Below are positions 1 through 64,000 of a DNA stretch of 64,000 nucleotides, in pieces. The position numbers and the translations under genes are program-made. This DNA is from an uncultured Candidatus Saccharibacteria bacterium (lineage in GTDB: Bacteria > Patescibacteriota > Minisyncoccia > UBA6257 > 2-01-FULL-56-20), in contig CAYWDX010000002.1 of assembly GCA_964456235.1 (NCBI GenBank), positions 14,061 to 78,060 of the forward strand, given 5' to 3'. The notes below the pieces were generated by a model, which searched no databases, was not told the origin of the DNA, and saw nothing but the letters and a program-made list of their open reading frames with translations. Every line of letters starts with the position of its first letter. Within the stretch, counting starts at the first letter, position 1.

Positions 1-9683: not shown

Positions 9684-10298
9684 ATGCGAAGAAAATTATT
9701 GTTATCCGTAACGTTTCCGGCGACTGCGTTCGCCCTTTTATTGTTCCGTCCACTCGTGACCATTTCTCTCGCACCTCTCGCGTCGGCGCCGGCTCCGGTC
9801 GCGGCAAGTATCTCGACGATTGCATCACTTGGGTCAATTACGCAGACCGCGCACGCTGCGGAGCCGCTTGGTGATCCCGCCCGGATTTCGATACCAAGCA
9901 TTTTTTTGGATGATCCAGTTCAACCCCTCGGTTTAAATGCAAAAGGTGAGATGGATGTGCCAAGCAGCGGCACAAAAAATGTTGGATGGTATGAATATGG
10001 GACGATACCGGGCGACATCGGGAGCGCGGTGTTTGATGCGCACGTTTTTGCGGCATTCAGCAAGTTGAATCAGGTAAAAGTGGGGGACGATATTTATGTG
10101 ATGGATGGAAACGGTGCGCAATCGCACTTTAGAGTTTACGAAACGGATATCTACACGCTCGCGAGCGTTCCCCTCAAGCGATTATTCAACGATGCAAGCG
10201 GTCGCTATCTCAATTTGATCACCTGCGCCGGTCAACTGACAGCGGATCATGCCACGTACGATCACCGGCTGGTGGTATACGCCGAGCTTGTAAAATAA
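9684..10298 (+). CDS. Sortase family transpeptidase (class-F-like)
   Basis: N-terminal TM, catalytic His region, and the conserved TLITC-type motif LNLITCAG. Confidence 0.8.
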   Translation: MRRKLLLSVTFPATAFALLLFRPLVTISLAPLASAPAPVAASISTIASLGSITQTAHAAEPLGDPARISIPSIFLDDPVQPLGLNAKGEMDVPSSGTKNVGWYEYGTIPGDIGSAVFDAHVFAAFSKLNQVKVGDDIYVMDGNGAQSHFRVYETDIYTLASVPLKRLFNDASGRYLNLITCAGQLTADHATYDHRLVVYAELVK

Positions 10299-10325
10299 AA
10301 TTAGGCCGCGCCGCGGCGGCAGCGG

Positions 10326-10949
10326 CTATTCTACCCGCGTCGTGAAAACGACCAGCCGCTTGTCGTATTGATGCTGGGCCTCGATCCAGGTTCCCGTGCA
10401 CGTGATTAAGTTTAAGTGGCTTGTGCTCGAGCTATTAAGAGCGCCATTAAGAAAAATGTCATTCGTCGGCGCATTATACGCTTTTATCGTTGTGGTGGTT
10501 ACCACAAAACGCACCGTTCGTTGCTGAACATCGAGAACATCAACTTCATCGCCGGGCTTCAGCTGATCAAGATAAAAAAATACGGCATACGGTGACGTGA
10601 CTTGATCAAGATGGCCCTCAATCACCGCGGTGCCAAGCGCGCCGGGCACCGGCCCATTTTTATACCAGCCGACCGTGAAAAAACTGCGGGTGACGGCCAT
10701 AAGTCCGTCGCGCGCAATGCCAACCGGCTCTATCACTGCATCTACTTTAATAGAGGGGATCATGAGGCGGGCTGGACTGGCATTTTCTTCGAAAGAATAT
10801 GTGGCGGTGGTGGAGGTCGGAATGGAACTCGCACGAGAACTCGTGACGTTGCTTGCCGCCGCCGCGTCGCGGTTCGTGGCTTGCGAAGCCCATCGTACAA
10901 GAGCCACGGCCGCGGCAAGAACGACCACTAACAAAAATGCTCTTTTCAT
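10326..10949 (-). CDS. Sortase family transpeptidase (class-F-like), paralog. Convergent with the previous gene.
   Basis: N-terminal TM (MKRAFLLVVVLAAAVAL) and the LNLITCTG active-site motif. Confidence 0.8.
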   Translation of the reverse strand: MKRAFLLVVVLAAAVALVRWASQATNRDAAAASNVTSSRASSIPTSTTATYSFEENASPARLMIPSIKVDAVIEPVGIARDGLMAVTRSFFTVGWYKNGPVPGALGTAVIEGHLDQVTSPYAVFFYLDQLKPGDEVDVLDVQQRTVRFVVTTTTIKAYNAPTNDIFLNGALNSSSTSHLNLITCTGTWIEAQHQYDKRLVVFTTRVE

Positions 10950-11018
10950 CTCGCTTTCAGCATCGCGACCCACAGATGAACCGGGCATGAAATGCATCGA
11001 ATATGCTACTCTAATATT

Positions 11019-11462
11019 ATGGTTACCGTGCCTATAAATTACTGGGCAGTGCTCGCCGCGGCCGTGGCTCAAATCGTGCTCGGTTCGCTATGGTATGGCC
11101 CGCTTTTTGGCAAGTCATGGGCAGGCCTCATAGGATGGACGCCCGAAGCCATGGAGACGATGAAGCGCGACCCGAAAGGAAAAGCGAAAATGATGCGCGG
11201 TTACATTTTTATGGCCGTCGGTGCATTCCTGATGGCATGGATTTTGGACCACGCAATCATTTTTGCAAGCGCCTATCTTTTGATAACGGGCGTCGCGGCC
11301 GGACTCGCCGTCGGATTTTTGAATTGGCTTGGATTCATCGCGCCGATTTTATTGAGCAGCGTGCTCTGGGAAGGGAAGCCCTGGAAGTTGTGGTTCATTA
11401 ACGCGAGCTACTATCTCGTTGGACTCCTCGTTATGGGGACGATCCTCTCTCTGTGGCGTTAG
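11019..11462 (+). CDS. DUF1761-like integral membrane protein
   Basis: Four TM helices. The N-terminal pattern INYWAVLAAAVAQIVLGSLWYGPLFG resembles DUF1761. Confidence 0.5.
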   Translation: MVTVPINYWAVLAAAVAQIVLGSLWYGPLFGKSWAGLIGWTPEAMETMKRDPKGKAKMMRGYIFMAVGAFLMAWILDHAIIFASAYLLITGVAAGLAVGFLNWLGFIAPILLSSVLWEGKPWKLWFINASYYLVGLLVMGTILSLWR

Positions 11463-11947
11463 AAAGATTTACTCGACAAGAGGAGAATCGAATCCGAATA
11501 TATTTTCGCGTCAGCGTTTTCCTGAAGGGCGCATTTTCGGCTGTTGAATCCTTGGGCGGCGTCCTCGCGTTCTTTGTGCCACTCTCGTATTTCACAGATT
11601 TTGTCGCTCGGTATGCGCAGGGAGAGCTCGCGGAGGATCCTGGAGATTATTTGGCAACCCACCTGCTGCATTTCGCTCATCAGTTCTCAATTACGAGCAG
11701 CGTCTTTATCGGAATTTATCTCTTGAGCCGAGGGTTGATCAAGTTGGGTTTGGTCATAGCGCTACTCAAGAATAAATTGTGGGCTTACCCCAGCTCCCTC
11801 GCGCTTCTCACGCTCTTTGTGTTGTACCAGATATATCAGATTACGGTGAGCTACTCGACGTTCATCACCCTGCTCACGCTGTTCGATTTAGTCGTCATGT
11901 GGTCGATCTGGAAGGAATACGAGGTATTGCGTTCCAGCCGGGGTTAA
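11453..11947 (+). CDS. DUF2127-like integral membrane protein
   Basis: Four TM helices. The N-terminal amphipathic region is followed by LKGAFSAVESLGGVLAFFV. Confidence 0.5.
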   Translation: MALERFTRQEENRIRIYFRVSVFLKGAFSAVESLGGVLAFFVPLSYFTDFVARYAQGELAEDPGDYLATHLLHFAHQFSITSSVFIGIYLLSRGLIKLGLVIALLKNKLWAYPSSLALLTLFVLYQIYQITVSYSTFITLLTLFDLVVMWSIWKEYEVLRSSRG

Positions 11948-12002
11948 ATTATTGCGCCATCATATAAGGCCACGGGAATTAATAAAAAACAACGCCGCCC
12001 TA

Positions 12003-12575
12003 TTACGAGGCGGCGAAGGAACTGCGTCTGAAATATTTCTGTGCACCAAGGCCGAGGATCAGCAGGCACAGGAGCGCGGCTCCGCTCGGGTAAAAGCGGT
12101 CGCGCACAGCCCACTCTTTCCCGCCGAGAACCGTGAAGGCATTCGCGAGGAAGAACCCGACATAACTACTCATCGGAACTTCGTGCGGCTTCTGGTAGCA
12201 GTCGACGAGGAGGGGAATGGTCGCAATCCCTATCGCGGTAGTGCTCGCGATCGTTGCGACATAGGGTCCGGAGTGCACCCAGATGATCATACAGATCACG
12301 GCGAGGAGCGTGACCGTGGTTTCAAACCATTTCCACGTCCTCTCGCAGCATCGCCAGATGCACAGGGCCGTAACTCCGCTGCCGACCGTATAGATGACCG
12401 GCAGCCAGAAGCTGCCATGTTGGAAAGCGATGCTCGCAGCGACGATGCCGTCGAGCGTTGCCCAGAGGATCCACGTGGCAAAGTTTTGCTTCACGTTGCC
12501 CCGGAGGATCTCGCGGCACAGTGGTGGATACATCAGGATACCGATCAGGTTTCCCAGAAATCCAAACCAGTTCAC
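12003..12575 (-). CDS. Hypothetical integral membrane protein
   Basis: At least five predicted TM helices. A hairpin terminator overlaps the stop codon. Confidence 0.5.
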   Translation of the reverse strand: MNWFGFLGNLIGILMYPPLCREILRGNVKQNFATWILWATLDGIVAASIAFQHGSFWLPVIYTVGSGVTALCIWRCCERTWKWFETTVTLLAVICMIIWVHSGPYVATIASTTAIGIATIPLLVDCYQKPHEVPMSSYVGFFLANAFTVLGGKEWAVRDRFYPSGAALLCLLILGLGAQKYFRRSSFAAS

Positions 12576-12657
12576 GCGAACACCCCTTTCAGTAGAAATT
12601 TCAGAACGTTAGGATCTGGAGATGTGATAACTTATTGCCACTATTTTGTCAAGCTAA

Positions 12658-13275
12658 TTATTTGATTACCAGCAATATCGCTGCCAAAGCTGCCATGCCG
12701 AAATCTTCGACAATCGTAATTTTTGTAAGAGGCACCTTAAGAAAAGTGCCGAGACATACACACTGGAATTCCTCATGCTTTGCGAGTTGAATAGCGACCC
12801 CCGCGCCGCTCAATACCATAATGATGATTTCCGCCCAGAGGAGTTGGGGATTTTGATAATTGATTATCATCGCAATGCCAAAGAAAAGTTCTATGAAAGG
12901 GTATACGTATCCATAGAAGAACACTTTCTTTGCGAGGATGTCGTATGTTGAATATCCGGCGGCGAATCCCTTGAGATCCATGATCTTGAATGCGGAGAAT
13001 ATCAGAAAAAATCCAGCCATAAAGTAACCAATCAGGTGATCTAGAAAAACAGGACCAAACCCATATTGAATAGTTGAGATGATAATGCTTGCGAGTAAAA
13101 TGGAGCCGATGATTGCAATGAGCGGTAGATAGTTCTTCCACGTCAAAGAACCAAGGCCCCTGTCGTCAGAATGGGTGGTTTTTGTTCCCGCGAGAACAAG
13201 CGCCATGCCGCACTTTGGGCAGCGGCCCGGCTCATCGCGAACTATATCGGGATGCATGGGGCAGGTGTATTGCAT
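12658..13275 (-). CDS. Heavy-metal-binding (YTCPMHP / CxxC) domain fused to a MauE/DoxX-like 4-TM membrane protein
   Basis: N-terminal YTCPMHPDI...PGRCPKCGM metal-binding motif, then four TM helices. Confidence 0.55.
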
Positions 13276-13529
13276 GGCTTAATAATACGTCATTTTAAAT
13301 CTAAGTTCTTATCCTGGAGCCACCCATCCTTACAGTCTGGGTTGGGTACACTACCCGGCGAGGCTCTTTGGTCTCTCAAGACTGTACTCTCCGGTCTAGT
13401 ACCGCCACCGTTCAAGCCCTGTAAGCGTTCTTAGGGGGTCGTTGGAGGGGAGAATTGACCCGTCTCGGTCATGGGGATTTAAAAGTCTTCGTTTGACTGA
13501 TTAATTGAGATGGTATTGAATTACTCTAC

Positions 13530-14126
13530 ATGGCAAAAAATAGTAGTGAATCAAATCTTGAAAAGAAGCTCGCTGCAATAAAAGTTATTGCGAAGGAGCT
13601 TGAGGAACTCAATGAAGAAGATCGTGCAGACGTTCTCTCTTTTGTCTTAAAGCAAGTGAAAATTGATGGTCCAATATTGAATGGAGATCATCCACTCCTA
13701 ACTCCGCAGCCAAATTTCCCAATCGTTTCTGGCGGGAACGATACGACTATAAGCGAATCAATGGATGAATTTGTGAGCAAGAAAAAACCCGCTGACCTCT
13801 ATCAACGCGTCACAGTCATCGCCTTCTATTTGAAATTTAAGGAAGGTAAAGACGAATTTAAAAATGCTGAAATGGACAAAATAAATACTGCCCAGGCGCG
13901 ACAACCAAAAATTGGGAATATTGCTGACGTCATTGCTAAAGCTCAAAATCGTTATAGATTTTTGACAAGAGGTATTTCACCTGCGACTCATCAGCTTAGC
14001 ATTCTAGGAGAAGAAATAGTTAGCGCATTGCCTAATCAAGATGAGGTAAAAAGAATTATCAAAGAGGGTAAACCTCAGCGGAAGAGGCGAAAACCGATAA
14101 AGAAAGCCAAAGCAGCTACTGACTAA
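13530..14126 (+). CDS. Hypothetical protein in a low-GC islet, with a Lys/Arg-rich C-terminal tail
   Basis: GC content is far below the window average. The ORF is 198 aa with a basic tail (KPQRKRRKPIKKAK). Confidence 0.5.
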   Translation: MAKNSSESNLEKKLAAIKVIAKELEELNEEDRADVLSFVLKQVKIDGPILNGDHPLLTPQPNFPIVSGGNDTTISESMDEFVSKKKPADLYQRVTVIAFYLKFKEGKDEFKNAEMDKINTAQARQPKIGNIADVIAKAQNRYRFLTRGISPATHQLSILGEEIVSALPNQDEVKRIIKEGKPQRKRRKPIKKAKAATD

Positions 14127-14134
14127 TTTTAAGG

Positions 14135-14662
14135 TTGCTTTTTCACGATGGAGCGATGTCGAATAAAATTTTAGATCGAAGCAAGTGGCCTAGTATTAAA
14201 AACGCGAGTTTTCTAAATGTTTTAGATGCAGTTGCAGACCGCTCTTACAAACGAAAGACAACCGAAGGTTATTTAGCGGCTCTGTTGATTTACCAGCAGT
14301 TGGTAGAGGAAATTGTTCGGATGCTCATCTGGAATTCTGAATTTTTGGTCGAATGTCGAATTTATCCATTTCAGATAAATTTTAGGAAACATGACGAAAA
14401 AATGTTTAGAGAATTGATGCGTGATCTGATGGTTTGCGTTAATTTTCCGCAAAAACAGAAATTGCTTTTTTATTGCCAAAAACTGAATAAAATAAGAAAT
14501 TTGGGTGTTCACAAAATTACGCAACAAAAAAATCTTGCTGAAATACGTAAAACGGTTAAAGATGCGAGGATTATTTATTCTGATATATATAACTTGTTCA
14601 TTCCCGCTCGTGATTATTTTCGTGTCATCTTCGGTCAACTTGAAAAAGAGAATCAAAGATAG
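14135..14662 (+). CDS. Hypothetical protein with an RNx3H (Rx4H HEPN-like) motif, in a low-GC islet
   Basis: All-helical composition. RNLGVHKITQ lies near the C-terminal third. The start may be at the internal Met (about 14156). Confidence 0.45.
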   Translation: MLFHDGAMSNKILDRSKWPSIKNASFLNVLDAVADRSYKRKTTEGYLAALLIYQQLVEEIVRMLIWNSEFLVECRIYPFQINFRKHDEKMFRELMRDLMVCVNFPQKQKLLFYCQKLNKIRNLGVHKITQQKNLAEIRKTVKDARIIYSDIYNLFIPARDYFRVIFGQLEKENQR

Positions 14663-14735
14663 AATCGGAACTTCAGGATTATTCAGGAAGAGAATTGACA
14701 CTCCCCGGTCTTACTCGATACTGCGCTGACTGCTG

Positions 14736-14806
14736 CTGCCGGGCCTGGATTCGAACCAAGATACCCGCGTCCAGAGCGCGGAGTCCTACCATTAGACGAC
14801 CCGGCA
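14736..14806 (-). tRNA. tRNA-Gln (anticodon CUG)
   Basis: Hand-folded cloverleaf. Acceptor UGCCGGG/CCCGGCA, D-stem GUCU/GGAC, anticodon stem CCGCG/CGCGG with loop CUCUGGA, T-arm CUUGG-UUCGAAU-CCAGG, discriminator G. CCA is not encoded. Confidence 0.85.
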
Positions 14807-14891
14807 ATTCATGCGCGCTATGAGTCGCGCCGCGTTGTAAGGGCAGATTATGCCAGCAAAATGCGCTGCAGTCGTATGGTACAATGAAAAC

Positions 14892-16124
14892 ATGCGCGAT
14901 ATCAAATCGCTCGGGCCGCTCATTGAAGAGCAACTCAAGTTACCGGTTGACCAAATTTCCATAATTAAATTGGTCGACATGCTCGTCTCGTATGCCTATA
15001 GCACCCGCGCGTCCGACGTCCATATCGAACCGGCCGAGGACCGCGTGCGCATCCGCTACCGCGTGGATGGCCTACTCTACGATGCTTTCCCGGACACGCC
15101 CGTTCACCCCGATCTGCACCCAGAAATCATCAGCCGCATCAAGGTTTTATCGGGTTTGCGCACGGACGAACACTTGCTGCCGCAGGACGGCCGCTTTCGC
15201 GTAAAAATCGAGGACTTCGGCGACGTCGACGTGCGCGTTTCCATCATGCCAACCTATTACGACGAGAACGCAATCTTGCGCGTTCTCGCCGGCACGCAAA
15301 ATTTTGCTTTGAAAGACCTCGGCTTTTCCGAAATTGATCTCAAGAAAATCCAATCGGCCGTTTCGAAACCCTATGGGATGATTCTCGCGAACGGCCCAAC
15401 CGGTTCGGGGAAGACGACAACGCTTTACACTATATTAAAGCAGCTCAACCGGCCGGAAGTTTCTATTATCACCATTGAAGATCCGATTGAATACTCGTTG
15501 CCTGGCCCCACACAGATTCAGACGAACGCCGAAGTCGGTCTCACCTTTGCCGCCGGTTTGCGTTCCATTTTGCGCCAAGATCCGAACATCGTGATGGTCG
15601 GCGAAATCCGCGATGAAGAGACAGCATCGATTGCGGTGAATGCAGCGCTCACCGGCCACCTCGTACTCTCCACCCTTCACACGAACGACGCCGCGACCAC
15701 ATTCCCACGCCTCCTCGACATGGGCGTCCCGCCATTTCTCGTCGCCTCCACCGTGAACGTAGCCATCGGGCAGCGCCTCATGCGCAAGCTCTGCCAAACC
15801 TGCAAAGTCGAACGCGAACTCTCGATGGAAGAGCTCGGCAGTTTGATGGAGATCATTCCCGAGGTCAGCCAGAAAATGAAATTCTTTGCACCGAAAGGTT
15901 GCTCGGAGTGCAATAATACTGGCTACACGGATCGCTTCGGCATCCATGAGATCATCGAGGTGAATGACGAGATCCGCGAAATTGTGATGAAGCGCGGCAA
16001 TGCGCGCGAGATCAAAGCGGCCGCGATTCGGAACGGCATGACCACAATGATTCAAGACGCGCTTTCAAAAGCTTCGCAGGGATTCACGTCGGTGGAAGAA
16101 ATTCTACGCGTGATTCATGAGTAA
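14892..16124 (+). CDS. pilB: Type IV pilus assembly ATPase PilB/GspE family (short form without the N-terminal GSPII domain)
   Basis: Walker A GPTGSGKTTT, the Asp/His boxes, and a CxxC...CxxC tetracysteine motif. An extended -10 element TGgTACAAT lies just upstream. Confidence 0.9.
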   Translation: MRDIKSLGPLIEEQLKLPVDQISIIKLVDMLVSYAYSTRASDVHIEPAEDRVRIRYRVDGLLYDAFPDTPVHPDLHPEIISRIKVLSGLRTDEHLLPQDGRFRVKIEDFGDVDVRVSIMPTYYDENAILRVLAGTQNFALKDLGFSEIDLKKIQSAVSKPYGMILANGPTGSGKTTTLYTILKQLNRPEVSIITIEDPIEYSLPGPTQIQTNAEVGLTFAAGLRSILRQDPNIVMVGEIRDEETASIAVNAALTGHLVLSTLHTNDAATTFPRLLDMGVPPFLVASTVNVAIGQRLMRKLCQTCKVERELSMEELGSLMEIIPEVSQKMKFFAPKGCSECNNTGYTDRFGIHEIIEVNDEIREIVMKRGNAREIKAAAIRNGMTTMIQDALSKASQGFTSVEEILRVIHE

Positions 16125-17202
16125 CCAGAAGTCAGCCGGGCTGCTTTCTAAAATTTTTGACCGCATCACCGTCCAGGAGCGGATCAATTTCGCGCGCCAC
16201 CTCGCGCTCGTCATCAAGGCGGGCCTCCCGATTTATGAAGGTCTTAAGATTATCCAAACGCAAAGCACCTCAAAAGTTTTGAACAAGGTGGTTGGGGAAT
16301 TGATGGAGAGCGTGAATAGTGGAAAATTTTTGGCAGAAGGGTTGCAGCGGTATGAACACTTGTTCGGCCCGTTCTTCATCAATATTGTGCGCGTCGGCGA
16401 ATCGAGCGGGACGCTTTCAAAAAACCTTTTGTATCTTGCCGAGGAATTGAGGCGAGAAAAAGAATTAGAAACAAAAGTGCGTTCAGCGATGGTTTACCCG
16501 CTCGTGATTCTCGTTGCAACGCTTGGCGTCGCGGGGTTCCTTACCTTCTACGTGTTTCCCAAACTCGTCCCCGTTTTTGGCAGCCTGAACATTCAGCTGC
16601 CGGTCACGACGCGCATCCTCCTTGCGATTCTCGACTTCCTTCGCAACTACGGCTTCGGGGCGCTCGTTGGTGTGGCCGCGCTCGTCGTCGGCGTTCGGGT
16701 CCTCATAAAAAAAGTGGCGCCGGTGCGATACATTATCGATGAATCACTCGTCTTTATTCCGGTCGTTTCCGACCTTACGGTGAGCGTGAATATGGTGAAC
16801 TTCGCGCGCGTCCTCGGCCTGCTCTTGAAGAGCGGCGTAAAAATTGTCGAAGCGCTTGAGATTACGAAAAATACGTTCGGCAATTTGGTGTACCAACGCA
16901 TCTTGCATCTGGCAGGCGACACCATGAAGCAAGGAGGCGAACTCGGCAGCTATTTGATGCAAAAAAAACGCTACTTCCCGCCGCTCGTTTCGGGCATGGT
17001 GCGCATCGGCGAGAGCACGGGCAACCTCGAAGAAAACCTAGAATATCTTTCCGAATATTATGACGACGAAGTCGATACGAAGCTTCACTCGCTCACGTCG
17101 CTTATCGAGCCGCTCATGCTCCTCGTGATGGGCTTGCTGGTAGGATTCGTCGCCCTCTCTATTATTACGCCGATCTATTCCATTTCGCAGGGCATCCACT
17201 AA
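16117..17202 (+). CDS. pilC: Type IV pilus inner-membrane platform protein PilC/GspF
   Basis: Two GspF repeats, three TM segments, and an 8 nt overlap with pilB. Confidence 0.9.
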   Translation: MSNQKSAGLLSKIFDRITVQERINFARHLALVIKAGLPIYEGLKIIQTQSTSKVLNKVVGELMESVNSGKFLAEGLQRYEHLFGPFFINIVRVGESSGTLSKNLLYLAEELRREKELETKVRSAMVYPLVILVATLGVAGFLTFYVFPKLVPVFGSLNIQLPVTTRILLAILDFLRNYGFGALVGVAALVVGVRVLIKKVAPVRYIIDESLVFIPVVSDLTVSVNMVNFARVLGLLLKSGVKIVEALEITKNTFGNLVYQRILHLAGDTMKQGGELGSYLMQKKRYFPPLVSGMVRIGESTGNLEENLEYLSEYYDDEVDTKLHSLTSLIEPLMLLVMGLLVGFVALSIITPIYSISQGIH

Positions 17203-18962
17203 TGAACGGATCGCGGCGCGGCACGAGCTTAATAGACCTGATGCTTTCGATCGCGATCATCGCCGTGCTTTTTGGTGGCATTTATCTTGTTTATTTTTCA
17301 CTCTTGACCGCGATTGGAAATATCAGCGTGCGGACGGCGGCGGCCTCTGCCATGCAGGCCGAGATCGAAATGATCCGCAACCTGCCCTATACGAGCGTAG
17401 GTACGGTGGGCGGCGTACCTGCCGGAGTTATTCCTCAAACACAGGCGGTTGTTTTCGGGAAATATACATTTAATCTTCAGACCACAATTAGGAATATTGA
17501 CGATCCCTTGGATGGCACTGTGAGCGGTTCGCCGTCGCCGGTAGATACTGCGCCTGCCGACTATAAACTTGTTGCCATCCAGACGACCTGCCCGCTGTGT
17601 TCAGATTTTGTTTCGGTTGAAGTTACAACGACCATCGCACCAAAAAATTTGGAAAGTGCGCCGACGAACGGATCGCTCTTTTTATATGCAATCAACGCCA
17701 ACGGGGATCCCGTTCCTGACGCGACCATACACGTGGTAAACGCATCCGTTACGCCCTCGATCGATTTAGTCGACACGACGAACATGAGCGGAGTCTTGCA
17801 GTTGGTAGGTGTGCCAACAAGCACCTTGCGATACCACATCACGGCAACAAAGGCAGGTTATTCAACTGACCAGACCTACGCGCCGGGTGCAGCTTCAAAC
17901 CCGAATCCGGTTAAGCCCGACGCAACGGTCGTCGCGCAAGGCCTCACGAGCGTTACCTTCGCGATCGATCAACTTGCCAATCTGACGATAAATGCGTCAG
18001 ATAATCGATGTGTGGCGACGAGCAGCGTGCCATTCACCCTCCGGGGTGCAAAATTGATTGGCACGAACCCAAGCACCTTTAAGGTGTCGATGAATGGCAC
18101 GACGAACGCGCAAGGATCGTTCACGACGTCGTCACTTGAATGGGACGCCTATACAATCGGCCTTGGAACGAGCAGTCGCATTCTTGCAGGGACGATTCCA
18201 CTCAATCCGCTCGTTGTGGATCCAGCGTCGAGTTCGACCTTCAAACTCATCGTCCAGTCGGGAGCTACCCCCTCGCTCCTCGTCATCTTGCGAGATTGGT
18301 CAACCGGCGCATCGATTTCGAATGCGAGCGTGACGATTACGAGGAATGGTGCTTCGCAAACGGCTACGACGGGCCATGCGTTTGTTTCAGATACTGCATG
18401 GAGCGGTGGCCAATATTCTTCGAAGAGTGCAGGATTGAGCGCGAACGGACAACTTACATTATTCACGAATGCTTCGGGCACGTATGACATCAATACCAAC
18501 GATTGGTTTATCTCGCAGACGATCGACCTCGGCGGTTCCCATGAAACGCTCTACGGCATCAACTGGAATCCTACGTCGCAACCCGCTGGCGCAAGTGTTT
18601 CTTTCCAGCTCGCAGCAAATAATGATAATGCGACGTGGAATTTTATCGGGCCAGATGGCACCGCAGCAACGTATCTCACGAGCTCGACGCAAACCATGCC
18701 GGCCGCGCTCTCGGGAAAGCGTTATCTTCGCTATCAAGTGTATTTGAATACGACCGATGGGACGGTAGCGCCAACGCTCGACGACGTAACGTTTGAATTT
18801 AATGCTGATTGCGTGCCGCCGGCGCAGGCGTTGTTTACGGGCCTGGTGCAAAACGGAACGTACGCTATTGATGTATCGGCGCCGGGCTATGCTTCGGCGA
18901 CCAGCAGTAAAACGGTTGGTTCTGACGCGACCTCGACAGACCTCTACTTAATACATTCTTAA
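17202..18962 (+). CDS. Large pseudopilin-like protein (586 aa) with an N-terminal prepilin-type TM helix
   Basis: RRGTSLIDLMLSIAIIAVL class-III-signal-like N-terminus. Long Thr/Ser/Asn-rich beta-rich extracellular region. Confidence 0.6.
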   Translation: MNGSRRGTSLIDLMLSIAIIAVLFGGIYLVYFSLLTAIGNISVRTAAASAMQAEIEMIRNLPYTSVGTVGGVPAGVIPQTQAVVFGKYTFNLQTTIRNIDDPLDGTVSGSPSPVDTAPADYKLVAIQTTCPLCSDFVSVEVTTTIAPKNLESAPTNGSLFLYAINANGDPVPDATIHVVNASVTPSIDLVDTTNMSGVLQLVGVPTSTLRYHITATKAGYSTDQTYAPGAASNPNPVKPDATVVAQGLTSVTFAIDQLANLTINASDNRCVATSSVPFTLRGAKLIGTNPSTFKVSMNGTTNAQGSFTTSSLEWDAYTIGLGTSSRILAGTIPLNPLVVDPASSSTFKLIVQSGATPSLLVILRDWSTGASISNASVTITRNGASQTATTGHAFVSDTAWSGGQYSSKSAGLSANGQLTLFTNASGTYDINTNDWFISQTIDLGGSHETLYGINWNPTSQPAGASVSFQLAANNDNATWNFIGPDGTAATYLTSSTQTMPAALSGKRYLRYQVYLNTTDGTVAPTLDDVTFEFNADCVPPAQALFTGLVQNGTYAIDVSAPGYASATSSKTVGSDATSTDLYLIHS

Positions 18963-18967
18963 TAACT

Positions 18968-19579
18968 ATGCGAAGCGCAAATAGTAAAAAGGGATTTTCT
19001 CTGATCGAAATACTCATCGTGGTCGCGGTGGCGACTTCTATTGTGCTTGTGGTGAGCAAGCTTGGTTCGAATACGTCGGTTTTAAATACGCTCGTCAGTC
19101 GTGAGCTGCAATCGAAAGCTGATATCGAGCAGACACTGCAGATCGTGACCACGGAAATCCGTTCAGCAAGTCCATCCGCGTCGGGTGCGTTTCCCTTAAT
19201 TTCGGCTGCGACGAGTTCATTCTCCTTTTATTCGAACGGTGGCAATAATGGCGTTGCGAAAAGGGTCCACTACTACCTTGCTACGTCGACCATCTATCGT
19301 GGCGTAGTCCAACCAACGGGGACACCGGCGACGTACCCAACCTCGAGTGAAATCCTTACCGCGCTCATAAGCGGCGTAGTTGTACCGACCTCATCACCGC
19401 TTTTTACCTATTACGATACGGAATATACCGGCACGCAAGCGGCTATGACTTCCACCGCCGACGTGACGGCGATACGGCTCGTGAAGATCAGTTTCTCGGC
19501 GACCGTACAGCCTGCCCAGTCGCCGGCGCCGGAATATTTTTCCCGCTTTGCGGATATAAGAAATTTACGGAGCAACTAA
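18968..19579 (+). CDS. Type IV pilin-like protein (minor pilin or pseudopilin)
   Basis: Canonical prepilin N-terminus KKGFSLIEILIVVAV (G-F-x-x-x-E). Confidence 0.7.
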   Translation: MRSANSKKGFSLIEILIVVAVATSIVLVVSKLGSNTSVLNTLVSRELQSKADIEQTLQIVTTEIRSASPSASGAFPLISAATSSFSFYSNGGNNGVAKRVHYYLATSTIYRGVVQPTGTPATYPTSSEILTALISGVVVPTSSPLFTYYDTEYTGTQAAMTSTADVTAIRLVKISFSATVQPAQSPAPEYFSRFADIRNLRSN

Positions 19580-19596
19580 CGGAAAACGCTTCCTCT

Positions 19597-21048
19597 ATGA
19601 ATATGAAGAAACAACAATCAAAAGGCCAAATCGCTGTCGAGCTCTTGTTCCTTTCTGCAATGATCGCTTCACTTATCACGGGATTCGTTTCTCTGGCATC
19701 GTCATTGCTGGAAATTTCAGTACGGGCCCAAAACAAACTTCAGGCGGCGGCGATCGCTGAGGCGGGGATCGAGTACTACCGTTGGCATCTCGCCCATGCG
19801 CCACAAGATTTTACTGATGGCACCGGCGGGGCTGGGCCGTATGTTCACCAGTATTACGATAAAGACGGCGTCCTCGTGGGTGATTTTTCGCTCGACATCA
19901 TTCCGCCGGCAACGGGTTCGAATGTGGTTACCATCACGAGCACGGGTAAAGTTATTGCAGATTCTTCAGTGCAGAAAATTATTCGGGTGCGCATGGCAAA
20001 CCCATCTTTCCTCGATTATTCACTATTATTAGATGGAAATGTTTATTTTGGGCCAGGCACGATAACCTATGGCACGATTTTCGCAAACGGCGGGGTTCAC
20101 TTTGATGGCGTGGCATATGGACCCGTGCAGAGTGCCGTAAGCACGTGGAATGATCCGAACAATGCCAATAAGAATGAGTGGGGTGTTTATACCACGGCAT
20201 CATCTTCGGATCCGCAACCGCCGACCACCCCGCCGCTTCGCGCAGACGTTTTCACTGCCGGCCGCTCTTACCCGGTACCCGCAGTGGATTTTACGCAAAT
20301 CGTGCAAACGCTTTCATCGCTCAAATCGCGCGCGCAGGCGAGTAATACCTATTTTGGTCCGAGCAACGCTTTCGGTTACGAGTTGAATCTTGCTACATCC
20401 GGCATTTATTCGGTGTATAAAGTGACTTCGATCACGGCCCCGCCGAACGGTTGTACGAATACCAGCCATGAAGCGGGCTGGGGAATCTGGAGCGTAGGTA
20501 CAAAAACATTTTTCGCGAGCGGTACGATCCCCCAAGACGGAGGTGTATTTTTTGCGGAAGATGACTTATGGGTGAAGGGGCAAATAACCAATAAGCACAT
20601 TACGATTGCCGCTGGCCGTTTCCCGGTGAATCCTTCAACCTATGCCAACATCATTGTGAATAGCAGCACGCTCTACACGAGCTACAACGGCTCCGACAGC
20701 ATCGCTTACGTCGCACAAAATAATTTTAACGTCGGGCTTTACAGCGAAGACGACCTTCGTATTGATGGTGTTATCGTCGCGCAAAATGGTCGGGTCGGCC
20801 GCTACTACTATTCGCCGCCGAACGCCCAAAACAATTCCAACAAATGTGGCCCAACCGTAACGCGGACGCGGATCACAATGTTCGGCTCGATCATGAGTGG
20901 CGGTCAATATGGTTTTGGCTTTGATGACAGCACGGGCTATCAAGAGCGCAATATTATTTTCGATCCCAACTTGCGTGGGAACCCGCCGCCATATTTCCCC
21001 GTGCTTTCAACGCAGTACGTGCCGATGTCATGGGAAGAGGTACAATAG
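19597..21048 (+). CDS. Large pilin-like protein (483 aa; PilX/GspK-like minor pilin)
   Basis: N-terminal KGQIAVELLFL prepilin-like helix followed by a large globular domain. Confidence 0.55.
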   Translation: MNMKKQQSKGQIAVELLFLSAMIASLITGFVSLASSLLEISVRAQNKLQAAAIAEAGIEYYRWHLAHAPQDFTDGTGGAGPYVHQYYDKDGVLVGDFSLDIIPPATGSNVVTITSTGKVIADSSVQKIIRVRMANPSFLDYSLLLDGNVYFGPGTITYGTIFANGGVHFDGVAYGPVQSAVSTWNDPNNANKNEWGVYTTASSSDPQPPTTPPLRADVFTAGRSYPVPAVDFTQIVQTLSSLKSRAQASNTYFGPSNAFGYELNLATSGIYSVYKVTSITAPPNGCTNTSHEAGWGIWSVGTKTFFASGTIPQDGGVFFAEDDLWVKGQITNKHITIAAGRFPVNPSTYANIIVNSSTLYTSYNGSDSIAYVAQNNFNVGLYSEDDLRIDGVIVAQNGRVGRYYYSPPNAQNNSNKCGPTVTRTRITMFGSIMSGGQYGFGFDDSTGYQERNIIFDPNLRGNPPPYFPVLSTQYVPMSWEEVQ

Positions 21049-21053
21049 AGAGA

Positions 21054-21527
21054 ATGTCTGAGCGCAAAGGATTCACTATCATTGAACTCATTGTCGTGAT
21101 AGCGCTTATCGCTATCCTCGCCGGTGTTTTTATCAATGCGGCCCGACCGGGTGAGCAGCTTGCGAGCGCGCGGAATACGACGCGAAAGAATGAACTTACG
21201 GTAATTCGCAACGCGATCAGTCAAAATATTGCTGATCAGGCGACGGGGCAATTTTCTTGCTCTTCCGGGCCAATTCCATCTTCGACCGCCCTTATGACTA
21301 GCCAGGCAGGCCCCGGAAATTACGATATTGCATCATGCATTATCTTGCCGTCCGGTGGCTACGGCATTTTTACGATGCCCTTCGATCCCGCCACATCGAC
21401 TTCGTATTACAACTCCGTCACAGATTACAATAGCGGCTACGCGATCATGCAAAACGCTTCAGGAACTATCACGATCACAGCCCCCAATGCCGAGCTCGGG
21501 CAAACAATATCAGTTACGCTCCACTAA
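21054..21527 (+). CDS. Type IV pilin (major-pilin-like)
   Basis: KGFTIIELIVVIALIAILAG N-terminal methylation motif. About 155 aa, with a disulfide pair near the C-terminus. Confidence 0.75.
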   Translation: MSERKGFTIIELIVVIALIAILAGVFINAARPGEQLASARNTTRKNELTVIRNAISQNIADQATGQFSCSSGPIPSSTALMTSQAGPGNYDIASCIILPSGGYGIFTMPFDPATSTSYYNSVTDYNSGYAIMQNASGTITITAPNAELGQTISVTLH

Positions 21528-21549
21528 ATCGTTATCGCTCGCTCGCCGG

Positions 21550-22524
21550 CTACTCTGCTGCGGGGAGCAAGACTGGCCCATAGGTCGCAAGAATTGATGA
21601 GCCACTCTTCGCATTCATTTGATAGTAGTAGGGCTGATTAAGTGTGTTATCAACAAGTTGGATCGTGTATGGGCCAACGGTATCAATATCATTTTGTTTG
21701 AAAACAACGGTCCACGGGCCGTCAGCGGAATTCGCGCGATACACTCCAGCCGTTGTTGCCTGCGCCGGAATATTTTGCCAACCAATTTCAATTTTTTGAT
21801 TAATATGTTGCACCCAGAAGCTGCCGGCCGGAGGATACCCGTACCCAGAAAGTTGAATCTCTGGACTGTAGTAGGGGATGCCTTGGGGGCTGGAACTCGC
21901 CGAAGGCGTACTCGTCGGTGTTGAAGTTGGTGTCTGCAGCGTTGAAGTTGGCGTGGAGGTCGGACTTGTGCTTGGTAAAGAGCTTGTCGGCGACGAGCTA
22001 GGGCTTGATGCGGGTGGCGGCGTGGTGGGCGGCGTCGAAGTCACAACAATGGGCGTCGTTGAGGTCGAAACCCAGGTGATTACTTGGCCAATGGTCGTTG
22101 TGCCATTCACGCCTTGCCCTGTGAGATTTCCAACTGCCTGAATGGAGAATGAATATTCGGCGAAAGAAGAGGAGCCGATATTGAATGAGGCCTTTCCTGA
22201 TGCGAGATCGTTTTGAGTGAGAGCAATCTGCTTCCAAAGCAACCAAAGGGAGTCTGGCTTACCTTTTAGACGGCGCAAAATATTCAACGCAACCGTGCCA
22301 TCGGGGAGATTTTGCCATTCGATACGGAACATATTGCCCGTTGTCGATGCTTGGACGAAAAGGCCCACGCTCGGTGGCGGAGGAACGTGCGGCCCCTGCG
22401 CCACGTTCGCGTTGCTTCCTAAATCGTGGGGCGTAACTTGACTCCCGTTGTAGAGCGTCCAGAAAAAAAGTCCGCCCACAACGATAAATGCGCCAAGCAA
22501 AATTGCGATAAATTTTTTACTCAT
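21550..22524 (-). CDS. Membrane-anchored protein with a Ser/Thr/Pro-rich linker (hypothetical)
   Basis: N-terminal TM, PTSTPTSTP repeats, and a 4 nt ATGA overlap with the dnaX stop. Confidence 0.5.
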   Translation of the reverse strand: MSKKFIAILLGAFIVVGGLFFWTLYNGSQVTPHDLGSNANVAQGPHVPPPPSVGLFVQASTTGNMFRIEWQNLPDGTVALNILRRLKGKPDSLWLLWKQIALTQNDLASGKASFNIGSSSFAEYSFSIQAVGNLTGQGVNGTTTIGQVITWVSTSTTPIVVTSTPPTTPPPASSPSSSPTSSLPSTSPTSTPTSTLQTPTSTPTSTPSASSSPQGIPYYSPEIQLSGYGYPPAGSFWVQHINQKIEIGWQNIPAQATTAGVYRANSADGPWTVVFKQNDIDTVGPYTIQLVDNTLNQPYYYQMNAKSGSSILATYGPVLLPAAE

Positions 22525-23624
22525 GAAAGCTGCTCGATGAGCGCGACTTCGAGCGGCACAACCACGAAGGGCGAGTAGCGCATTTCAGCATAGGCGCGGA
22601 TCAGGATGCGAATGAATTTTACGAGGAATACTGCATCTGCCGCGGCGGAAAGTTTTGCGAGACCAGCAACTTCATCTTTCGTAAGTTCTTTTTCAAATAT
22701 GGCACCGAGCGCGGGATTCACTTTTAGCGAAAGGACTTTCCGCAAGTAGTGGATAAGGTCCTTCGTAAACTGCACCAGGTTGTAGCCGTCGTCATTCAGC
22801 GTCGCAATGAATGCGAGACTCGCCTTGGCATCCCTCGCAATAATAAGAGTAGCAAGGTCATGGATTTTCTTGAGGCCGGTTCGCCCGATGGCTCGCTCAG
22901 CCGTTTCGAGATCAATCGCGCCACCGAGCGATGCGATTTGATCAAGGAGGGATTCAGCATCGCGGGCGCTTCCTTCGCCCGCCGCGGCAATAAGCTCCAG
23001 CGCTGCTTCATCAATTTTAATTTTTTCAGCTTTCGCGACGGCTGCCAGTTTTTCCATCATCGCCGCCTTGGTCAGTTTTTTGAAGGTGAAGCGTTGCACG
23101 CGTGAAGTGATCGTGGGCGGGACTTTTTCATATTCCGTCGTCGCGAGAATGATCGCCGCATGCCGCGGAGGTTCCTCCAGCGTTTTTAAAAGTGCATTGA
23201 ATGCAGCACCGGTCAGTTGGTGTGCCTCGTCAATGATATATATTTTGTAGGGCCCGGCGGCGGGGGACGTCGCAATATTTTCCTTCAGATTGCGGATCTC
23301 ATCGATCCCGCGGTTCGAGGCAGCATCAATCTCAATAACATCGAAAGAATTTTGCGCATCGATTTCACGGCACGAGCGGCATTCGTTACAGGGCTCTCCC
23401 AATTTTGCAAATGTGGGGTCGTCGCGGCGCTTTTCACAATTCAGCAACTTGGCGAGGAGGCGAGCGGTCGTCGTTTTTCCGGTACCCCGCGGCCCATGGA
23501 AGAGATACGCCTGGCCAAGGCGCCCAGCCTTCGCTGCATTTTTGAGGATCAAAACATTCGTCTCTTGCCCCAACACCTCATCAAATTTTTTGGGACGATA
23601 CTTTCGGTAAAGTGCCTGCGCCAT
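22521..23624 (-). CDS. dnaX: DNA polymerase III subunit gamma/tau, short form (367 aa)
   Basis: Walker A GPRGTGKTT, a CxxCxxC zinc module, and the SRVQRF sensor motif. No tau C-terminal domains. Confidence 0.9.
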   Translation of the reverse strand: MAQALYRKYRPKKFDEVLGQETNVLILKNAAKAGRLGQAYLFHGPRGTGKTTTARLLAKLLNCEKRRDDPTFAKLGEPCNECRSCREIDAQNSFDVIEIDAASNRGIDEIRNLKENIATSPAAGPYKIYIIDEAHQLTGAAFNALLKTLEEPPRHAAIILATTEYEKVPPTITSRVQRFTFKKLTKAAMMEKLAAVAKAEKIKIDEAALELIAAAGEGSARDAESLLDQIASLGGAIDLETAERAIGRTGLKKIHDLATLIIARDAKASLAFIATLNDDGYNLVQFTKDLIHYLRKVLSLKVNPALGAIFEKELTKDEVAGLAKLSAAADAVFLVKFIRILIRAYAEMRYSPFVVVPLEVALIEQLS

Positions 23625-23697
23625 GTCTCCAAATTATACCGAGCGGGCAGAGAAAAATGAAGCATGATCGTTGATTTCGAGGCCTTTCTCGCGTATC

Positions 23698-24462
23698 ATG
23701 CTAAAGGTGTACGAGCTAAAGACGCAAAACTTTACGGGCCCCCTCGAGAAGTTGTTAGCGCTCATCGAAGCCGAAAAGATGGAGATCGGCGAGGTGAGTA
23801 TGGCGAAGGTTACCGACGATTTTTTTAAATACCTCGAGAATTTTCGCTCCGGTGGCGGTGAGGGTGAAGAAAAATTCCGTGTCGACCTGCGGGTCTTGGC
23901 AGATTTTATTTCGGTTGCGAGCAAGCTCATCTTTTTGAAGTCGAAGTATATCCTGCCAGGCCTCGCTCTCACGGCTGACGAAGAGGCCGATATCAAAGAG
24001 CTCGAAATTCGCTTGCGCCATTACCAGGCGTTGAAGCCGGCGCTCGCGGCGCTCAACAAATTATGGCGGGCGAACCATCGGTCATACAGTCGGCCCTATT
24101 TTTTGGATCGCGCCATGGGTGCCCAGGCCGGCCAATCATTATTTTATCCTGGACCACATCTTACGATCGAAGGCCTTACCGCCGCCCTCGCCAAAATTTT
24201 TGACACGGTGACGGCTTATTCTTTCGAGACGGAAACGATTAAAGAAAAAATCATAACGCTCGAGGAAAAAATTTCCGAAGTGATCGGGCGCATCCAAAAC
24301 GAAGGTGATCTGCATTTCCGCCACCTGTCGGGTGAAAAATCGAGGGGCGAAATGATCGTATTGTTTCTTGCAATCCTTCACCTTGCGCGCGAGCAGCTCA
24401 TCATTTTGGAACAGGTGGATAATTTTTCTGATATAATGGTCAAGCAAAACGCCGCCGCTTAA
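23698..24462 (+). CDS. scpA: Segregation and condensation protein A
   Basis: YELKTQNFTGPLEKLLALI N-terminal ScpA signature. The ORF may start at 23671. Confidence 0.8.
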   Translation: MLKVYELKTQNFTGPLEKLLALIEAEKMEIGEVSMAKVTDDFFKYLENFRSGGGEGEEKFRVDLRVLADFISVASKLIFLKSKYILPGLALTADEEADIKELEIRLRHYQALKPALAALNKLWRANHRSYSRPYFLDRAMGAQAGQSLFYPGPHLTIEGLTAALAKIFDTVTAYSFETETIKEKIITLEEKISEVIGRIQNEGDLHFRHLSGEKSRGEMIVLFLAILHLAREQLIILEQVDNFSDIMVKQNAAA

Positions 24463-24482
24463 TGATTTTTTAATTAAAATCT

Positions 24483-25070
24483 ATGGAAAATTTGGAAAAA
24501 AAGTTGGCGTCGCTTGAGGCATTGCTTTTTGTCCACGGCGAGCCAGTTTCTTATAAAAAGATTGAAGCGGCATTGGGGTTCGAGCAAGGGGAAGGCGAAA
24601 CGACGGCGATCGAATTGGGAAGACGCCTGGCGGAGGACTCGGCGCGGGGCGTTGCCCTGATTATCGATAAAGAAAAAGTGCAGTTGGCAACCAAACCGGT
24701 GTTCAGCAAGATTCTTGAAGATTTTGTTAAGGAGGAGGTGAGTGAGGAGCTCACGCCCGCGAGCCTCGAGGCGCTCGCCATCGTCGCGTACCTCGGACCG
24801 ATTTCGCGCGCGAAGCTTGAATATTTGCGCGGCGTTAATTCAATAGTTATTTTGCGGAGCTTGATGATCCGCGGCTTAATCGAACGTTTTCCGGATCCTG
24901 AACACCCCTCCGGCTTCCTCTACCGGCCGACCTTCGACCTCATGAAACACCTCGGCGTTTCGGCTGAAAAAGATCTGCCCGACTTCTCGAAATTCCGCGA
25001 TCTCCTGAAAGTTTTTGAGCACGAGAATCAGCCATCAAGCGTTGCCCCATCGGCCAACCCTCATGGATAA
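24483..25070 (+). CDS. scpB: Segregation and condensation protein B
   Basis: Tandem winged-helix ScpB pattern (LEALLFVHGEPVS...LEALAIVAYLGPISRAKLEYLRGV). Confidence 0.8.
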   Translation: MENLEKKLASLEALLFVHGEPVSYKKIEAALGFEQGEGETTAIELGRRLAEDSARGVALIIDKEKVQLATKPVFSKILEDFVKEEVSEELTPASLEALAIVAYLGPISRAKLEYLRGVNSIVILRSLMIRGLIERFPDPEHPSGFLYRPTFDLMKHLGVSAEKDLPDFSKFRDLLKVFEHENQPSSVAPSANPHG

Positions 25071-26034
25071 TCACGCCGGAAAATTTATTTTTCTTGGCGC
25101 CGTGATCATCGGCGTCTTTGTTTTGCATTTATTCTCTGGATTGCCTGCCAATTCTGCCGCAGAACAATCGGCCCCCAACGCCGGTGGCGCCATTATCGAA
25201 ACGCCGCGGTTCGTTTTCCCTCCAACCGCCGTTTCAGCTGACACTTCGGCAGCATCAGGCGCACCGAGTTCAATGTCGGTGCCCGCAAATACCAACGCGA
25301 CAACGATGCCGACCGTGCACGCGGTTGCTTGGCTTATCGCCGACGCACGCGATGGCAAACTCATCGCCTCATCAGAAATGAATCGCCGCTGGCCAACCGC
25401 ATCGCTCGCGAAGCTAATGTCGGCCACTATTTTACTTGATAAAATTCCGCTCGACGCGCAGATAACGGTGACGCCGGAGGTATTCGCAACAGATCCCAAT
25501 GAATTCAATCTCGCTATTCATGGGAAATATGTCGCCCTCGACCTGTTGCGGGCAATGCTCTTGCCCTCGTCGAACGTTGCAGCGGAAGCAATTGCCAATT
25601 ACTACGGGCGCGACGCATTTATCACCGAAATGAATGTGCGGGCGGCAGCATGGGGAATGACAAACACTCATTATGATGACCCGTCCGGCATTTCCGCGGG
25701 GGATGAATCAACGCCCGCCGACTTGGCGGCATTGGCGACGGAGATATATGCGCATTATCCGCAGATCCTCTCAATTTCTCGCTCGCAACAGTTTGTGATT
25801 ATGGACCACGCGACCGGAAAAACATCAACGCTAAAGAGTATCAACACATTTGCGGGGCAAGCGGATTTTGTCGGTGGAAAAACCGGGCATACCGAAGAAG
25901 CGGACGGCAATCTGCTCTCTCTTTTTACCTATGCCAACCATCCGGTCGTGATCATTGTCTTGGGGAGTGGCGCCCGTTTCGAAGATACGGCGGCGCTTTA
26001 TAATTGGTATAAGACTGCCCTAGCCACCCTTTAA
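25063..26034 (+). CDS. D-alanyl-D-alanine carboxypeptidase (serine-type, PBP5/6-like)
   Basis: SxxK (SLAK), SxN (SSN) and KTG (KTGHT) motifs with an N-terminal TM anchor. The ORF could start upstream at 25015. Confidence 0.8.
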   Translation: MDNHAGKFIFLGAVIIGVFVLHLFSGLPANSAAEQSAPNAGGAIIETPRFVFPPTAVSADTSAASGAPSSMSVPANTNATTMPTVHAVAWLIADARDGKLIASSEMNRRWPTASLAKLMSATILLDKIPLDAQITVTPEVFATDPNEFNLAIHGKYVALDLLRAMLLPSSNVAAEAIANYYGRDAFITEMNVRAAAWGMTNTHYDDPSGISAGDESTPADLAALATEIYAHYPQILSISRSQQFVIMDHATGKTSTLKSINTFAGQADFVGGKTGHTEEADGNLLSLFTYANHPVVIIVLGSGARFEDTAALYNWYKTALATL

Positions 26035-26041
26035 CCATTCA

Positions 26042-27094
26042 ATGATCCTCGAGCAAACCGTACGCGTCATAGTACTTACCACCATCGCATTTTTTGTGGC
26101 CCTGTTGGTGACGCCATTCTGGTATCGATTCTTAAAGAAACAGCATTTTGACAAGCAGCTCCGAGAAGAAGCCGCAGCTCCGGTTTTTTTTGAGCTGCAC
26201 AAAAAGAAAGTAGGAACACCGACGGGTGGAGGCGTGATCATTTGGTTCACGGCGATCGCCCTCGCGGTCGCGTTCGGCATCATGAACAAAATTTTCGATG
26301 GCAATGTTTGGGGCTATCTCAATTTTATTAATCGCAGCGAAACATATCTGCCGCTCGCCGCACTATTGCTCGCCGCCGTCGTTGGTCTGGTCGATGACTG
26401 GCTTGGTGTCCTGAAGCTGGGCGGCGCGCCCGGCGGGGGACTCAAGGTCCGCCAAAAATCAATAATCTACCTCGCGATCGCAATCCTCGGGGCCTGGTGG
26501 TTCTATTACCGCCTCGGGTGGGACACCATCAACATCCCATTTTTTGGCAGTTACGAAATCGGCTGGTGGTACATCCCCATTTTTATTTTCATAATTTTCG
26601 CAAGCGCATTTTCGGCGAACGAAACCGATGGGCTGGATGGCCTCCTCGGCGGCTCATCACTCTTCGCATTTTTTGCGCTCACCACCGTCGCATTTGTCTT
26701 GCATCGATTCGATCTCGCCGCCTTCGGCGGCGTCATGATCGGCGCCCTGCTCGCATTCTTATGGAACAATATTTACCCGGCGCAATTTTTCATGGGCGAC
26801 ACTGGTTCAATGTCGCTCGGGATCACGATCGGCATCATCGCCATGCTCACGAATACCGCATTGCTCCTGCCATTTTTTGCCTTTATATTAGTAGTGGAAT
26901 CGCTTTCGGTCATCATCCAAATAATCTCCAAAAAATTACGGCACGGCAAAAAAGTGTTTCGCTCGTCGCCGATCCATCACCACTTCGAAGCGCTCGGCTG
27001 GCCGGAGTCGCAGGTCACGATGCGCTTCTGGATTATCTCAGCACTTTTCTGCGCGCTCGGGCTCGTGATCTTTTTCCTGTCGGTCGCGTTCTAG
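26042..27094 (+). CDS. mraY: Phospho-N-acetylmuramoyl-pentapeptide transferase
   Basis: Ten-TM protein with conserved MraY blocks (NETDGLDGL, PAQFFMGDTGSM, SSPIHHHFE). Confidence 0.9.
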   Translation: MILEQTVRVIVLTTIAFFVALLVTPFWYRFLKKQHFDKQLREEAAAPVFFELHKKKVGTPTGGGVIIWFTAIALAVAFGIMNKIFDGNVWGYLNFINRSETYLPLAALLLAAVVGLVDDWLGVLKLGGAPGGGLKVRQKSIIYLAIAILGAWWFYYRLGWDTINIPFFGSYEIGWWYIPIFIFIIFASAFSANETDGLDGLLGGSSLFAFFALTTVAFVLHRFDLAAFGGVMIGALLAFLWNNIYPAQFFMGDTGSMSLGITIGIIAMLTNTALLLPFFAFILVVESLSVIIQIISKKLRHGKKVFRSSPIHHHFEALGWPESQVTMRFWIISALFCALGLVIFFLSVAF

Positions 27095-27153
27095 GCGAAC
27101 AATTATAGGCGCGCCCGTTGTTTTTCATATTCTCGTAAGAATATTTAGGAATA

Positions 27154-27181
27154 TTGACGATGCAGCGAAAGCTGCTATACT
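27154..27181 (+). promoter_or_regulatory. Sigma-70-like promoter for rpsB-tsf
   Basis: TTGACG, 16 nt spacer, then TATACT. It lies 24 nt upstream of the MTYPAE start codon. Confidence 0.4.
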
Positions 27182-27204
27182 GTGTCGGTATGCCAGATGA
27201 ACTG

Positions 27205-27942
27205 ATGACGTATCCCGCCGAAGCTTCCCGCGAAATGATAGACGCGGGGGTTTTTTATGGACGGAAAAAGAGCAAAACGAATCCAAAAATGCGCGCGTTC
27301 ATTTTGATGAATCGCGCCGGGATTGAAATTATCAACCTTGAAAAATCGGCTCGGGCGATTGAAGAAGCGGCGGCCTTCATTAAAGAAAAGATCCGCCAGA
27401 ACGGCCTCGCGCTCTTGGTCGGCACGAGTCCCGCGTCGGAGCCCGCAATCATGCGCCTGGCGCAAGAATTCAACCTTCCCTACGTGACCAATCGATGGAT
27501 CGGCGGAACGATCACGAATTACAGCATCATCGCAAAGCGCGTCGCACACTTGAAAAAGTTGCGCACGGATTTTGCATCGGGTGCACTGGAGAAATATACA
27601 AAAAAGGAACGCCTGGAAATGGAGCGTGAAATGCACCGCTTAGAAGAACTGATGGGTGGACTCGAAAATTTGACCCGCGAGCCGGACCTCCTCATTATGG
27701 CGGATCCCGGCATCCATAAGACGGCGGTCAATGAAGCCCGCCGCCGCAAAATTCCCGTGGTTGCACTGGCCAACGTTGACGCGAATCCAGATGAGATCGA
27801 CTATCTCATTCCCGGGAACGACAAGGCAAAGAAAAGCATTGACTGGTTTTTCGAAAAAGTGGAGGGGGCGATCCGACAGGGAATAAGCATGCGGGCTGCT
27901 CCGGCTCCAGCAGAGCAAACGCCGAGCGAACCAGTAAAGTAA
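27205..27942 (+). CDS. rpsB: 30S ribosomal protein S2
   Basis: Aligns to the S2 N-terminus (AGVFYGRKKSKTNPKM vs AGVHFGHQTRYWNPKM). The start was chosen at MTYPAE; the alternative is 27190. Confidence 0.9.
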   Translation: MTYPAEASREMIDAGVFYGRKKSKTNPKMRAFILMNRAGIEIINLEKSARAIEEAAAFIKEKIRQNGLALLVGTSPASEPAIMRLAQEFNLPYVTNRWIGGTITNYSIIAKRVAHLKKLRTDFASGALEKYTKKERLEMEREMHRLEELMGGLENLTREPDLLIMADPGIHKTAVNEARRRKIPVVALANVDANPDEIDYLIPGNDKAKKSIDWFFEKVEGAIRQGISMRAAPAPAEQTPSEPVK

Positions 27943-27966
27943 AATTAAAAAATTATTAAACGAAAC

Positions 27967-28437
27967 TTGACAACAATGAAAAATAAAAAAGAAGCGACGG
28001 CGGAATCAGTGCAAGCGCTGCGCGAGATGACCGGCGCGGGCGTGATGGACTGCCGGAAAGCACTCATGGACGCTCAAGGCGACATGGAGGCGGCAAAAAA
28101 ATTGATCCAGGAGAAAGGGCTTTCGAAAGTCGAGAAGCGTGCGGGGCGCGAAACAGGCGCTGGCTTGGTGCATGCTTACACGCACAACGGCCGCATCGGC
28201 GTGCTCGTGGAGCTCCGGGCCGAGACGGATTTTGTGGTCCGTTCCGAACCGTTCCAGGCACTCGCGCATGAATTAGCGATGCAGATTGCGGCAACAAAGC
28301 CCGCAGATGTGGAAGCGCTTCTTGCCCAACCCTTCATTAAAGATGAATCGCACACGGTCAAAGACCTCGTGAATAATGTTATCGCGAAAGTCGGGGAAAA
28401 TATTTTAGTTCGGCAATTTTCGCGGATTGAAGTCTAG
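27967..28437 (+). CDS. tsf: Elongation factor Ts (short form)
   Basis: N-terminal UBA-like LREMTGAGVMDCRKAL and a core dimerisation segment. Follows rpsB. Confidence 0.85.
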   Translation: MTTMKNKKEATAESVQALREMTGAGVMDCRKALMDAQGDMEAAKKLIQEKGLSKVEKRAGRETGAGLVHAYTHNGRIGVLVELRAETDFVVRSEPFQALAHELAMQIAATKPADVEALLAQPFIKDESHTVKDLVNNVIAKVGENILVRQFSRIEV

Positions 28438-28465
28438 TGGAATAGAGGTATAATAGAGTTGCCTT

Positions 28466-28810
28466 ATGGTGCTATTTATTTTCATGAGCCTGCTCATGGT
28501 ATCGCTTTCGGCGATGCTCTATCTTTTTGTGCGTGCATTGCCTCGGGTGGGAGAGGAACCAGCGGCAGCTTACGTCGGCGGCATTGCCCACGCATGGCGA
28601 CGCTCGGAGATTCCTGAAAAAATCGACGCGTTCGTAAATGACTTTCTTCTCAAATCTCTGAGGAAACTGAAGGTGGTGATTTTAAAGCTCGACAACAACT
28701 TGAGCCGTCATCTGCAGCGCATCAAACCAAAGACCGATATGAGACAGAGCAGTATTGATTTTAAGGAAATCGCAGAGCAGAATAAGGAAGGCGAGCGGAC
28801 CAGTCTTTAA
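28466..28810 (+). CDS. Hypothetical small membrane protein
   Basis: N-terminal TM helix. No recognisable motifs. Confidence 0.35.
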   Translation: MVLFIFMSLLMVSLSAMLYLFVRALPRVGEEPAAAYVGGIAHAWRRSEIPEKIDAFVNDFLLKSLRKLKVVILKLDNNLSRHLQRIKPKTDMRQSSIDFKEIAEQNKEGERTSL

Positions 28811-28866
28811 GGAGTCGCCAGGAAAGGCTCTTTGGATGCCGGCGATCTCGCAAAAATTTTGTAAAT

Positions 28867-28951
28867 GCGCAGGTGGCGGAGCGGCCAATCGCAACGCGCT
28901 GTAAACGCGTCGCCCTTTCGGGCTACGGGGGTTCGAATCCCTCCCTGCGCA
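28867..28951 (+). tRNA. tRNA-Tyr (anticodon GUA) with a long variable arm
   Basis: Acceptor GCGCAGG/CCUGCGC, anticodon stem ACGCG/CGCGU with loop CUGUAAA, a 16-nt variable arm, T-arm GGGGG-UUCGAAU-CCCUC, discriminator A. Confidence 0.85.
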
Positions 28952-28957
28952 CAAAAA

Positions 28958-29395
28958 CTAGACGAAGGAATTCTTGAGATAAATTTTGTTACCCAAAAAG
29001 GTGACCAAAAAGCCGTTAATGAGTGCTCTTAGGTGTGAGTGTTTGACGGGATCCGACCCGCAGTAATGGACTAAGTTATGAATGTTTCTCTCGGCTAATC
29101 TTTGAACTAAGGCTGGCACATCTTTTTCGTTACCAATCACATCGACATCGTGTTCTGTATAGCCTCTCTCGATAAGGCCACCGACAATCGTGAGATGTAA
29201 TCCTGACATACAGGGCCGAACCTCCTCAGCGGTGATTCGATCCCATTTTTTCCGCAAGAAATGAGTAAGTCCGTGCCCGAACACCTTTGACCCAAATCTA
29301 CAGACTTTACAAGAGGAAGTGTGATAACAGTGCGGTATCATTCCTTCATTAAAGCATGAAAAAATATAAGCGGCTCCGCTGAAAGAGGCACACAA
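28958..29395 (-). CDS. Hypothetical Cys/His-rich protein
   Basis: CYHTSSCKVC and further His/Cys residues. The start is uncertain. Immediately follows tRNA-Tyr. Confidence 0.35.
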   Translation of the reverse strand: MCASFSGAAYIFSCFNEGMIPHCYHTSSCKVCRFGSKVFGHGLTHFLRKKWDRITAEEVRPCMSGLHLTIVGGLIERGYTEHDVDVIGNEKDVPALVQRLAERNIHNLVHYCGSDPVKHSHLRALINGFLVTFLGNKIYLKNSFV

Positions 29396-29410
29396 GGGCT
29401 TTCTCAGTGC

Positions 29411-30589
29411 TCATTGATACTGCACGTAAATCGGTTGCGGCGCCAGTTTGAAAACTTCCGCCGGCGTCATGAGGTGCCCAGCGCGCGCATCATTTTTATA
29501 GAAAAGCTTGATGCCAGTAAATTGGACTGGGTAGGCCTGCACGAAATCGTGGTAACTCGTAATCTTCTTTGATATAGAACCAAATCCATCCATATTCATC
29601 ACGATCTGTACTTCGGGAAGTCGTATGATCTTTGCTGAATTGGTGACCATGGCCTGCGTGAAGCGGTGCACCACGAGAACCTTGGGCGGCAAATTATTTT
29701 GGCGAACGAGGTTGGCAAGATATTGCGCGACAAAATTGATATCGGCGGCATCGAGCGAACCGATCACGGTTCCAGGGCGAGCCCCGCCGTGCATGGCAAA
29801 CTCGGGATCAAGCGCGAGATGGACCTGCGGCAGTTTTAGGTATTTTTCGAGCAGGGGGATTTCGGTTTGCACGTTACTCAAGCCGACCTGCACGTCGAGA
29901 ATCACGATGCCGTTCGCTTGCGCCGCCATCTGGATGGCTTTTTGAATTTGGCTATCGGGCATGCGCGCGCGATATTTGCCGTCGGTTCCCGCACTCGCCT
30001 GCGCCGTCACGGCAATGTATTCAATAGCAGGCAGCGTCGGCGTTGAGGTGTCGGCGGCCTGCCACAGGGCACTCGTACTCGCGAGCATCTGCAAGACTTG
30101 CGCCGGCGGATATTCACCCAACACGCCCATTTGCGCAGAATAGAAATTACCGTAGTAGGCGACGATGCGCCTAAAAGGCAGAATGGCGCCACCATTGGGA
30201 TACACCGTTTTGACCGGCCACCCGACGGGGATCGTCGAGGTGGTAATAATAGTAGAAGATGGCGTAGAGCTTGTCGCCCTTATCCTTTGGATATGTTGGA
30301 TGGTGGTCAGGTTCGCCAATTGTAAAAGTTTCGCATCGTATGCGGCCTGATCGAGTGGGGGATATACCGGCGCCAGTGCCGTCCCTGGCGTGCCGGTTGG
30401 GGTCGCCGTACCCGTCGCGCCTGCCGTATTCGTCGCGTTCGCCGAATCAGCATTTCCAATCATGATCGCGCGCGGAAATTTCGCGAGCGTAAAGACGATC
30501 AAAAGAAAGGCGCATGCGCCTCCGGCAAATGCAACCAAAACCTTCTTGCTCATCTTTTGCATTCTCGCCTGTATTGCAGATTTATTCAA
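29411..30589 (-). CDS. Hypothetical exported protein
   Basis: N-terminal signal anchor, a Thr/Ala/Gly-rich linker, and an alternating beta/alpha pattern. No firm motif. Confidence 0.5.
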   Translation of the reverse strand: MNKSAIQARMQKMSKKVLVAFAGGACAFLLIVFTLAKFPRAIMIGNADSANATNTAGATGTATPTGTPGTALAPVYPPLDQAAYDAKLLQLANLTTIQHIQRIRATSSTPSSTIITTSTIPVGWPVKTVYPNGGAILPFRRIVAYYGNFYSAQMGVLGEYPPAQVLQMLASTSALWQAADTSTPTLPAIEYIAVTAQASAGTDGKYRARMPDSQIQKAIQMAAQANGIVILDVQVGLSNVQTEIPLLEKYLKLPQVHLALDPEFAMHGGARPGTVIGSLDAADINFVAQYLANLVRQNNLPPKVLVVHRFTQAMVTNSAKIIRLPEVQIVMNMDGFGSISKKITSYHDFVQAYPVQFTGIKLFYKNDARAGHLMTPAEVFKLAPQPIYVQYQ

Positions 30590-30621
30590 CCTCTTTTATA
30601 TTGTTGTGAGAGGAGATCATA

Positions 30622-30831
30622 ATGCTTCGTCTTGAGCTAAAAGAAGATTACCGCGCGAAACTTCCGCCGCAGTTCCACCAGGCAATCGACGACATGGCGG
30701 TTGGGTTCGATGGGTTACGGGAGACGGTTGAAGAGCTGAACGTGAAGGCGCTCCCGGAGGATCCTTTTCAGGAATGGCGTGGCGCGCTGTTCTATAAAGG
30801 AATGATTATCGGTACCATCCGGGCGAGCTAG
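30622..30831 (+). CDS. Small hypothetical protein (69 aa)
   Basis: Strong Shine-Dalgarno sequence GAGAGGAG 6 nt upstream of the ATG, and an intrinsic terminator downstream. Confidence 0.4.
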   Translation: MLRLELKEDYRAKLPPQFHQAIDDMAVGFDGLRETVEELNVKALPEDPFQEWRGALFYKGMIIGTIRAS

Positions 30832-30856
30832 ACAAAACAGCAGTCATCAGATTTAA

Positions 30857-30883
30857 GGGACGAGCAATCGTCCCTTCTTGCTT
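30857..30883 (+). terminator. Rho-independent terminator
   Basis: GGGACG-AGCAAT-CGTCCC hairpin followed by TTCTTGCTT. Confidence 0.5.
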
Positions 30884-30914
30884 CAAGCGGGGGCGTTTGA
30901 TATAGTAATCCGCA

Positions 30915-32162
30915 ATGAGGCGTCATCCAGGCCTTTTTTTAACGATTATTGTAGTCGTCGCAATTGCGGCCGGATTCTTTGTTTATCCAGGCGGAGTCAG
31001 TTCAACATGGCGACCGTGGCACCTCGGGCTTGATCTTGTCGGCGGCAGCCATCTCGTATATCAAATCGACCTCTCGAAAGTGAATACGGGCGATCAGGAT
31101 TCGGTTATTCAGGGTTTGCGTGACGTAATCGAAAAGAGAGTAAATCTTTTTGGGGTGAGCGAGCCGCAGGTTTACACCGCACAGTCTGGGAACCAAGCGC
31201 AGCTCATCGTTGATCTTGCGGGTGTCAAAAATGTGAGCGATGCCATCAACGAAATTGGCCAGACGCCGTCCCTCGATTTCCGCGAGGTTGAGCAAGCAAC
31301 GAGCTCTACACAGCCGCAATATATTTACACCAACCTGACGGGGGAATATATCACCGGCGCCCAGCTTGCCTTTGACCCGAACACGGGAGCGCCACAGGTT
31401 CAAATCACGTTTAACAACGCCGGCGCAACCATTTTTGAAAAAATCACTGCGGCGAATGTCGGTAAGCCACTCGCGATTTTTTTGGATGATCAGTTGATCG
31501 AAGCGCCCGTCGTGCAGCAAGCAATCAGTGGCGGGAAAGCCGTGATCAGCGGTAATTTTACGCTTGATACGGCCCGGACACTCGTCGAGCGCTTCAACGC
31601 CGGCGCCCTTCCCGCACCGATCACGTTGATCAACCAGCAAACCGTGAGCCCCACGCTCGGCGCACATTCTTTAAACAAGATGATTGTCGCCGCCATCGCT
31701 GGAACGCTCATCGTGATGCTCTTTATGCTCTTCTATTACCGGCTACTCGGACTTTTTGCTTCACTCGCACTCATTATCTATATCGTGCTCACGCTCGGTA
31801 TTTTCAAAATCGTTCCAGTTACCTTGAGCTTGTCAGGCCTGGCCGGCTTCGTCCTCACGATTGGCATGGCGGTTGATGCGAACATCCTCATCTTCGAGCG
31901 CATTAAAGAAGAATTAAAACGTGGCTTGCCAAAGCACTCGGCGATCGAAGAGGGTTTTCGCCGGGCCTGGCCTTCGATCCGCGACTCCAACGCGTCCACT
32001 ATTATTACGGCTGTTATTCTTTATTATTTCACCTCGAGTTTTGTGCAAGGTTTTGCGCTCACGCTGCTTATCGGTGTCCTCGTAAGCTTGTTCAGCGCGA
32101 TTACCACCACGCGGCTTTTCCTGCGCGCCTTCCTGAAAGATGCAAAACCACACCATGCTTAA
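30915..32162 (+). CDS. secD: Protein translocase subunit SecD
   Basis: N-terminal TM, periplasmic domain, and a C-terminal 5-TM block with SecD/F family motifs. Confidence 0.9.
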   Translation: MRRHPGLFLTIIVVVAIAAGFFVYPGGVSSTWRPWHLGLDLVGGSHLVYQIDLSKVNTGDQDSVIQGLRDVIEKRVNLFGVSEPQVYTAQSGNQAQLIVDLAGVKNVSDAINEIGQTPSLDFREVEQATSSTQPQYIYTNLTGEYITGAQLAFDPNTGAPQVQITFNNAGATIFEKITAANVGKPLAIFLDDQLIEAPVVQQAISGGKAVISGNFTLDTARTLVERFNAGALPAPITLINQQTVSPTLGAHSLNKMIVAAIAGTLIVMLFMLFYYRLLGLFASLALIIYIVLTLGIFKIVPVTLSLSGLAGFVLTIGMAVDANILIFERIKEELKRGLPKHSAIEEGFRRAWPSIRDSNASTIITAVILYYFTSSFVQGFALTLLIGVLVSLFSAITTTRLFLRAFLKDAKPHHA

Positions 32163-33054
32163 CATTGTTGGCAAAAAAGGGATTTGGTTCACAATTTCAG
32201 GCATCCTCATAGCGGCCTCGATTTTTGCGATCGCGCTTTACGGATTCCAACAGAGCCCAGAATTCCTTGGCGGCTCGTTATGGGCGTTTAAGATTGAGGG
32301 AAATACGCCGTCGCTCCAAACCGTTCAGGATTTTTTTGCCAACAACATGAAAATTCAGGGAGCGCAGGTCACCATGAATACCAGCGATCAATCTTTCCTC
32401 GCGCGGTTCAATGCGGTGAGTGAAAACACGCACAAACAATATCTTAATCTTACCCAAAACGAGTGGCCGTCATTCAGCGAATTAAGTTTTTCATCGATCG
32501 GGCCATCGGTTGGCGCAGGACTTAGAAAAAATGCGATGGTCGCAATCGTCCTGGTGATCATCGGCATCTCAATATATGTCGCATACGCATTCCGTAAGAC
32601 ATCGCGCCCGGTGAGTTCGTGGAAATATGGCTGGGTCACCCTCCTCACCCTCTTCCACGACGTCTGCATTCCGGCCGGACTCCTCGCGGTGCTCGGCCAT
32701 TTCGCGCACGTCGAGATCGATACGAATTTTATCGTCGCGTTACTCGTCGTGATGGGCTTCTCGGTGCACGACACGATCGTCGTGTTTGACCGCACGCGCG
32801 AAAATCTCGTGACGCGCCGGGGCAAATCATCGTTTGCAACCATCGTGAACGACAGCGTGAACCAATCGCTCGCGCGTTCGATCAATACTTCACTCGCCCT
32901 TATCTTCGTGCTTCTCGCGATGTACTTCGTGGGACCCGCCGACCTCAAATATTTTGTCCTGACGCTCCTCGTCGGCGTGACCACCGGCATCTATTCATCG
33001 ATTTTCGTGGCCAGCCCGATCCTTGTACTCCTCAAGCCGAAGAACGAGCAATAA
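32155..33054 (+). CDS. secF: Protein translocase subunit SecF
   Basis: SecF 6-TM topology. Overlaps the secD 3' end. Confidence 0.9.
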   Translation: MLNIVGKKGIWFTISGILIAASIFAIALYGFQQSPEFLGGSLWAFKIEGNTPSLQTVQDFFANNMKIQGAQVTMNTSDQSFLARFNAVSENTHKQYLNLTQNEWPSFSELSFSSIGPSVGAGLRKNAMVAIVLVIIGISIYVAYAFRKTSRPVSSWKYGWVTLLTLFHDVCIPAGLLAVLGHFAHVEIDTNFIVALLVVMGFSVHDTIVVFDRTRENLVTRRGKSSFATIVNDSVNQSLARSINTSLALIFVLLAMYFVGPADLKYFVLTLLVGVTTGIYSSIFVASPILVLLKPKNEQ

Positions 33055-33131
33055 CGGGCAATCCACAGCCGACGTTGACATTATCGGTAAAAATGATGTA
33101 TATTATTTAGGTCAAAACTGACGAAAAACCT

Positions 33132-34166
33132 ATGCCGATAATGACAAAAATCATTAATGCCGCATTGGCAAACCTGAAGCCCCGCCAAAAAGAAGTGGTG
33201 GCGGCCCGCTTCGGGCTCGAAAAAGAAGGCGGCGAAGGGGAGACGCTTGCTTCGATCGGCGACCGCTTGAAGGTTACGCGTGAACGCGTTCGGCAGATTG
33301 AGGCGAGCGGCATTGCGCTGGCGAAGAAAAGTGTCGCCGAAAATGCCGAAACGACGGCGGTCCTCGAAAAATTAAAGAAATATATTGCTGGCCTCGGCGG
33401 GGTCGCCAAGAAATCCGACGTCATCGACTACGTGACCACCCTCGCGAAGGGAATTCGTCCGAACCAACTCGACTTCCTCGCGGAAGTTTCGAATGCATTC
33501 AAGTTGTATCGGGAAGATGAAAATTTCGTTCCGTTTTATTACATCGGCAACCGCGAATTAAAAGAAGCAAAAGCGTTTGTTGAAAATTGGGTTTCGACGC
33601 TGCGCTCGCGCAAAGACAAAATAATGGATGGTGCCTACCAGGTACAGCTTGCCAGTTTCTTGAAGACCAAGACTATGGCGAGCGTTGTCGGCGAAAATTA
33701 TTTGGGAATTGCGAAGCACGTTGGCCAGAATCCGTATGGTGATCGGGGCCTTCGCGAGTGGCCGGAAATTCAGCCGGCGACCGTACGCGATAAGATTTAT
33801 CTCGTCCTCAAAAAGAAAGGCGCTCCACTTCACTTTGAAGATATCGCAAAACACATCAACAAAATGAAATTCGATGAACAGGCGGCGCTCGCTCCAACGG
33901 TCCACAATGAACTCATCAAGGATGAGCGTTTTGTGCTCGTCGGCCGGGGTATGTACGGCCTTCGCGAGCACGGCTACGAGCCGGGCACCGCGCGCGAAGT
34001 TATCGCCAAAGTGCTCAAGATCGAAGGGCCGCTTCGGGCGAACGATGTGTTGCAGGCGGTGAGCAAGCAGCGTTTCTTTAAGCAGAACACCGTACTGATC
34101 AACCTTCAGAATCGAAATTATTTTGAACGGATGTCCGACGGGCGCTATCGCGTCCGCGAGGCCTAA
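33132..34166 (+). CDS. DNA-binding protein with an N-terminal sigma-70 region-4-like HTH and a C-terminal HARE-HTH-like domain
   Basis: KEVVAARFGL...TLASIGDRLKVTRERVRQIEASGI matches the region-4 pattern. The C-terminal AREVIAKVLKIEGPLRANDVLQAV resembles HARE-HTH. Confidence 0.55.
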   Translation: MPIMTKIINAALANLKPRQKEVVAARFGLEKEGGEGETLASIGDRLKVTRERVRQIEASGIALAKKSVAENAETTAVLEKLKKYIAGLGGVAKKSDVIDYVTTLAKGIRPNQLDFLAEVSNAFKLYREDENFVPFYYIGNRELKEAKAFVENWVSTLRSRKDKIMDGAYQVQLASFLKTKTMASVVGENYLGIAKHVGQNPYGDRGLREWPEIQPATVRDKIYLVLKKKGAPLHFEDIAKHINKMKFDEQAALAPTVHNELIKDERFVLVGRGMYGLREHGYEPGTAREVIAKVLKIEGPLRANDVLQAVSKQRFFKQNTVLINLQNRNYFERMSDGRYRVREA

Positions 34167-34218
34167 ACGCTTCGGTGCGCCTAAGTTTCGCTGAATCTTG
34201 TAATATTAATAGAAGAAT

Positions 34219-35526
34219 ATGGCACAGAATATCACCTCGTTTTTGAGTCTCCCGCCGGCGTTCGCCCCCTTTCTCGCGAGCGTGCTGGAGGTTTGGGATG
34301 TCGTTTGGTGGCTCGTCCTCCTCGCCATCACCAGTATCTTTTTTTGGGAGGCCTGGCTTCTCTATCTCGGCTGGCGGTGGGCCCGCGGCCTAAACTTCAA
34401 GCTGCTTGAAATTAAAGTACCTAAAAATATCCTTAAAACTCCTAAAGCGATGGAGCAGATTTTTGCCGCCGCGCATGCGCCCTATTCATATGGCATTCGT
34501 CCGTTCGATTATTACTGGAAGGGGCAGCGTGAATCGTGGATGTCATTTGAACTCATCGGCAAGGCGGGGGAGAGCCGCTTTTATCTTCGCGTTCCGGCGA
34601 AACTGCGCAACATGATGGAGTCGGCAATCTATAGCCAATACCCGGAAGCAGAAATTAACGAAGCGGAAGATTATTTGCACGCGATGCCGCACATCATTCC
34701 CAATAAAGATTTCACGTGCGAAGGATTTGAGGAAGAATTGCGCCACGAGGATTATCTGCCGCTCCGCACCTACCCCCTGTTTGAAGATCCAACCGAAGAG
34801 CGCCGCGTCGATACCATCGGCGGATTACTCGAGGTCATGTCAAAATTGCGAGGAGATGAACAGATCTGGTTACAGATCATCATCGTTCCAACCGGCGAAG
34901 ATTTCAGAAAGGAGGGCGAAGAGGCGATCAACGAGATTCTCCATATTGAAGATGAAGAAAAGAAAAGCCCCAGCATATTTCCCAGTCTTGACCTGGGTGT
35001 TTCGCTGGGCGACGCATTGACGGCTCCTTTTAAACATCCAGAACCCGCCCAGGAACGCAAAGAAGAGCGCGAGCAAAAATTGCGCTTTTTGGTCGCAACC
35101 CACGAGAAGGAACGCGCGGAGGCGATCCAACGAAAGATTGCAAAGCTCGCGTTCCACGCGACCGTCCGGTTTTTGGTCATCGATCGCAAGGAACAACCGG
35201 CGCGACAGGAATTTATCATGCCGCTCCATGGCTATATGCGACAATTCAACACTCAAGACTTAAACTCGCTGAAGCCGACCAAGGCTACGACGACGGCGAG
35301 CTATGCCGTGCGCGGCCTGTTCAAGAAACGCCGCATCCATTGGCGCCAACGCTCGCTCTATGAGCACTATTATTTCATCGTGCCGGCACATCATGCCTCG
35401 ATTCTGAATATCGAAGAGCTGGCGACAATATTCCACTTCCCAACGACCACCGTCGCGACGAGCGAACTCGAAAAGGTGGAGTCGCGCAAAGGAACCCCGC
35501 CGGCGGCGCTCCCGCTCGCCGAATAA
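34219..35526 (+). CDS. Membrane protein (N-terminal 1-2 TM plus a 380-aa cytoplasmic domain), partner of the downstream TraD-like ATPase
   Basis: The hydrophobic N-terminus VVWWLVLLAITSIFFWEAWLLYLGW is followed by a charged Glu/Lys/Arg-rich soluble domain. Lies 21 nt upstream of the ATPase. Confidence 0.55.
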   Translation: MAQNITSFLSLPPAFAPFLASVLEVWDVVWWLVLLAITSIFFWEAWLLYLGWRWARGLNFKLLEIKVPKNILKTPKAMEQIFAAAHAPYSYGIRPFDYYWKGQRESWMSFELIGKAGESRFYLRVPAKLRNMMESAIYSQYPEAEINEAEDYLHAMPHIIPNKDFTCEGFEEELRHEDYLPLRTYPLFEDPTEERRVDTIGGLLEVMSKLRGDEQIWLQIIIVPTGEDFRKEGEEAINEILHIEDEEKKSPSIFPSLDLGVSLGDALTAPFKHPEPAQERKEEREQKLRFLVATHEKERAEAIQRKIAKLAFHATVRFLVIDRKEQPARQEFIMPLHGYMRQFNTQDLNSLKPTKATTTASYAVRGLFKKRRIHWRQRSLYEHYYFIVPAHHASILNIEELATIFHFPTTTVATSELEKVESRKGTPPAALPLAE

Positions 35527-35547
35527 TTTTTTGTTATCACCGCCACC

Positions 35548-37197
35548 ATGCAGATTATGGATGAAAATGTAATCACGCCACTCGGCATCACAAATGCCCG
35601 GGGCACCAAAAAGAAATTCGGCGTCAAAATCGATGACCGCCGCCGCCACGTCTATGTGGTTGGAAAAACTGGTGTCGGCAAAACGACGCTTTTAGAAAAT
35701 ATGGCGATTTCCGACATGGAAAGCGGGAAGGGCGTTGCCATCATCGATCCGCACGGCGAATTTGCAGAAAAAATGCTCAACTTCGTCCCCGAGAACCGCC
35801 TCGACGACGTGATCTATTTTGATCCGTCCGATATCGAAAATCCTATTGCATTTAACCCGATGGAGCAGGTGGGGACCGAGTTCCGGCACCTGGTCGCTTC
35901 GGGCATCATGGGTGTTTTTAAAAAGATCTGGCCCGACGCCTGGTCGGCGCGCATGGAATATATTTTGAACAATACCTTGCTCGCGCTCCTCGAATATCCC
36001 GGGTCAACGCTCCTCGGCATCCTGCGCATGTTTGCCGAGCCGAACTATCGCAAGAAAATCGTTGATAACTTGAAGGATCCGGTCATCAAAGCATTCTGGC
36101 AGAACGAATTTGCACGCTACACGCAGCGGCTCGAAACCGAAGCGCTCGCCGCGATCCAAAACAAGGTGGGTCAGTTTGTTTCAAACCCACTCATCCGTAA
36201 CATCCTCGGGCAGTCGCGCTCAGCGCTCAACATGCGCGAGATTATGGACCAGGGAAAAATCCTTATCGTAAACCTTTCGAAGGGCAAGATGGGCGAAGAT
36301 AATTCTGCGCTCCTCGGCGCCATGATCATCACCCGGCTCCAGCTCGCCGCCATGTCGCGGGTCGACGTGGAAGAATCGAAGCGTCGCGACTTTTTCATGT
36401 ATGTCGACGAGTTCCAGAACTTCGCAACCGAATCATTCGCAGGGATTTTGTCTGAAGCACGCAAATACCGCTTGAGCTTGGTGCTCGCCCATCAATACAT
36501 CGGCCAATTGGTTACCGACCAGTCAACGCGGGTGCGCGATGCCGTTTTTGGAAACGTCGGGACCATCGTCACATTCCGAGTTGGCGCCCCTGACGCGGAA
36601 TTTCTCGAAAAAGAATTTATGCCCGAGTTTATGCAGCAAGATCTCGTTAATCTTGCCAAAGCCAATATTTATATAAAATTAATGATTGACGGCGTGGCTT
36701 CGCGGCCATTTTCGGCGACCACCATAGCGCCCAAAGCGTTGCCGCTCGCCTCATATCGCGACGTCATCATCCAAAATAGTCAGAAGCGCTACGGAACGCC
36801 GCGGCGGGTCGTTGAGGAACGCATCGCGGGGGAATGGGCCGCAACGAGCGAAGACATGATCCGAGAAAAATTGGGGCGTCAAAACGAGCGGAATCTTGAC
36901 GCGACGCTTGCTCCGCGGGGCGAGCGTTCAGACACGCAACCTGGTAGGGGCGCGCCTCGAACACCGCAAATAACAGAACGCCGCGCTGGTATGGAGCGTC
37001 GTGGCGAGGGGGAGTCGGCTTCGGCAGGCGAAGGTGAGCGCCCCAGAAAACCGGCCGCGCCATTGAGAGCTAAACCGAGCGCACCAAAACAATTTCCTAA
37101 ATCAAATGTCGATATCAACGAGCTTCGCCGCGCGATTAGTGATTCCTTGAGTGACCATGACCAAGAAAAAAAAGATCAGCCAGAAGCGGGCGGGTAA
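35548..37197 (+). CDS. TraD/VirD4/TrwB-family (FtsK-HerA superfamily) P-loop ATPase. Soluble, with a disordered basic C-terminal tail.
   Basis: Walker A VVGKTGVGKTT, an IIDPHGEF block, Walker B FFMYVDEFQNF, and an LVLAHQY motif. No TM segments. Confidence 0.7.
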   Translation: MQIMDENVITPLGITNARGTKKKFGVKIDDRRRHVYVVGKTGVGKTTLLENMAISDMESGKGVAIIDPHGEFAEKMLNFVPENRLDDVIYFDPSDIENPIAFNPMEQVGTEFRHLVASGIMGVFKKIWPDAWSARMEYILNNTLLALLEYPGSTLLGILRMFAEPNYRKKIVDNLKDPVIKAFWQNEFARYTQRLETEALAAIQNKVGQFVSNPLIRNILGQSRSALNMREIMDQGKILIVNLSKGKMGEDNSALLGAMIITRLQLAAMSRVDVEESKRRDFFMYVDEFQNFATESFAGILSEARKYRLSLVLAHQYIGQLVTDQSTRVRDAVFGNVGTIVTFRVGAPDAEFLEKEFMPEFMQQDLVNLAKANIYIKLMIDGVASRPFSATTIAPKALPLASYRDVIIQNSQKRYGTPRRVVEERIAGEWAATSEDMIREKLGRQNERNLDATLAPRGERSDTQPGRGAPRTPQITERRAGMERRGEGESASAGEGERPRKPAAPLRAKPSAPKQFPKSNVDINELRRAISDSLSDHDQEKKDQPEAGG

Positions 37198-37825
37198 AAA
37201 ATTCCACCTCCTCACGGTCTTCCCGCAGATCGCCGGTTCCTATATACAGGAATCGTTTTTGAAACGGGCGCAAGAGAAAAAACTGGTAACGATCGTGTCG
37301 CACGACATCCGCAAATTTACCCGCGACAAACACAAGAAGGTGGATGATCGACCGTTTGGCGGGGGACCGGGCATGGTTCTAAAAGTCCAACCCATCGCCG
37401 ACGCCGTGAAGCAGATTATTTCGCGATCCAAAATTCCGGCAAAAAAGCGGCGCACCATTCTCTTTTCACTGCGCGGGAAGAAGCTGAATCACACCCTGGT
37501 GCGCCGACTGCTGCGCTACGATGAACTCATTCTTATTTGTGGCCGCTACGAAGGCGTTGACGAGCGCGTCGCGGAGCATGTTGCGGACGAAGAAATCTCG
37601 CTTGGCGATTTCGTGCTGTCGGGCGGCGAACTGCCGGCGCTCGTGTTGATTGAGGCGGTATGCCGCTACATCCCAGGATTTCTCGGCAAGCAGGAATCGC
37701 TCGAAGATATCAAGGGATCGTATCCAACCTATACTCGCCCAGAAAAAATCGGCCAGTGGAAGGTGCCAGGGGTGCTTTTGAGCGGTAACCATCGCAAAAT
37801 CGCCGAATGGCGACGCAAACATTAA
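37151..37825 (+). CDS. trmD: tRNA (guanine37-N1)-methyltransferase
   Basis: SPOUT knot motifs (RPFGGGPGMVLK, ICGRYEGVDERV, SLGDFVLSGGELPA). The start overlaps the upstream ATPase tail. Confidence 0.9.
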   Translation: MTMTKKKKISQKRAGKKFHLLTVFPQIAGSYIQESFLKRAQEKKLVTIVSHDIRKFTRDKHKKVDDRPFGGGPGMVLKVQPIADAVKQIISRSKIPAKKRRTILFSLRGKKLNHTLVRRLLRYDELILICGRYEGVDERVAEHVADEEISLGDFVLSGGELPALVLIEAVCRYIPGFLGKQESLEDIKGSYPTYTRPEKIGQWKVPGVLLSGNHRKIAEWRRKH

Positions 37826-37879
37826 TGGTAAGGCAGCGGCTTTAGGAAAAATTTAACCCCGCTGCGCTAGTATTGCCGA

Positions 37880-38998
37880 ATGCATGAACGGTGGCACCCG
37901 GCCGATTTTGCGTTCGGAATCGCCCTTTCTTTTATCTGGGGCATTGCTATCGCAAGTTTCAATTTGCCAATGCCGATGATCGTCATTCCATCGCTTGTGG
38001 CAACGGCCAGTTCAATTACGATGGGCCGCGGTAGCTTGGCCGAAATAATAACTCTGCTCGTTACAACCGTTGGCGGAATTTTCTATTTCAATCACTATGC
38101 GCCGCGAACATTTCCAACCCTGCCCATTCAGGCATCATTTGCTTCGTTGAAGCGGATCTTTATCGCGAATATTTATACTGCGTTGCCCGACGATCAAGCC
38201 GCGCTCCTTGCCGGGATATTATTTGGCGATAAAACAAGCTTGCCTGCAACGTTAAAAACGGACCTCGGCGCATCCGGCGTGTCGCACCTCGTCGCGGTTT
38301 CCGGCTACAACATTAGCATTATATTGCTCACGGTCCGTCAAGTGTTAGGCAGATTTTTGAATCGCCGCAGGACGTTTTGGGGTGCCATCATTTTTCTTGG
38401 TGCATTCATGCTCATGATCGGCGTCCAGATATCTGCGATCCGCGCTTCGGTTATGGCGGTCTTCACGCTCGTCGCGCGCGAAATCGGGGAGCCATTTCAA
38501 ATGCGGAACCCGTTAGTATTTTGCGCGGTCGCCATGCTTCTTATTAATCCAACACTCATGGCGCAGAATATTGGATTTGTCCTTTCGTTCTCCGCAATAA
38601 TCGGCATCGTCTACCTCCGGCCCGCCCTCGTTTCGCTTTTCACTATCGAAACGCGCGGGTGGAAAGACGCCGCCACAACCAGCCTCTCTGCTGAATTAAT
38701 GATCTTGCCGATCGTAAGCGCTGCGTTTGGGAATCCCTCCGCACTATCGATTGCCGCAAACCTTCTCATCTTGCCAACGGTTCCGCTTGCCATGCTCCTT
38801 GGCGCCATGGTCATCGCTACAAAATGGGCGGCCCCATTGGTTGGACCGATCCTCATCTATCAACTTTTCATCATTCACGCCATCGCAAACGCAGGAATCC
38901 CAATTCCGTTGAAATTCAACAGGGCAGCGATTCTCGTCCTTTATTACGGCATAGTCGCGGCACTCATCATCTACTCGCACATCAGGAAGCGAGGATAG
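37880..38998 (+). CDS. comEC: ComEC/Rec2-family DNA internalisation channel (competence domain only, no metallo-beta-lactamase domain)
   Basis: Polytopic membrane protein with the LLAGILFGDKTSLP...SGVSHLVAVSGYNISI competence-domain signature. Confidence 0.8.
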   Translation: MHERWHPADFAFGIALSFIWGIAIASFNLPMPMIVIPSLVATASSITMGRGSLAEIITLLVTTVGGIFYFNHYAPRTFPTLPIQASFASLKRIFIANIYTALPDDQAALLAGILFGDKTSLPATLKTDLGASGVSHLVAVSGYNISIILLTVRQVLGRFLNRRRTFWGAIIFLGAFMLMIGVQISAIRASVMAVFTLVAREIGEPFQMRNPLVFCAVAMLLINPTLMAQNIGFVLSFSAIIGIVYLRPALVSLFTIETRGWKDAATTSLSAELMILPIVSAAFGNPSALSIAANLLILPTVPLAMLLGAMVIATKWAAPLVGPILIYQLFIIHAIANAGIPIPLKFNRAAILVLYYGIVAALIIYSHIRKRG

Positions 38999-39044
38999 AG
39001 ATCGCCGAAAGCCAGCAGCTTTCATTTTCTGCTATAATTTCCAT

Positions 39045-40037
39045 ATGCCGCACAAGGCCACATTCTTTAACTGCGCCCGATGGGGGAGCGATGCACAGTC
39101 CTATCTTATAAACAATCAAAAGTTGAAAGATGAGGGAATCGAAGTCGCGTTTGCCGAAGGAATCCTCAATAAAAACACCGTACCAACCGGCGATGCTCAA
39201 AATTTTGATATCTTAGGGGTTTTCATGGATTCGCAGGTAGATGCAGCGGTCATCAACGCGCTTCCTGGACTCAAGTTCATTGCAACACTTTCAACCGGAT
39301 ATGACCATGTTGACCTTAGAACCGCCGCCGCCCGCTCCATCCCGGTCTCCTCGGTTCCCGCGTACGGCGAAAACACCGTCGCCGAATTTGCATTTGCGCT
39401 CATACTCGCGCTCTCGCGCAAAATTCGCGAATGCAATGACCGCGTCAAAAATGAAATGAAATTTACAAGCGATGGGCTCACTGGTTTTGACCTCGCCGGT
39501 AAAACGATCGGCGTCATCGGCACCGGGCGCATTGGTAAGCATGCCGTGAGGATGGGGAAGGGATTCGGCATGAATGTGGTTGCCTATGACGTGTTCGAAG
39601 ATGCCGCATTCGCGAGTGAAACGGGCTTTCAATATCTTCCCCTGGAAGAACTGCTGAAACAGAGCGACGTGATCACCGTGCATTGCCCCTATCTTCCCTC
39701 AACGCATCATCTTATCAATCAGCAGAATATCAGCCTTGTGAAGCGCGGCGCTTATCTCATCAACACGGCGCGCGGCGCCATCGTTGAAACCGCCGCGATC
39801 GTGAATGCGCTTAAGTCCGGCCAGCTCGGAGGTGCGGGCCTCGACGTGCTCGAAGAAGAGGGCGACATGAAGGCCGGCGCCATGTCGCTCAATCGCGATC
39901 TCGTCATGATGCCGAATGTGATCGTGACGCCGCACAACGCCTTTAATACGCGCGAAGCATTTTTGCGCATCCTCGACACGACGATCGACAACATCGTTGC
40001 CTTCACAAAAGGAACGCCAACCAATGTCGTTCAATGA
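39045..40037 (+). CDS. D-isomer-specific 2-hydroxyacid dehydrogenase (D-lactate dehydrogenase-like)
   Basis: NAD-binding GVIGTGRIG, a catalytic Arg/Glu/His arrangement, and the C-terminal PHNAFNT. Confidence 0.85.
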   Translation: MPHKATFFNCARWGSDAQSYLINNQKLKDEGIEVAFAEGILNKNTVPTGDAQNFDILGVFMDSQVDAAVINALPGLKFIATLSTGYDHVDLRTAAARSIPVSSVPAYGENTVAEFAFALILALSRKIRECNDRVKNEMKFTSDGLTGFDLAGKTIGVIGTGRIGKHAVRMGKGFGMNVVAYDVFEDAAFASETGFQYLPLEELLKQSDVITVHCPYLPSTHHLINQQNISLVKRGAYLINTARGAIVETAAIVNALKSGQLGGAGLDVLEEEGDMKAGAMSLNRDLVMMPNVIVTPHNAFNTREAFLRILDTTIDNIVAFTKGTPTNVVQ

Positions 40038-41545
40038 CACTCCTCATTCGTGACGTACAGATTCTCGGTGGCGCACGAGCTTTTCCGGAGCCGGTTGATC
40101 TTTTTGTAAGCGGCGAAAAAATTTCTGCGATCGGGCATTTTCCCAATAAGCCTGCCGACGCGGTGCTCGATGGGCAAGGCGCTTATTTGAGCCCTGGATT
40201 TATTGACGTAAACACTGATTCCGACCACTACCTCTCGCTTTTCGAACATCCAAGCCAGGAAGATTTTTTGCGCCAGGGCGTCACCACTATTTTTGGCGGT
40301 ATGTGCGGCGCGTCGCTCGCACCCCTTTTATATGGCGGCCTCGAATCGCTTCGAAAGTGGACCGATCCAAACCGGATAAACGTAAGTTGGCACACCCTGA
40401 GCGAGTTTTTGAAAGAACTGGACCGACACCCGCTCGGCGTCAATTTTGGAACGCTCGCCGGGCACGCAACCATTCGGCGCGCCATACTGGGCGACGCGGA
40501 ACGAGATCTTACTAAAAATGAGCTCGGGGTTCTTGCGGAAACGCTCGAGCACGCGCTCGAAGATGGCGCGTTCGGATTTTCCACAGGCCTCGCGTATCTC
40601 CACGCCCGGAAGGCAGGTTATGCCGAACTGAAAATATTAGCTGATCTTACCAAGCGATTTAACGGCATCTACGCGACGCACCTGCGAGATGCGGGGGAGG
40701 GGATCAGCGATGCCGTCCAGGAAACAAAAAAACTGGCCGACGATTCGAGGGTGAAAACGCTCATCAGCCATTTTGTTCCTCTCCTGGGAACGGAAAAAAA
40801 ATACGCCAGCGCTCTCGCTGCGATCAACGCAACGCCGGCGGCGAAAAATTTCCGCTTTGATATTTATGCATCATCGAGCACCCTCCACCCGATCTATACG
40901 TTCTTGCCTCAATGGGCGCAGGCCGGCGGCGCCTCGGTCATGCTCGCCAATGTCCGCGACGAGTGGTATGTGCGCCGCATGAAAAATGACATGCCGCTCC
41001 TTGATGAAAATAATTTCGTCGTTGCCGAGGCGCCCGATGCCGATTTCTTAGTTGGTAAATCGCTTGCCGAGATTAAAGAGATGTACGAATTGAAAGATAG
41101 TCGCGACGCACTTTTGAAATTGATGGCTGTCATGCAGATGCGTGGCGGGGCGCTCTATAAAGAAGTGGCGACCGATCTTTCGCGCCGCGCCATGAAAAGC
41201 GCGCACAGCTTCATCGCTTCAAATGCGCCGAGTTTTTCCGAATACACGACGGTCGGGCGGCGATTGAAATCTGAACGCAGCACCCGCACCTTCACCGATT
41301 TTTTGGGCCTGGTCCAGAATGAAAAATTGCTCTCCCTCGAAAAGGCGGTTTCGAAACTCACGAGTGAACCGGCGCGCTTTTTCGGCCTGCCGCAGCGCGG
41401 CATGATTGTCGAGGGATACATCGCGGATCTCACCTGCTTTAAGGGCAATGAGATCAAATTCACAATCGTGAACGGTCGCGTGGCGGTCGAAGCCGGGGAA
41501 TTTAAAAATATTCTTGCGGGCAAAGCGCTTCGCCGCCATGGCTAA
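40034..41545 (+). CDS. Amidohydrolase-family protein (N-acyl-D-amino-acid deacylase-like)
   Basis: D-aminoacylase-like N-terminus (LLIRDVQILGG...PGFIDVNTDSD). Note that the usual HxH metal motif is replaced by NTD. Confidence 0.7.
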   Translation: MTLLIRDVQILGGARAFPEPVDLFVSGEKISAIGHFPNKPADAVLDGQGAYLSPGFIDVNTDSDHYLSLFEHPSQEDFLRQGVTTIFGGMCGASLAPLLYGGLESLRKWTDPNRINVSWHTLSEFLKELDRHPLGVNFGTLAGHATIRRAILGDAERDLTKNELGVLAETLEHALEDGAFGFSTGLAYLHARKAGYAELKILADLTKRFNGIYATHLRDAGEGISDAVQETKKLADDSRVKTLISHFVPLLGTEKKYASALAAINATPAAKNFRFDIYASSSTLHPIYTFLPQWAQAGGASVMLANVRDEWYVRRMKNDMPLLDENNFVVAEAPDADFLVGKSLAEIKEMYELKDSRDALLKLMAVMQMRGGALYKEVATDLSRRAMKSAHSFIASNAPSFSEYTTVGRRLKSERSTRTFTDFLGLVQNEKLLSLEKAVSKLTSEPARFFGLPQRGMIVEGYIADLTCFKGNEIKFTIVNGRVAVEAGEFKNILAGKALRRHG

Positions 41546-42647
41546 CGTTCACGCCCGCGGCGGCCACCAGCCCGATTATTTCTTTCTCGCCACGGTCATT
41601 GTTCTCACCATTTTTGGGTTAGCGATGCTCGCCTCGGCATCGTCCAATCTTGGCAAGATCAGCTTTAACGACACCTATTATTATCTGAAGCACCAAATCC
41701 TCTACGGCCTTTCGTTCGGCGCCATTGGGTTCTCGGTCGGCTATTTTATTTACTATCAAACGTGGAAAAAATTTGCATTCATCTTATTGCTGCTAAGCGT
41801 CGTTGCGCTTGTTCTAGTATTTACGCCGCTGGGGCTCCAGGCGAGGAACACGAGCCGCTGGCTGCGCCTGGGACCTTTGAGTTTCCAGCCCGCAGAATTA
41901 ATGAAATTGACCCTGATTCTTTATTTGGCAGCATGGCTTTCTAATACAAAACTAAAACGCTCAAGTGATTTCCAGACCGGCCTGTTGCCGCTCATCATTA
42001 TTCTCGGAGTAATCGGGGCGCTCCTCATTATGCAACCAGCAACAAGCACCGTCGTCATTCTCATGATTTCCGGCCTCATCGTTTATTTCATGAGCGGGGC
42101 ACCGATCCGCTATATTCTTTTAATTTTAGTTGGCGGCGCGGTCATCATCGCCGGCGTCATTTATGTGACGCCCTACCGAAAAGCGAGAATCTTGGGATAC
42201 CTCAACCAAAGCGCCGATACGCAAGGAAAAAATTATCAACTGAACCAGTCACTCATCGCGATTGGCTCGGGAGGTATCGCGGGCGTGGGATACGGGCAGT
42301 CCGCAACCAAAACAGGATCATTGCCGACGCCGATCGACGACTCAATTTTTGCGGTGGTAGGGGAGGAGCTTGGATTCATTGGGGCCGGCTTCCTTATCGC
42401 ACTGTTTGCGATGTTCGCTACCCGGCTCTATTGGCTTTCCATGAAAATAAGCGATCGTTTCGGTAAATATCTCCTCATCGGCTTTGCGACGGTGATCGCA
42501 TTGCAGGCATTTGTAAACATGGCGGCGACTTCCGGCCTCATCCCGCTTACCGGAGTCCCTCTGCCGTTTGTAAGTTATGGCGGCACCGCACTTGCGATAT
42601 TCTTAACAATGAGCGGAATTTCCCTTAACATTTCCCGACATGCTTAG
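41514..42647 (+). CDS. ftsW: Peptidoglycan glycosyltransferase FtsW/RodA (SEDS family). The start may be the internal Met at 41538.
   Basis: Ten-TM SEDS topology with the conserved PTPIDDSIF and GGTAL blocks. Confidence 0.85.
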   Translation: MRAKRFAAMANVHARGGHQPDYFFLATVIVLTIFGLAMLASASSNLGKISFNDTYYYLKHQILYGLSFGAIGFSVGYFIYYQTWKKFAFILLLLSVVALVLVFTPLGLQARNTSRWLRLGPLSFQPAELMKLTLILYLAAWLSNTKLKRSSDFQTGLLPLIIILGVIGALLIMQPATSTVVILMISGLIVYFMSGAPIRYILLILVGGAVIIAGVIYVTPYRKARILGYLNQSADTQGKNYQLNQSLIAIGSGGIAGVGYGQSATKTGSLPTPIDDSIFAVVGEELGFIGAGFLIALFAMFATRLYWLSMKISDRFGKYLLIGFATVIALQAFVNMAATSGLIPLTGVPLPFVSYGGTALAIFLTMSGISLNISRHA

Positions 42648-42660
42648 AAATTTTTAATCT

Positions 42661-43800
42661 ATGGCTAACGATCAAGAAATTTCGGTGGTAGCCTTCGCCG
42701 GCGGCGGGACCGGCGGGCATGTATATCCCACGCTCGCCGTCATTGAATCACTCAAGAAAAAAATGGCCGATCTTGGGGCGCCGCTTCGCTTGGTTCGCTT
42801 TGGCCCAAAAGATGGGTATGAAACCCTATTCGAGAACCAGGGCGTTCACATAGCGTCGATCGTCGCCGGGAAAATAAGGCGATATGCATCGTTCCAGAAT
42901 ATTCTCGATCTTCCCAAATTTTTTATAGGACTCATTGAGGCGTTTATAAAAGTCTTTTGGATCATGCCGGAAGTAATTTTTTCGAAGGGCGGCACCGGCG
43001 CCTTGCCAGTAATCATCGCGGGGTGGTTCTATCGCATACCGATCATCATTCACGAATCGGACGCCCATCCGGGTCTCACCAATTTAGTATCTTCGCGATT
43101 TGCGAAAAAAATTTACGCGAGCTTTGAAGCGGCGGCGAATTATTTTCCAGTGCAAAAAACCGAGGTGATCGGGACGCCGGTGCGCGATGAATTGCAGGCG
43201 AAACAAACGACGAAGGAGTTGGCCAAAGAATCCCTCGGGTTTGACCCAAAACTCCCGCTCGCGCTTATTCTCGGGGGATCGCAAGGCTCAATGCGAATAA
43301 ACGAATTCATTCTGGGGCATGCCGGCGAACTGCTCGGCGTCACTCAAGTATTGCATCAGACCGGGAATGCGAATCTAACGGACGTGCAACGCCTCTCGCA
43401 CGCAGCCACCATTGACGAGTCGTACCGCAACCGATACCAAGCCGTAGGATATTTGACCAACAACATGAATCTCGCACTCACCGCCGCTGACCTCGTCGTG
43501 ATGCGGGCGGGGAGCAGCAGTATTTTTGAAGTGGCGGCTTTCGGCGTACCCGCCATTCTCATCCCACTCGCCGAATCCGCAAACGATCATCAACGGGCGA
43601 ACGCCTATGATTTTGCGAAGAGCGGCGGGGGAGTCGTCATTGAAGAGTCAAATTTATTGCCCGGAATATTCATGAGCCAACTTAAGAATATTTTAATGAA
43701 TGATGCGGTCTGGCAAAAAATGGCGCACGCATCAGCAAGATTTTTTATTCCAGGCGCAGCCGATAAAATTGCGCTGGAAATTATCGAGAATTTGAAGTAA
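42661..43800 (+). CDS. murG: UDP-GlcNAc:lipid I N-acetylglucosaminyltransferase
   Basis: GGGTGGHVYP N-terminal G-loop and a GT-B C-terminal domain. Confidence 0.9.
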   Translation: MANDQEISVVAFAGGGTGGHVYPTLAVIESLKKKMADLGAPLRLVRFGPKDGYETLFENQGVHIASIVAGKIRRYASFQNILDLPKFFIGLIEAFIKVFWIMPEVIFSKGGTGALPVIIAGWFYRIPIIIHESDAHPGLTNLVSSRFAKKIYASFEAAANYFPVQKTEVIGTPVRDELQAKQTTKELAKESLGFDPKLPLALILGGSQGSMRINEFILGHAGELLGVTQVLHQTGNANLTDVQRLSHAATIDESYRNRYQAVGYLTNNMNLALTAADLVVMRAGSSSIFEVAAFGVPAILIPLAESANDHQRANAYDFAKSGGGVVIEESNLLPGIFMSQLKNILMNDAVWQKMAHASARFFIPGAADKIALEIIENLK

Positions 43801-43810
43801 ACTGGCCATC

Positions 43811-45226
43811 ATGAATGCCCCGCGCGTCCGCATGGCGCCAAGCCCAACCGGCCCCTTCCACATCGGAAGTGCCCGGACGGCGCTCTTTAATTGGTTGTTC
43901 GCTCGACAGCACGGCGGCACGTTTGTGCTGCGCATTGAAGACACAGATCGGGCGCGGTCAGAGAACCGCTACGAAAAGGACATTCTCGATGGATTAACAT
44001 GGCTCGGCATCACCTGGGATGAGGGGCCCCATCGACAAAGCGAACGCACCAATATTTATAAAAGACATTTAGAGCAACTCCTTGCGAAGGGCGATGCTTA
44101 CTATTGTTATTGTTCCAAAGAGGAATTAGAAGCACAACGCGATGCGATGGTGTCGCAGGGTCTGCCGCCCCGCTACAATGGCCGTTGTCGAAATTTGGCT
44201 GCACCGCCGCACGGAAAAAGCCCCGAGGTGATCCGTTTCAAAGTTCCAGAAACCACAATTACGTTCCACGACATTATTCGGGGCAAGGTGAGCTTCGATG
44301 CCGGACTGTTTGGCGACATCGTCATTGCAAAAAATTTAGAAACGCCGCTCTATAATTTCACCGTGGTGGTTGACGATGAACTCATGAATATTTCGCACGT
44401 CATACGCGGCGAAGATCATCTTTCCAACACGCCGAAGCAGATTTTATTTCAACGAGCGCTCGGGTTTACGGAGCCGCAATACGCGCACATCCCACTCATA
44501 TTAAATCCAGACCGCAGTAAAATGTCGAAGCGATTTTCGGACACGGCGCTCAGTGAATATCGAGAGCGCGGGTATCTGCCCGATGCGACGATAAATTTTT
44601 TGGCGCTCCTTGGGTGGCATCCGAAAGGCGATCGGGAAATTATGTCGCGGGACGAATTGATCAAGGAATTTGACCTAAAACGCGTCCAGGTTGCAGGTGC
44701 GGTTTTCAATCAAGAAAAAATGGATTGGCTTAACCGCGAATACTTAAAGCAGCTCGACGAAGATGAATTAGTAAGTCTCGCGCGGCCATTCATAGAGAAG
44801 GTTCACGGCAGTGCCGGCCATCCCCCCAATGAAGATTTCATTAAAAAACTCATCGCGGTCGAGCGGGGGAGGGCTTCCAGGTTGAGTGATTTTGCCAAAC
44901 TGGGTGGATTCTTTTTTACACTGCCAGCGTATGACGCAAAACTGTTAATCTGGAAAGATAGTACCGCACCGGAAGCGCGCGAGATCCTTACTGAACTTGT
45001 TAAACAATTTGAAACAGTAAGCGGAGCAGATTTCACACGTGATAGCATTGCGTCGATGATCACTATGGCTGTAGAAAAAGGGAGAAAAAGGGGAGTAGTC
45101 CTTTGGCCGTTGCGCGTCGCCCTGTCTGGTCTCGCGGCATCGCCCGACCCACTCGACATCGCAACCGTTCTTGGGAAAAAAGAATCCGAGCGGCGCATCG
45201 CGCTTGCGATCGAGAAATTGAAATAG
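43811..45226 (+). CDS. gltX: Glutamyl-tRNA synthetase
   Basis: HIGH motif (PTGPFHIG) and KMSKR (KMSKRF) class-I motifs. About 470 aa. Confidence 0.9.
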   Translation: MNAPRVRMAPSPTGPFHIGSARTALFNWLFARQHGGTFVLRIEDTDRARSENRYEKDILDGLTWLGITWDEGPHRQSERTNIYKRHLEQLLAKGDAYYCYCSKEELEAQRDAMVSQGLPPRYNGRCRNLAAPPHGKSPEVIRFKVPETTITFHDIIRGKVSFDAGLFGDIVIAKNLETPLYNFTVVVDDELMNISHVIRGEDHLSNTPKQILFQRALGFTEPQYAHIPLILNPDRSKMSKRFSDTALSEYRERGYLPDATINFLALLGWHPKGDREIMSRDELIKEFDLKRVQVAGAVFNQEKMDWLNREYLKQLDEDELVSLARPFIEKVHGSAGHPPNEDFIKKLIAVERGRASRLSDFAKLGGFFFTLPAYDAKLLIWKDSTAPEAREILTELVKQFETVSGADFTRDSIASMITMAVEKGRKRGVVLWPLRVALSGLAASPDPLDIATVLGKKESERRIALAIEKLK

Positions 45227-45259
45227 TCCTAAACGAAAGCACGGCCGGCGGGTGGTATA

Positions 45260-45670
45260 ATGAAGCTCATGAGAAGAGTTGTCGTCGGACTTTTCATGGG
45301 AATTATTTTGGTTGCGATTGCCGGACAAGCGCACGCCTATTCAGTCAATAGCTCGGTAGCCGGGCAAAGTTCGCTCAATAACCCGGATTTCACCCAGCTA
45401 TTCACACCAGTCCAAAATTTCTTTAATAGCATCCGGTCTGTACAAGGGACACAGCTCGTGCCACGCCTAAACACCACAAACCTGATTGCACTGCCACCGC
45501 TACCAACGGCACCCGGGCTGCTTCAAGGAATTCTTGAACAATTCGACGCCTGGTTCTACGGCATCGCCGGATTTCACATTCTTGAGTTGTTCGCAATAAT
45601 TCTTAGTGCGTTGTCATGGATATTACGCATTGTCCAGAATATAGTGAACTGGTTGGTCCAGGCACTATAA
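45260..45670 (+). CDS. Hypothetical small exported/membrane protein
   Basis: Signal peptide (AGQAHA) and a C-terminal TM helix. Confidence 0.4.
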   Translation: MKLMRRVVVGLFMGIILVAIAGQAHAYSVNSSVAGQSSLNNPDFTQLFTPVQNFFNSIRSVQGTQLVPRLNTTNLIALPPLPTAPGLLQGILEQFDAWFYGIAGFHILELFAIILSALSWILRIVQNIVNWLVQAL

Positions 45671-45811
45671 AAAAAGAAGGGCTGGCTAGGAGCGCGGTAT
45701 CTATTATTTAATATATCCTTATATGACGCAAAATCTATGTTGTGCGACAGATAAGATCTTGAGACTATCACACTTCCCCGATAACTTCCTTAATGCTCAA
45801 TAAATAAATAA

Positions 45812-47170
45812 ATGAAGCGCGCGTATTTCATTGGCATCGGCGGCATCGGCATGAGTGCTTTGGTCCGCTATTTTAAATCCCAGAAATGGGCTGTTTCCGG
45901 GTCAGATTCTACCTCAAGCCTGATTACCCGCCAGCTCTCAAAAGATGGCATAAAAGTCAAAATTGGCCAAAAGAAGACCCATCTCCCCCGCCTAATAGAC
46001 TTGGTGGTCATCAGCCAGGCCATTCGAGCTAATAATCCTGACCTAAAAGAGGCGCGCCGGCGTAGCGTTCGGGTGCTTGCCTACCCCGAAGCGGTCGGTG
46101 AGCTAACCGAACAGTACAAAACAATCGCCATCGCCGGCGCGCACGGAAAGAGCACAACGACCGCACTTGCGGCAATTATTTTAGCCAAGAATGGAATTGA
46201 TCCGACCGTCATCGTTGGGACCAATGTGCGGGAATTTGGTAATCGTAATTTTCGCGCGAACCGCAACGGAGGCGCAAAAAAGGATGGCTACCTCGTCCTC
46301 GAAGCGGATGAATTTGGGAAGGCCTTTTCGCACTACTCGGCTACCATTGCCGTCGTTCGCAACATTGACCGCGAACATCTCGACACCTATGGGACGCTCG
46401 GCGGTGTCAAGCGCGCCTTCATAAAATTTTTAGAAAATATTGCAAGCGGCGGTGCGCTCATCTTGAATCGCGACGATAAAAATCTCCGGTCGTTGCGCCC
46501 CGCGATCGCCGCAATTGAAAAACGCAAAGGCGTCCGCGTGATATGGCATTCGAATCGCGGCACGACGGCTGCAAAAATTCGGCGCGTCATCCAGGTTCCC
46601 GGCGAGCACAATGTTTCAAATGCCGTAGCCGCCTATAAGGTGGCACGGGTACTGGGCATCCCCCATCGAAATATTTTGGCCGCGATCAAAACTTATAAGG
46701 GCTCGTGGCGGCGCATGGAATATCGTGGAAAATTTGGTGAAGCGCTCGTTTATGACGATTATGCCCACCACCCAACCGAAATCAAAACAACGCTAAAAGC
46801 GTTTCGCGATAAGTATCCTAAAAAGCGGATTCTGTGCATATTCCAGCCGCATCTTTCGAAACGGCTTGAGTCGGTTTTCAAGGAATTCACGCGAGCGTTC
46901 GATGATGCAGATGAAACTCTTATCCTCCCAATTTATAAAGTCGCTGGACGACACACGGCGCCGGGACGCTACGATTCAGCGGCCCTCGTGCACGCGATTC
47001 AGAAAGAACAGCCGCGCAAATCACTATTTTATTTAGAGAACCCAAAAAATCTCGCGCGGGCCATTCGAGCGTTAAGCGATCCGCGCGGGCACTCCCCCCT
47101 TTCGAATAAGGTGATCGTTATGATGGGCGCCGGTGACATTTTTGAACTCACCGATAAACTGGTTGGCTAG
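45812..47170 (+). CDS. murC: UDP-N-acetylmuramate--L-alanine ligase
   Basis: Mur-ligase motifs (GIGGIGMS, GAHGKSTTT) and C-terminal domain blocks. Confidence 0.9.
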   Translation: MKRAYFIGIGGIGMSALVRYFKSQKWAVSGSDSTSSLITRQLSKDGIKVKIGQKKTHLPRLIDLVVISQAIRANNPDLKEARRRSVRVLAYPEAVGELTEQYKTIAIAGAHGKSTTTALAAIILAKNGIDPTVIVGTNVREFGNRNFRANRNGGAKKDGYLVLEADEFGKAFSHYSATIAVVRNIDREHLDTYGTLGGVKRAFIKFLENIASGGALILNRDDKNLRSLRPAIAAIEKRKGVRVIWHSNRGTTAAKIRRVIQVPGEHNVSNAVAAYKVARVLGIPHRNILAAIKTYKGSWRRMEYRGKFGEALVYDDYAHHPTEIKTTLKAFRDKYPKKRILCIFQPHLSKRLESVFKEFTRAFDDADETLILPIYKVAGRHTAPGRYDSAALVHAIQKEQPRKSLFYLENPKNLARAIRALSDPRGHSPLSNKVIVMMGAGDIFELTDKLVG

Positions 47171-47219
47171 CGGTGCGCCATGACTCCTTTTTCTTCTGGC
47201 ATTTTGTTAAAATTCCTCT

Positions 47220-47996
47220 ATGTTTGGGGAATATCGCGACATCGAGGACTTCAAGGAGAAGTCCGGCTACACGATTGACGGTGTTTGGTATCCTCGCGTC
47301 ACAAAGATCGTGACTATTAAAGCGAAGCCGGCGCTCTATTATTATTACGGCGAAGCAAAAAGTTTTAAGGCGGCACAGGAAGCGACGGAACTTTCCGCCA
47401 AAGAAGGCACCATGATTCATGAGGCGGTCGAGGGGCTTCTGCTTGGAAAAAATCCTGAAATTCCGGCAGCGATCGCCCCAGCCGTGAAATCATTTTCAGA
47501 TTTTTTTGCGCAAAATAATATCCAGGTGACGCCGGAGAATGTAGAGCGGCGCATCGTGAACTACGACCATCGCTATGCAGGCACGATTGATGCCGTTGCC
47601 ATGATCGGCGGGAAACTCGGCGTCCTCGACATTAAAACATCGCAGGCGGTGTACCGTGATTATTGCCTGCAAACATCGGCATACATGGACGCGCTGAAAA
47701 GCCAATTCCGAAATCTTTCGACACGGTGGATCCTGCGCATTGACCAGATACAAACCTGCGAACGGTGCGGCGCAACCAGGCGCACGAAAGGCGGGCGTGA
47801 AAAAATTCGGTATCCGGCAAAGAACGGCCGCGCAAGCATGATGCGGCAATGCGGGCACCAGTGGGGCCCGCTCACCGGCGAAATCGAGCTTAAGGAATTC
47901 CCCTATTGGCAAGACGACTTCCAAGCCTTCCTCGGCGCAAAGCGTTTGTGGGAATGGGAGAACGACGAGTGGTTGAAGAAAGTCGGGTACCTTTAA
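47220..47996 (+). CDS. PD-(D/E)xK nuclease (RecB/Cas4-like fold) with a C-terminal Cys cluster
   Basis: GTIDAV...LDIKTS (D...D/E-x-K), the QxxxY motif (CLQTSAY), and a CxxC...CxH cluster. Confidence 0.55.
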   Translation: MFGEYRDIEDFKEKSGYTIDGVWYPRVTKIVTIKAKPALYYYYGEAKSFKAAQEATELSAKEGTMIHEAVEGLLLGKNPEIPAAIAPAVKSFSDFFAQNNIQVTPENVERRIVNYDHRYAGTIDAVAMIGGKLGVLDIKTSQAVYRDYCLQTSAYMDALKSQFRNLSTRWILRIDQIQTCERCGATRRTKGGREKIRYPAKNGRASMMRQCGHQWGPLTGEIELKEFPYWQDDFQAFLGAKRLWEWENDEWLKKVGYL

Positions 47997-48010
47997 TGCG
48001 CCGCGGCAAA

Positions 48011-49819
48011 TTATTTCTCTGCCCGCTTGCGGTCCGTCTCGGTTAAATACTTCTTGCGGATGCGGATATTCTGCGGCGTCACTTCAACCAATTCCTCGTC
48101 GGAAATATAATCGAGCGAATCCTCAAGGGAAAGATTGAGCGGGGTTTCGAGATCATCCGAAATGCCTTCATTTTTGGCACGGAAATTGTTGAGTTGCTTT
48201 TCGCGCGCAACATGTACCATAACGTCGCCTTCTTTTGCATTCTCCCCGACCACCATCCCCTCGTAAACGGCCACGCCAGGCGCAATAAAAAGCTGCCCCC
48301 TGCCTTGGGCGGTCAGCAAACCGTAGGCGCGCGCAGCACCCGCTTCGGTCGCCACAATCGAGCCATGAGGAATTGCGCTGATGTCGCCCTTATACGCCGC
48401 ATAACCAAGAAAAATACTGTTCATGATGCCGGTCCCCTTGGTTGAGGTTAAAAATTTATTACGGATTCCGATGAGGCCGCGCGTTGGAACCTCAAAATCC
48501 ATGAAGGCGATTTTTTTATCATCCATCTTCATGTTTTTCATTTGACCGAGACGCTTTCCCATCATTTCGATTACCACGCCAGAATATTGCTCGGGCACTT
48601 CAATGGAAACAAGCTCCATCGGCTCAAGTTTTTTTCCATCTTCTTCTTTGAGAATGACCTGCGGCTTCGAAACTTCGACTTCAAATCCTTCGCGCCGCAT
48701 CTTTTCAATGAGAATAGCGAGGTGAAGTTCGCCGCGCCCGGCGACAATCCAGCGGTCGGTGGATTCGGTGGGCGTCACCTTGAGGGCGACGTCGGTTTCA
48801 AGCTCTTTTTCGAGACGTTCTTTTAAGTTGCGCGAGGTGGTGAACTTGCCTTCTCTGCCGCGGAATGGCGACGTGTTCACGGCGAAGGTCATCTTAATGG
48901 TCGGCTCATCGATTGCGATCGTGGGAAGTGGGATAGGGCGGTCGGAGTCAGAAATAGTTTCCCCGATCGTGATATCAGGAATGCCGGCGATCGCTACAAT
49001 GTCGCCCGCTTCGGCGGTGTCGACATCAACGCGTCCCAGCCCATCAAACAGCATCACGGAAGTAAGCGTTGCTTTTTTGATGCCGCCATCGCGCGTCACG
49101 TGTGCCACCGTCCCGGTTTTACGCAGGGTGCCCGAATACAATCTACCAACCGCGATCTTTCCCTTGTAATTGTCATACGCGAGATTCACGGCAAGGAACT
49201 GCAGCACGTCGGGATGGTCGCTCAATTTTGGCGCCGGAATATATTTTATGATCGCTTCAAAAACAGGCTCAATATCTTTCATCGCGGAAAGGTCTTTGTC
49301 GAGGCCGGCTTTCCCTTCGCGCGCGGCTGCATAGATCACCGGAAACTCGATCTGTTCTTCGCTTGCGTCAAGCTCGAAGAAAAGATCGTAGGTCGCATTG
49401 AGTGCCCACTCCGGGCGCGCGTCCGGCTTGTCAATTTTATTGATGACCACAATCACTTTATGGCCGGCCTGGATCGCTTTGCGCAACACAAATTTCGTTT
49501 GCGGCATCGGCCCCTCTTTGGCATCAACGAGAAGAAGCACGCCGTCTACCATGCGCATGATGCGCTCCACCTCGCCGCCAAAATCGGCGTGGCCAGGCGT
49601 GTCTACGATATTAATTTTTGTGTCCTTGTACATGACCGCCGCATTTTTCGAAAAGATGGTGATGCCCCGCTCGCGCTCCAGCTCGTTCGAATCCATAATG
49701 AGCTCGCTCGCCGCGCCGGTCTTCAATTTGAAATTCGCGCTTTGCTTGAGGAGCGCGTCAACGAGCGTCGTCTTCCCATGGTCAACGTGGGCGATGATTG
49801 CAATATTCCGCAGGTCCAT
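48011..49819 (-). CDS. typA: Translational GTPase TypA/BipA
   Basis: G1 AHVDHGKTT, G3 DTPGH, G4 NKID, and an EF-G-like domain order. Confidence 0.9.
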   Translation of the reverse strand: MDLRNIAIIAHVDHGKTTLVDALLKQSANFKLKTGAASELIMDSNELERERGITIFSKNAAVMYKDTKINIVDTPGHADFGGEVERIMRMVDGVLLLVDAKEGPMPQTKFVLRKAIQAGHKVIVVINKIDKPDARPEWALNATYDLFFELDASEEQIEFPVIYAAAREGKAGLDKDLSAMKDIEPVFEAIIKYIPAPKLSDHPDVLQFLAVNLAYDNYKGKIAVGRLYSGTLRKTGTVAHVTRDGGIKKATLTSVMLFDGLGRVDVDTAEAGDIVAIAGIPDITIGETISDSDRPIPLPTIAIDEPTIKMTFAVNTSPFRGREGKFTTSRNLKERLEKELETDVALKVTPTESTDRWIVAGRGELHLAILIEKMRREGFEVEVSKPQVILKEEDGKKLEPMELVSIEVPEQYSGVVIEMMGKRLGQMKNMKMDDKKIAFMDFEVPTRGLIGIRNKFLTSTKGTGIMNSIFLGYAAYKGDISAIPHGSIVATEAGAARAYGLLTAQGRGQLFIAPGVAVYEGMVVGENAKEGDVMVHVAREKQLNNFRAKNEGISDDLETPLNLSLEDSLDYISDEELVEVTPQNIRIRKKYLTETDRKRAEK

Positions 49820-49880
49820 AATAATAGTTGAGGGCGGCAATGCACCGCCCATCACGAGTAGAAATTATATCAGAAATTGG

Positions 49881-50615
49881 CTAAAAACTCAAGAGCGTCT
49901 CCCACTTCGCATAGAGCTCACGCGTGGCCCGCAGATCAAGCGCATTATATTTCGCAATCTCCAAAAACTTTTTCTTTTTGAAGAGCGGCCCGACATCTTC
50001 CCCGGTCACGCCACCTGACTTTGGGCTCGGAATGTCGAAAGCGCGCGTCCAGAGATGCAAACTCCCCTTGCGCCGCACGGCACCATAAAAGGACAGTTGT
50101 TCGGCGAGGTCAATATGAAGCGCTTCGGGATTGTTCTGATAGAGATAGCGCCCGCGCATCAGGTCTTTCGTTGGTCGAATACCATGGATTGCAGAGCGGA
50201 TCATCAAAAACGGCATATCGAATGCACGGCCATTAAACGTGATGAAGACCTGGTAACGCGCGGCGAGCTCCCAAAATTTTTGGAGCATGTCCTTTTCGGA
50301 CATCGATTTATAGGCGATCCCCTCCTCTTTTAATTCATTGGTCTTTTGGCCAGGTGCCTGATAATAAACTCCGCCCTCGTTTTTGTGATAATCGAGAACG
50401 CCGATCGCCACAATTTCGCCGGTGAGCGGCGAAAAACCGAGGCCACTTTTTAAATCTTTCAAAGCGCGCTGATATTCTTCTTCATTGTCGGCATCCTTGC
50501 GGATCCAGCGCGTTAAATTCTCTTGCGTCGCATCATCAAGACTCTCGAAATCCTCGCCTATCGTTTCAATATCGAGAATAAGTTTGTTCGTTGCAGCCAT
50601 TGACGTTTGCTCCAT
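49881..50615 (-). CDS. RNase H-like 3'-5' exonuclease (DEDD family, PolB-exonuclease-like, standalone)
   Basis: Exo [10 protein letters not shown], Exo II-like [11 protein letters not shown], and a C-terminal YxxxD-like [11 protein letters not shown]. Confidence 0.6.
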
Positions 50616-50638
50616 TTTACCATAGAATTGAGGGCGAT

Positions 50639-50914
50639 ATGGCACATACCAAAGCCCTCGGATCAACTAAATTAGGGCGTGATTCTATCTCAAAGCGCCT
50701 CGGCGTGAAGATCAATCATGGTGCGAAAGTTGCGATTGGGCAAATTATTGTTCGCCAGCGCGGGACGAAATATATGCCAGGAGCGAACGTGATGCGCGCC
50801 GGCGACGACACGCTCTATGCGGCAAAAACCGGTATCGTGAACTTCGCTGAAAAAACAAAGCAGCAGTTCGACGGATCAAAGCGCAAGACAACCCTCGTCA
50901 CCATAAAGGTGTAG
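50639..50914 (+). CDS. rpmA: 50S ribosomal protein L27
   Basis: [24 protein letters not shown]...IIVRQRGT matches the L27 consensus. Confidence 0.9.
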
Positions 50915-50964
50915 GCAGCAAAAACATAATAAAAGGTCCGGCACCGTCACGCCGGGCTTTTTAA

Positions 50965-51411
50965 TTAGGCCTTTTTGATAATTATTTTGAGATTGGCGGT
51001 GATGCCCTTTTTTAGGCCGATCGATACGGTGTGCTCGCCAACTTCTTTTAATGGATATTTAAGATCGAGGTCGACGCGCTCTTTGGTAACCAAACCATGC
51101 TCGCGGAGCGCTTTCAGGATCGTGTCTTTGTTCACGGCACCAAAGAGCGCGCCGGACTGGTCGGCGCGCAATTCAAATTCAAGTTTTGTTCCTGTAATGT
51201 TTCGTGCGATTTCATTCAGGCGATCTCGAAGTGCGGCATCTTCCTTCACGGACTCCGCCTTCAGCGCCTCAAGGTGTTTCAGCGCACCAGGCGTGGCCGG
51301 TTCGGCCAGCGCGTTGATAAAAAGAAAATTGCGCGCGTAACCATCGCTCACCTCTTTCACCTCATATTTTTTCCCAATCTTCCGGACCTCTTGGAGCAGA
51401 ATGACTTTCAT
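50965..51411 (-). CDS. rplI: 50S ribosomal protein L9
   Basis: [31 protein letters not shown]-terminal L9 domain. 148 aa. Confidence 0.85.
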
Positions 51412-51419
51412 GTCGAACC

Positions 51420-52670
51420 TTACCCGCCGATTTCCGCACTCAATACCTGGAGTGCTCTTTCGAGTTGTTGATCGACGCCGGCCGTGGACGTTCCGGCCGT
51501 ACCGGCTATACCGGAAACCGTGCTTGAAACGGCAATGTCGGGCACAAGGCCGTCGTGATCGAGGATGCGGCCCGACGGCAACACCCAATGCGCGACCGTC
51601 AACTTGATAGCCGAACCGTCAGACAAGGGCTCCAATTCTTGCACCGTTCCTTTGCCGAACGTCTTCTCGCCAATAAGTTTTATGCCTCGGTCGTCATGGA
51701 GCGCACCCGCGAGAATTTCAGCAGCGGATGCGGACCCGCCATTCACGAGCACCACGAGCGGCATGGTCGAGAGCGCCCCATCGCCCGAAGCCTTATAATT
51801 TTGCTCGGGCACCGTGCGCCCGACCTCTTTTACGACGAGTGTGTTTGGTTTCAAGAAATATCCCGAAAGGTCAACGGCAACTTCCAGATAACCACCGGGA
51901 TTATCGCGAAGATCGAGAATGATCCCTTGCGCCTTCGCGTCCACGGCTTTCACGAGAGCCTGGTAGAACGCGGGTTCGGCGTCCTGCGTGAATTCCGCAA
52001 GCGTGATATGCGCAACGTCGCCTTTCATTTCCAGTTGAACATTGGGAACCTGGATCGTTTCCCGCATGATCGTGAACTTGCGCGGGCTGCTCCACCCGGC
52101 ACGTAGGACCATGAGCGTAACGCTGGTTCCCTCCGGCCCGCGAATCAAATGGACCGCTTGATCCACATTCATCCCTGCCGTCGAGGTTCCGTTGATCGAG
52201 GTTATGATGTCGCGCGCCCTGAGGCCGGCTGCTTCGGCGGGAGTTCCCTTCAGCGGTGCGATCACCACGACATCGCCGCTCGCATTTAAGCCGAGCTGCG
52301 CGCCGATCCCGCCAAAGTCACCGGTTATGTCTTCCTGAAATTGTTTATTGCTCTGCGGATCAAAAAATTCTGAATAAGGATCGCCGAGTGAATTTACCAA
52401 GCCGTTGATTGATCCATATACTTTTTGCTGCGGCGTCGTACTCGGTTCGCGAAGATAATTATCCTTAATCACCTGCCACGCCTCCCAAAACGTCCCAAAA
52501 TTTGCCGCGGTCGAGGTTGGGGTATCGATGTTTGCAACACCGGTTACCATAATATTTTCGGGGACTTTCCGGCCCGCCGCATAACCAAGCCAAATGCCGC
52601 TTATGAGTAGGCCTAAGCCAGCAACAACGGCCAGCGCGAAGCCCGCTATTTTTTTAATGATGCTCTGCAT
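51420..52670 (-). CDS. ctpA: Carboxyl-terminal processing protease (S41 family, with a PDZ domain)
   Basis: N-terminal TM, a PDZ segment, the catalytic [13 protein letters not shown] Ser box, and the Lys region. Confidence 0.85.
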
Positions 52671-52737
52671 GTACGCTCCAGTATATCATCGCATGAAATG
52701 CCTGACAAAAAGCGGCGGTTGGATTAACATTATATTC

Positions 52738-53088
52738 ATGGTCCCGGCGAAATCTGCCTATCTCGCGGAGCTCGCACGGCGCGCCAAAGAGTCGCACGTC
52801 TATCGAAAATACCAACTCCTGGGACTCGAAATCGCCGCCGCGCTCCACGACGAGCGGCACAAATCGCTTTACATCAAGCTGGCAAAAGAGCGCGGCGGCG
52901 AGCAGCTGTTGCGCCTAGCAAAGGATGTGGCGCAACGACGAGACGTGAGGAACCACGGGGCGTATTTCATGACACTGGTAAAGGCGAGCTCGCCGCGGCA
53001 GTCTATTCGCCCACCGCGCCGCTCCCAAAAAATTAATACTGGAATGCGGAAGCGCGGGGGTATTAAAAGAAAAACCGATGCAAAATGA
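52738..53088 (+). CDS. Hypothetical basic protein (about 115 aa)
   Basis: ORF lying between ctpA and def with no recognisable motifs. Could instead be leader sequence. Confidence 0.25.
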   Translation: MVPAKSAYLAELARRAKESHVYRKYQLLGLEIAAALHDERHKSLYIKLAKERGGEQLLRLAKDVAQRRDVRNHGAYFMTLVKASSPRQSIRPPRRSQKINTGMRKRGGIKRKTDAK

Positions 53089-53623
53089 AATTTTAGTGAT
53101 CGGCGAGAAAAGAGAGGAAAAAATCCTCCGCAAAAAGGCGGAGCCATTTGATTTTTCGAAATTTTCCAAAAAAGAAGTGAATGACGTGATCGTTCGCATG
53201 CGCCGCGTCATGCGCGAAGCGAACGGCATCGGCCTTTCCGCAAACCAGATCGGCCTTCCGTATGCCGTTTTTGTGGCCGAAGTGCCGGGCGCGCAGGGCG
53301 AGAACAAATTTTATTCCGTGTTTAATCCGCGCCTCGAAAAAACGGCCGGCGAGCCGGTTATTTTTGAAGAGGGGTGTTTAAGTATTCCTGGCAAGTGGGG
53401 CAACGTGACGCGCCCCGAGCAAGTGACGGTAAGCGGCTTCGACAAAACCGGCAAGCCGACCAAGATCAAGGCCTGGGGCCTCCTTGCGCGCGTCTTCCAG
53501 CACGAGATTGACCACTTAAACGGTAAATTATTTATTGATCGTACGCGAGACGTGTATGGCAGCGAAAAAAGTACACCCGTCACCGAACCCCGCAATCGCA
53601 CCGCGAACCGCACAACCAAATGA
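53078..53623 (+). CDS. def: Peptide deformylase
   Basis: Motifs GIGLSANQ, EGCLS and HEIDHL. Confidence 0.9.
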   Translation: MQNEILVIGEKREEKILRKKAEPFDFSKFSKKEVNDVIVRMRRVMREANGIGLSANQIGLPYAVFVAEVPGAQGENKFYSVFNPRLEKTAGEPVIFEEGCLSIPGKWGNVTRPEQVTVSGFDKTGKPTKIKAWGLLARVFQHEIDHLNGKLFIDRTRDVYGSEKSTPVTEPRNRTANRTTK

Positions 53624-54489
53624 AATATATCTTTTTTGGAACGCCGCGCTTTGCGGCCATCGTCCTCCAGAAGCTGCTCGACGCCGGCATGCCGCCCGTC
53701 GCCGTCGTTTGCAACCCAGACCGGCCTTCGGGCCGCCGGCAGGTCATGACGCCGCCGCCGGTGAAAGCGCTGATCGAGGAATATGCGCATGAACACCACA
53801 AGCAGATCGCCATTTTACAGCCAGAGATGCTCGACGCCGCATTCTTTACGCATGTCGCCGCACTCGCGCCAGACTTTTTCATCGTAGCCGCTTACGCAAA
53901 AATTTTGCCGCAACTTATTTTAGAAATCCCGCGCCTCGGCACGATCGGCGTCCACCCCTCACTCCTCCCGAAATATCGAGGCCCTTCCCCCATCCAGTCG
54001 GCCATCCTTGAGGGCGCACACGAGACCGGCATTTCACTCTACCTAATGGATGCAAAAATGGATCATGGTCCGACCCTTTCTCACATTAAAATTCCATTAA
54101 ATCCGTTGGCGGTGAATTATTACACGCTCGAGGGCGAGCTCGCGGCGCGCGGCGGCGAACTGCTCGCAAAAATTATCCCGGATTTTGTCGATGGCGACCT
54201 CGAAGCGATCGTCCAAAACGATATTGACGCGACGTATACTAAAAAATTCATGACCGAGGACGCGCACATTGACCCGCACGAACTCCTGCGCGCCGAGCAT
54301 GGCGACGATGAAACGCTCGCCAAAGAAATTCTGCGCAAAATCAACGCATTCACGCCAGAGCCGGGCGCATGGACCATCCGCGACGCGAAACGCGTGAAGA
54401 TTCTCGCCGCCCTGATGGATGGGCGAAAATTGAAACTAACGCGCATCCACCGCGAAGGCGAAAAGATGCCCGTCAAAGATCCTGATTAG
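53620..54489 (+). CDS. fmt: Methionyl-tRNA formyltransferase
   Basis: N-terminal formyltransferase fold (FFGTP, HPSLLP) and a C-terminal domain. ATGA overlap with def. Confidence 0.9.
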   Translation: MKYIFFGTPRFAAIVLQKLLDAGMPPVAVVCNPDRPSGRRQVMTPPPVKALIEEYAHEHHKQIAILQPEMLDAAFFTHVAALAPDFFIVAAYAKILPQLILEIPRLGTIGVHPSLLPKYRGPSPIQSAILEGAHETGISLYLMDAKMDHGPTLSHIKIPLNPLAVNYYTLEGELAARGGELLAKIIPDFVDGDLEAIVQNDIDATYTKKFMTEDAHIDPHELLRAEHGDDETLAKEILRKINAFTPEPGAWTIRDAKRVKILAALMDGRKLKLTRIHREGEKMPVKDPD

Positions 54490-54498
54490 TCGGGGCCG

Positions 54499-56589
54499 TT
54501 AGCTTTTTCTCCCTTCTTCTTCGATCTGCCAGATTTCCTTGCCAATATAGCGGCGCGTGGCCTCGAGGTCGGCGCGGAGTTTTTCCTCGCGCGCGCGTTC
54601 TTCAGCAGAGAACGTGCCGCTCACCTTGAGACGCTGGACAGCGGCGAGTTCCGTTTCAATGTCGCGGCTTAACACCAGGAACCCGCGCCGGAGCGACTCC
54701 TCTGCCTCGCGGATAAGTCCTTCGAGATGCCCGCGCTTCGTCCGCGCACGCCGCATGAACGTGATGACGAGAACCAGGAGAACGAGCGCCGCGATAAGAG
54801 AGACTATAAATAGCCCGAAGTAAAACTCTGCATAATCGAGGCGCGCGGCACCGAGTTGGATGGCGGTCGGCGAAACCGTGATATTAACGCGCGCGGAGGG
54901 TGAACTCACGGCATCGCCCGACTTAAGCTCGGCCCAGGCCGCATAATGCCCGCTGTTTAAAAGCTGCGGGAACGAATAGAACCAGTTGCCGTCATCGCCC
55001 GTCGCCGTCGTACCCGAAAACGTATTTCCAGTTTCCGTCTGCTCAATATAAATTTGCACGGTCGCGCGGGGCGCGTTCGCCCATCCGCCAAGATAGAGCA
55101 CTTCATCATTGCCAAGCGAAGTCGGGTAAAGATTCACGAGCGGCGGGCTCAGTGTTAACGCGCCTGCGGCGCGGGCGGGCGGCGCCTGCAGACCGACCCG
55201 CAGTAACCCCGCACCAGCAAGCAGAATGAGGATGGCGACCACTTTCTTTTTCAGAATCGCTTCGTACTCTTTTTGCTTCGCCTTCAACTCGGCCAGCTTC
55301 GCTGCGATGTCGGGGTGCGCCGCCGCTCCTCTTTCTAGACGCTCTTCAAGAGTCCGATGTAAGCGCCACACCTTCCGGAGGAGATATGCAAGAAGCAAGA
55401 TGGCAAGGAGCGCGATCAGGATGAGATATGGCCACGCAAACACCAATCCGCCGGCAATTTGCACGCCGCCGGGCGAAACAATTTGGAAGAAAGGCGTTAC
55501 CAGCGCCAAATTCGTAGTCGCTTGATAATAATTCCCAGCAACGTCGTATGCCCGCACCACGATGTCGTAATGGCCGAGGGGCAGGTGCAGCAGATATGGC
55601 GAGGTAGCCTCAATGAAGAATGGTTTTTGGCCATTGCTCGACGTTGGAGCCGACAGATTCGGATTGAGCGGAATAACTTTCAGTTCATAATGATCAATGC
55701 CCGAAACCGCATCGGTAGTCTCGAACTGAAGAACGGGGCTTTGGTCAGAGGTGTAATTACTGGGAGAAATTTGTATGTTCATCGCAGCGGGCGGCGTCGA
55801 ATCAATGTGGATGGCATAATGCGTCACCCCGCCCCACAAACCATTCCGCAACGTCTTAATGTGGAAATAGTGGGTTCCATCGGGCAGATTCGGATAACTC
55901 ACCGACGTGGCCGCGCCCCGCGAAACATCGGGGGGCGCATCGATAGGCGTGTCATTTAGGACATAGCCATATCCATCGGCGGGCACCGACCCGGGTGACC
56001 ACTCAAACGCCGCCGTGGCGCTGTTGTACCACTTCGATTGATCGGGATCAGTCGGCGAAGTTACCGCAGGCCCGGCCGGCGGCGGAACCGTGAGCGTATA
56101 AACGCCGTTCGTCGTTTGGCCGAGGATGTCGGTCCCCTGGCCGTTATTCAAAAGGACTTTTGACGCATCCAAAAATTTTACGACCGCAGAGCCGGTGCCG
56201 ACGACCCGGAATGTGACGGTTGAAATTAAACCGGCGTTCGTCGCGATGCCGGGATTCGGAAGTGCGCCCACAAAATGGAGCGTGCCGTCAATGTTCGAGA
56301 AGCTCGGCTGCGTGACCCAGGTGCTGATGAACGAGTTCCCGGTGCTCGGCGAGACTACTTGCAGTTTATCCCGCGGGAAACTGAGATCCGCTTCAACGGC
56401 ATTAATAGAATGACCGCCGCTGTTTACATAAAGGGAAATCGTAAAGGTGCTGCCGACCACAAATGATCCCGCTGCTGGCGATATAAAAAGAGACGCCTCG
56501 GCAGCATGAGCGATGCCTCCGAGAGGCAAGATAAAAGCTAAAAGAGGCCAGGCGACGAAATAGAAACTCGCTTTACGGAGAACTCTCAT
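54499..56589 (-). CDS. Surface protein with an N-terminal cohesin-like domain and an internally duplicated module (ectodomain, TM, cytoplasmic coiled coil), repeated twice
   Basis: Signal peptide, then SLFISPAAGSFVVGSTFTISLYVNSGGHSINAVEADLSFPRDKLQVVS (a cohesin-like beta-sandwich start). There are two TM segments, each followed by an Arg/Glu-rich coiled coil. Confidence 0.6.
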   Translation of the reverse strand: MRVLRKASFYFVAWPLLAFILPLGGIAHAAEASLFISPAAGSFVVGSTFTISLYVNSGGHSINAVEADLSFPRDKLQVVSPSTGNSFISTWVTQPSFSNIDGTLHFVGALPNPGIATNAGLISTVTFRVVGTGSAVVKFLDASKVLLNNGQGTDILGQTTNGVYTLTVPPPAGPAVTSPTDPDQSKWYNSATAAFEWSPGSVPADGYGYVLNDTPIDAPPDVSRGAATSVSYPNLPDGTHYFHIKTLRNGLWGGVTHYAIHIDSTPPAAMNIQISPSNYTSDQSPVLQFETTDAVSGIDHYELKVIPLNPNLSAPTSSNGQKPFFIEATSPYLLHLPLGHYDIVVRAYDVAGNYYQATTNLALVTPFFQIVSPGGVQIAGGLVFAWPYLILIALLAILLLAYLLRKVWRLHRTLEERLERGAAAHPDIAAKLAELKAKQKEYEAILKKKVVAILILLAGAGLLRVGLQAPPARAAGALTLSPPLVNLYPTSLGNDEVLYLGGWANAPRATVQIYIEQTETGNTFSGTTATGDDGNWFYSFPQLLNSGHYAAWAELKSGDAVSSPSARVNITVSPTAIQLGAARLDYAEFYFGLFIVSLIAALVLLVLVITFMRRARTKRGHLEGLIREAEESLRRGFLVLSRDIETELAAVQRLKVSGTFSAEERAREEKLRADLEATRRYIGKEIWQIEEEGRKS

Positions 56590-56603
56590 CTTCTATTATT
56601 TTA

Positions 56604-57491
56604 TCACGTCCGCCAGTGAGTCAGATAGAGCAAGATGAAGACCAACACGATACCCCCGATGATTTTCCCGATACTCCAGAAAAACGTAGGCCAGTCATAG
56701 AGAAGGCGCTCCGCCACATTCCCGGCGTTATCGACGACGCGGACGTCGGCTGTCCACACGCGATTCGAGAGGGGTGCTGGATTTTGGATTCCCTGCCATC
56801 CGCCCCAGATGATGGCGGAACGAGTGCGCATTTCGACGCCCCTGATACCCGAATCTGCGTCGCTCACCAGGAAGCTCAAGAGCTTATGATTCGCATTGAA
56901 GGGGTCGCTGATGATCGACAGGAAAGAAATGGTGGGCGGATTTGAGTCGGCTCCAGCCAAGTTCGAGGCCGGCGACGGGGGCGCCGTAGAAGGAACGCTC
57001 CCGGGCGTTGTGGTGGAAGTTACGACGGTAATTGTAGCGCTATGGACTTGCGGCGTTACGCGCGTCCCCTTGCCGTTCGCCAAATAAATATATGACGGGC
57101 CGAATCCTAATCGCGCGGTGCCCGTTGCGACCGCAGCAAAACGTAACACCATCAACTTCCCGCCGATTCCTTCAAAAGAAGAAAATGATCCTCCATTGAA
57201 TGAAATCGTGCTGCCCGCAAAGGTCGGGAGATTTTGCCAAATGGAAATAAGCGACCCCGCGTTGTTCGTACCGACATACTTCAACGCGCTGCCAAAAACA
57301 TTGACACGAATCGCGAACGCATTAGCCGGCTGATCGCTATCCAACAGAACCGTCGCAAAAACATCACTGCCGACGGCCACAGAACTGGTTGGTGTTGCAA
57401 AATAAAGAGAAGCCGCACGGGCCGCCGCCGGCGCGCAGGCCGTGGCCACTACAAATAACGAAAGAACCGATGCAAAAAATATTCTCTTCAT
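56604..57491 (-). CDS. Cohesin-like domain surface protein with a C-terminal TM anchor
   Basis: Signal peptide, then SLYFATPTSSVAVGSDVFATVLLDS...ANAFAIRVNVFGSALKYVG (cohesin-like), and a C-terminal TM helix. Confidence 0.55.
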   Translation of the reverse strand: MKRIFFASVLSLFVVATACAPAAARAASLYFATPTSSVAVGSDVFATVLLDSDQPANAFAIRVNVFGSALKYVGTNNAGSLISIWQNLPTFAGSTISFNGGSFSSFEGIGGKLMVLRFAAVATGTARLGFGPSYIYLANGKGTRVTPQVHSATITVVTSTTTPGSVPSTAPPSPASNLAGADSNPPTISFLSIISDPFNANHKLLSFLVSDADSGIRGVEMRTRSAIIWGGWQGIQNPAPLSNRVWTADVRVVDNAGNVAERLLYDWPTFFWSIGKIIGGIVLVFILLYLTHWRT

Positions 57492-57496
57492 AGTGA

Positions 57497-58402
57497 TCAT
57501 CCAGTCCAACGATACATAAGAATTGAAACGTCGGGAAAATCAACGCACCCACTGTGGTTAAGGTCGAAGCGGCTTATGCCCGACCCGCACTCATCATAAT
57601 AATAGAGCAGAATCGATAGATCTATGATGTCCACCCGATTATCGCCATTAAAATCGGCCACCTGGAACGCCGGCGGCAAGAGCGGTGGGGCAATCGGAAA
57701 CGTCGAGGTGGCATACGGACTTCCTCCGCCTCCCCCGCCCGGTTGCGGGTTTGAGGGCGGGCCGCCGCCACCGCTACTTGGCGCAACCGCAGAAAGCTTG
57801 GGATAGCTCGCATAGCTGTTCAACGCCGCCCCTCCAGAATTAACCATCCTAAAAAACCATGCCGCGCTCGTCGTCGCCGAGAGATTTACGAGCGCCCAGT
57901 CCCATTCCCCAAAATCCCCCGAAAGGAGCGCCGTGGGCGTTGCTGCCGACGGGTTCGATTCGCCGTAGCTCTCCCCCACCGTTGACGAGCCGAGCAGAAG
58001 GGTGACGATAACTTGGCCGTCAGCGACGGATGGATTGTCCAAGAAGGCCCACGCGGTCGAAGTTGAAACATCGGTCCACGGCCCCGAGGTGGCATTCGCA
58101 TATTGCAGCGTGAACATGCCGCCCGCGGCGAAGGTCGCGCCCCCCAGGTTTGCAACGCTCATCCGCAAACGAATCTGAGAATTGATGTCGGGCGTGTCCG
58201 TTGCCGTTCCCTCTACCGCAAGCGGGATGGTTGGATCAAGGCCGTCAATATTTGCATACCAGCGGTATGCCTGCTCCGATAAAACCGTGACCGAAGGTGT
58301 TGCAGTCACCGTCGCGGGAACACTCGCCGCCTGTGCTGATAAAAAAGAAAGTCCGGGGACGAGGAGCAGGCTAAGAACCGCCGCGAACAATTTCCATTTC
58401 AT
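57497..58402 (-). CDS. Secreted protein with a C-terminal type-I dockerin (two Ca-binding repeats)
   Basis: DFNGDNRVDIIDLSILL and DLNHSGCVDFPDVSILM fit the dockerin repeat consensus DxNxDGxVDxxDLxxL. N-terminal signal peptide. Confidence 0.7.
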   Translation of the reverse strand: MKWKLFAAVLSLLLVPGLSFLSAQAASVPATVTATPSVTVLSEQAYRWYANIDGLDPTIPLAVEGTATDTPDINSQIRLRMSVANLGGATFAAGGMFTLQYANATSGPWTDVSTSTAWAFLDNPSVADGQVIVTLLLGSSTVGESYGESNPSAATPTALLSGDFGEWDWALVNLSATTSAAWFFRMVNSGGAALNSYASYPKLSAVAPSSGGGGPPSNPQPGGGGGGSPYATSTFPIAPPLLPPAFQVADFNGDNRVDIIDLSILLYYYDECGSGISRFDLNHSGCVDFPDVSILMYRWTG

Positions 58403-58407
58403 TGAAT

Positions 58408-59340
58408 CTAGGCATGTCCCATCCGGCGGCGCCGTGAGCGCGTCATAAATCGCCAAATGAGGAAGAGAGCGATCAACCCGCCCGCGAAGTAGACCCAATT
58501 ATTTTTTACAAATGCGATGACCTTGCTAGTCGGGGAAAGCGAACCCGCCGGAAGCACGTGGAAAATGGTGCGCGTGCTCGCAATCACCTGGCTATTTTTA
58601 TAGAAAACGACGTTCCCCCAGTAATCACCGACTCCCAAATGAAAGTCGGTCGGGAACTCAATGGTGTATTCGTCGATGGTGAAGGCGGGCGTCTGCGGGA
58701 AGCCATCCTGCTTCGTCATGTAGGCAAGCCGGACGGCGCCAAAGTGGTCGTAGAGGTCAAAGGTCGCCGAATCGAATCCTTCAGAAATATTGCCGTCATT
58801 TTGGAAACGCACGGTCGCGCGCGGATTCCATCCCTCTTCGATGTCAGAAAGTGTTATAAACGGGACTTTATAGCTTTCGTACACGCCATTGCCGACGGTC
58901 AGATTGATGGCCACGTTCGCACCGAGCGAGATCGCAACCTGGCCAGTGCTCGCCGGCTCGGTCGTGAATACGAGATTTCCGGAATATTTTCCGAGACCGG
59001 CGCTCTTGGGAACCGCCACCGACACGACGACCGGGAACTGGCGGGTTCCGGCAGGGATGATGAAATTAAATCCTTTGTCGATCGTGATCCAGTCGCGAAT
59101 GGCGTCGGGGACATTGAGTGTGGCGGCGATGCCAATGTCGGCATTGGGCTGGTCCTGCACCAAATAAATAGTTTCCCGGTACGTTACGCCCGGCGTGAGG
59201 TGATCAGTATTCAAAAATGGCGGTGAAATACCGAATGCAGCCAGAGTGCTGGCTGGCGTGGCGAGCAGGAAAGCTATCCCCGCAAAAAGCGCTACCGACA
59301 AAGGCACACTATACCGTTGGAGAAGCGGCACTGATTGCAT
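58408..59340 (-). CDS. Surface-anchored hypothetical protein. It ends with LPAGS...TM...RSRRRR, a possible sortase sorting signal.
   Basis: N-terminal signal peptide, a beta-rich ectodomain, and a C-terminal TM helix with a poly-Arg tail. Confidence 0.5.
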   Translation of the reverse strand: MQSVPLLQRYSVPLSVALFAGIAFLLATPASTLAAFGISPPFLNTDHLTPGVTYRETIYLVQDQPNADIGIAATLNVPDAIRDWITIDKGFNFIIPAGTRQFPVVVSVAVPKSAGLGKYSGNLVFTTEPASTGQVAISLGANVAINLTVGNGVYESYKVPFITLSDIEEGWNPRATVRFQNDGNISEGFDSATFDLYDHFGAVRLAYMTKQDGFPQTPAFTIDEYTIEFPTDFHLGVGDYWGNVVFYKNSQVIASTRTIFHVLPAGSLSPTSKVIAFVKNNWVYFAGGLIALFLIWRFMTRSRRRRMGHA

Positions 59341-59370
59341 TGCGATAGGCTTACTATATCACACGACCAC

Positions 59371-60282
59371 CTAGGTGTGGAAGACAGCGGTGAAGGTCGT
59401 TGTCGCGGTGTAGCTGCCCGTCGCCGTTCCTGCGGGGACGGTCAAGCCCCAGAAAAGATTTTGTGAAACGTTTGTGGTCGAAGTCGGCGATGTGAGAAGG
59501 AATCCGGCGACCGAGACCGCACTGTCGGTAAGCGCCGTGTCACTGCCGTTGCCAAAAGTGAAGCTCGAAGTTGCGTAGTGCTGGGAAGTGGTCGCGAATT
59601 GGTTGGATCCCGACTTAAACTCCGTGCCGCTGATGTTCAAACTGGTCGACGAATTCCCGGCATTCGCAACGGTCGTTGTCTGGTTTGTTGCACCGGTCGT
59701 AGAGCTTGCTGCCTGCGTCCCATAAGCAATCGACGAAGTCGTGATGTTGATAGCGTTTAAGGTAAGAAGTGACGTGGTGGCGGAGCTTGCCGTACTCGTC
59801 GCGCCGGCAGGGTCGGTAAAGTTGATCGTGGCTGTCCAGCTGTCAGAAGAAAAACTCGAGGACGCGTCCGTCGCATCGGCAAAATACTGCAAGTTGAAGG
59901 TGGTCGTCGTGTTCACCGAGGTCGTGGTACACGTGCTCGACGCCGTGAATGCGGATGCGGTGTAACAACTCCGGTTACTCGCCGTGCAGCCGGAGCCGGC
60001 AGCGGTCCGGTAGAGCACGATCGTTTCAGTGCCATTCTGAATATCGGTGCAGCCATTGTTGTCAGAAATAATTGCCGAAACACTAATTGCCTTCGTGGTA
60101 TTCGCAGTAAGTATGATGCTCGCTCCACCCCCGTTCAAGTTAACCGAAGTCACGGTCGGCACCGCGTTGCCAATCGTCACCAAGCTGTTTATGGGACCGC
60201 TCACGGCCAACACCAAGCCACCAACCATAAAAATGCCGGTTAAGATGATAGCCGAAGGAATACTCAACTTGCTTTCTCTCAT
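59371..60282 (-). CDS. Ser/Thr-rich surface protein, paralogous to the C-terminal 300 aa of the giant protein
   Basis: N-terminal TM anchor. The C-terminal block NITTSSIAYGT...ATSSQHYATSSFTFGNGSDTALTDSAVSVAGFLLT...TATTTFTAVFHT matches the giant protein C-terminus motif for motif. Confidence 0.55.
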   Translation of the reverse strand: MRESKLSIPSAIILTGIFMVGGLVLAVSGPINSLVTIGNAVPTVTSVNLNGGGASIILTANTTKAISVSAIISDNNGCTDIQNGTETIVLYRTAAGSGCTASNRSCYTASAFTASSTCTTTSVNTTTTFNLQYFADATDASSSFSSDSWTATINFTDPAGATSTASSATTSLLTLNAINITTSSIAYGTQAASSTTGATNQTTTVANAGNSSTSLNISGTEFKSGSNQFATTSQHYATSSFTFGNGSDTALTDSAVSVAGFLLTSPTSTTNVSQNLFWGLTVPAGTATGSYTATTTFTAVFHT

Positions 60283-60326
60283 TACTAGTATTGTAACAAA
60301 AACGAGGTTTTATCTGGTGTGGATAA

Positions 60327-63300
60327 CTACTGGCTCCAAACGGCCGTGAATGTCGTTGTGGCAGTATAGGTGCCGGTGGGCTTGCCGGTCGGCACCGCGA
60401 TCCCCCAGAAAACGTTGCTTTGGACGGCGTTTGAGCTCGTTGGCCCAACCAGCAAGAATCCCGCGACACTTAATGCAGTATCGGAAATTGCGGTGTCGCT
60501 CCCGTTATTTACGGTGAAGCTGGAGGTGGCAAAATGTTGGGAACTCGTGGCGAGCGTATCACTCCCCTTCACAAAGGCGCTGCCGGTAAGCTGGAGCGTC
60601 GTTGAGCAGTTGCCCACCACTTGCACGGTGGTCGTGATACTACCGCCGGACGTTGAACTGGGAGTAAGCGTTCCGTAGGCAATAGAAGAGGTCGTGATGT
60701 TGAGTGCGAGGAGCGTTTGAAGTTCCACCGTTGGACTCGTCGTCGCGCCGGTTGCGTCTGCCGCATCGTGCACGGTGATCACCGCCGACCAGGTATCACT
60801 ATTAAACGTAGAAGAGGCATCGGTTGCTTGCGCGAAATAATAAATATCCGCCGAGCAGCTGACGGTGCTGGTTGAACCTGAAAAGCTGCAACTCGAACTC
60901 GCAATCTGATAACAATTTTTATTATCAGCCGTGCACGTCGAGCCCAGAGCGGTCCGGTAGATAGTTGAGGTTGCGTATTTAATATCGCCCGGCCCATCCG
61001 CATCAGTGGTTGATGCAACAACCGTAATCGTCGCCGTAGTATTCGGCGAAAGGACGATGTTGGAGTTGCCGTTCAATTTCGCATTAGAAACGGTCGGTGC
61101 CGAGTTCGCGTTCGGTGTCACCGGGCTGCCGGATGGCACCACGCCCGGGCTGTAGTTGATGCGCGAATCAGAAGTAAAAATCTTATACGAATATGCCGTA
61201 CCGTTCGTAAGGCCCGTGTCGGTGCAGCCGGTTGCCGCCGAATTCACCACGCATGCGACTGTGCTCGTGCCGATCGTGTTACCAACAGCATAGTTCGTAC
61301 CGTCAGATGGAGATTGCGTCACCGTGGAGGTCGCGCGTAAGACCGTCGTCGTCGAAAAGTCGCTGTCGCCCGGATTTGTCCAGCTCAAAGTCACTTGGCC
61401 ATTGCCGCCAGTCGCGGTCGCTCCCGCCACGTCGGCTGGCGCCTTATTGTCAATAGTAATTGGGCTCGAAGTCGTGTTCCCGCCAGCTTGATCCAAGCTT
61501 TTACTGTCGGTCCATGCAGAAACCGTCGAGGTCACGACATATTGCGTGTCCGGTGGGTTTGGCATTGAGGCATATGAAAGCGGTTTCACCATGACGTTAA
61601 AGGTGGTGGCGGTTGTCGAGACGTTCATGTTCGTCGTCGTAACATTCAACGACGTGGAAGCCGGATTCGTACTCGAACCGTACACGGTTGCGCCGGTACT
61701 GTCGGTCACAATAAATTGAGAGACACCGGTGGTTGTTGCAACGGTAAGAGTAAGATTCGATATCGAACTCGTACCGAAATTCGTCTGGAAGGTGAAGACG
61801 GTACCCGTTGCAGAATTCGCACTCGGAGCGATGGTTTGGGCGGCGGGCTGGGTTCCATCACCGAGCGTGATGGTGACGGGCGTGTATACAATCACGATAA
61901 GACCCTGAATTCCTGATCCTCCCGTTGAGCCGCTGCCGCGGCCGCCGCCGCCGCCACCGCCATAATTGCCGCCGCTCGCACCCGCCACGCCGTTCGCGTT
62001 TCCGCCACCACCTCCACCACCCGACCCCGCCGTCCCACCCCCGGGATTCGCCGTCCATTCAGTACCGTTTCCACCGGCGGTGGCGGGGTTGCCCGTCGAT
62101 CCACCAGCACCGCCGCCATTACCAGTGCCGCCATCACCAGCGCCACCGACCACTCCGCTGCCGCCAGCGTTTGTACCATTACCACCAGCGGCATGATACC
62201 CAGCTGCACCACCACCACCGGCGCCGTTCGTAGTGTTCGTGGTAGTGCCGTTGCCACCAGTACCTCCAATAAATTTCGTGCTGCCAACGCTCGTCGAAGT
62301 TGCTCCGCCGCTACCAGCCGTGCCAGGGTTTCCAGCAAGCGCGCCGCCTCCTCCCTTCGCACCGACCACGACCGAGGTACTTGCGATGCCGCCGCAGTTG
62401 GTAGTTGCACTACAAAACCAGGTATCGCCACCTGTCGTTGACGCGGCGCCCCCGGCACCAACGTGAACGCCGGCGTTGGTCCCAATCGTGAGCGTGGTAC
62501 TCGCATTGGTCGTTTTCGCGTACGCCCCACCGCCACCGCCCGCAGCGCCTTTACTGGTACTGCCGGTGTTCTTCGTTCCGCCGCCGCCGGCACCAATCAC
62601 CTCAATACTACTCGAAGAGTTATTCCAATCGTTCGGAACCGGCCACGACGTCGAAGCGGTCGAGGTGATAAAAATAACAGTATCCGTAATAGCGTCTGAT
62701 GCAATCTGCCATTCACGTGATTCCTGCCAGCTGCCGATCTGGAACGGACCGAGGCGATAGAGCTCCGGGCTCACATTGGGACCCTTCCAGGAATACGAGA
62801 CCAGAGTGGAACTCCCATGGCGTAGATTCACATTCCAGGTAATCGTTTGCGTGTCGCCGGAAATAGCTTTGGTGCCACCCTGGTTCGGCATCACATCAAA
62901 AGAAGCCGGCACAGTTTCGACGACCGGCCCAGAATAATCGGCGTTCGCCTTGATGTTAAACACCATCGTATACCAGACCGGCGGGAAGATGCGGGTTGGG
63001 CCAACGCGCTCCACGTCGAAGGAGGGCTGCGCCTGCCCCTGAAATTGATCGTCAATACTGTGCGTACCATTGATCGTCGTTGCCGTAATGGAAACGCGGT
63101 AGACTCCCTGCTCCGCCACTTGCATGTGCGCAGTGTAGTCAGGATTATTGGTCACCGTCCCCGGCCCGCAGCTCGCGCTCCGAACGATTGTCCGATTGCT
63201 GGTGGAAAAATGTCGAAGCGCGCCCGATGGCGCCGTCACGTCCATATCGATTGCCGCGTTGCAAACCGTTCGGCCGGCATCGTCAAGGACGCCAAAGCCG

Positions 63301-64000
63301 ATCTTCGCTACATCGTCAAGGGTGTAAATCGATTTATTGAAGTTCACCGCGAGGACGCCCCAATTGAAATTGCTTTCGGTCATATAAATTGTCCCGTTCT
63401 GCCAGATGAGAAGTTTCAAGGTATAAGCGCCCGGACGGAACACGCGGCCAGGCGTAGGCAGTATCACGCGCAAGTTGCCGCCGGTGACAAGCGTTGCCGC
63501 CTGAAGGTTCGTTGGTTGGGCATCCGGCCCAAGGATCTGCGTCACGATGGTGTTATTCGCATCGGGCAACGCCTGCAGATTGGGCGCAGTTTGGGCATGG
63601 GCGCGAATGCCAAACAATCCGAATAAAGCGAGCGCCGCCTTTTGTGCGGGCTCGAGGAAGGAACTCGGTGAACTGGCTGGCGTCACGTCTGGCGGCGAAG
63701 AAGTCGCCGCAGGTTCAGGCGGAGCGGGCAGCGCGTTCAAATCAAAGTCGAATGCGGGCGCCTCATTCGCTTTAAAATCCGTCCTATCGTTTACCGGCAC
63801 CGGCTGCGCGCCAGGAGGAAGAACCAGCACCGGCGCATTCACATCGCCACTATTCTGCTGGCCGATATCAAGCGAGGGCAATGACGGCGCCACCTCGTAG
63901 TGTGTTTCAATGAACATCCCGTCGAGCAAAACGCGCGGAATCTGTGTGAGTACGGTCGGAGTCCCTTCGATCTTTACCTGTAATTTTTTGAGATCATCCC
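60327..64000 (-). CDS. Giant exported/surface protein (>1220 aa, N-terminus outside the window) with a roughly 250-aa Gly-rich low-complexity region
   Basis: Continuous ORF open to the window edge. It has a hydrophobic segment near the N-terminal region, a Gly-rich stretch (GGxGxxG repeats) at about 61.9-62.6 kb, and Thr/Ser-rich beta domains. Confidence 0.7.
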   Translation of the reverse strand, partial: DDLKKLQVKIEGTPTVLTQIPRVLLDGMFIETHYEVAPSLPSLDIGQQNSGDVNAPVLVLPPGAQPVPVNDRTDFKANEAPAFDFDLNALPAPPEPAATSSPPDVTPASSPSSFLEPAQKAALALFGLFGIRAHAQTAPNLQALPDANNTIVTQILGPDAQPTNLQAATLVTGGNLRVILPTPGRVFRPGAYTLKLLIWQNGTIYMTESNFNWGVLAVNFNKSIYTLDDVAKIGFGVLDDAGRTVCNAAIDMDVTAPSGALRHFSTSNRTIVRSASCGPGTVTNNPDYTAHMQVAEQGVYRVSITATTINGTHSIDDQFQGQAQPSFDVERVGPTRIFPPVWYTMVFNIKANADYSGPVVETVPASFDVMPNQGGTKAISGDTQTITWNVNLRHGSSTLVSYSWKGPNVSPELYRLGPFQIGSWQESREWQIASDAITDTVIFITSTASTSWPVPNDWNNSSSSIEVIGAGGGGTKNTGSTSKGAAGGGGGAYAKTTNASTTLTIGTNAGVHVGAGGAASTTGGDTWFCSATTNCGGIASTSVVVGAKGGGGALAGNPGTAGSGGATSTSVGSTKFIGGTGGNGTTTNTTNGAGGGGAAGYHAAGGNGTNAGGSGVVGGAGDGGTGNGGGAGGSTGNPATAGGNGTEWTANPGGGTAGSGGGGGGGNANGVAGASGGNYGGGGGGGRGSGSTGGSGIQGLIVIVYTPVTITLGDGTQPAAQTIAPSANSATGTVFTFQTNFGTSSISNLTLTVATTTGVSQFIVTDSTGATVYGSSTNPASTSLNVTTTNMNVSTTATTFNVMVKPLSYASMPNPPDTQYVVTSTVSAWTDSKSLDQAGGNTTSSPITIDNKAPADVAGATATGGNGQVTLSWTNPGDSDFSTTTVLRATSTVTQSPSDGTNYAVGNTIGTSTVACVVNSAATGCTDTGLTNGTAYSYKIFTSDSRINYSPGVVPSGSPVTPNANSAPTVSNAKLNGNSNIVLSPNTTATITVVASTTDADGPGDIKYATSTIYRTALGSTCTADNKNCYQIASSSCSFSGSTSTVSCSADIYYFAQATDASSTFNSDTWSAVITVHDAADATGATTSPTVELQTLLALNITTSSIAYGTLTPSSTSGGSITTTVQVVGNCSTTLQLTGSAFVKGSDTLATSSQHFATSSFTVNNGSDTAISDTALSVAGFLLVGPTSSNAVQSNVFWGIAVPTGKPTGTYTATTTFTAVWSQ

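Follow-up and report, generated by a model that had tools for sequence, protein, structure and literature searches.

A compositionally distinct islet of 1.2 kb lies beside tRNA-Gln(CUG) in the genome of an uncultured Candidatus Saccharibacteria bacterium (Patescibacteriota), and the question it raises is what its two co-directional + strand genes (13530-14126 and 14156-14662) are and what they do. The stretch of DNA analysed here, called the window, comprises 64,000 nt of contig CAYWDX010000002.1 (assembly GCA_964456235.1). To our knowledge, the defence and addiction repertoire of Patescibacteria (CPR) has been little explored, and in genomes as tiny as these each retained accessory gene is informative. 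In our best reading, a small Patescibacterial operon of two genes, which lacks an integrase, was acquired horizontally and settled in a variable region 3' of tRNA-Gln. It is probably a toxin or defence cassette of a familiar general kind whose partner protein is undescribed.

The base composition of the window was scanned with 1133-nt windows, which gave a mean GC content of 0.527 and an sd of 0.029. The cassette, at 0.372, was the minimum of the 64 kb, about 5 sd under the mean. The sharp drop described in an earlier note on this DNA was therefore confirmed, but its figure of one-third GC holds only for the final 400 nt (0.32-0.34) and not for the islet overall. The GC3 of both ORF1 and ORF2 was 0.33, compared with 0.67 in the adjacent gspE/pilC-like genes. 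Both reading frames were intact in the window copy, and the dN/dS between cassette copies was 0.05-0.17 overall at saturated synonymous sites (ORF1, 0.05-0.17; ORF2, 0.06-0.10). These low ratios show that both genes evolve under strong purifying selection across the cassette copies. In agreement with the earlier note, the ORF list of the window contained no integrase in or beside the islet.

Upstream of ORF1, a conserved promoter-like leader was found at 13493-13529 on the + strand, with TTGACT (13493-13498), a 17-nt spacer, TTGAAT (13516-13521) and a further 8 nt to the ORF1 ATG. In an alignment of five cassette leaders, the columns TTG..T..TT were invariant and were accompanied by A/T-rich columns. 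A simple sigma-70 scan did not call this leader as a promoter. It presumably acts as one, and since TTGAAT lies so close to the ATG, the 5' UTR would be very short or absent. The GC-rich spacer at 13276-13450 was considered as a non-coding RNA and rejected, with no Rfam match and folding z-scores of -1.0 and -0.1.

The second gene, ORF2 (14156-14662, + strand), encodes a HEPN-superfamily protein of 168 aa, a predicted RNase. Its longest frame (14135-14662) reads 175 aa from a TTG, and the ATG at 14156 is where the homologues begin. HEPN domains are defined by an Rx4-6H motif together with Ex3[KR] (PMC3710099). The RNLGVH that had drawn attention to this protein was present at 14495-14512 (R114, 14495-14497; H119, 14510-14512; + strand), and Ex3[KR] corresponds to E51 (14306-14308) and R55 (14318-14320) on the same strand. 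Among 231 full-length homologues, R114 and H119 were each conserved in 99%, and both were invariant in an alignment of 66 sequences. E51, which corresponds to the acidic residue typical of helix 2 in HEPN proteins, was conserved in 94% of the 231 homologues and replaced by Asp in a further 5%, and position 55 was Lys or Arg in 84%. This pattern fits the definition of PMC3710099. The residue that follows the motif Arg is Asn in the window ORF2, whereas the family has Ile in 61% and Asn in 29%; a polar residue (N/D/H) is usual in HEPN proteins. The family also has signatures of its own, namely W-P, Q48 (99% of the 231 homologues) and N111 (95%).

The ORF2 family comprised about 280 clusters at 50% identity, spread over many phyla, and its members were single-domain, stand-alone proteins of about 175-185 aa. 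The description of the islet as two orphan ORFs consequently applies to ORF1 and not to ORF2. Searches of phage, plasmid and IMG/VR collections yielded no member of the family. The Pfam model HEPN_RiboL-PSP (PF18735) matched 13 of the 66 family members (best E 6.3e-07) over the Rx4H helix, and one of them, P0049, was the sole member above the gathering cut-off (29.9 bits against 28.4). Weaker family matches were obtained with the HEPN_Cthe2314, MAE_28990, Csm6_HEPN, Apea and Swt1 models, and the PADLOC models CARF_HEPN, Csm6, Csx1 and RTasHEPN matched up to 16 of the 66. The window ORF2 itself reached none of the Pfam HEPN models, with no PF18735 match even at E <= 10; PADLOC CARF_HEPN (E 1.5e-3) was its one HEPN profile match. 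A PDB sequence search with the family profile returned no HEPN chain. The restriction endonuclease RE_MamI was considered as an alternative identity and rejected, as the match (E 2.4e-4, 21.3 bits), the sole Pfam match of the window ORF2, was below the cut-off of 25 and was found in only 2 of 66 members.

In the HEPN topology, a four-helix all-alpha core is interrupted by an insert that separates helix 2 from helix 3, and the motif closes helix 3 (PMC3710099). The AlphaFold2 model of ORF2 (pLDDT 91) was all-helical, as the earlier note had expected, and followed this helix order, with two helices at residues 19-32 and 36-69, a short one at 84-93 within the insert, and two more at 100-123 and 127-167. 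Because the motif at 114-119 falls within helix 100-123, Rx4H closes core helix 3, as in HEPN domains. In a Foldseek search of the PDB, the HEPN protein 2q00 ranked first, and HepT (7bxo_F) and 2hsb were among the matches; the scores against solved HEPN structures (E 0.39-1.1, TM 0.4-0.54) were non-significant. The second match in BFVD was a MAE_28990-like HEPN protein, also not significant. The HEPN assignment proposed before is thus supported by the family-level profiles and the position of the motif. Our best reading is that ORF2 is a stand-alone HEPN-domain protein whose family is for the most part unannotated and has the RiboL-PSP-HEPN / AbiD-AbiF branch as its closest relative.

The non-significant fold matches would also suit a decaying or non-catalytic HEPN-like helical protein, with the cassette as a neutral hitch-hiker in this genome that has neither toxin nor defence activity. 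So would Arg85 (codon 14408-14410, + strand), a substitution unique to the window ORF2 at a glycine conserved in 95% of homologues, which might attenuate this copy. However, the intact frames, the retained catalytic residues and the strong selection on both genes argue against decay, and the identical protein is present in independent assemblies. We regard decay as quite improbable and continue to treat ORF2 as a HEPN-domain protein.

The first gene, ORF1 (13530-14126, + strand), encodes an orphan partner protein of 198 aa. The N-terminal half, residues 1-76, is acidic and helical (pI 4-5.3); a basic domain of high conservation follows at residues 77-180, and the chain ends in the Lys/Arg-rich tail recognized earlier (residues 181-198). 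Searches of Pfam, NCBIfam, PHROGs, PADLOC, PDB sequences, phages, plasmids and IMG/VR returned nothing for ORF1. Its AlphaFold2 model was poor (pLDDT 51), and it could be given neither a DNA-binding fold nor any other. Homologues were found in Patescibacteria only, and in every case found they sat directly upstream of a HEPN-type gene. No ORF1-like domain fused to an ORF2 homologue was found.

ORF1 and ORF2 are separated by 29 nt in the window copy and by 45-49 nt in the relatives. The pair was kept co-directional in four contexts and was inherited together. At another locus (L162), a 62%-identical ORF1 was followed after 5 nt by a different protein of 255 aa with the motif IRNNRDAAH, which matched a Natronomonas plasmid protein (BLASTP, 3e-17) and had weak links to Abi_C. 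The occurrence of ORF1 before two different HEPN-type genes indicates partner swapping, as in toxin-antitoxin modules. A C-terminal winged helix common to ORF1 and this 255-aa protein was considered and received no support from hhalign.

In the wider ORF2 family, ORF1 was absent from about 70 distant homologue loci, and its homologues occurred only with the Patescibacterial subclade. No neighbour of ORF2 was conserved over these loci; 70 of 96 neighbours were singletons, and the neighbour families were heterogeneous and included housekeeping genes. Since the majority of ORF2 homologues stand alone, ORF1 does not serve the family as a universal antitoxin, and since about 70 of them have neither ORF1 nor a conserved neighbour, the RNase does not generally need a protein antitoxin. 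ORF2 might accordingly be a self-sufficient single-gene HEPN effector, comparable to the single-protein Abi/HEPN defences. ORF1 would then be an accessory sensor, a specificity factor or a regulator that binds DNA or RNA and links the RNase to a trigger, rather than an antitoxin. The mostly solitary family with its unrelated neighbours suits this account, as does the range of ligands, ssDNA, partner proteins, RNA and covalent modification by which HEPN RNases are regulated (bioRxiv 10.64898/2026.02.22.705581). A basic protein with a Lys/Arg tail fits nucleic-acid binding, and ORF1, with a whole-protein pI of 9.4, is large and basic for an antitoxin. However, with the partner gene first, little space between the genes and strict co-inheritance even though synonymous divergence is saturated, the arrangement fits an antitoxin-toxin pair equally well, and we consider a self-sufficient ORF2 with an accessory ORF1 rather unlikely. 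The preferred reading remains that of an effector with a dedicated partner.

The pair was found in four unrelated contexts. Apart from the window, it followed rpsI in L001-4 and L094, where its neighbours were a LexA/S24-N6_N4 methyltransferase gene and an ORF weakly similar to PD-(D/E)XK; it followed tRNA-Glu in L007/8; and in L163 it lay between an N6_N4 MTase upstream and tRNA-Gln(UUG) downstream. DNA homology among the cassette copies was limited to the two genes and their short leaders. The cassette kept a GC content of 0.37 in two hosts of about 0.53-0.55, whereas in hosts of about 0.35 it was close to the host value. The pair has moved between contexts.

These neighbourhoods also bear on whether the pair belongs to restriction-modification (R-M) or other defence islands, for example as a HEPN back-up nuclease, and is not autonomous. 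Methyltransferases adjoin it at the rpsI loci, with the PD-(D/E)XK-like ORF, and in L163; a distant ORF2 homologue lies beside a HEPN_Toprim_N protein in L011-13; and linkage of HEPN and R-M genes is reported to be frequent (PMC3710099). The cassettes of the window and L007/8, on the other hand, have no adjacent methyltransferase or nuclease, and the mixed neighbours over about 70 loci, with housekeeping genes among them, argue against a fixed association. A dependent accessory role is very improbable in our view, and we favour an autonomous mobile pair.

In the window, the cassette abuts an intact, resident tRNA-Gln(CUG) gene (14735-14806, - strand; ARAGORN and Rfam, 55.9 bits), whose 3' end faces ORF2 at 72 nt from its stop codon, in accord with the distance of about 70 nt noted before. 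In relatives, tRNA-Gln lies beside the same gspE-like gene as in the window. The islet is not a general feature of this site: in five relatives (L020, L036, L017, L014 and L033) tRNA-Gln adjoins gspE without the cassette, synteny breaks there, and elsewhere the pair occupies other contexts. In L014 the tRNA 3' end is duplicated, which marks another integration scar at the same tRNA, and in L007 an exact 17-nt repeat of the tRNA-Glu end immediately precedes the islet. The pair abuts tRNA-Gln in two of the four contexts, with a junction sequence in common. The cassette/tRNA-Gln junction motif is AGTCARCGCAGTATC. The segment GATACTGCGCTGACT (14717-14731, + strand), which separates the cassette from the tRNA 3' end, was common to the window and the cassette/tRNA-Gln(UUG) junction of L163 and was absent from the tRNA-Gln trailers of cassette-less relatives.

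Direct repeats of the tRNA 3' end, which the earlier note had suggested as marks of att sites, did not materialize: the 20-nt tRNA-Gln 3' end had no second copy in 64 kb at <= 3 mismatches, and a tRNA-derived att site was rejected. The islet is flanked by a 21-nt imperfect direct repeat, with a left copy GAGAATTGACCCGTCTCGGTC (13450-13470, + strand) at the transition from GC-rich to AT-rich DNA and a right copy GAGAATTGACACTCCCCGGTC (14690-14710, + strand). The two copies are identical at 17 of 21 positions and spaced by 1240. The 3' half of the left copy, CCCGTCTCGGTC, was also found upstream of the L163 cassette, with a 16/18 match to the L163 leader. The 10-mer GAGAATTGAC occurred only at these two repeat sites in 64 kb, and two or more copies appeared in 0 of 100 shuffles. 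The score of the 21-nt repeat was reached in 3 of 2000 shuffles; among the real-sequence controls it was 20 of 1663. We rejected this repeat as a target duplication, as it is marginal (about 1% of controls) and has no equivalent around the cassette in L001, L007 or L163.

Taken together, we consider it fairly likely that the islet is a mobile, integrase-less HEPN RNase module of toxin or abortive-infection-like type, with ORF1 as a new partner. We infer RNase activity, toxicity, a neutralizing role of ORF1 and any defence function from these comparisons, and the defence or addiction role suggested in the earlier note is a prediction of the same kind. Of the three findings that the note named as refuting its reading, which concern the HEPN fold, conservation of the motif Arg/His and distribution among relatives, none was obtained. 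By analogy with characterized HEPN enzymes, ORF2 would dimerize and act as a metal-independent endoribonuclease through R114 and H119, with E51 assisting. ORF1 would be co-transcribed just upstream of ORF2. It is probably a partner protein particular to this lineage and reserved for HEPN effectors, which it most likely neutralizes or regulates in an antitoxin-like manner. The acidic N-terminal half of ORF1 is a candidate contact surface for the basic RNase, and nucleic acid could be bound by the basic C-terminal domain and the tail. Upon loss or titration of ORF1, for example under stress or infection, the RNase would be freed and growth would stop. Such release would amount to toxin-antitoxin or abortive-infection behaviour.

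A bolder proposal, which we put forward only tentatively, is that ORF1 founds an undescribed, Patescibacteria-specific family of HEPN partners that can pair in turn with at least two unrelated HEPN families, those of ORF2 and of the Abi_C-like protein. The cassette would then move as a minimal unit and reach the 3' flank of tRNA-Gln genes without a recombinase of its own, and ORF1 would make a solitary effector into a regulated two-component system. If this is true, ultra-small episymbiotic bacteria carry a regulated two-component toxin/defence system. Known HEPN RNases are controlled by a protein inhibitor, an RNA antitoxin, AMPylation, cyclic oligoadenylate or ssDNA. Should ORF1 represent a class of regulator or antitoxin that is new to HEPN proteins, one more mode of control would be added; otherwise this is another ordinary HEPN cassette. 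In addition, the analysis delineates a large family of stand-alone HEPN proteins, most of which escape current Pfam models; an orphan partner that is tied to HEPN-type effectors of two kinds; and a recurrent insertion point at tRNA-Gln.

Among known systems, RiboL-PSP-HEPN (PF18735) offers the profile nearest to the ORF2 family, and the Rx4H motif is conserved. It is described as distantly related to AbiD/AbiF and as either fused to endoRNase L-PSP or found in an operon with ParB (Anantharaman et al. 2013, PMC3710099, Table 1). Unlike RiboL-PSP-HEPN, the window ORF2 does not match this model, which a minority of its family matches; the ORF2 family is unfused, and L-PSP and ParB are outside the 25 commonest of 51 neighbour Pfam families over about 70 loci. 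ORF1 has no nucleotidyltransferase match, unlike the partner in HepT-MntA (HEPN-MNT, type VII). Tandem repeats such as encode the RNA antitoxin of type III systems (with an AbiF-like toxin) were absent from the window, and TRF detected none on either side of the ORF2 homologues in 78 loci. The islet resembles tRNA-targeting islands in its place on the 3' side of a tRNA, its atypical GC and its variable presence among relatives at the same tRNA; it differs from them in its size of only 1.2 kb and in having neither an integrase nor a repeat of the tRNA 3' end. The 21-nt flanking repeat, only marginally significant and unrelated to the tRNA, is also unlike the att repeats of islands.

With AbiD, AbiF, AbiJ, AbiU2, ApeA and DARNA, the islet shares a HEPN effector that stands alone or in a tiny module in a variable region. 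These proteins are predicted to cleave RNA and thereby arrest growth (PMC3710099; bioRxiv 10.64898/2026.02.22.705581). ORF2 differs from those single-gene Abi proteins in that it has no detectable sequence membership among them and that its host is an uncultured Patescibacterium. Compared with type II toxin-antitoxin systems with HEPN toxins, ORF1 matches no known antitoxin family and, at 198 aa, is larger than the presumed toxin, and a cognate partner is not general, most ORF2 homologues being partnerless. The islet nevertheless resembles these systems in its upstream partner, short spacing, mobility, foreign composition and partner swap.

The cassette comprises two co-directional genes on the plus strand: ORF1 (13530-14126), encoding a 198-aa protein, and ORF2, whose longest frame spans 14135-14662 and whose start was set at ATG 14156 according to the starts of its homologues, giving 168 aa. 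The minus-strand tRNA-Gln(CUG) gene (14735-14806) has its 3' end turned toward ORF2, 72 nt away. The GC content of the cassette was 0.372 compared with a mean of 0.527 (sd 0.029, 1133-nt windows), and the lowest value anywhere in the window fell exactly at the cassette. GC3 was 0.33 in both genes compared with 0.67 in the neighbouring T2SSE/T2SSF (gspE/pilC-like) genes. No integrase-like ORF was found among the window's ORFs inside or adjoining the islet. The tRNA-adjacent, low-GC pair lacking an integrase was thus as the earlier note had described it. Source names and relatives place the host among the Patescibacteria. A conserved promoter-like leader, TTGACT-17-TTGAAT, stops 8 nt ahead of the ORF1 ATG and presumably acts as a promoter.

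A single-sequence search with ORF2, which contains the reported RNLGVH motif, retrieved four relatives only. The profile built from these four retrieved more than 130 proteins from a word-indexed database, and an exhaustive library yielded 283 representatives at 50% identity, 178 of them at E <= 1e-10. The family was spread over many phyla, including Planctomycetota, Hydrogenedentes, Calditrichia, Nitrospinae, Bacteroidota, and Proteobacteria, and nearly all homologues were single-domain proteins of ~175-185 aa. The label of orphan, which the earlier note had given to both ORFs, therefore fits ORF1 and not ORF2. Among 231 full-length homologues, R114, H119, and Q48 were each 99% conserved, followed by P71 (97%), N111 (95%), and E51 (94%, plus 5% Asp), while position 55 was Lys or Arg in 84%. 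HEPN domains are characterised by an Rx4-6H motif and, ahead of it in helix 2, an acidic residue that belongs to Ex3[KR] (Anantharaman et al., 2013, PMC3710099), and the observed conservation indicated that both signatures are present in the ORF2 family. In the window protein, codon 85 (14408-14410) encodes Arg, at a position where the closest cassette copies and 95% of the 231 homologues overall have the Gly of an MFG motif; this substitution could attenuate ORF2.

The AlphaFold2 model of ORF2 (66 input sequences) was confident (pLDDT 91.4, pTM 0.87) and all-helical, as had been anticipated, with helices at 19-32, 36-69, 100-123, and 127-167 and an insert with a short helix after the second. 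Rx4H falls in this model at the end of core helix 3, the position described for HEPN domains (PMC3710099). The Pfam model HEPN_RiboL-PSP (PF18735) was matched by 13 of 66 family members; the homologue P0049 reached 29.9 bits against a gathering score of 28.4, and its match covered the motif helix. Weaker matches were obtained to five further HEPN models, and the PADLOC models CARF_HEPN, Csm6, Csx1, and RT-associated HEPN matched up to 16 of the 66, including the window protein (E 1.5e-3). The window ORF2 by itself matched no Pfam HEPN model. With family-level profile matches, model topology and a near-invariant motif Arg and His, ORF2 is very probably a member of the HEPN superfamily, as the earlier note had proposed. 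It falls outside PF18735 proper; no L-PSP fusion was seen in the family, and L-PSP and ParB were both outside the 25 commonest neighbour families of the homologues. The branch of the superfamily to which ORF2 belongs is new, is for the most part without annotation, and lies nearest to RiboL-PSP-HEPN. A sub-threshold Pfam match to RE_MamI, common to just 2 of the 66 members, was rejected.

The immediate neighbours of ORF2 homologues in other loci were heterogeneous: 70 of 96 distinct neighbour proteins (after dropping identical sequences) matched no other neighbour, and housekeeping genes, methyltransferases, helicases, and one HEPN_Toprim_N protein were among them. ORF2-type proteins thus usually stand alone, as HEPN Abi proteins encoded by single genes do. 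No tandem-repeat arrays suggestive of an RNA antitoxin were found at these loci, and the family was not found in PLSDB, INPHARED, or IMG/VR. The main rival explanation, which this solitary habit would suit, is that ORF2 is a self-sufficient effector and ORF1 a sensor or accessory protein; we consider it rather unlikely. All matches of the ORF1 HMM lay immediately 5' of genes of the Patescibacterial ORF2 subclade, and ~70 other ORF2 loci gave none. Pairing with ORF1 is thus a feature that one lineage has added to ORF2-type proteins.

ORF1 had six close homologues, two of them source-labelled Patescibacteria, and no match in Pfam, NCBIfam, PHROGs, PADLOC, PDB sequences, phages, plasmids, or IMG/VR. 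Its AlphaFold2 model was unusable (pLDDT 51). The N-terminal half of the protein is helical and acidic, residues 77-180 form a basic, very conserved domain, and the Lys/Arg tail noticed earlier follows. ORF1 is a genuine orphan linked to HEPN genes and founds a new partner family. Its most distant homologue, P0010 (62% identity), is followed after 5 nt by a different, 255-aa protein in the place of ORF2 (L162:823-1590). This protein carries IRNNRDAAH, consistent with Rx6H. BLASTP links it to a hypothetical protein encoded on Natronomonas pharaonis plasmid PL131 (3e-17), and it has a weak relationship to Abi_C, via an "abortive infection family protein" of Latilactobacillus whose own score lies above the Abi_C cut-off. 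The combination of one partner family with two HEPN-type effectors is the kind of modularity that toxin-antitoxin and defence pairs typically show. L162, one short contig, weakly suggests that ORF1-type partners combine with a second effector, itself only tentatively of HEPN type. On balance, we favour the reading that the pair is a mobile HEPN RNase toxin or abortive-infection-like module, in which ORF2, a predicted RNase, would be the effector and ORF1 would be co-transcribed with it as a neutraliser or regulator.

The gene pair was present in four unrelated contexts. In the window, it is flanked by an HMBD-MauE membrane-protein gene and by tRNA-Gln(CUG)/gspE; in the loci L001-4 and L094, it follows rpsI and adjoins a LexA/S24-N6_N4 methyltransferase and a weak PD-(D/E)XK-like ORF; in L007/8, it comes directly after tRNA-Glu, in a low-GC islet of ~1.9 kb (genome GC 0.55); and in L163, after an N6_N4 methyltransferase, abutting tRNA-Gln(UUG). 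DNA similarity among the copies was confined to the two genes and their short leaders. A tie of the cassette to restriction-modification systems, which the methyltransferases of two contexts might suggest, is less likely, with the other two contexts of a different kind. The R-M-like neighbours occupy L001:8597-10589, where the methyltransferase is fused to the LexA/S24 domains and adjoins the PD-(D/E)XK-like ORF, and L163:1006-2541. Between cassette copies, dN/dS was 0.05-0.17 with synonymous sites saturated; decay of ORF2, to which an attenuating Arg85 might point, is likewise less likely. We conclude that ORF1 and ORF2 are both functional genes and that the unit is mobile.

In the relatives' loci L020, L036, L017, and L014, the gspE homologue was still immediately preceded by the tRNA-Gln(CUG) gene; L033 had this tRNA gene too, but ~5 kb away from the homologue. 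The 3' side of this tRNA held unrelated sequence in 5/5. None of the three refuting outcomes listed in the earlier note was observed, which supports its reading of the islet. No homologue of the genes upstream of the islet was found in these five loci. The HMBD-MauE gene (12450-13200) also had a reduced GC content (0.42-0.46 compared with 0.53), and the variable region may thus extend beyond the two-gene cassette. Between this gene and the cassette lies a GC-rich non-coding spacer (13276-13450, especially 13382-13432), which includes a 51-nt stretch matching L017:3856-3906 at 80%; it had no Rfam match and folded no better than shuffled sequence.

The att-site repeat that the earlier note had proposed looking for was not found: the window held no second copy of the tRNA-Gln end. 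Integration scars were visible at tRNA 3' ends of relatives: in L014 (~450-515), 18 nt of the tRNA-Gln 3' end recur ~52 nt downstream of that gene, and in L007 the tRNA-Glu end is repeated exactly over 17 nt right ahead of the islet. In L036, a 138-aa ORF with no Pfam match (5533-5949) runs into the tRNA-Gln gene. The L014 duplicate, this ORF, and the variable gene content indicated that the tRNA-Gln 3' flank is an insertion hot spot in the lineage. AGTCA(G/A)CGCAGTATC directly follows tRNA-Gln in the window and L163, a junction lacking in cassette-less relatives, which hints at a preferred insertion site (n = 2). A 21-nt imperfect direct repeat (17/21 identical) flanks the cassette at 13450-13470 and 14690-14710, and the 64 kb contain no further copy of its 10-nt core GAGAATTGAC. 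Among the real-sequence controls, about 1% scored as high, and no such repeat surrounds other cassette copies; we record the repeat as an observation and make no claim for it.

A ~135-nt GC-rich element was also observed at L020:5673-5812, L036:5362-5494, and L007:7161-7293 (minus strand), and was absent from the window. It was conserved at 86-87% identity across genomes in which the gspE protein matched that of the window at only ~70-77%, and it forms four hairpins with compensatory changes in 4 pairs, with no Rfam family match. All three copies have a tRNA 3' end within ~300 nt and a long perfect hairpin ahead of them, and the L007 copy is enclosed by an exact 17-nt repeat of the tRNA-Glu 3' end. 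The element may represent either a mini-element that targets tRNAs or a new Patescibacteria ncRNA.

The novelty of the cassette, which is otherwise ordinary in kind, is modest and lies in its partner protein, from a phylum that has been little studied. As predicted from its sequence, the pair would work like known HEPN toxin/Abi modules, and its insertion beside tRNA-Gln without an integrase is a minor variation on tRNA-associated islets.

Follow-up and report, generated by a model that had tools for sequence, protein, structure and literature searches.

A DUF8128 membrane protein and a VirD4/TrwB-like ATPase encoded side by side in Patescibacteria

What is the function of a soluble, coupling-protein-like ATPase encoded together with a membrane partner a short distance upstream of comEC? 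The question is raised by a stretch of 64,000 nucleotides from an uncultured member of the Patescibacteria, referred to below as the window. A first, sequence-only reading of this DNA proposed that the two genes form a split coupling protein, acting in natural transformation in the place of ComFA. Patescibacteria account for a large share of the diversity of bacteria, and no role has been assigned to most of the genes that they conserve. The ATPase has been reported in about 96% of their genomes (2,918 of 3,035).

The locus and the two proteins

The features of the locus are as follows (coordinates in the window).

30915..33054 (+): secD-secF, found upstream of the triad often but not always
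33075..33104 (+): promoter-like site TTGACA-18-TATATT (11/12), just 5' of sigHARE, from a consensus scan
33132..34166 (+): sigHARE (sigma4/HARE-HTH protein), 344 aa, conserved upstream neighbour of the DUF8128-ATPase pair
34219..35526 (+): DUF8128 membrane partner, 435 aa
35548..37197 (+): VirD4/TrwB-like P-loop ATPase without transmembrane (TM) segment, 549 aa
37151..37825 (+): trmD (PF01746, 175.6 bits, match from residue 38), outside the conserved module
37880..38998 (+): minimal ComEC, 372 aa (PF03772 Competence, 133.7 bits; TIGR00360, 77.2 bits), outside the conserved module

The four reading frames described initially (the pair, trmD and comEC) were all confirmed on the forward strand. 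A gap of 21 nt separates the 3' end of the DUF8128 gene from the ATPase gene, and the listed GTG start of trmD, whose true start is uncertain, overlaps the 3' end of the ATPase gene by 47 nt. The promoter-like site is a pattern match alone, in a region where such sites are not more numerous than expected from shuffling, and is a possible candidate for the start of a transcription unit of three genes or longer. In a Pfam search, ComEC comprised the Competence domain only. The pair had been placed next to ComEC and a type IV pilus locus; comEC is indeed two genes downstream, but the pilus genes (PilB 14850-16124, PilC 16117-17202, pilins up to 21527) are 12.7 kb away, with about 12 housekeeping genes between.

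The ATPase contains all four of the TrwB/TraD hallmark motifs attributed to it, namely Walker A VVGKTGVGKTT (residues 37-47), IIDPHGEF (residues 65-72), Walker B FFMYVDEFQNF (residues 282-292) and LVLAHQY (residues 311-317). In the window, Walker A is placed at nt 35662-35685 and Walker B at nt 36391-36414. The ATPase scores above the Pfam gathering thresholds for TrwB_AAD_bind (PF10412, residues 29-346, 46.5 vs 20.5 bits), T4SS-DNA_transf (PF02534, 38.1 vs 20.1 bits), DUF87 (37.7 vs 23.2 bits) and TraG-D_C (PF12696, 24.8 vs 22 bits). The first and last of these were among the profiles suggested for checking the assignment; the third suggested profile, AAA_10, gave no match in Pfam, nor did CagE_TrbE_VirB. 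The VirB4 C-terminal ATPase signature was not recovered (P-loop_TraG scored 15.3 bits, below its cutoff of 25.8), and the only sequence matches in the PDB were TrwB and DotL. Judged from sequence profiles, VirD4/TrwB is favoured over VirB4. An all-alpha insertion between Walker A and B, a feature of type IV coupling proteins (T4CPs), is present in the AlphaFold2 (AF2) model as eight helices at about residues 110-234 (pLDDT 74-91), flanked by strands 88-91 and 238-242. A disordered proline-rich tail (about residues 455-520) is followed by a conserved C-terminal helix (residues 523-538). The combination of an N-terminal HAS barrel with a NurA or defence partner, characteristic of HerA, was not found. 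A weak match to the CedD model was confined to the P-loop. An alignment scan of IMG/VR viral contigs revealed no relatives of the ATPase.

A Kyte-Doolittle scan found no hydrophobic segment in the ATPase, as had been proposed. The N-terminal TM domain that T4CPs carry in the same polypeptide is missing, and the sole membrane anchor belongs to the DUF8128 protein encoded upstream. This partner had been described as an N-terminal TM region with a large cytoplasmic domain. It contains a single long hydrophobic helix (residues 16-43 by Kyte-Doolittle; helix 16-56 in the AF2 model, nt 34264-34386), and the large domain is probably cytoplasmic by the positive-inside rule, because a basic stretch follows the helix. 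The conserved motif NIEELATIFHFP is located at residues 397-408, and the C-terminal tail reads PPxxLP. The protein belongs to the Pfam family DUF8128 (PF26449); the match PF26449.1 is precomputed on an identical protein (P0121), on more than 100 homologues and on the related locus L173, whereas NCBIfam gave no match. Comparison of DUF8128 with PDB chains, as single sequence or as profile, returned nothing meaningful, and only fold comparison succeeded: VirB4/TrwK is the closest solved fold to the soluble domain, which has the characteristics of a VirB4-type N-terminal domain. Similarity to the type VII secretion protein EccE was also observed. A literature search for DUF8128 gave no results.

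Fused counterparts of the pair

Single proteins that unite DUF8128 and the ATPase, in the same order as in the pair, are found in Saccharibacteria, on Bacillaceae plasmids and in Bacillus phages. The Bacillaceae form is a 'DUF87 domain-containing protein' of about 885 aa encoded on small Tcp-like plasmids (e.g., NZ_CP154917 and NZ_CP012476), and the phage forms are phage G gp156 / SPO1 gp27.4 (PHROG 5156). All of them differ from the pair in being one polypeptide instead of two. The Saccharibacteria forms share with it the N-terminal TM helix and the upstream sigma4/HARE-HTH gene, whereas those of Bacillaceae and phages have no TM helix and, unlike the pair, lie beside relaxase or VirB4 genes. 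On the Bacillaceae plasmids the fused gene neighbours a gene of the relaxase family where a Tcp-like transfer operon begins, the position of the coupling protein. The TM-bearing DUF8128 partner and the fused counterparts in other lineages support the earlier idea of a split coupling protein. A Rhodococcus plasmid homologue has an N-terminus without similarity to DUF8128. The transferable Bacillaceae plasmid pGIAK1 carries Replic_Relax, VirD4-domain and VirB4-like genes, and that its VirD4-like protein may be of the DUF8128 type is a lead only.

In Southlakia epibionticum, SEML1_0293 is a fused counterpart with matching architecture and gene order, and SEML1_0294 corresponds to sigHARE in architecture and position. 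Published Tn-seq data classify the former as non-essential and the latter as essential, so the two genes are functionally separable. This separability bears on the view that the ATPase is an FtsK-like pump for chromosome segregation or dimer resolution, with the sigma4/HARE-HTH protein recognising DNA. In its favour, T4CPs are akin to FtsK as ring translocases, the ATPase is very highly conserved (median 67.6%, exceeding SecD and TrmD), and its DNA-binding neighbour is conserved along with it. Apart from the Tn-seq data, such a pump is contradicted by the absence of a Pfam match to FtsK_SpoIIIE (PF01580) in the ATPase and by a separate FtsK homologue on the module-bearing Patescibacteria contig L148 (48% identity to the E. 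coli motor), and it appears very improbable. A replacement of FtsK was rejected on account of this homologue and the Tn-seq data.

The conserved triad and its possible roles

Across 168 related loci, the conserved unit consists of a protein with sigma-70 region 4 and HARE-HTH, DUF8128 and the ATPase, often with secDF preceding. The DUF8128 and ATPase genes are almost always adjacent (79/79 and 64/68 loci), and their juxtaposition is not due to chance. sigHARE is located directly 5' of DUF8128 in 71/72 and 58/66 loci. It comprises a sigma-70 region 4 helix-turn-helix (residues 11-60, PF04545, 50.8 bits) and a HARE-HTH winged helix (residues 217-279, PF05066, 35.5 bits), and a profile of 22 homologues matched region 4 of primary sigma factors in the PDB (E 1e-18). 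Nothing relevant was found in the literature on HARE-HTH plus sigma.

The downstream neighbours are much less constant. trmD occurs within 2.5 kb in only 11/65 loci, and comEC is present in the downstream flank at 17/43 loci of close relatives (within 8 kb) and at 3/38 loci of distant relatives. The survey proposed initially thus bore out the conservation of the pair but revealed a loose linkage to comEC, and the pair is not specifically ComEC-linked. This weighs on the proposal that the pair is a cytoplasmic natural-transformation motor that docks on ComEC, pulls single-stranded DNA in and replaces ComFA, the type IV pilus serving on the outside. Besides the proximity of comEC here and in close relatives, the proposal can draw on Kuenenbacteria, where PilB-PilC are directly upstream of the triad, and on S. 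epibionticum, where dprA is five genes from the fused counterpart, which is non-essential in Tn-seq, as are comEC, comF and dprA. The conserved com components of CPR were given as ComEC, DprA and ComFC only, with ComFA unmentioned (Wang et al. 2023), and there is precedent for T4SS-family ATPases that import DNA (H. pylori ComB, to which the P-loop-only CedD match may be added). On the other side, linkage to comEC is lineage-restricted, its spacing varies from 1.3 to 7.9 kb with unrelated genes between, and the 8 kb around the fused gene of Saccharibacteria showed no comEC. All three competence neighbours were picked out post hoc in small genomes. Synteny of dprA and topA is common in general. 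Moreover, the nearest characterisable relatives adjoin relaxases in transfer, i.e., export, operons, and DUF8128 has no known ComEC-interacting feature. The ComFA-replacement idea is unsupported by synteny and seems unlikely.

The statement that no other type IV secretion system (T4SS) genes are present holds for the window, from which VirB4, VirB6 and relaxase genes are absent; an association of the ATPase with these or with VirB8 genes, as expected of a T4CP, was not observed there. Queries with TcpF-like VirB4, TcpH-like and Replic_Relax proteins gave no tblastn matches in the 168 related loci and the window. An origin as a leftover of an integrated conjugative element or as an anti-phage ATPase (MADS mad8, DndH, HerA-type) was also considered. 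The ATPase alone scored 73.2 bits with mad8 and 17.2 bits with DndH, and PADLOC gave no match for the DUF8128 partner. No other defence or mobile-element genes lie near the pair, the GC content around the locus (0.51-0.54) shows no compositional anomaly, and the housekeeping context is fixed in three classes under strong purifying selection, whereas defence islands and conjugative remnants are patchy and variable. This origin is hardly credible, and a MADS (mad8) or Dnd/DptH defence system was rejected, since the other system genes are absent and the neighbours are housekeeping genes.

On the upstream side, secF lies within 3 kb of the triad in 47/61 and 23/40 loci of two classes. This adjacency would suit an exapted membrane translocase that works autonomously and needs neither T4SS nor ComEC, e.g., for DNA donation or export, or for extracting and handling membrane or secreted proteins with SecDF. 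The VirB4-like architecture and the EccE similarity are compatible with an ATPase that handles membrane proteins, the module is more widespread than virB4, and the authors of a recent study (PMC12102498) bring up exaptation themselves. The conserved unit nevertheless contains no polytopic channel protein, the secDF adjacency is missing in Saccharibacteria and many other loci, and an autonomous translocase has neither precedent nor experimental hint, which makes it improbable.

The explanation preferred here is that the pair represents, in gene-fission form, a TM-DUF8128-VirD4/TrwB-type protein widespread in Patescibacteria and acts as a membrane coupling or translocation motor; taken as a whole, it has about an even chance of being correct. 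On the cytoplasmic side of the membrane, the two proteins would form a ring-shaped motor driven by ATP. The overall architecture of this motor would mimic VirB3/VirB4, and its ancestor would be the coupling protein that monoderm (Tcp/FATA-like) systems use in conjugation. Its substrate would most likely be DNA or a DNA-protein complex, because the fused homologue adjoins a relaxase gene in Tcp/FATA-like systems. The module of Patescibacteria is encoded on the chromosome, passed on vertically, strongly constrained and co-located with the sigma4/HARE-HTH DNA-binding protein. The favoured role, offered tentatively, would be the delivery of a conditionally dispensable substrate to a Patescibacteria T4SS encoded elsewhere. 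A rather unlikely reading takes the triad for a self-contained device for DNA transport that is present throughout the Patescibacteria, originated from a conjugative coupling protein and works without a T4SS. If so, it could be, e.g., the cytoplasmic motor still missing from ComEC-dependent uptake, or a pump for donating DNA, in organisms unable to synthesise nucleotides.

With these results, DUF8128 gains a first structural and contextual annotation, and the ATPase emerges as one of the most constrained genes of its neighbourhood, in a module that travels with an essential sigma4/HARE-HTH gene and not with comEC. Testable hypotheses follow for S. epibionticum, the only genetically tractable species, in which SEML1_0293 is dispensable. 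The results also advise against inferring competence functions from the order of neighbouring genes when genomes are small and tightly packed.

Comparison with known systems

Orphan VirD4-like genes in Patescibacteria have already been reported. According to passages of Quinonero-Coronel et al. 2025 (PMC12102498), 5,713 T4CP homologues of this kind were counted, most of them far from virB4, and their exaptation was considered possible. The ATPase described here almost certainly belongs among them. The DUF8128 partner is absent from those passages, and so are its relation to the ATPase by fission and fusion, its VirB4-NTD-like fold and the linkage to the sigma4/HARE-HTH gene. The assignment of this fold, the relation between split and fused forms and the conservation of the triad therefore appear to be new.

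ComFA, the DEAD-box competence ATPase of Firmicutes, belongs to a fold family unrelated to the VirD4-like ATPase. The likeness is restricted to the hypothesised role of a cytoplasmic ATPase at a DNA conduit, and no conserved linkage to comEC or comFC was found for the pair in the loci surveyed. VirB4 (TrwK of R388) with VirB3 differs in carrying the VirB4 signature, which the ATPase lacks at the sequence level, and in its VirB3, VirB6 and VirB8 neighbours, none of which is encoded at this locus. A parallel is offered by T4CPs that have no TM domain and rely on a membrane protein encoded separately, a recognised subclass exemplified by TraJ/TraI of pIP501 (PMC7434980). As in the pair, a soluble VirD4-type ATPase has its membrane partner encoded next door. 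The partners reviewed for this subclass are small, whereas the one described here has 435 aa and a large VirB4-NTD-like domain; and the plasmid pIP501 encodes a full T4SS and a relaxase, whereas the present module is chromosomal and stands alone.

The pair and its neighbours in the window

All four ORFs named in the sequence-only reading were found as described, and they are preceded by a gene with sigma4 and HARE-HTH domains (sigHARE).

Features around the pair
33132-34166: sigHARE, 344 aa, sigma-70 region 4 plus HARE-HTH domain
34219-35526, + strand: DUF8128 (PF26449) partner, 435-aa ORF
35548-37197, + strand: ATPase, 549-aa ORF, 21 nt after the DUF8128 ORF
37151-37825: TrmD ORF, its listed start overlapping the 3' end of the ATPase
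37880-38998: ComEC-like ORF, 372 aa

The ATPase exceeds the Pfam thresholds of TrwB_AAD_bind, T4SS-DNA_transf, DUF87, and TraG-D_C, which bears out the TrwB/TraD-type identity first proposed. The CD1115 family of VirD4-like proteins is its top NCBIfam match, and TrwB and DotL are its sole sequence relatives among solved structures. Its homologues carry the names Paceibacterota, Patescibacteria, or Minisyncoccia, which assigns the window to a CPR bacterium. The predicted model of the ATPase is unreliable across residues 293-392. The reported lack of TM segments was confirmed, with zero hydrophobic segments in the ATPase; the DUF8128 partner has a single long hydrophobic helix at its N-terminus. 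Other T4SS genes had been described as missing, and VirB4, VirB6, VirB8, and a relaxase were indeed not found in the 64-kb window; divergent Patescibacteria VirB4 genes may escape the tblastn with Firmicutes queries that formed part of this search.

The pair had also been placed next to a type IV pilus locus. This does not hold, as PilB, PilC, and the pilins (14850-21527) lie 12.7 kb off, with dnaX, scpAB, a DD-carboxypeptidase, a MraY-like gene, rpsB, tsf, a tRNA, secDF, and other genes, housekeeping ones among them, in between. The pilus cluster itself begins just downstream of a tRNA-Gln and comprises a PilB-like ATPase and a PilC-like platform, two N-methyl pilins, a protein of 586 aa bearing a CarboxypepD_reg domain, and one of 483 aa without Pfam match. 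The 372-aa ComEC (37880-38998) consists of the Competence (channel) domain alone; neither the OB-fold N-terminal nor the metallo-beta-lactamase C-terminal domain was detected with Pfam.

Elsewhere in the window, two sortase genes occupy opposite strands at 9684-11072, near a heavy-metal-binding/MauE-like membrane protein (12658-13275). A run of large ORFs, mostly of unknown function, extends over 54499-63929 on the minus strand, where GC rises to 0.55-0.59. It encodes a 696-aa protein that contains Cohesin and Big_13 domains, and several 300-aa proteins and one 1200-aa protein, all without Pfam match. Its products are candidates for a surface or host-interaction role.

A fission variant of a single protein

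Related loci were compared in a close set, found with the ATPase in 80 species-level genomes, and a distant set, 88 loci found with DUF8128 at 30-41% identity to a Kuenenbacteria member. DUF8128 lies directly upstream of the ATPase in all 79 close cases with enough sequence. The ATPase follows DUF8128 in 64 of 68 distant loci (the exceptions include L148 and L167), with the two genes overlapping or separated by 1-7 nt. In two Colwellbacteria loci (L087 and L088, 10001-12980) the ATPase adjoins DUF8128 on the opposite strand, convergently, so that adjacency outlives an inversion that breaks co-transcription. The ATPase is in tandem duplicate in one lineage (L083, 11650-14980, and L084; 43% identity between copies), which lacks the sigma4/HARE-HTH gene between secF and DUF8128. 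A treble-clef zinc finger (PF23477) forms the C-terminus of many ABY1-like ATPases, where the window ATPase has a conserved helix instead.

Both proteins match one 824-position family, PHROG 5156, the DUF8128 partner at positions 74-366 (E 9e-13) and the ATPase at 404-805 (E 1e-56). In hhalign the DUF8128 profile aligns with gp156 of Bacillus phage G over its N-terminal 290 residues (98.3%, E 1e-14) and with a plasmid protein of 885 aa from B. subtilis (98.6%, E 1e-15), both alignments ending at an ELA..H.P-type motif. Precomputed Pfam annotation places PF26449 and PF10412/PF01935 together in single proteins of 750-1000 aa, one of them from a Saccharibacteria MAG and carrying a TM helix at its N-terminus. 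These fused proteins are the decisive evidence that the idea of a split coupling protein was right in substance; the split-off piece goes beyond the canonical T4CP membrane domain, comprising a VirB4-NTD-like domain along with a TM helix. The pair represents the fission form of a protein with TM-DUF8128-VirD4-like architecture, whose conservation spans at least Paceibacteria, ABY1, and Saccharimonadia.

A housekeeping context shared with a sigma4/HARE-HTH gene

The near-constant neighbour of the pair is sigHARE, not comEC. It immediately precedes DUF8128 in 71 of 72 close and 58 of 66 distant loci, and the Saccharibacteria MAG has the order topA-hypothetical-sigHARE-fused gene. The sigHARE profile hits primary sigma factors in their region 4 (E 1e-18), a near-consensus promoter-like site precedes the gene (a pattern match only), and its product may be a Patescibacteria-specific, uncharacterised RNAP-associated factor. 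The module sits in a housekeeping context: secDF precedes the triad of sigHARE, DUF8128, and ATPase in 47/61 close and 23/40 distant loci, trmD follows in 11 of 65 close loci, and efp, pgk, aspS, mnmA, and secA also occur downstream. Among the loci seen, PilB-PilC stands directly ahead of the triad in Kuenenbacteria only (L085 and L086, 5777-13388, the PilB with an MshEN domain). SecD of several ABY1-like lineages (L081, L083, L085) contains an inserted parvulin-type PPIase (Rotamase) domain that the window SecD lacks. Of the genes in the region, the ATPase shows the strongest conservation, at a median of 67.6% identity to the window protein (TrmD 61%, SecD 58%, DUF8128 38%, ComEC 35%).

The sequence-only reading took the pair for the motor of ComEC-mediated DNA import, replacing ComFA. 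Some circumstantial support remains, but the synteny survey it proposed came out against it. The downstream flank includes comEC in 17 of 43 close and 3 of 38 distant loci, 1.3-7.9 kb away where linked, with differing intervening genes. This role is now improbable; the proposed anatomy of a split, membrane-tethered coupling-type ATPase stands, whereas the proposed function is unsupported. A defence role or an origin as a mobile-element remnant is unlikely, since the housekeeping context is fixed and the composition uniform.

SEML1_0293 of S. epibionticum, which Wang et al. 2023 list in their supplement (PMC10633639), is presumed to correspond to the pair in view of its architecture, length, and gene order, the last being identical to that of the Saccharibacteria MAG locus. 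SEML1_0294, directly upstream, is a 349-aa protein (Sigma70_r4 27-72, HARE-HTH 225-283), parsed there as a sigma4-like domain and three winged helices and rated essential; a few genes beyond it are topA and dprA (PMC10633639). The counterpart of the pair is dispensable, and an FtsK is present on the module-bearing contig L148; both make it unlikely that the pair substitutes for FtsK. In the published data on S. epibionticum, T4SS genes are essential and comEC, comF, and dprA are not.

Relatives on mobile elements and the partner machine

On the small Bacillaceae plasmids NZ_CP154917 (B. subtilis) and NZ_CP012476 (S. clausii), the fused gene heads an operon. Behind it come a gene of the replication-relaxation family, 'conjugal transfer' genes, a TcpF-like ATPase of VirB4 type (835 bits), and a TcpH-like (CD3337/EF1877) membrane protein. 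The fused gene occupies the position expected of a coupling protein, and the family of the pair is related to the occupants of that position on monoderm conjugative plasmids. In phage SPO1 a Replic_Relax nickase abuts gp27.4, and in phage G the VirB4-like gp155 precedes gp156. These contexts tie the DUF8128-ATPase family to monoderm-type DNA transfer machinery, in agreement with the reported MPF-FATA ancestry of Patescibacteria T4SS (PMC12102498). The split arrangement may also exist on haloarchaeal conjugative plasmids, as one haloarchaeal plasmid encodes a 439-aa protein with weak similarity to DUF8128 (hhalign 59%, E 9e-5). On this Natrononativus amylolyticus plasmid (L181, 3469-7835), the gene of the 439-aa hypothetical protein overlaps the start of a 1016-aa T4CP-like gene by 4 nt, downstream of a 'conjugal transfer protein'. 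A 395-aa protein of a Sulfitobacter mediterraneus plasmid (L175, NZ_CP081110, 8980-10167) is 39.8% identical to the Patescibacteria ATPase core (E 2e-86), far nearer than any other non-CPR match. It is flanked by transposases and recombinases, has no DUF8128 gene, and may be a truncated copy acquired horizontally.

Among 3,035 Patescibacteria genomes, Quinonero-Coronel et al. 2025 counted 2,918 with VirD4-like homologues, 5,713 in all. Just 148 of these homologues were near virB4, which was found in 2,417 genomes; exaptation is a possibility their text leaves standing (PMC12102498). Orphan T4CP-like genes in Patescibacteria were therefore already known. Since Patescibacteria T4SS clusters lack a T4CP of their own and T4CP genes are often encoded apart, a T4SS encoded elsewhere is our first, tentative choice of partner machine. 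A non-essential counterpart would fit if the essential T4SS role, e.g., a pilus, needs no coupling protein. This choice is weakened by a module distribution wider than that of virB4 and by SEML1_0142, a second ATPase (1019 aa, TraM-recognition domain, FtsK-like ECOD domain), essential in Tn-seq (PMC10633639). Patescibacteria genomes have roughly two 'T4CP' homologues each, and SEML1_0142 may be the other one; the window yielded no counterpart of it.

DUF8128 and the ATPase would assemble as a membrane-tethered ring ATPase of VirB3/VirB4-like overall architecture, presumably acting on a DNA or nucleoprotein substrate. TraJ/TraI of pIP501 is the recognised precedent for a T4CP that lacks TM segments and has a separate membrane partner (PMC7434980).
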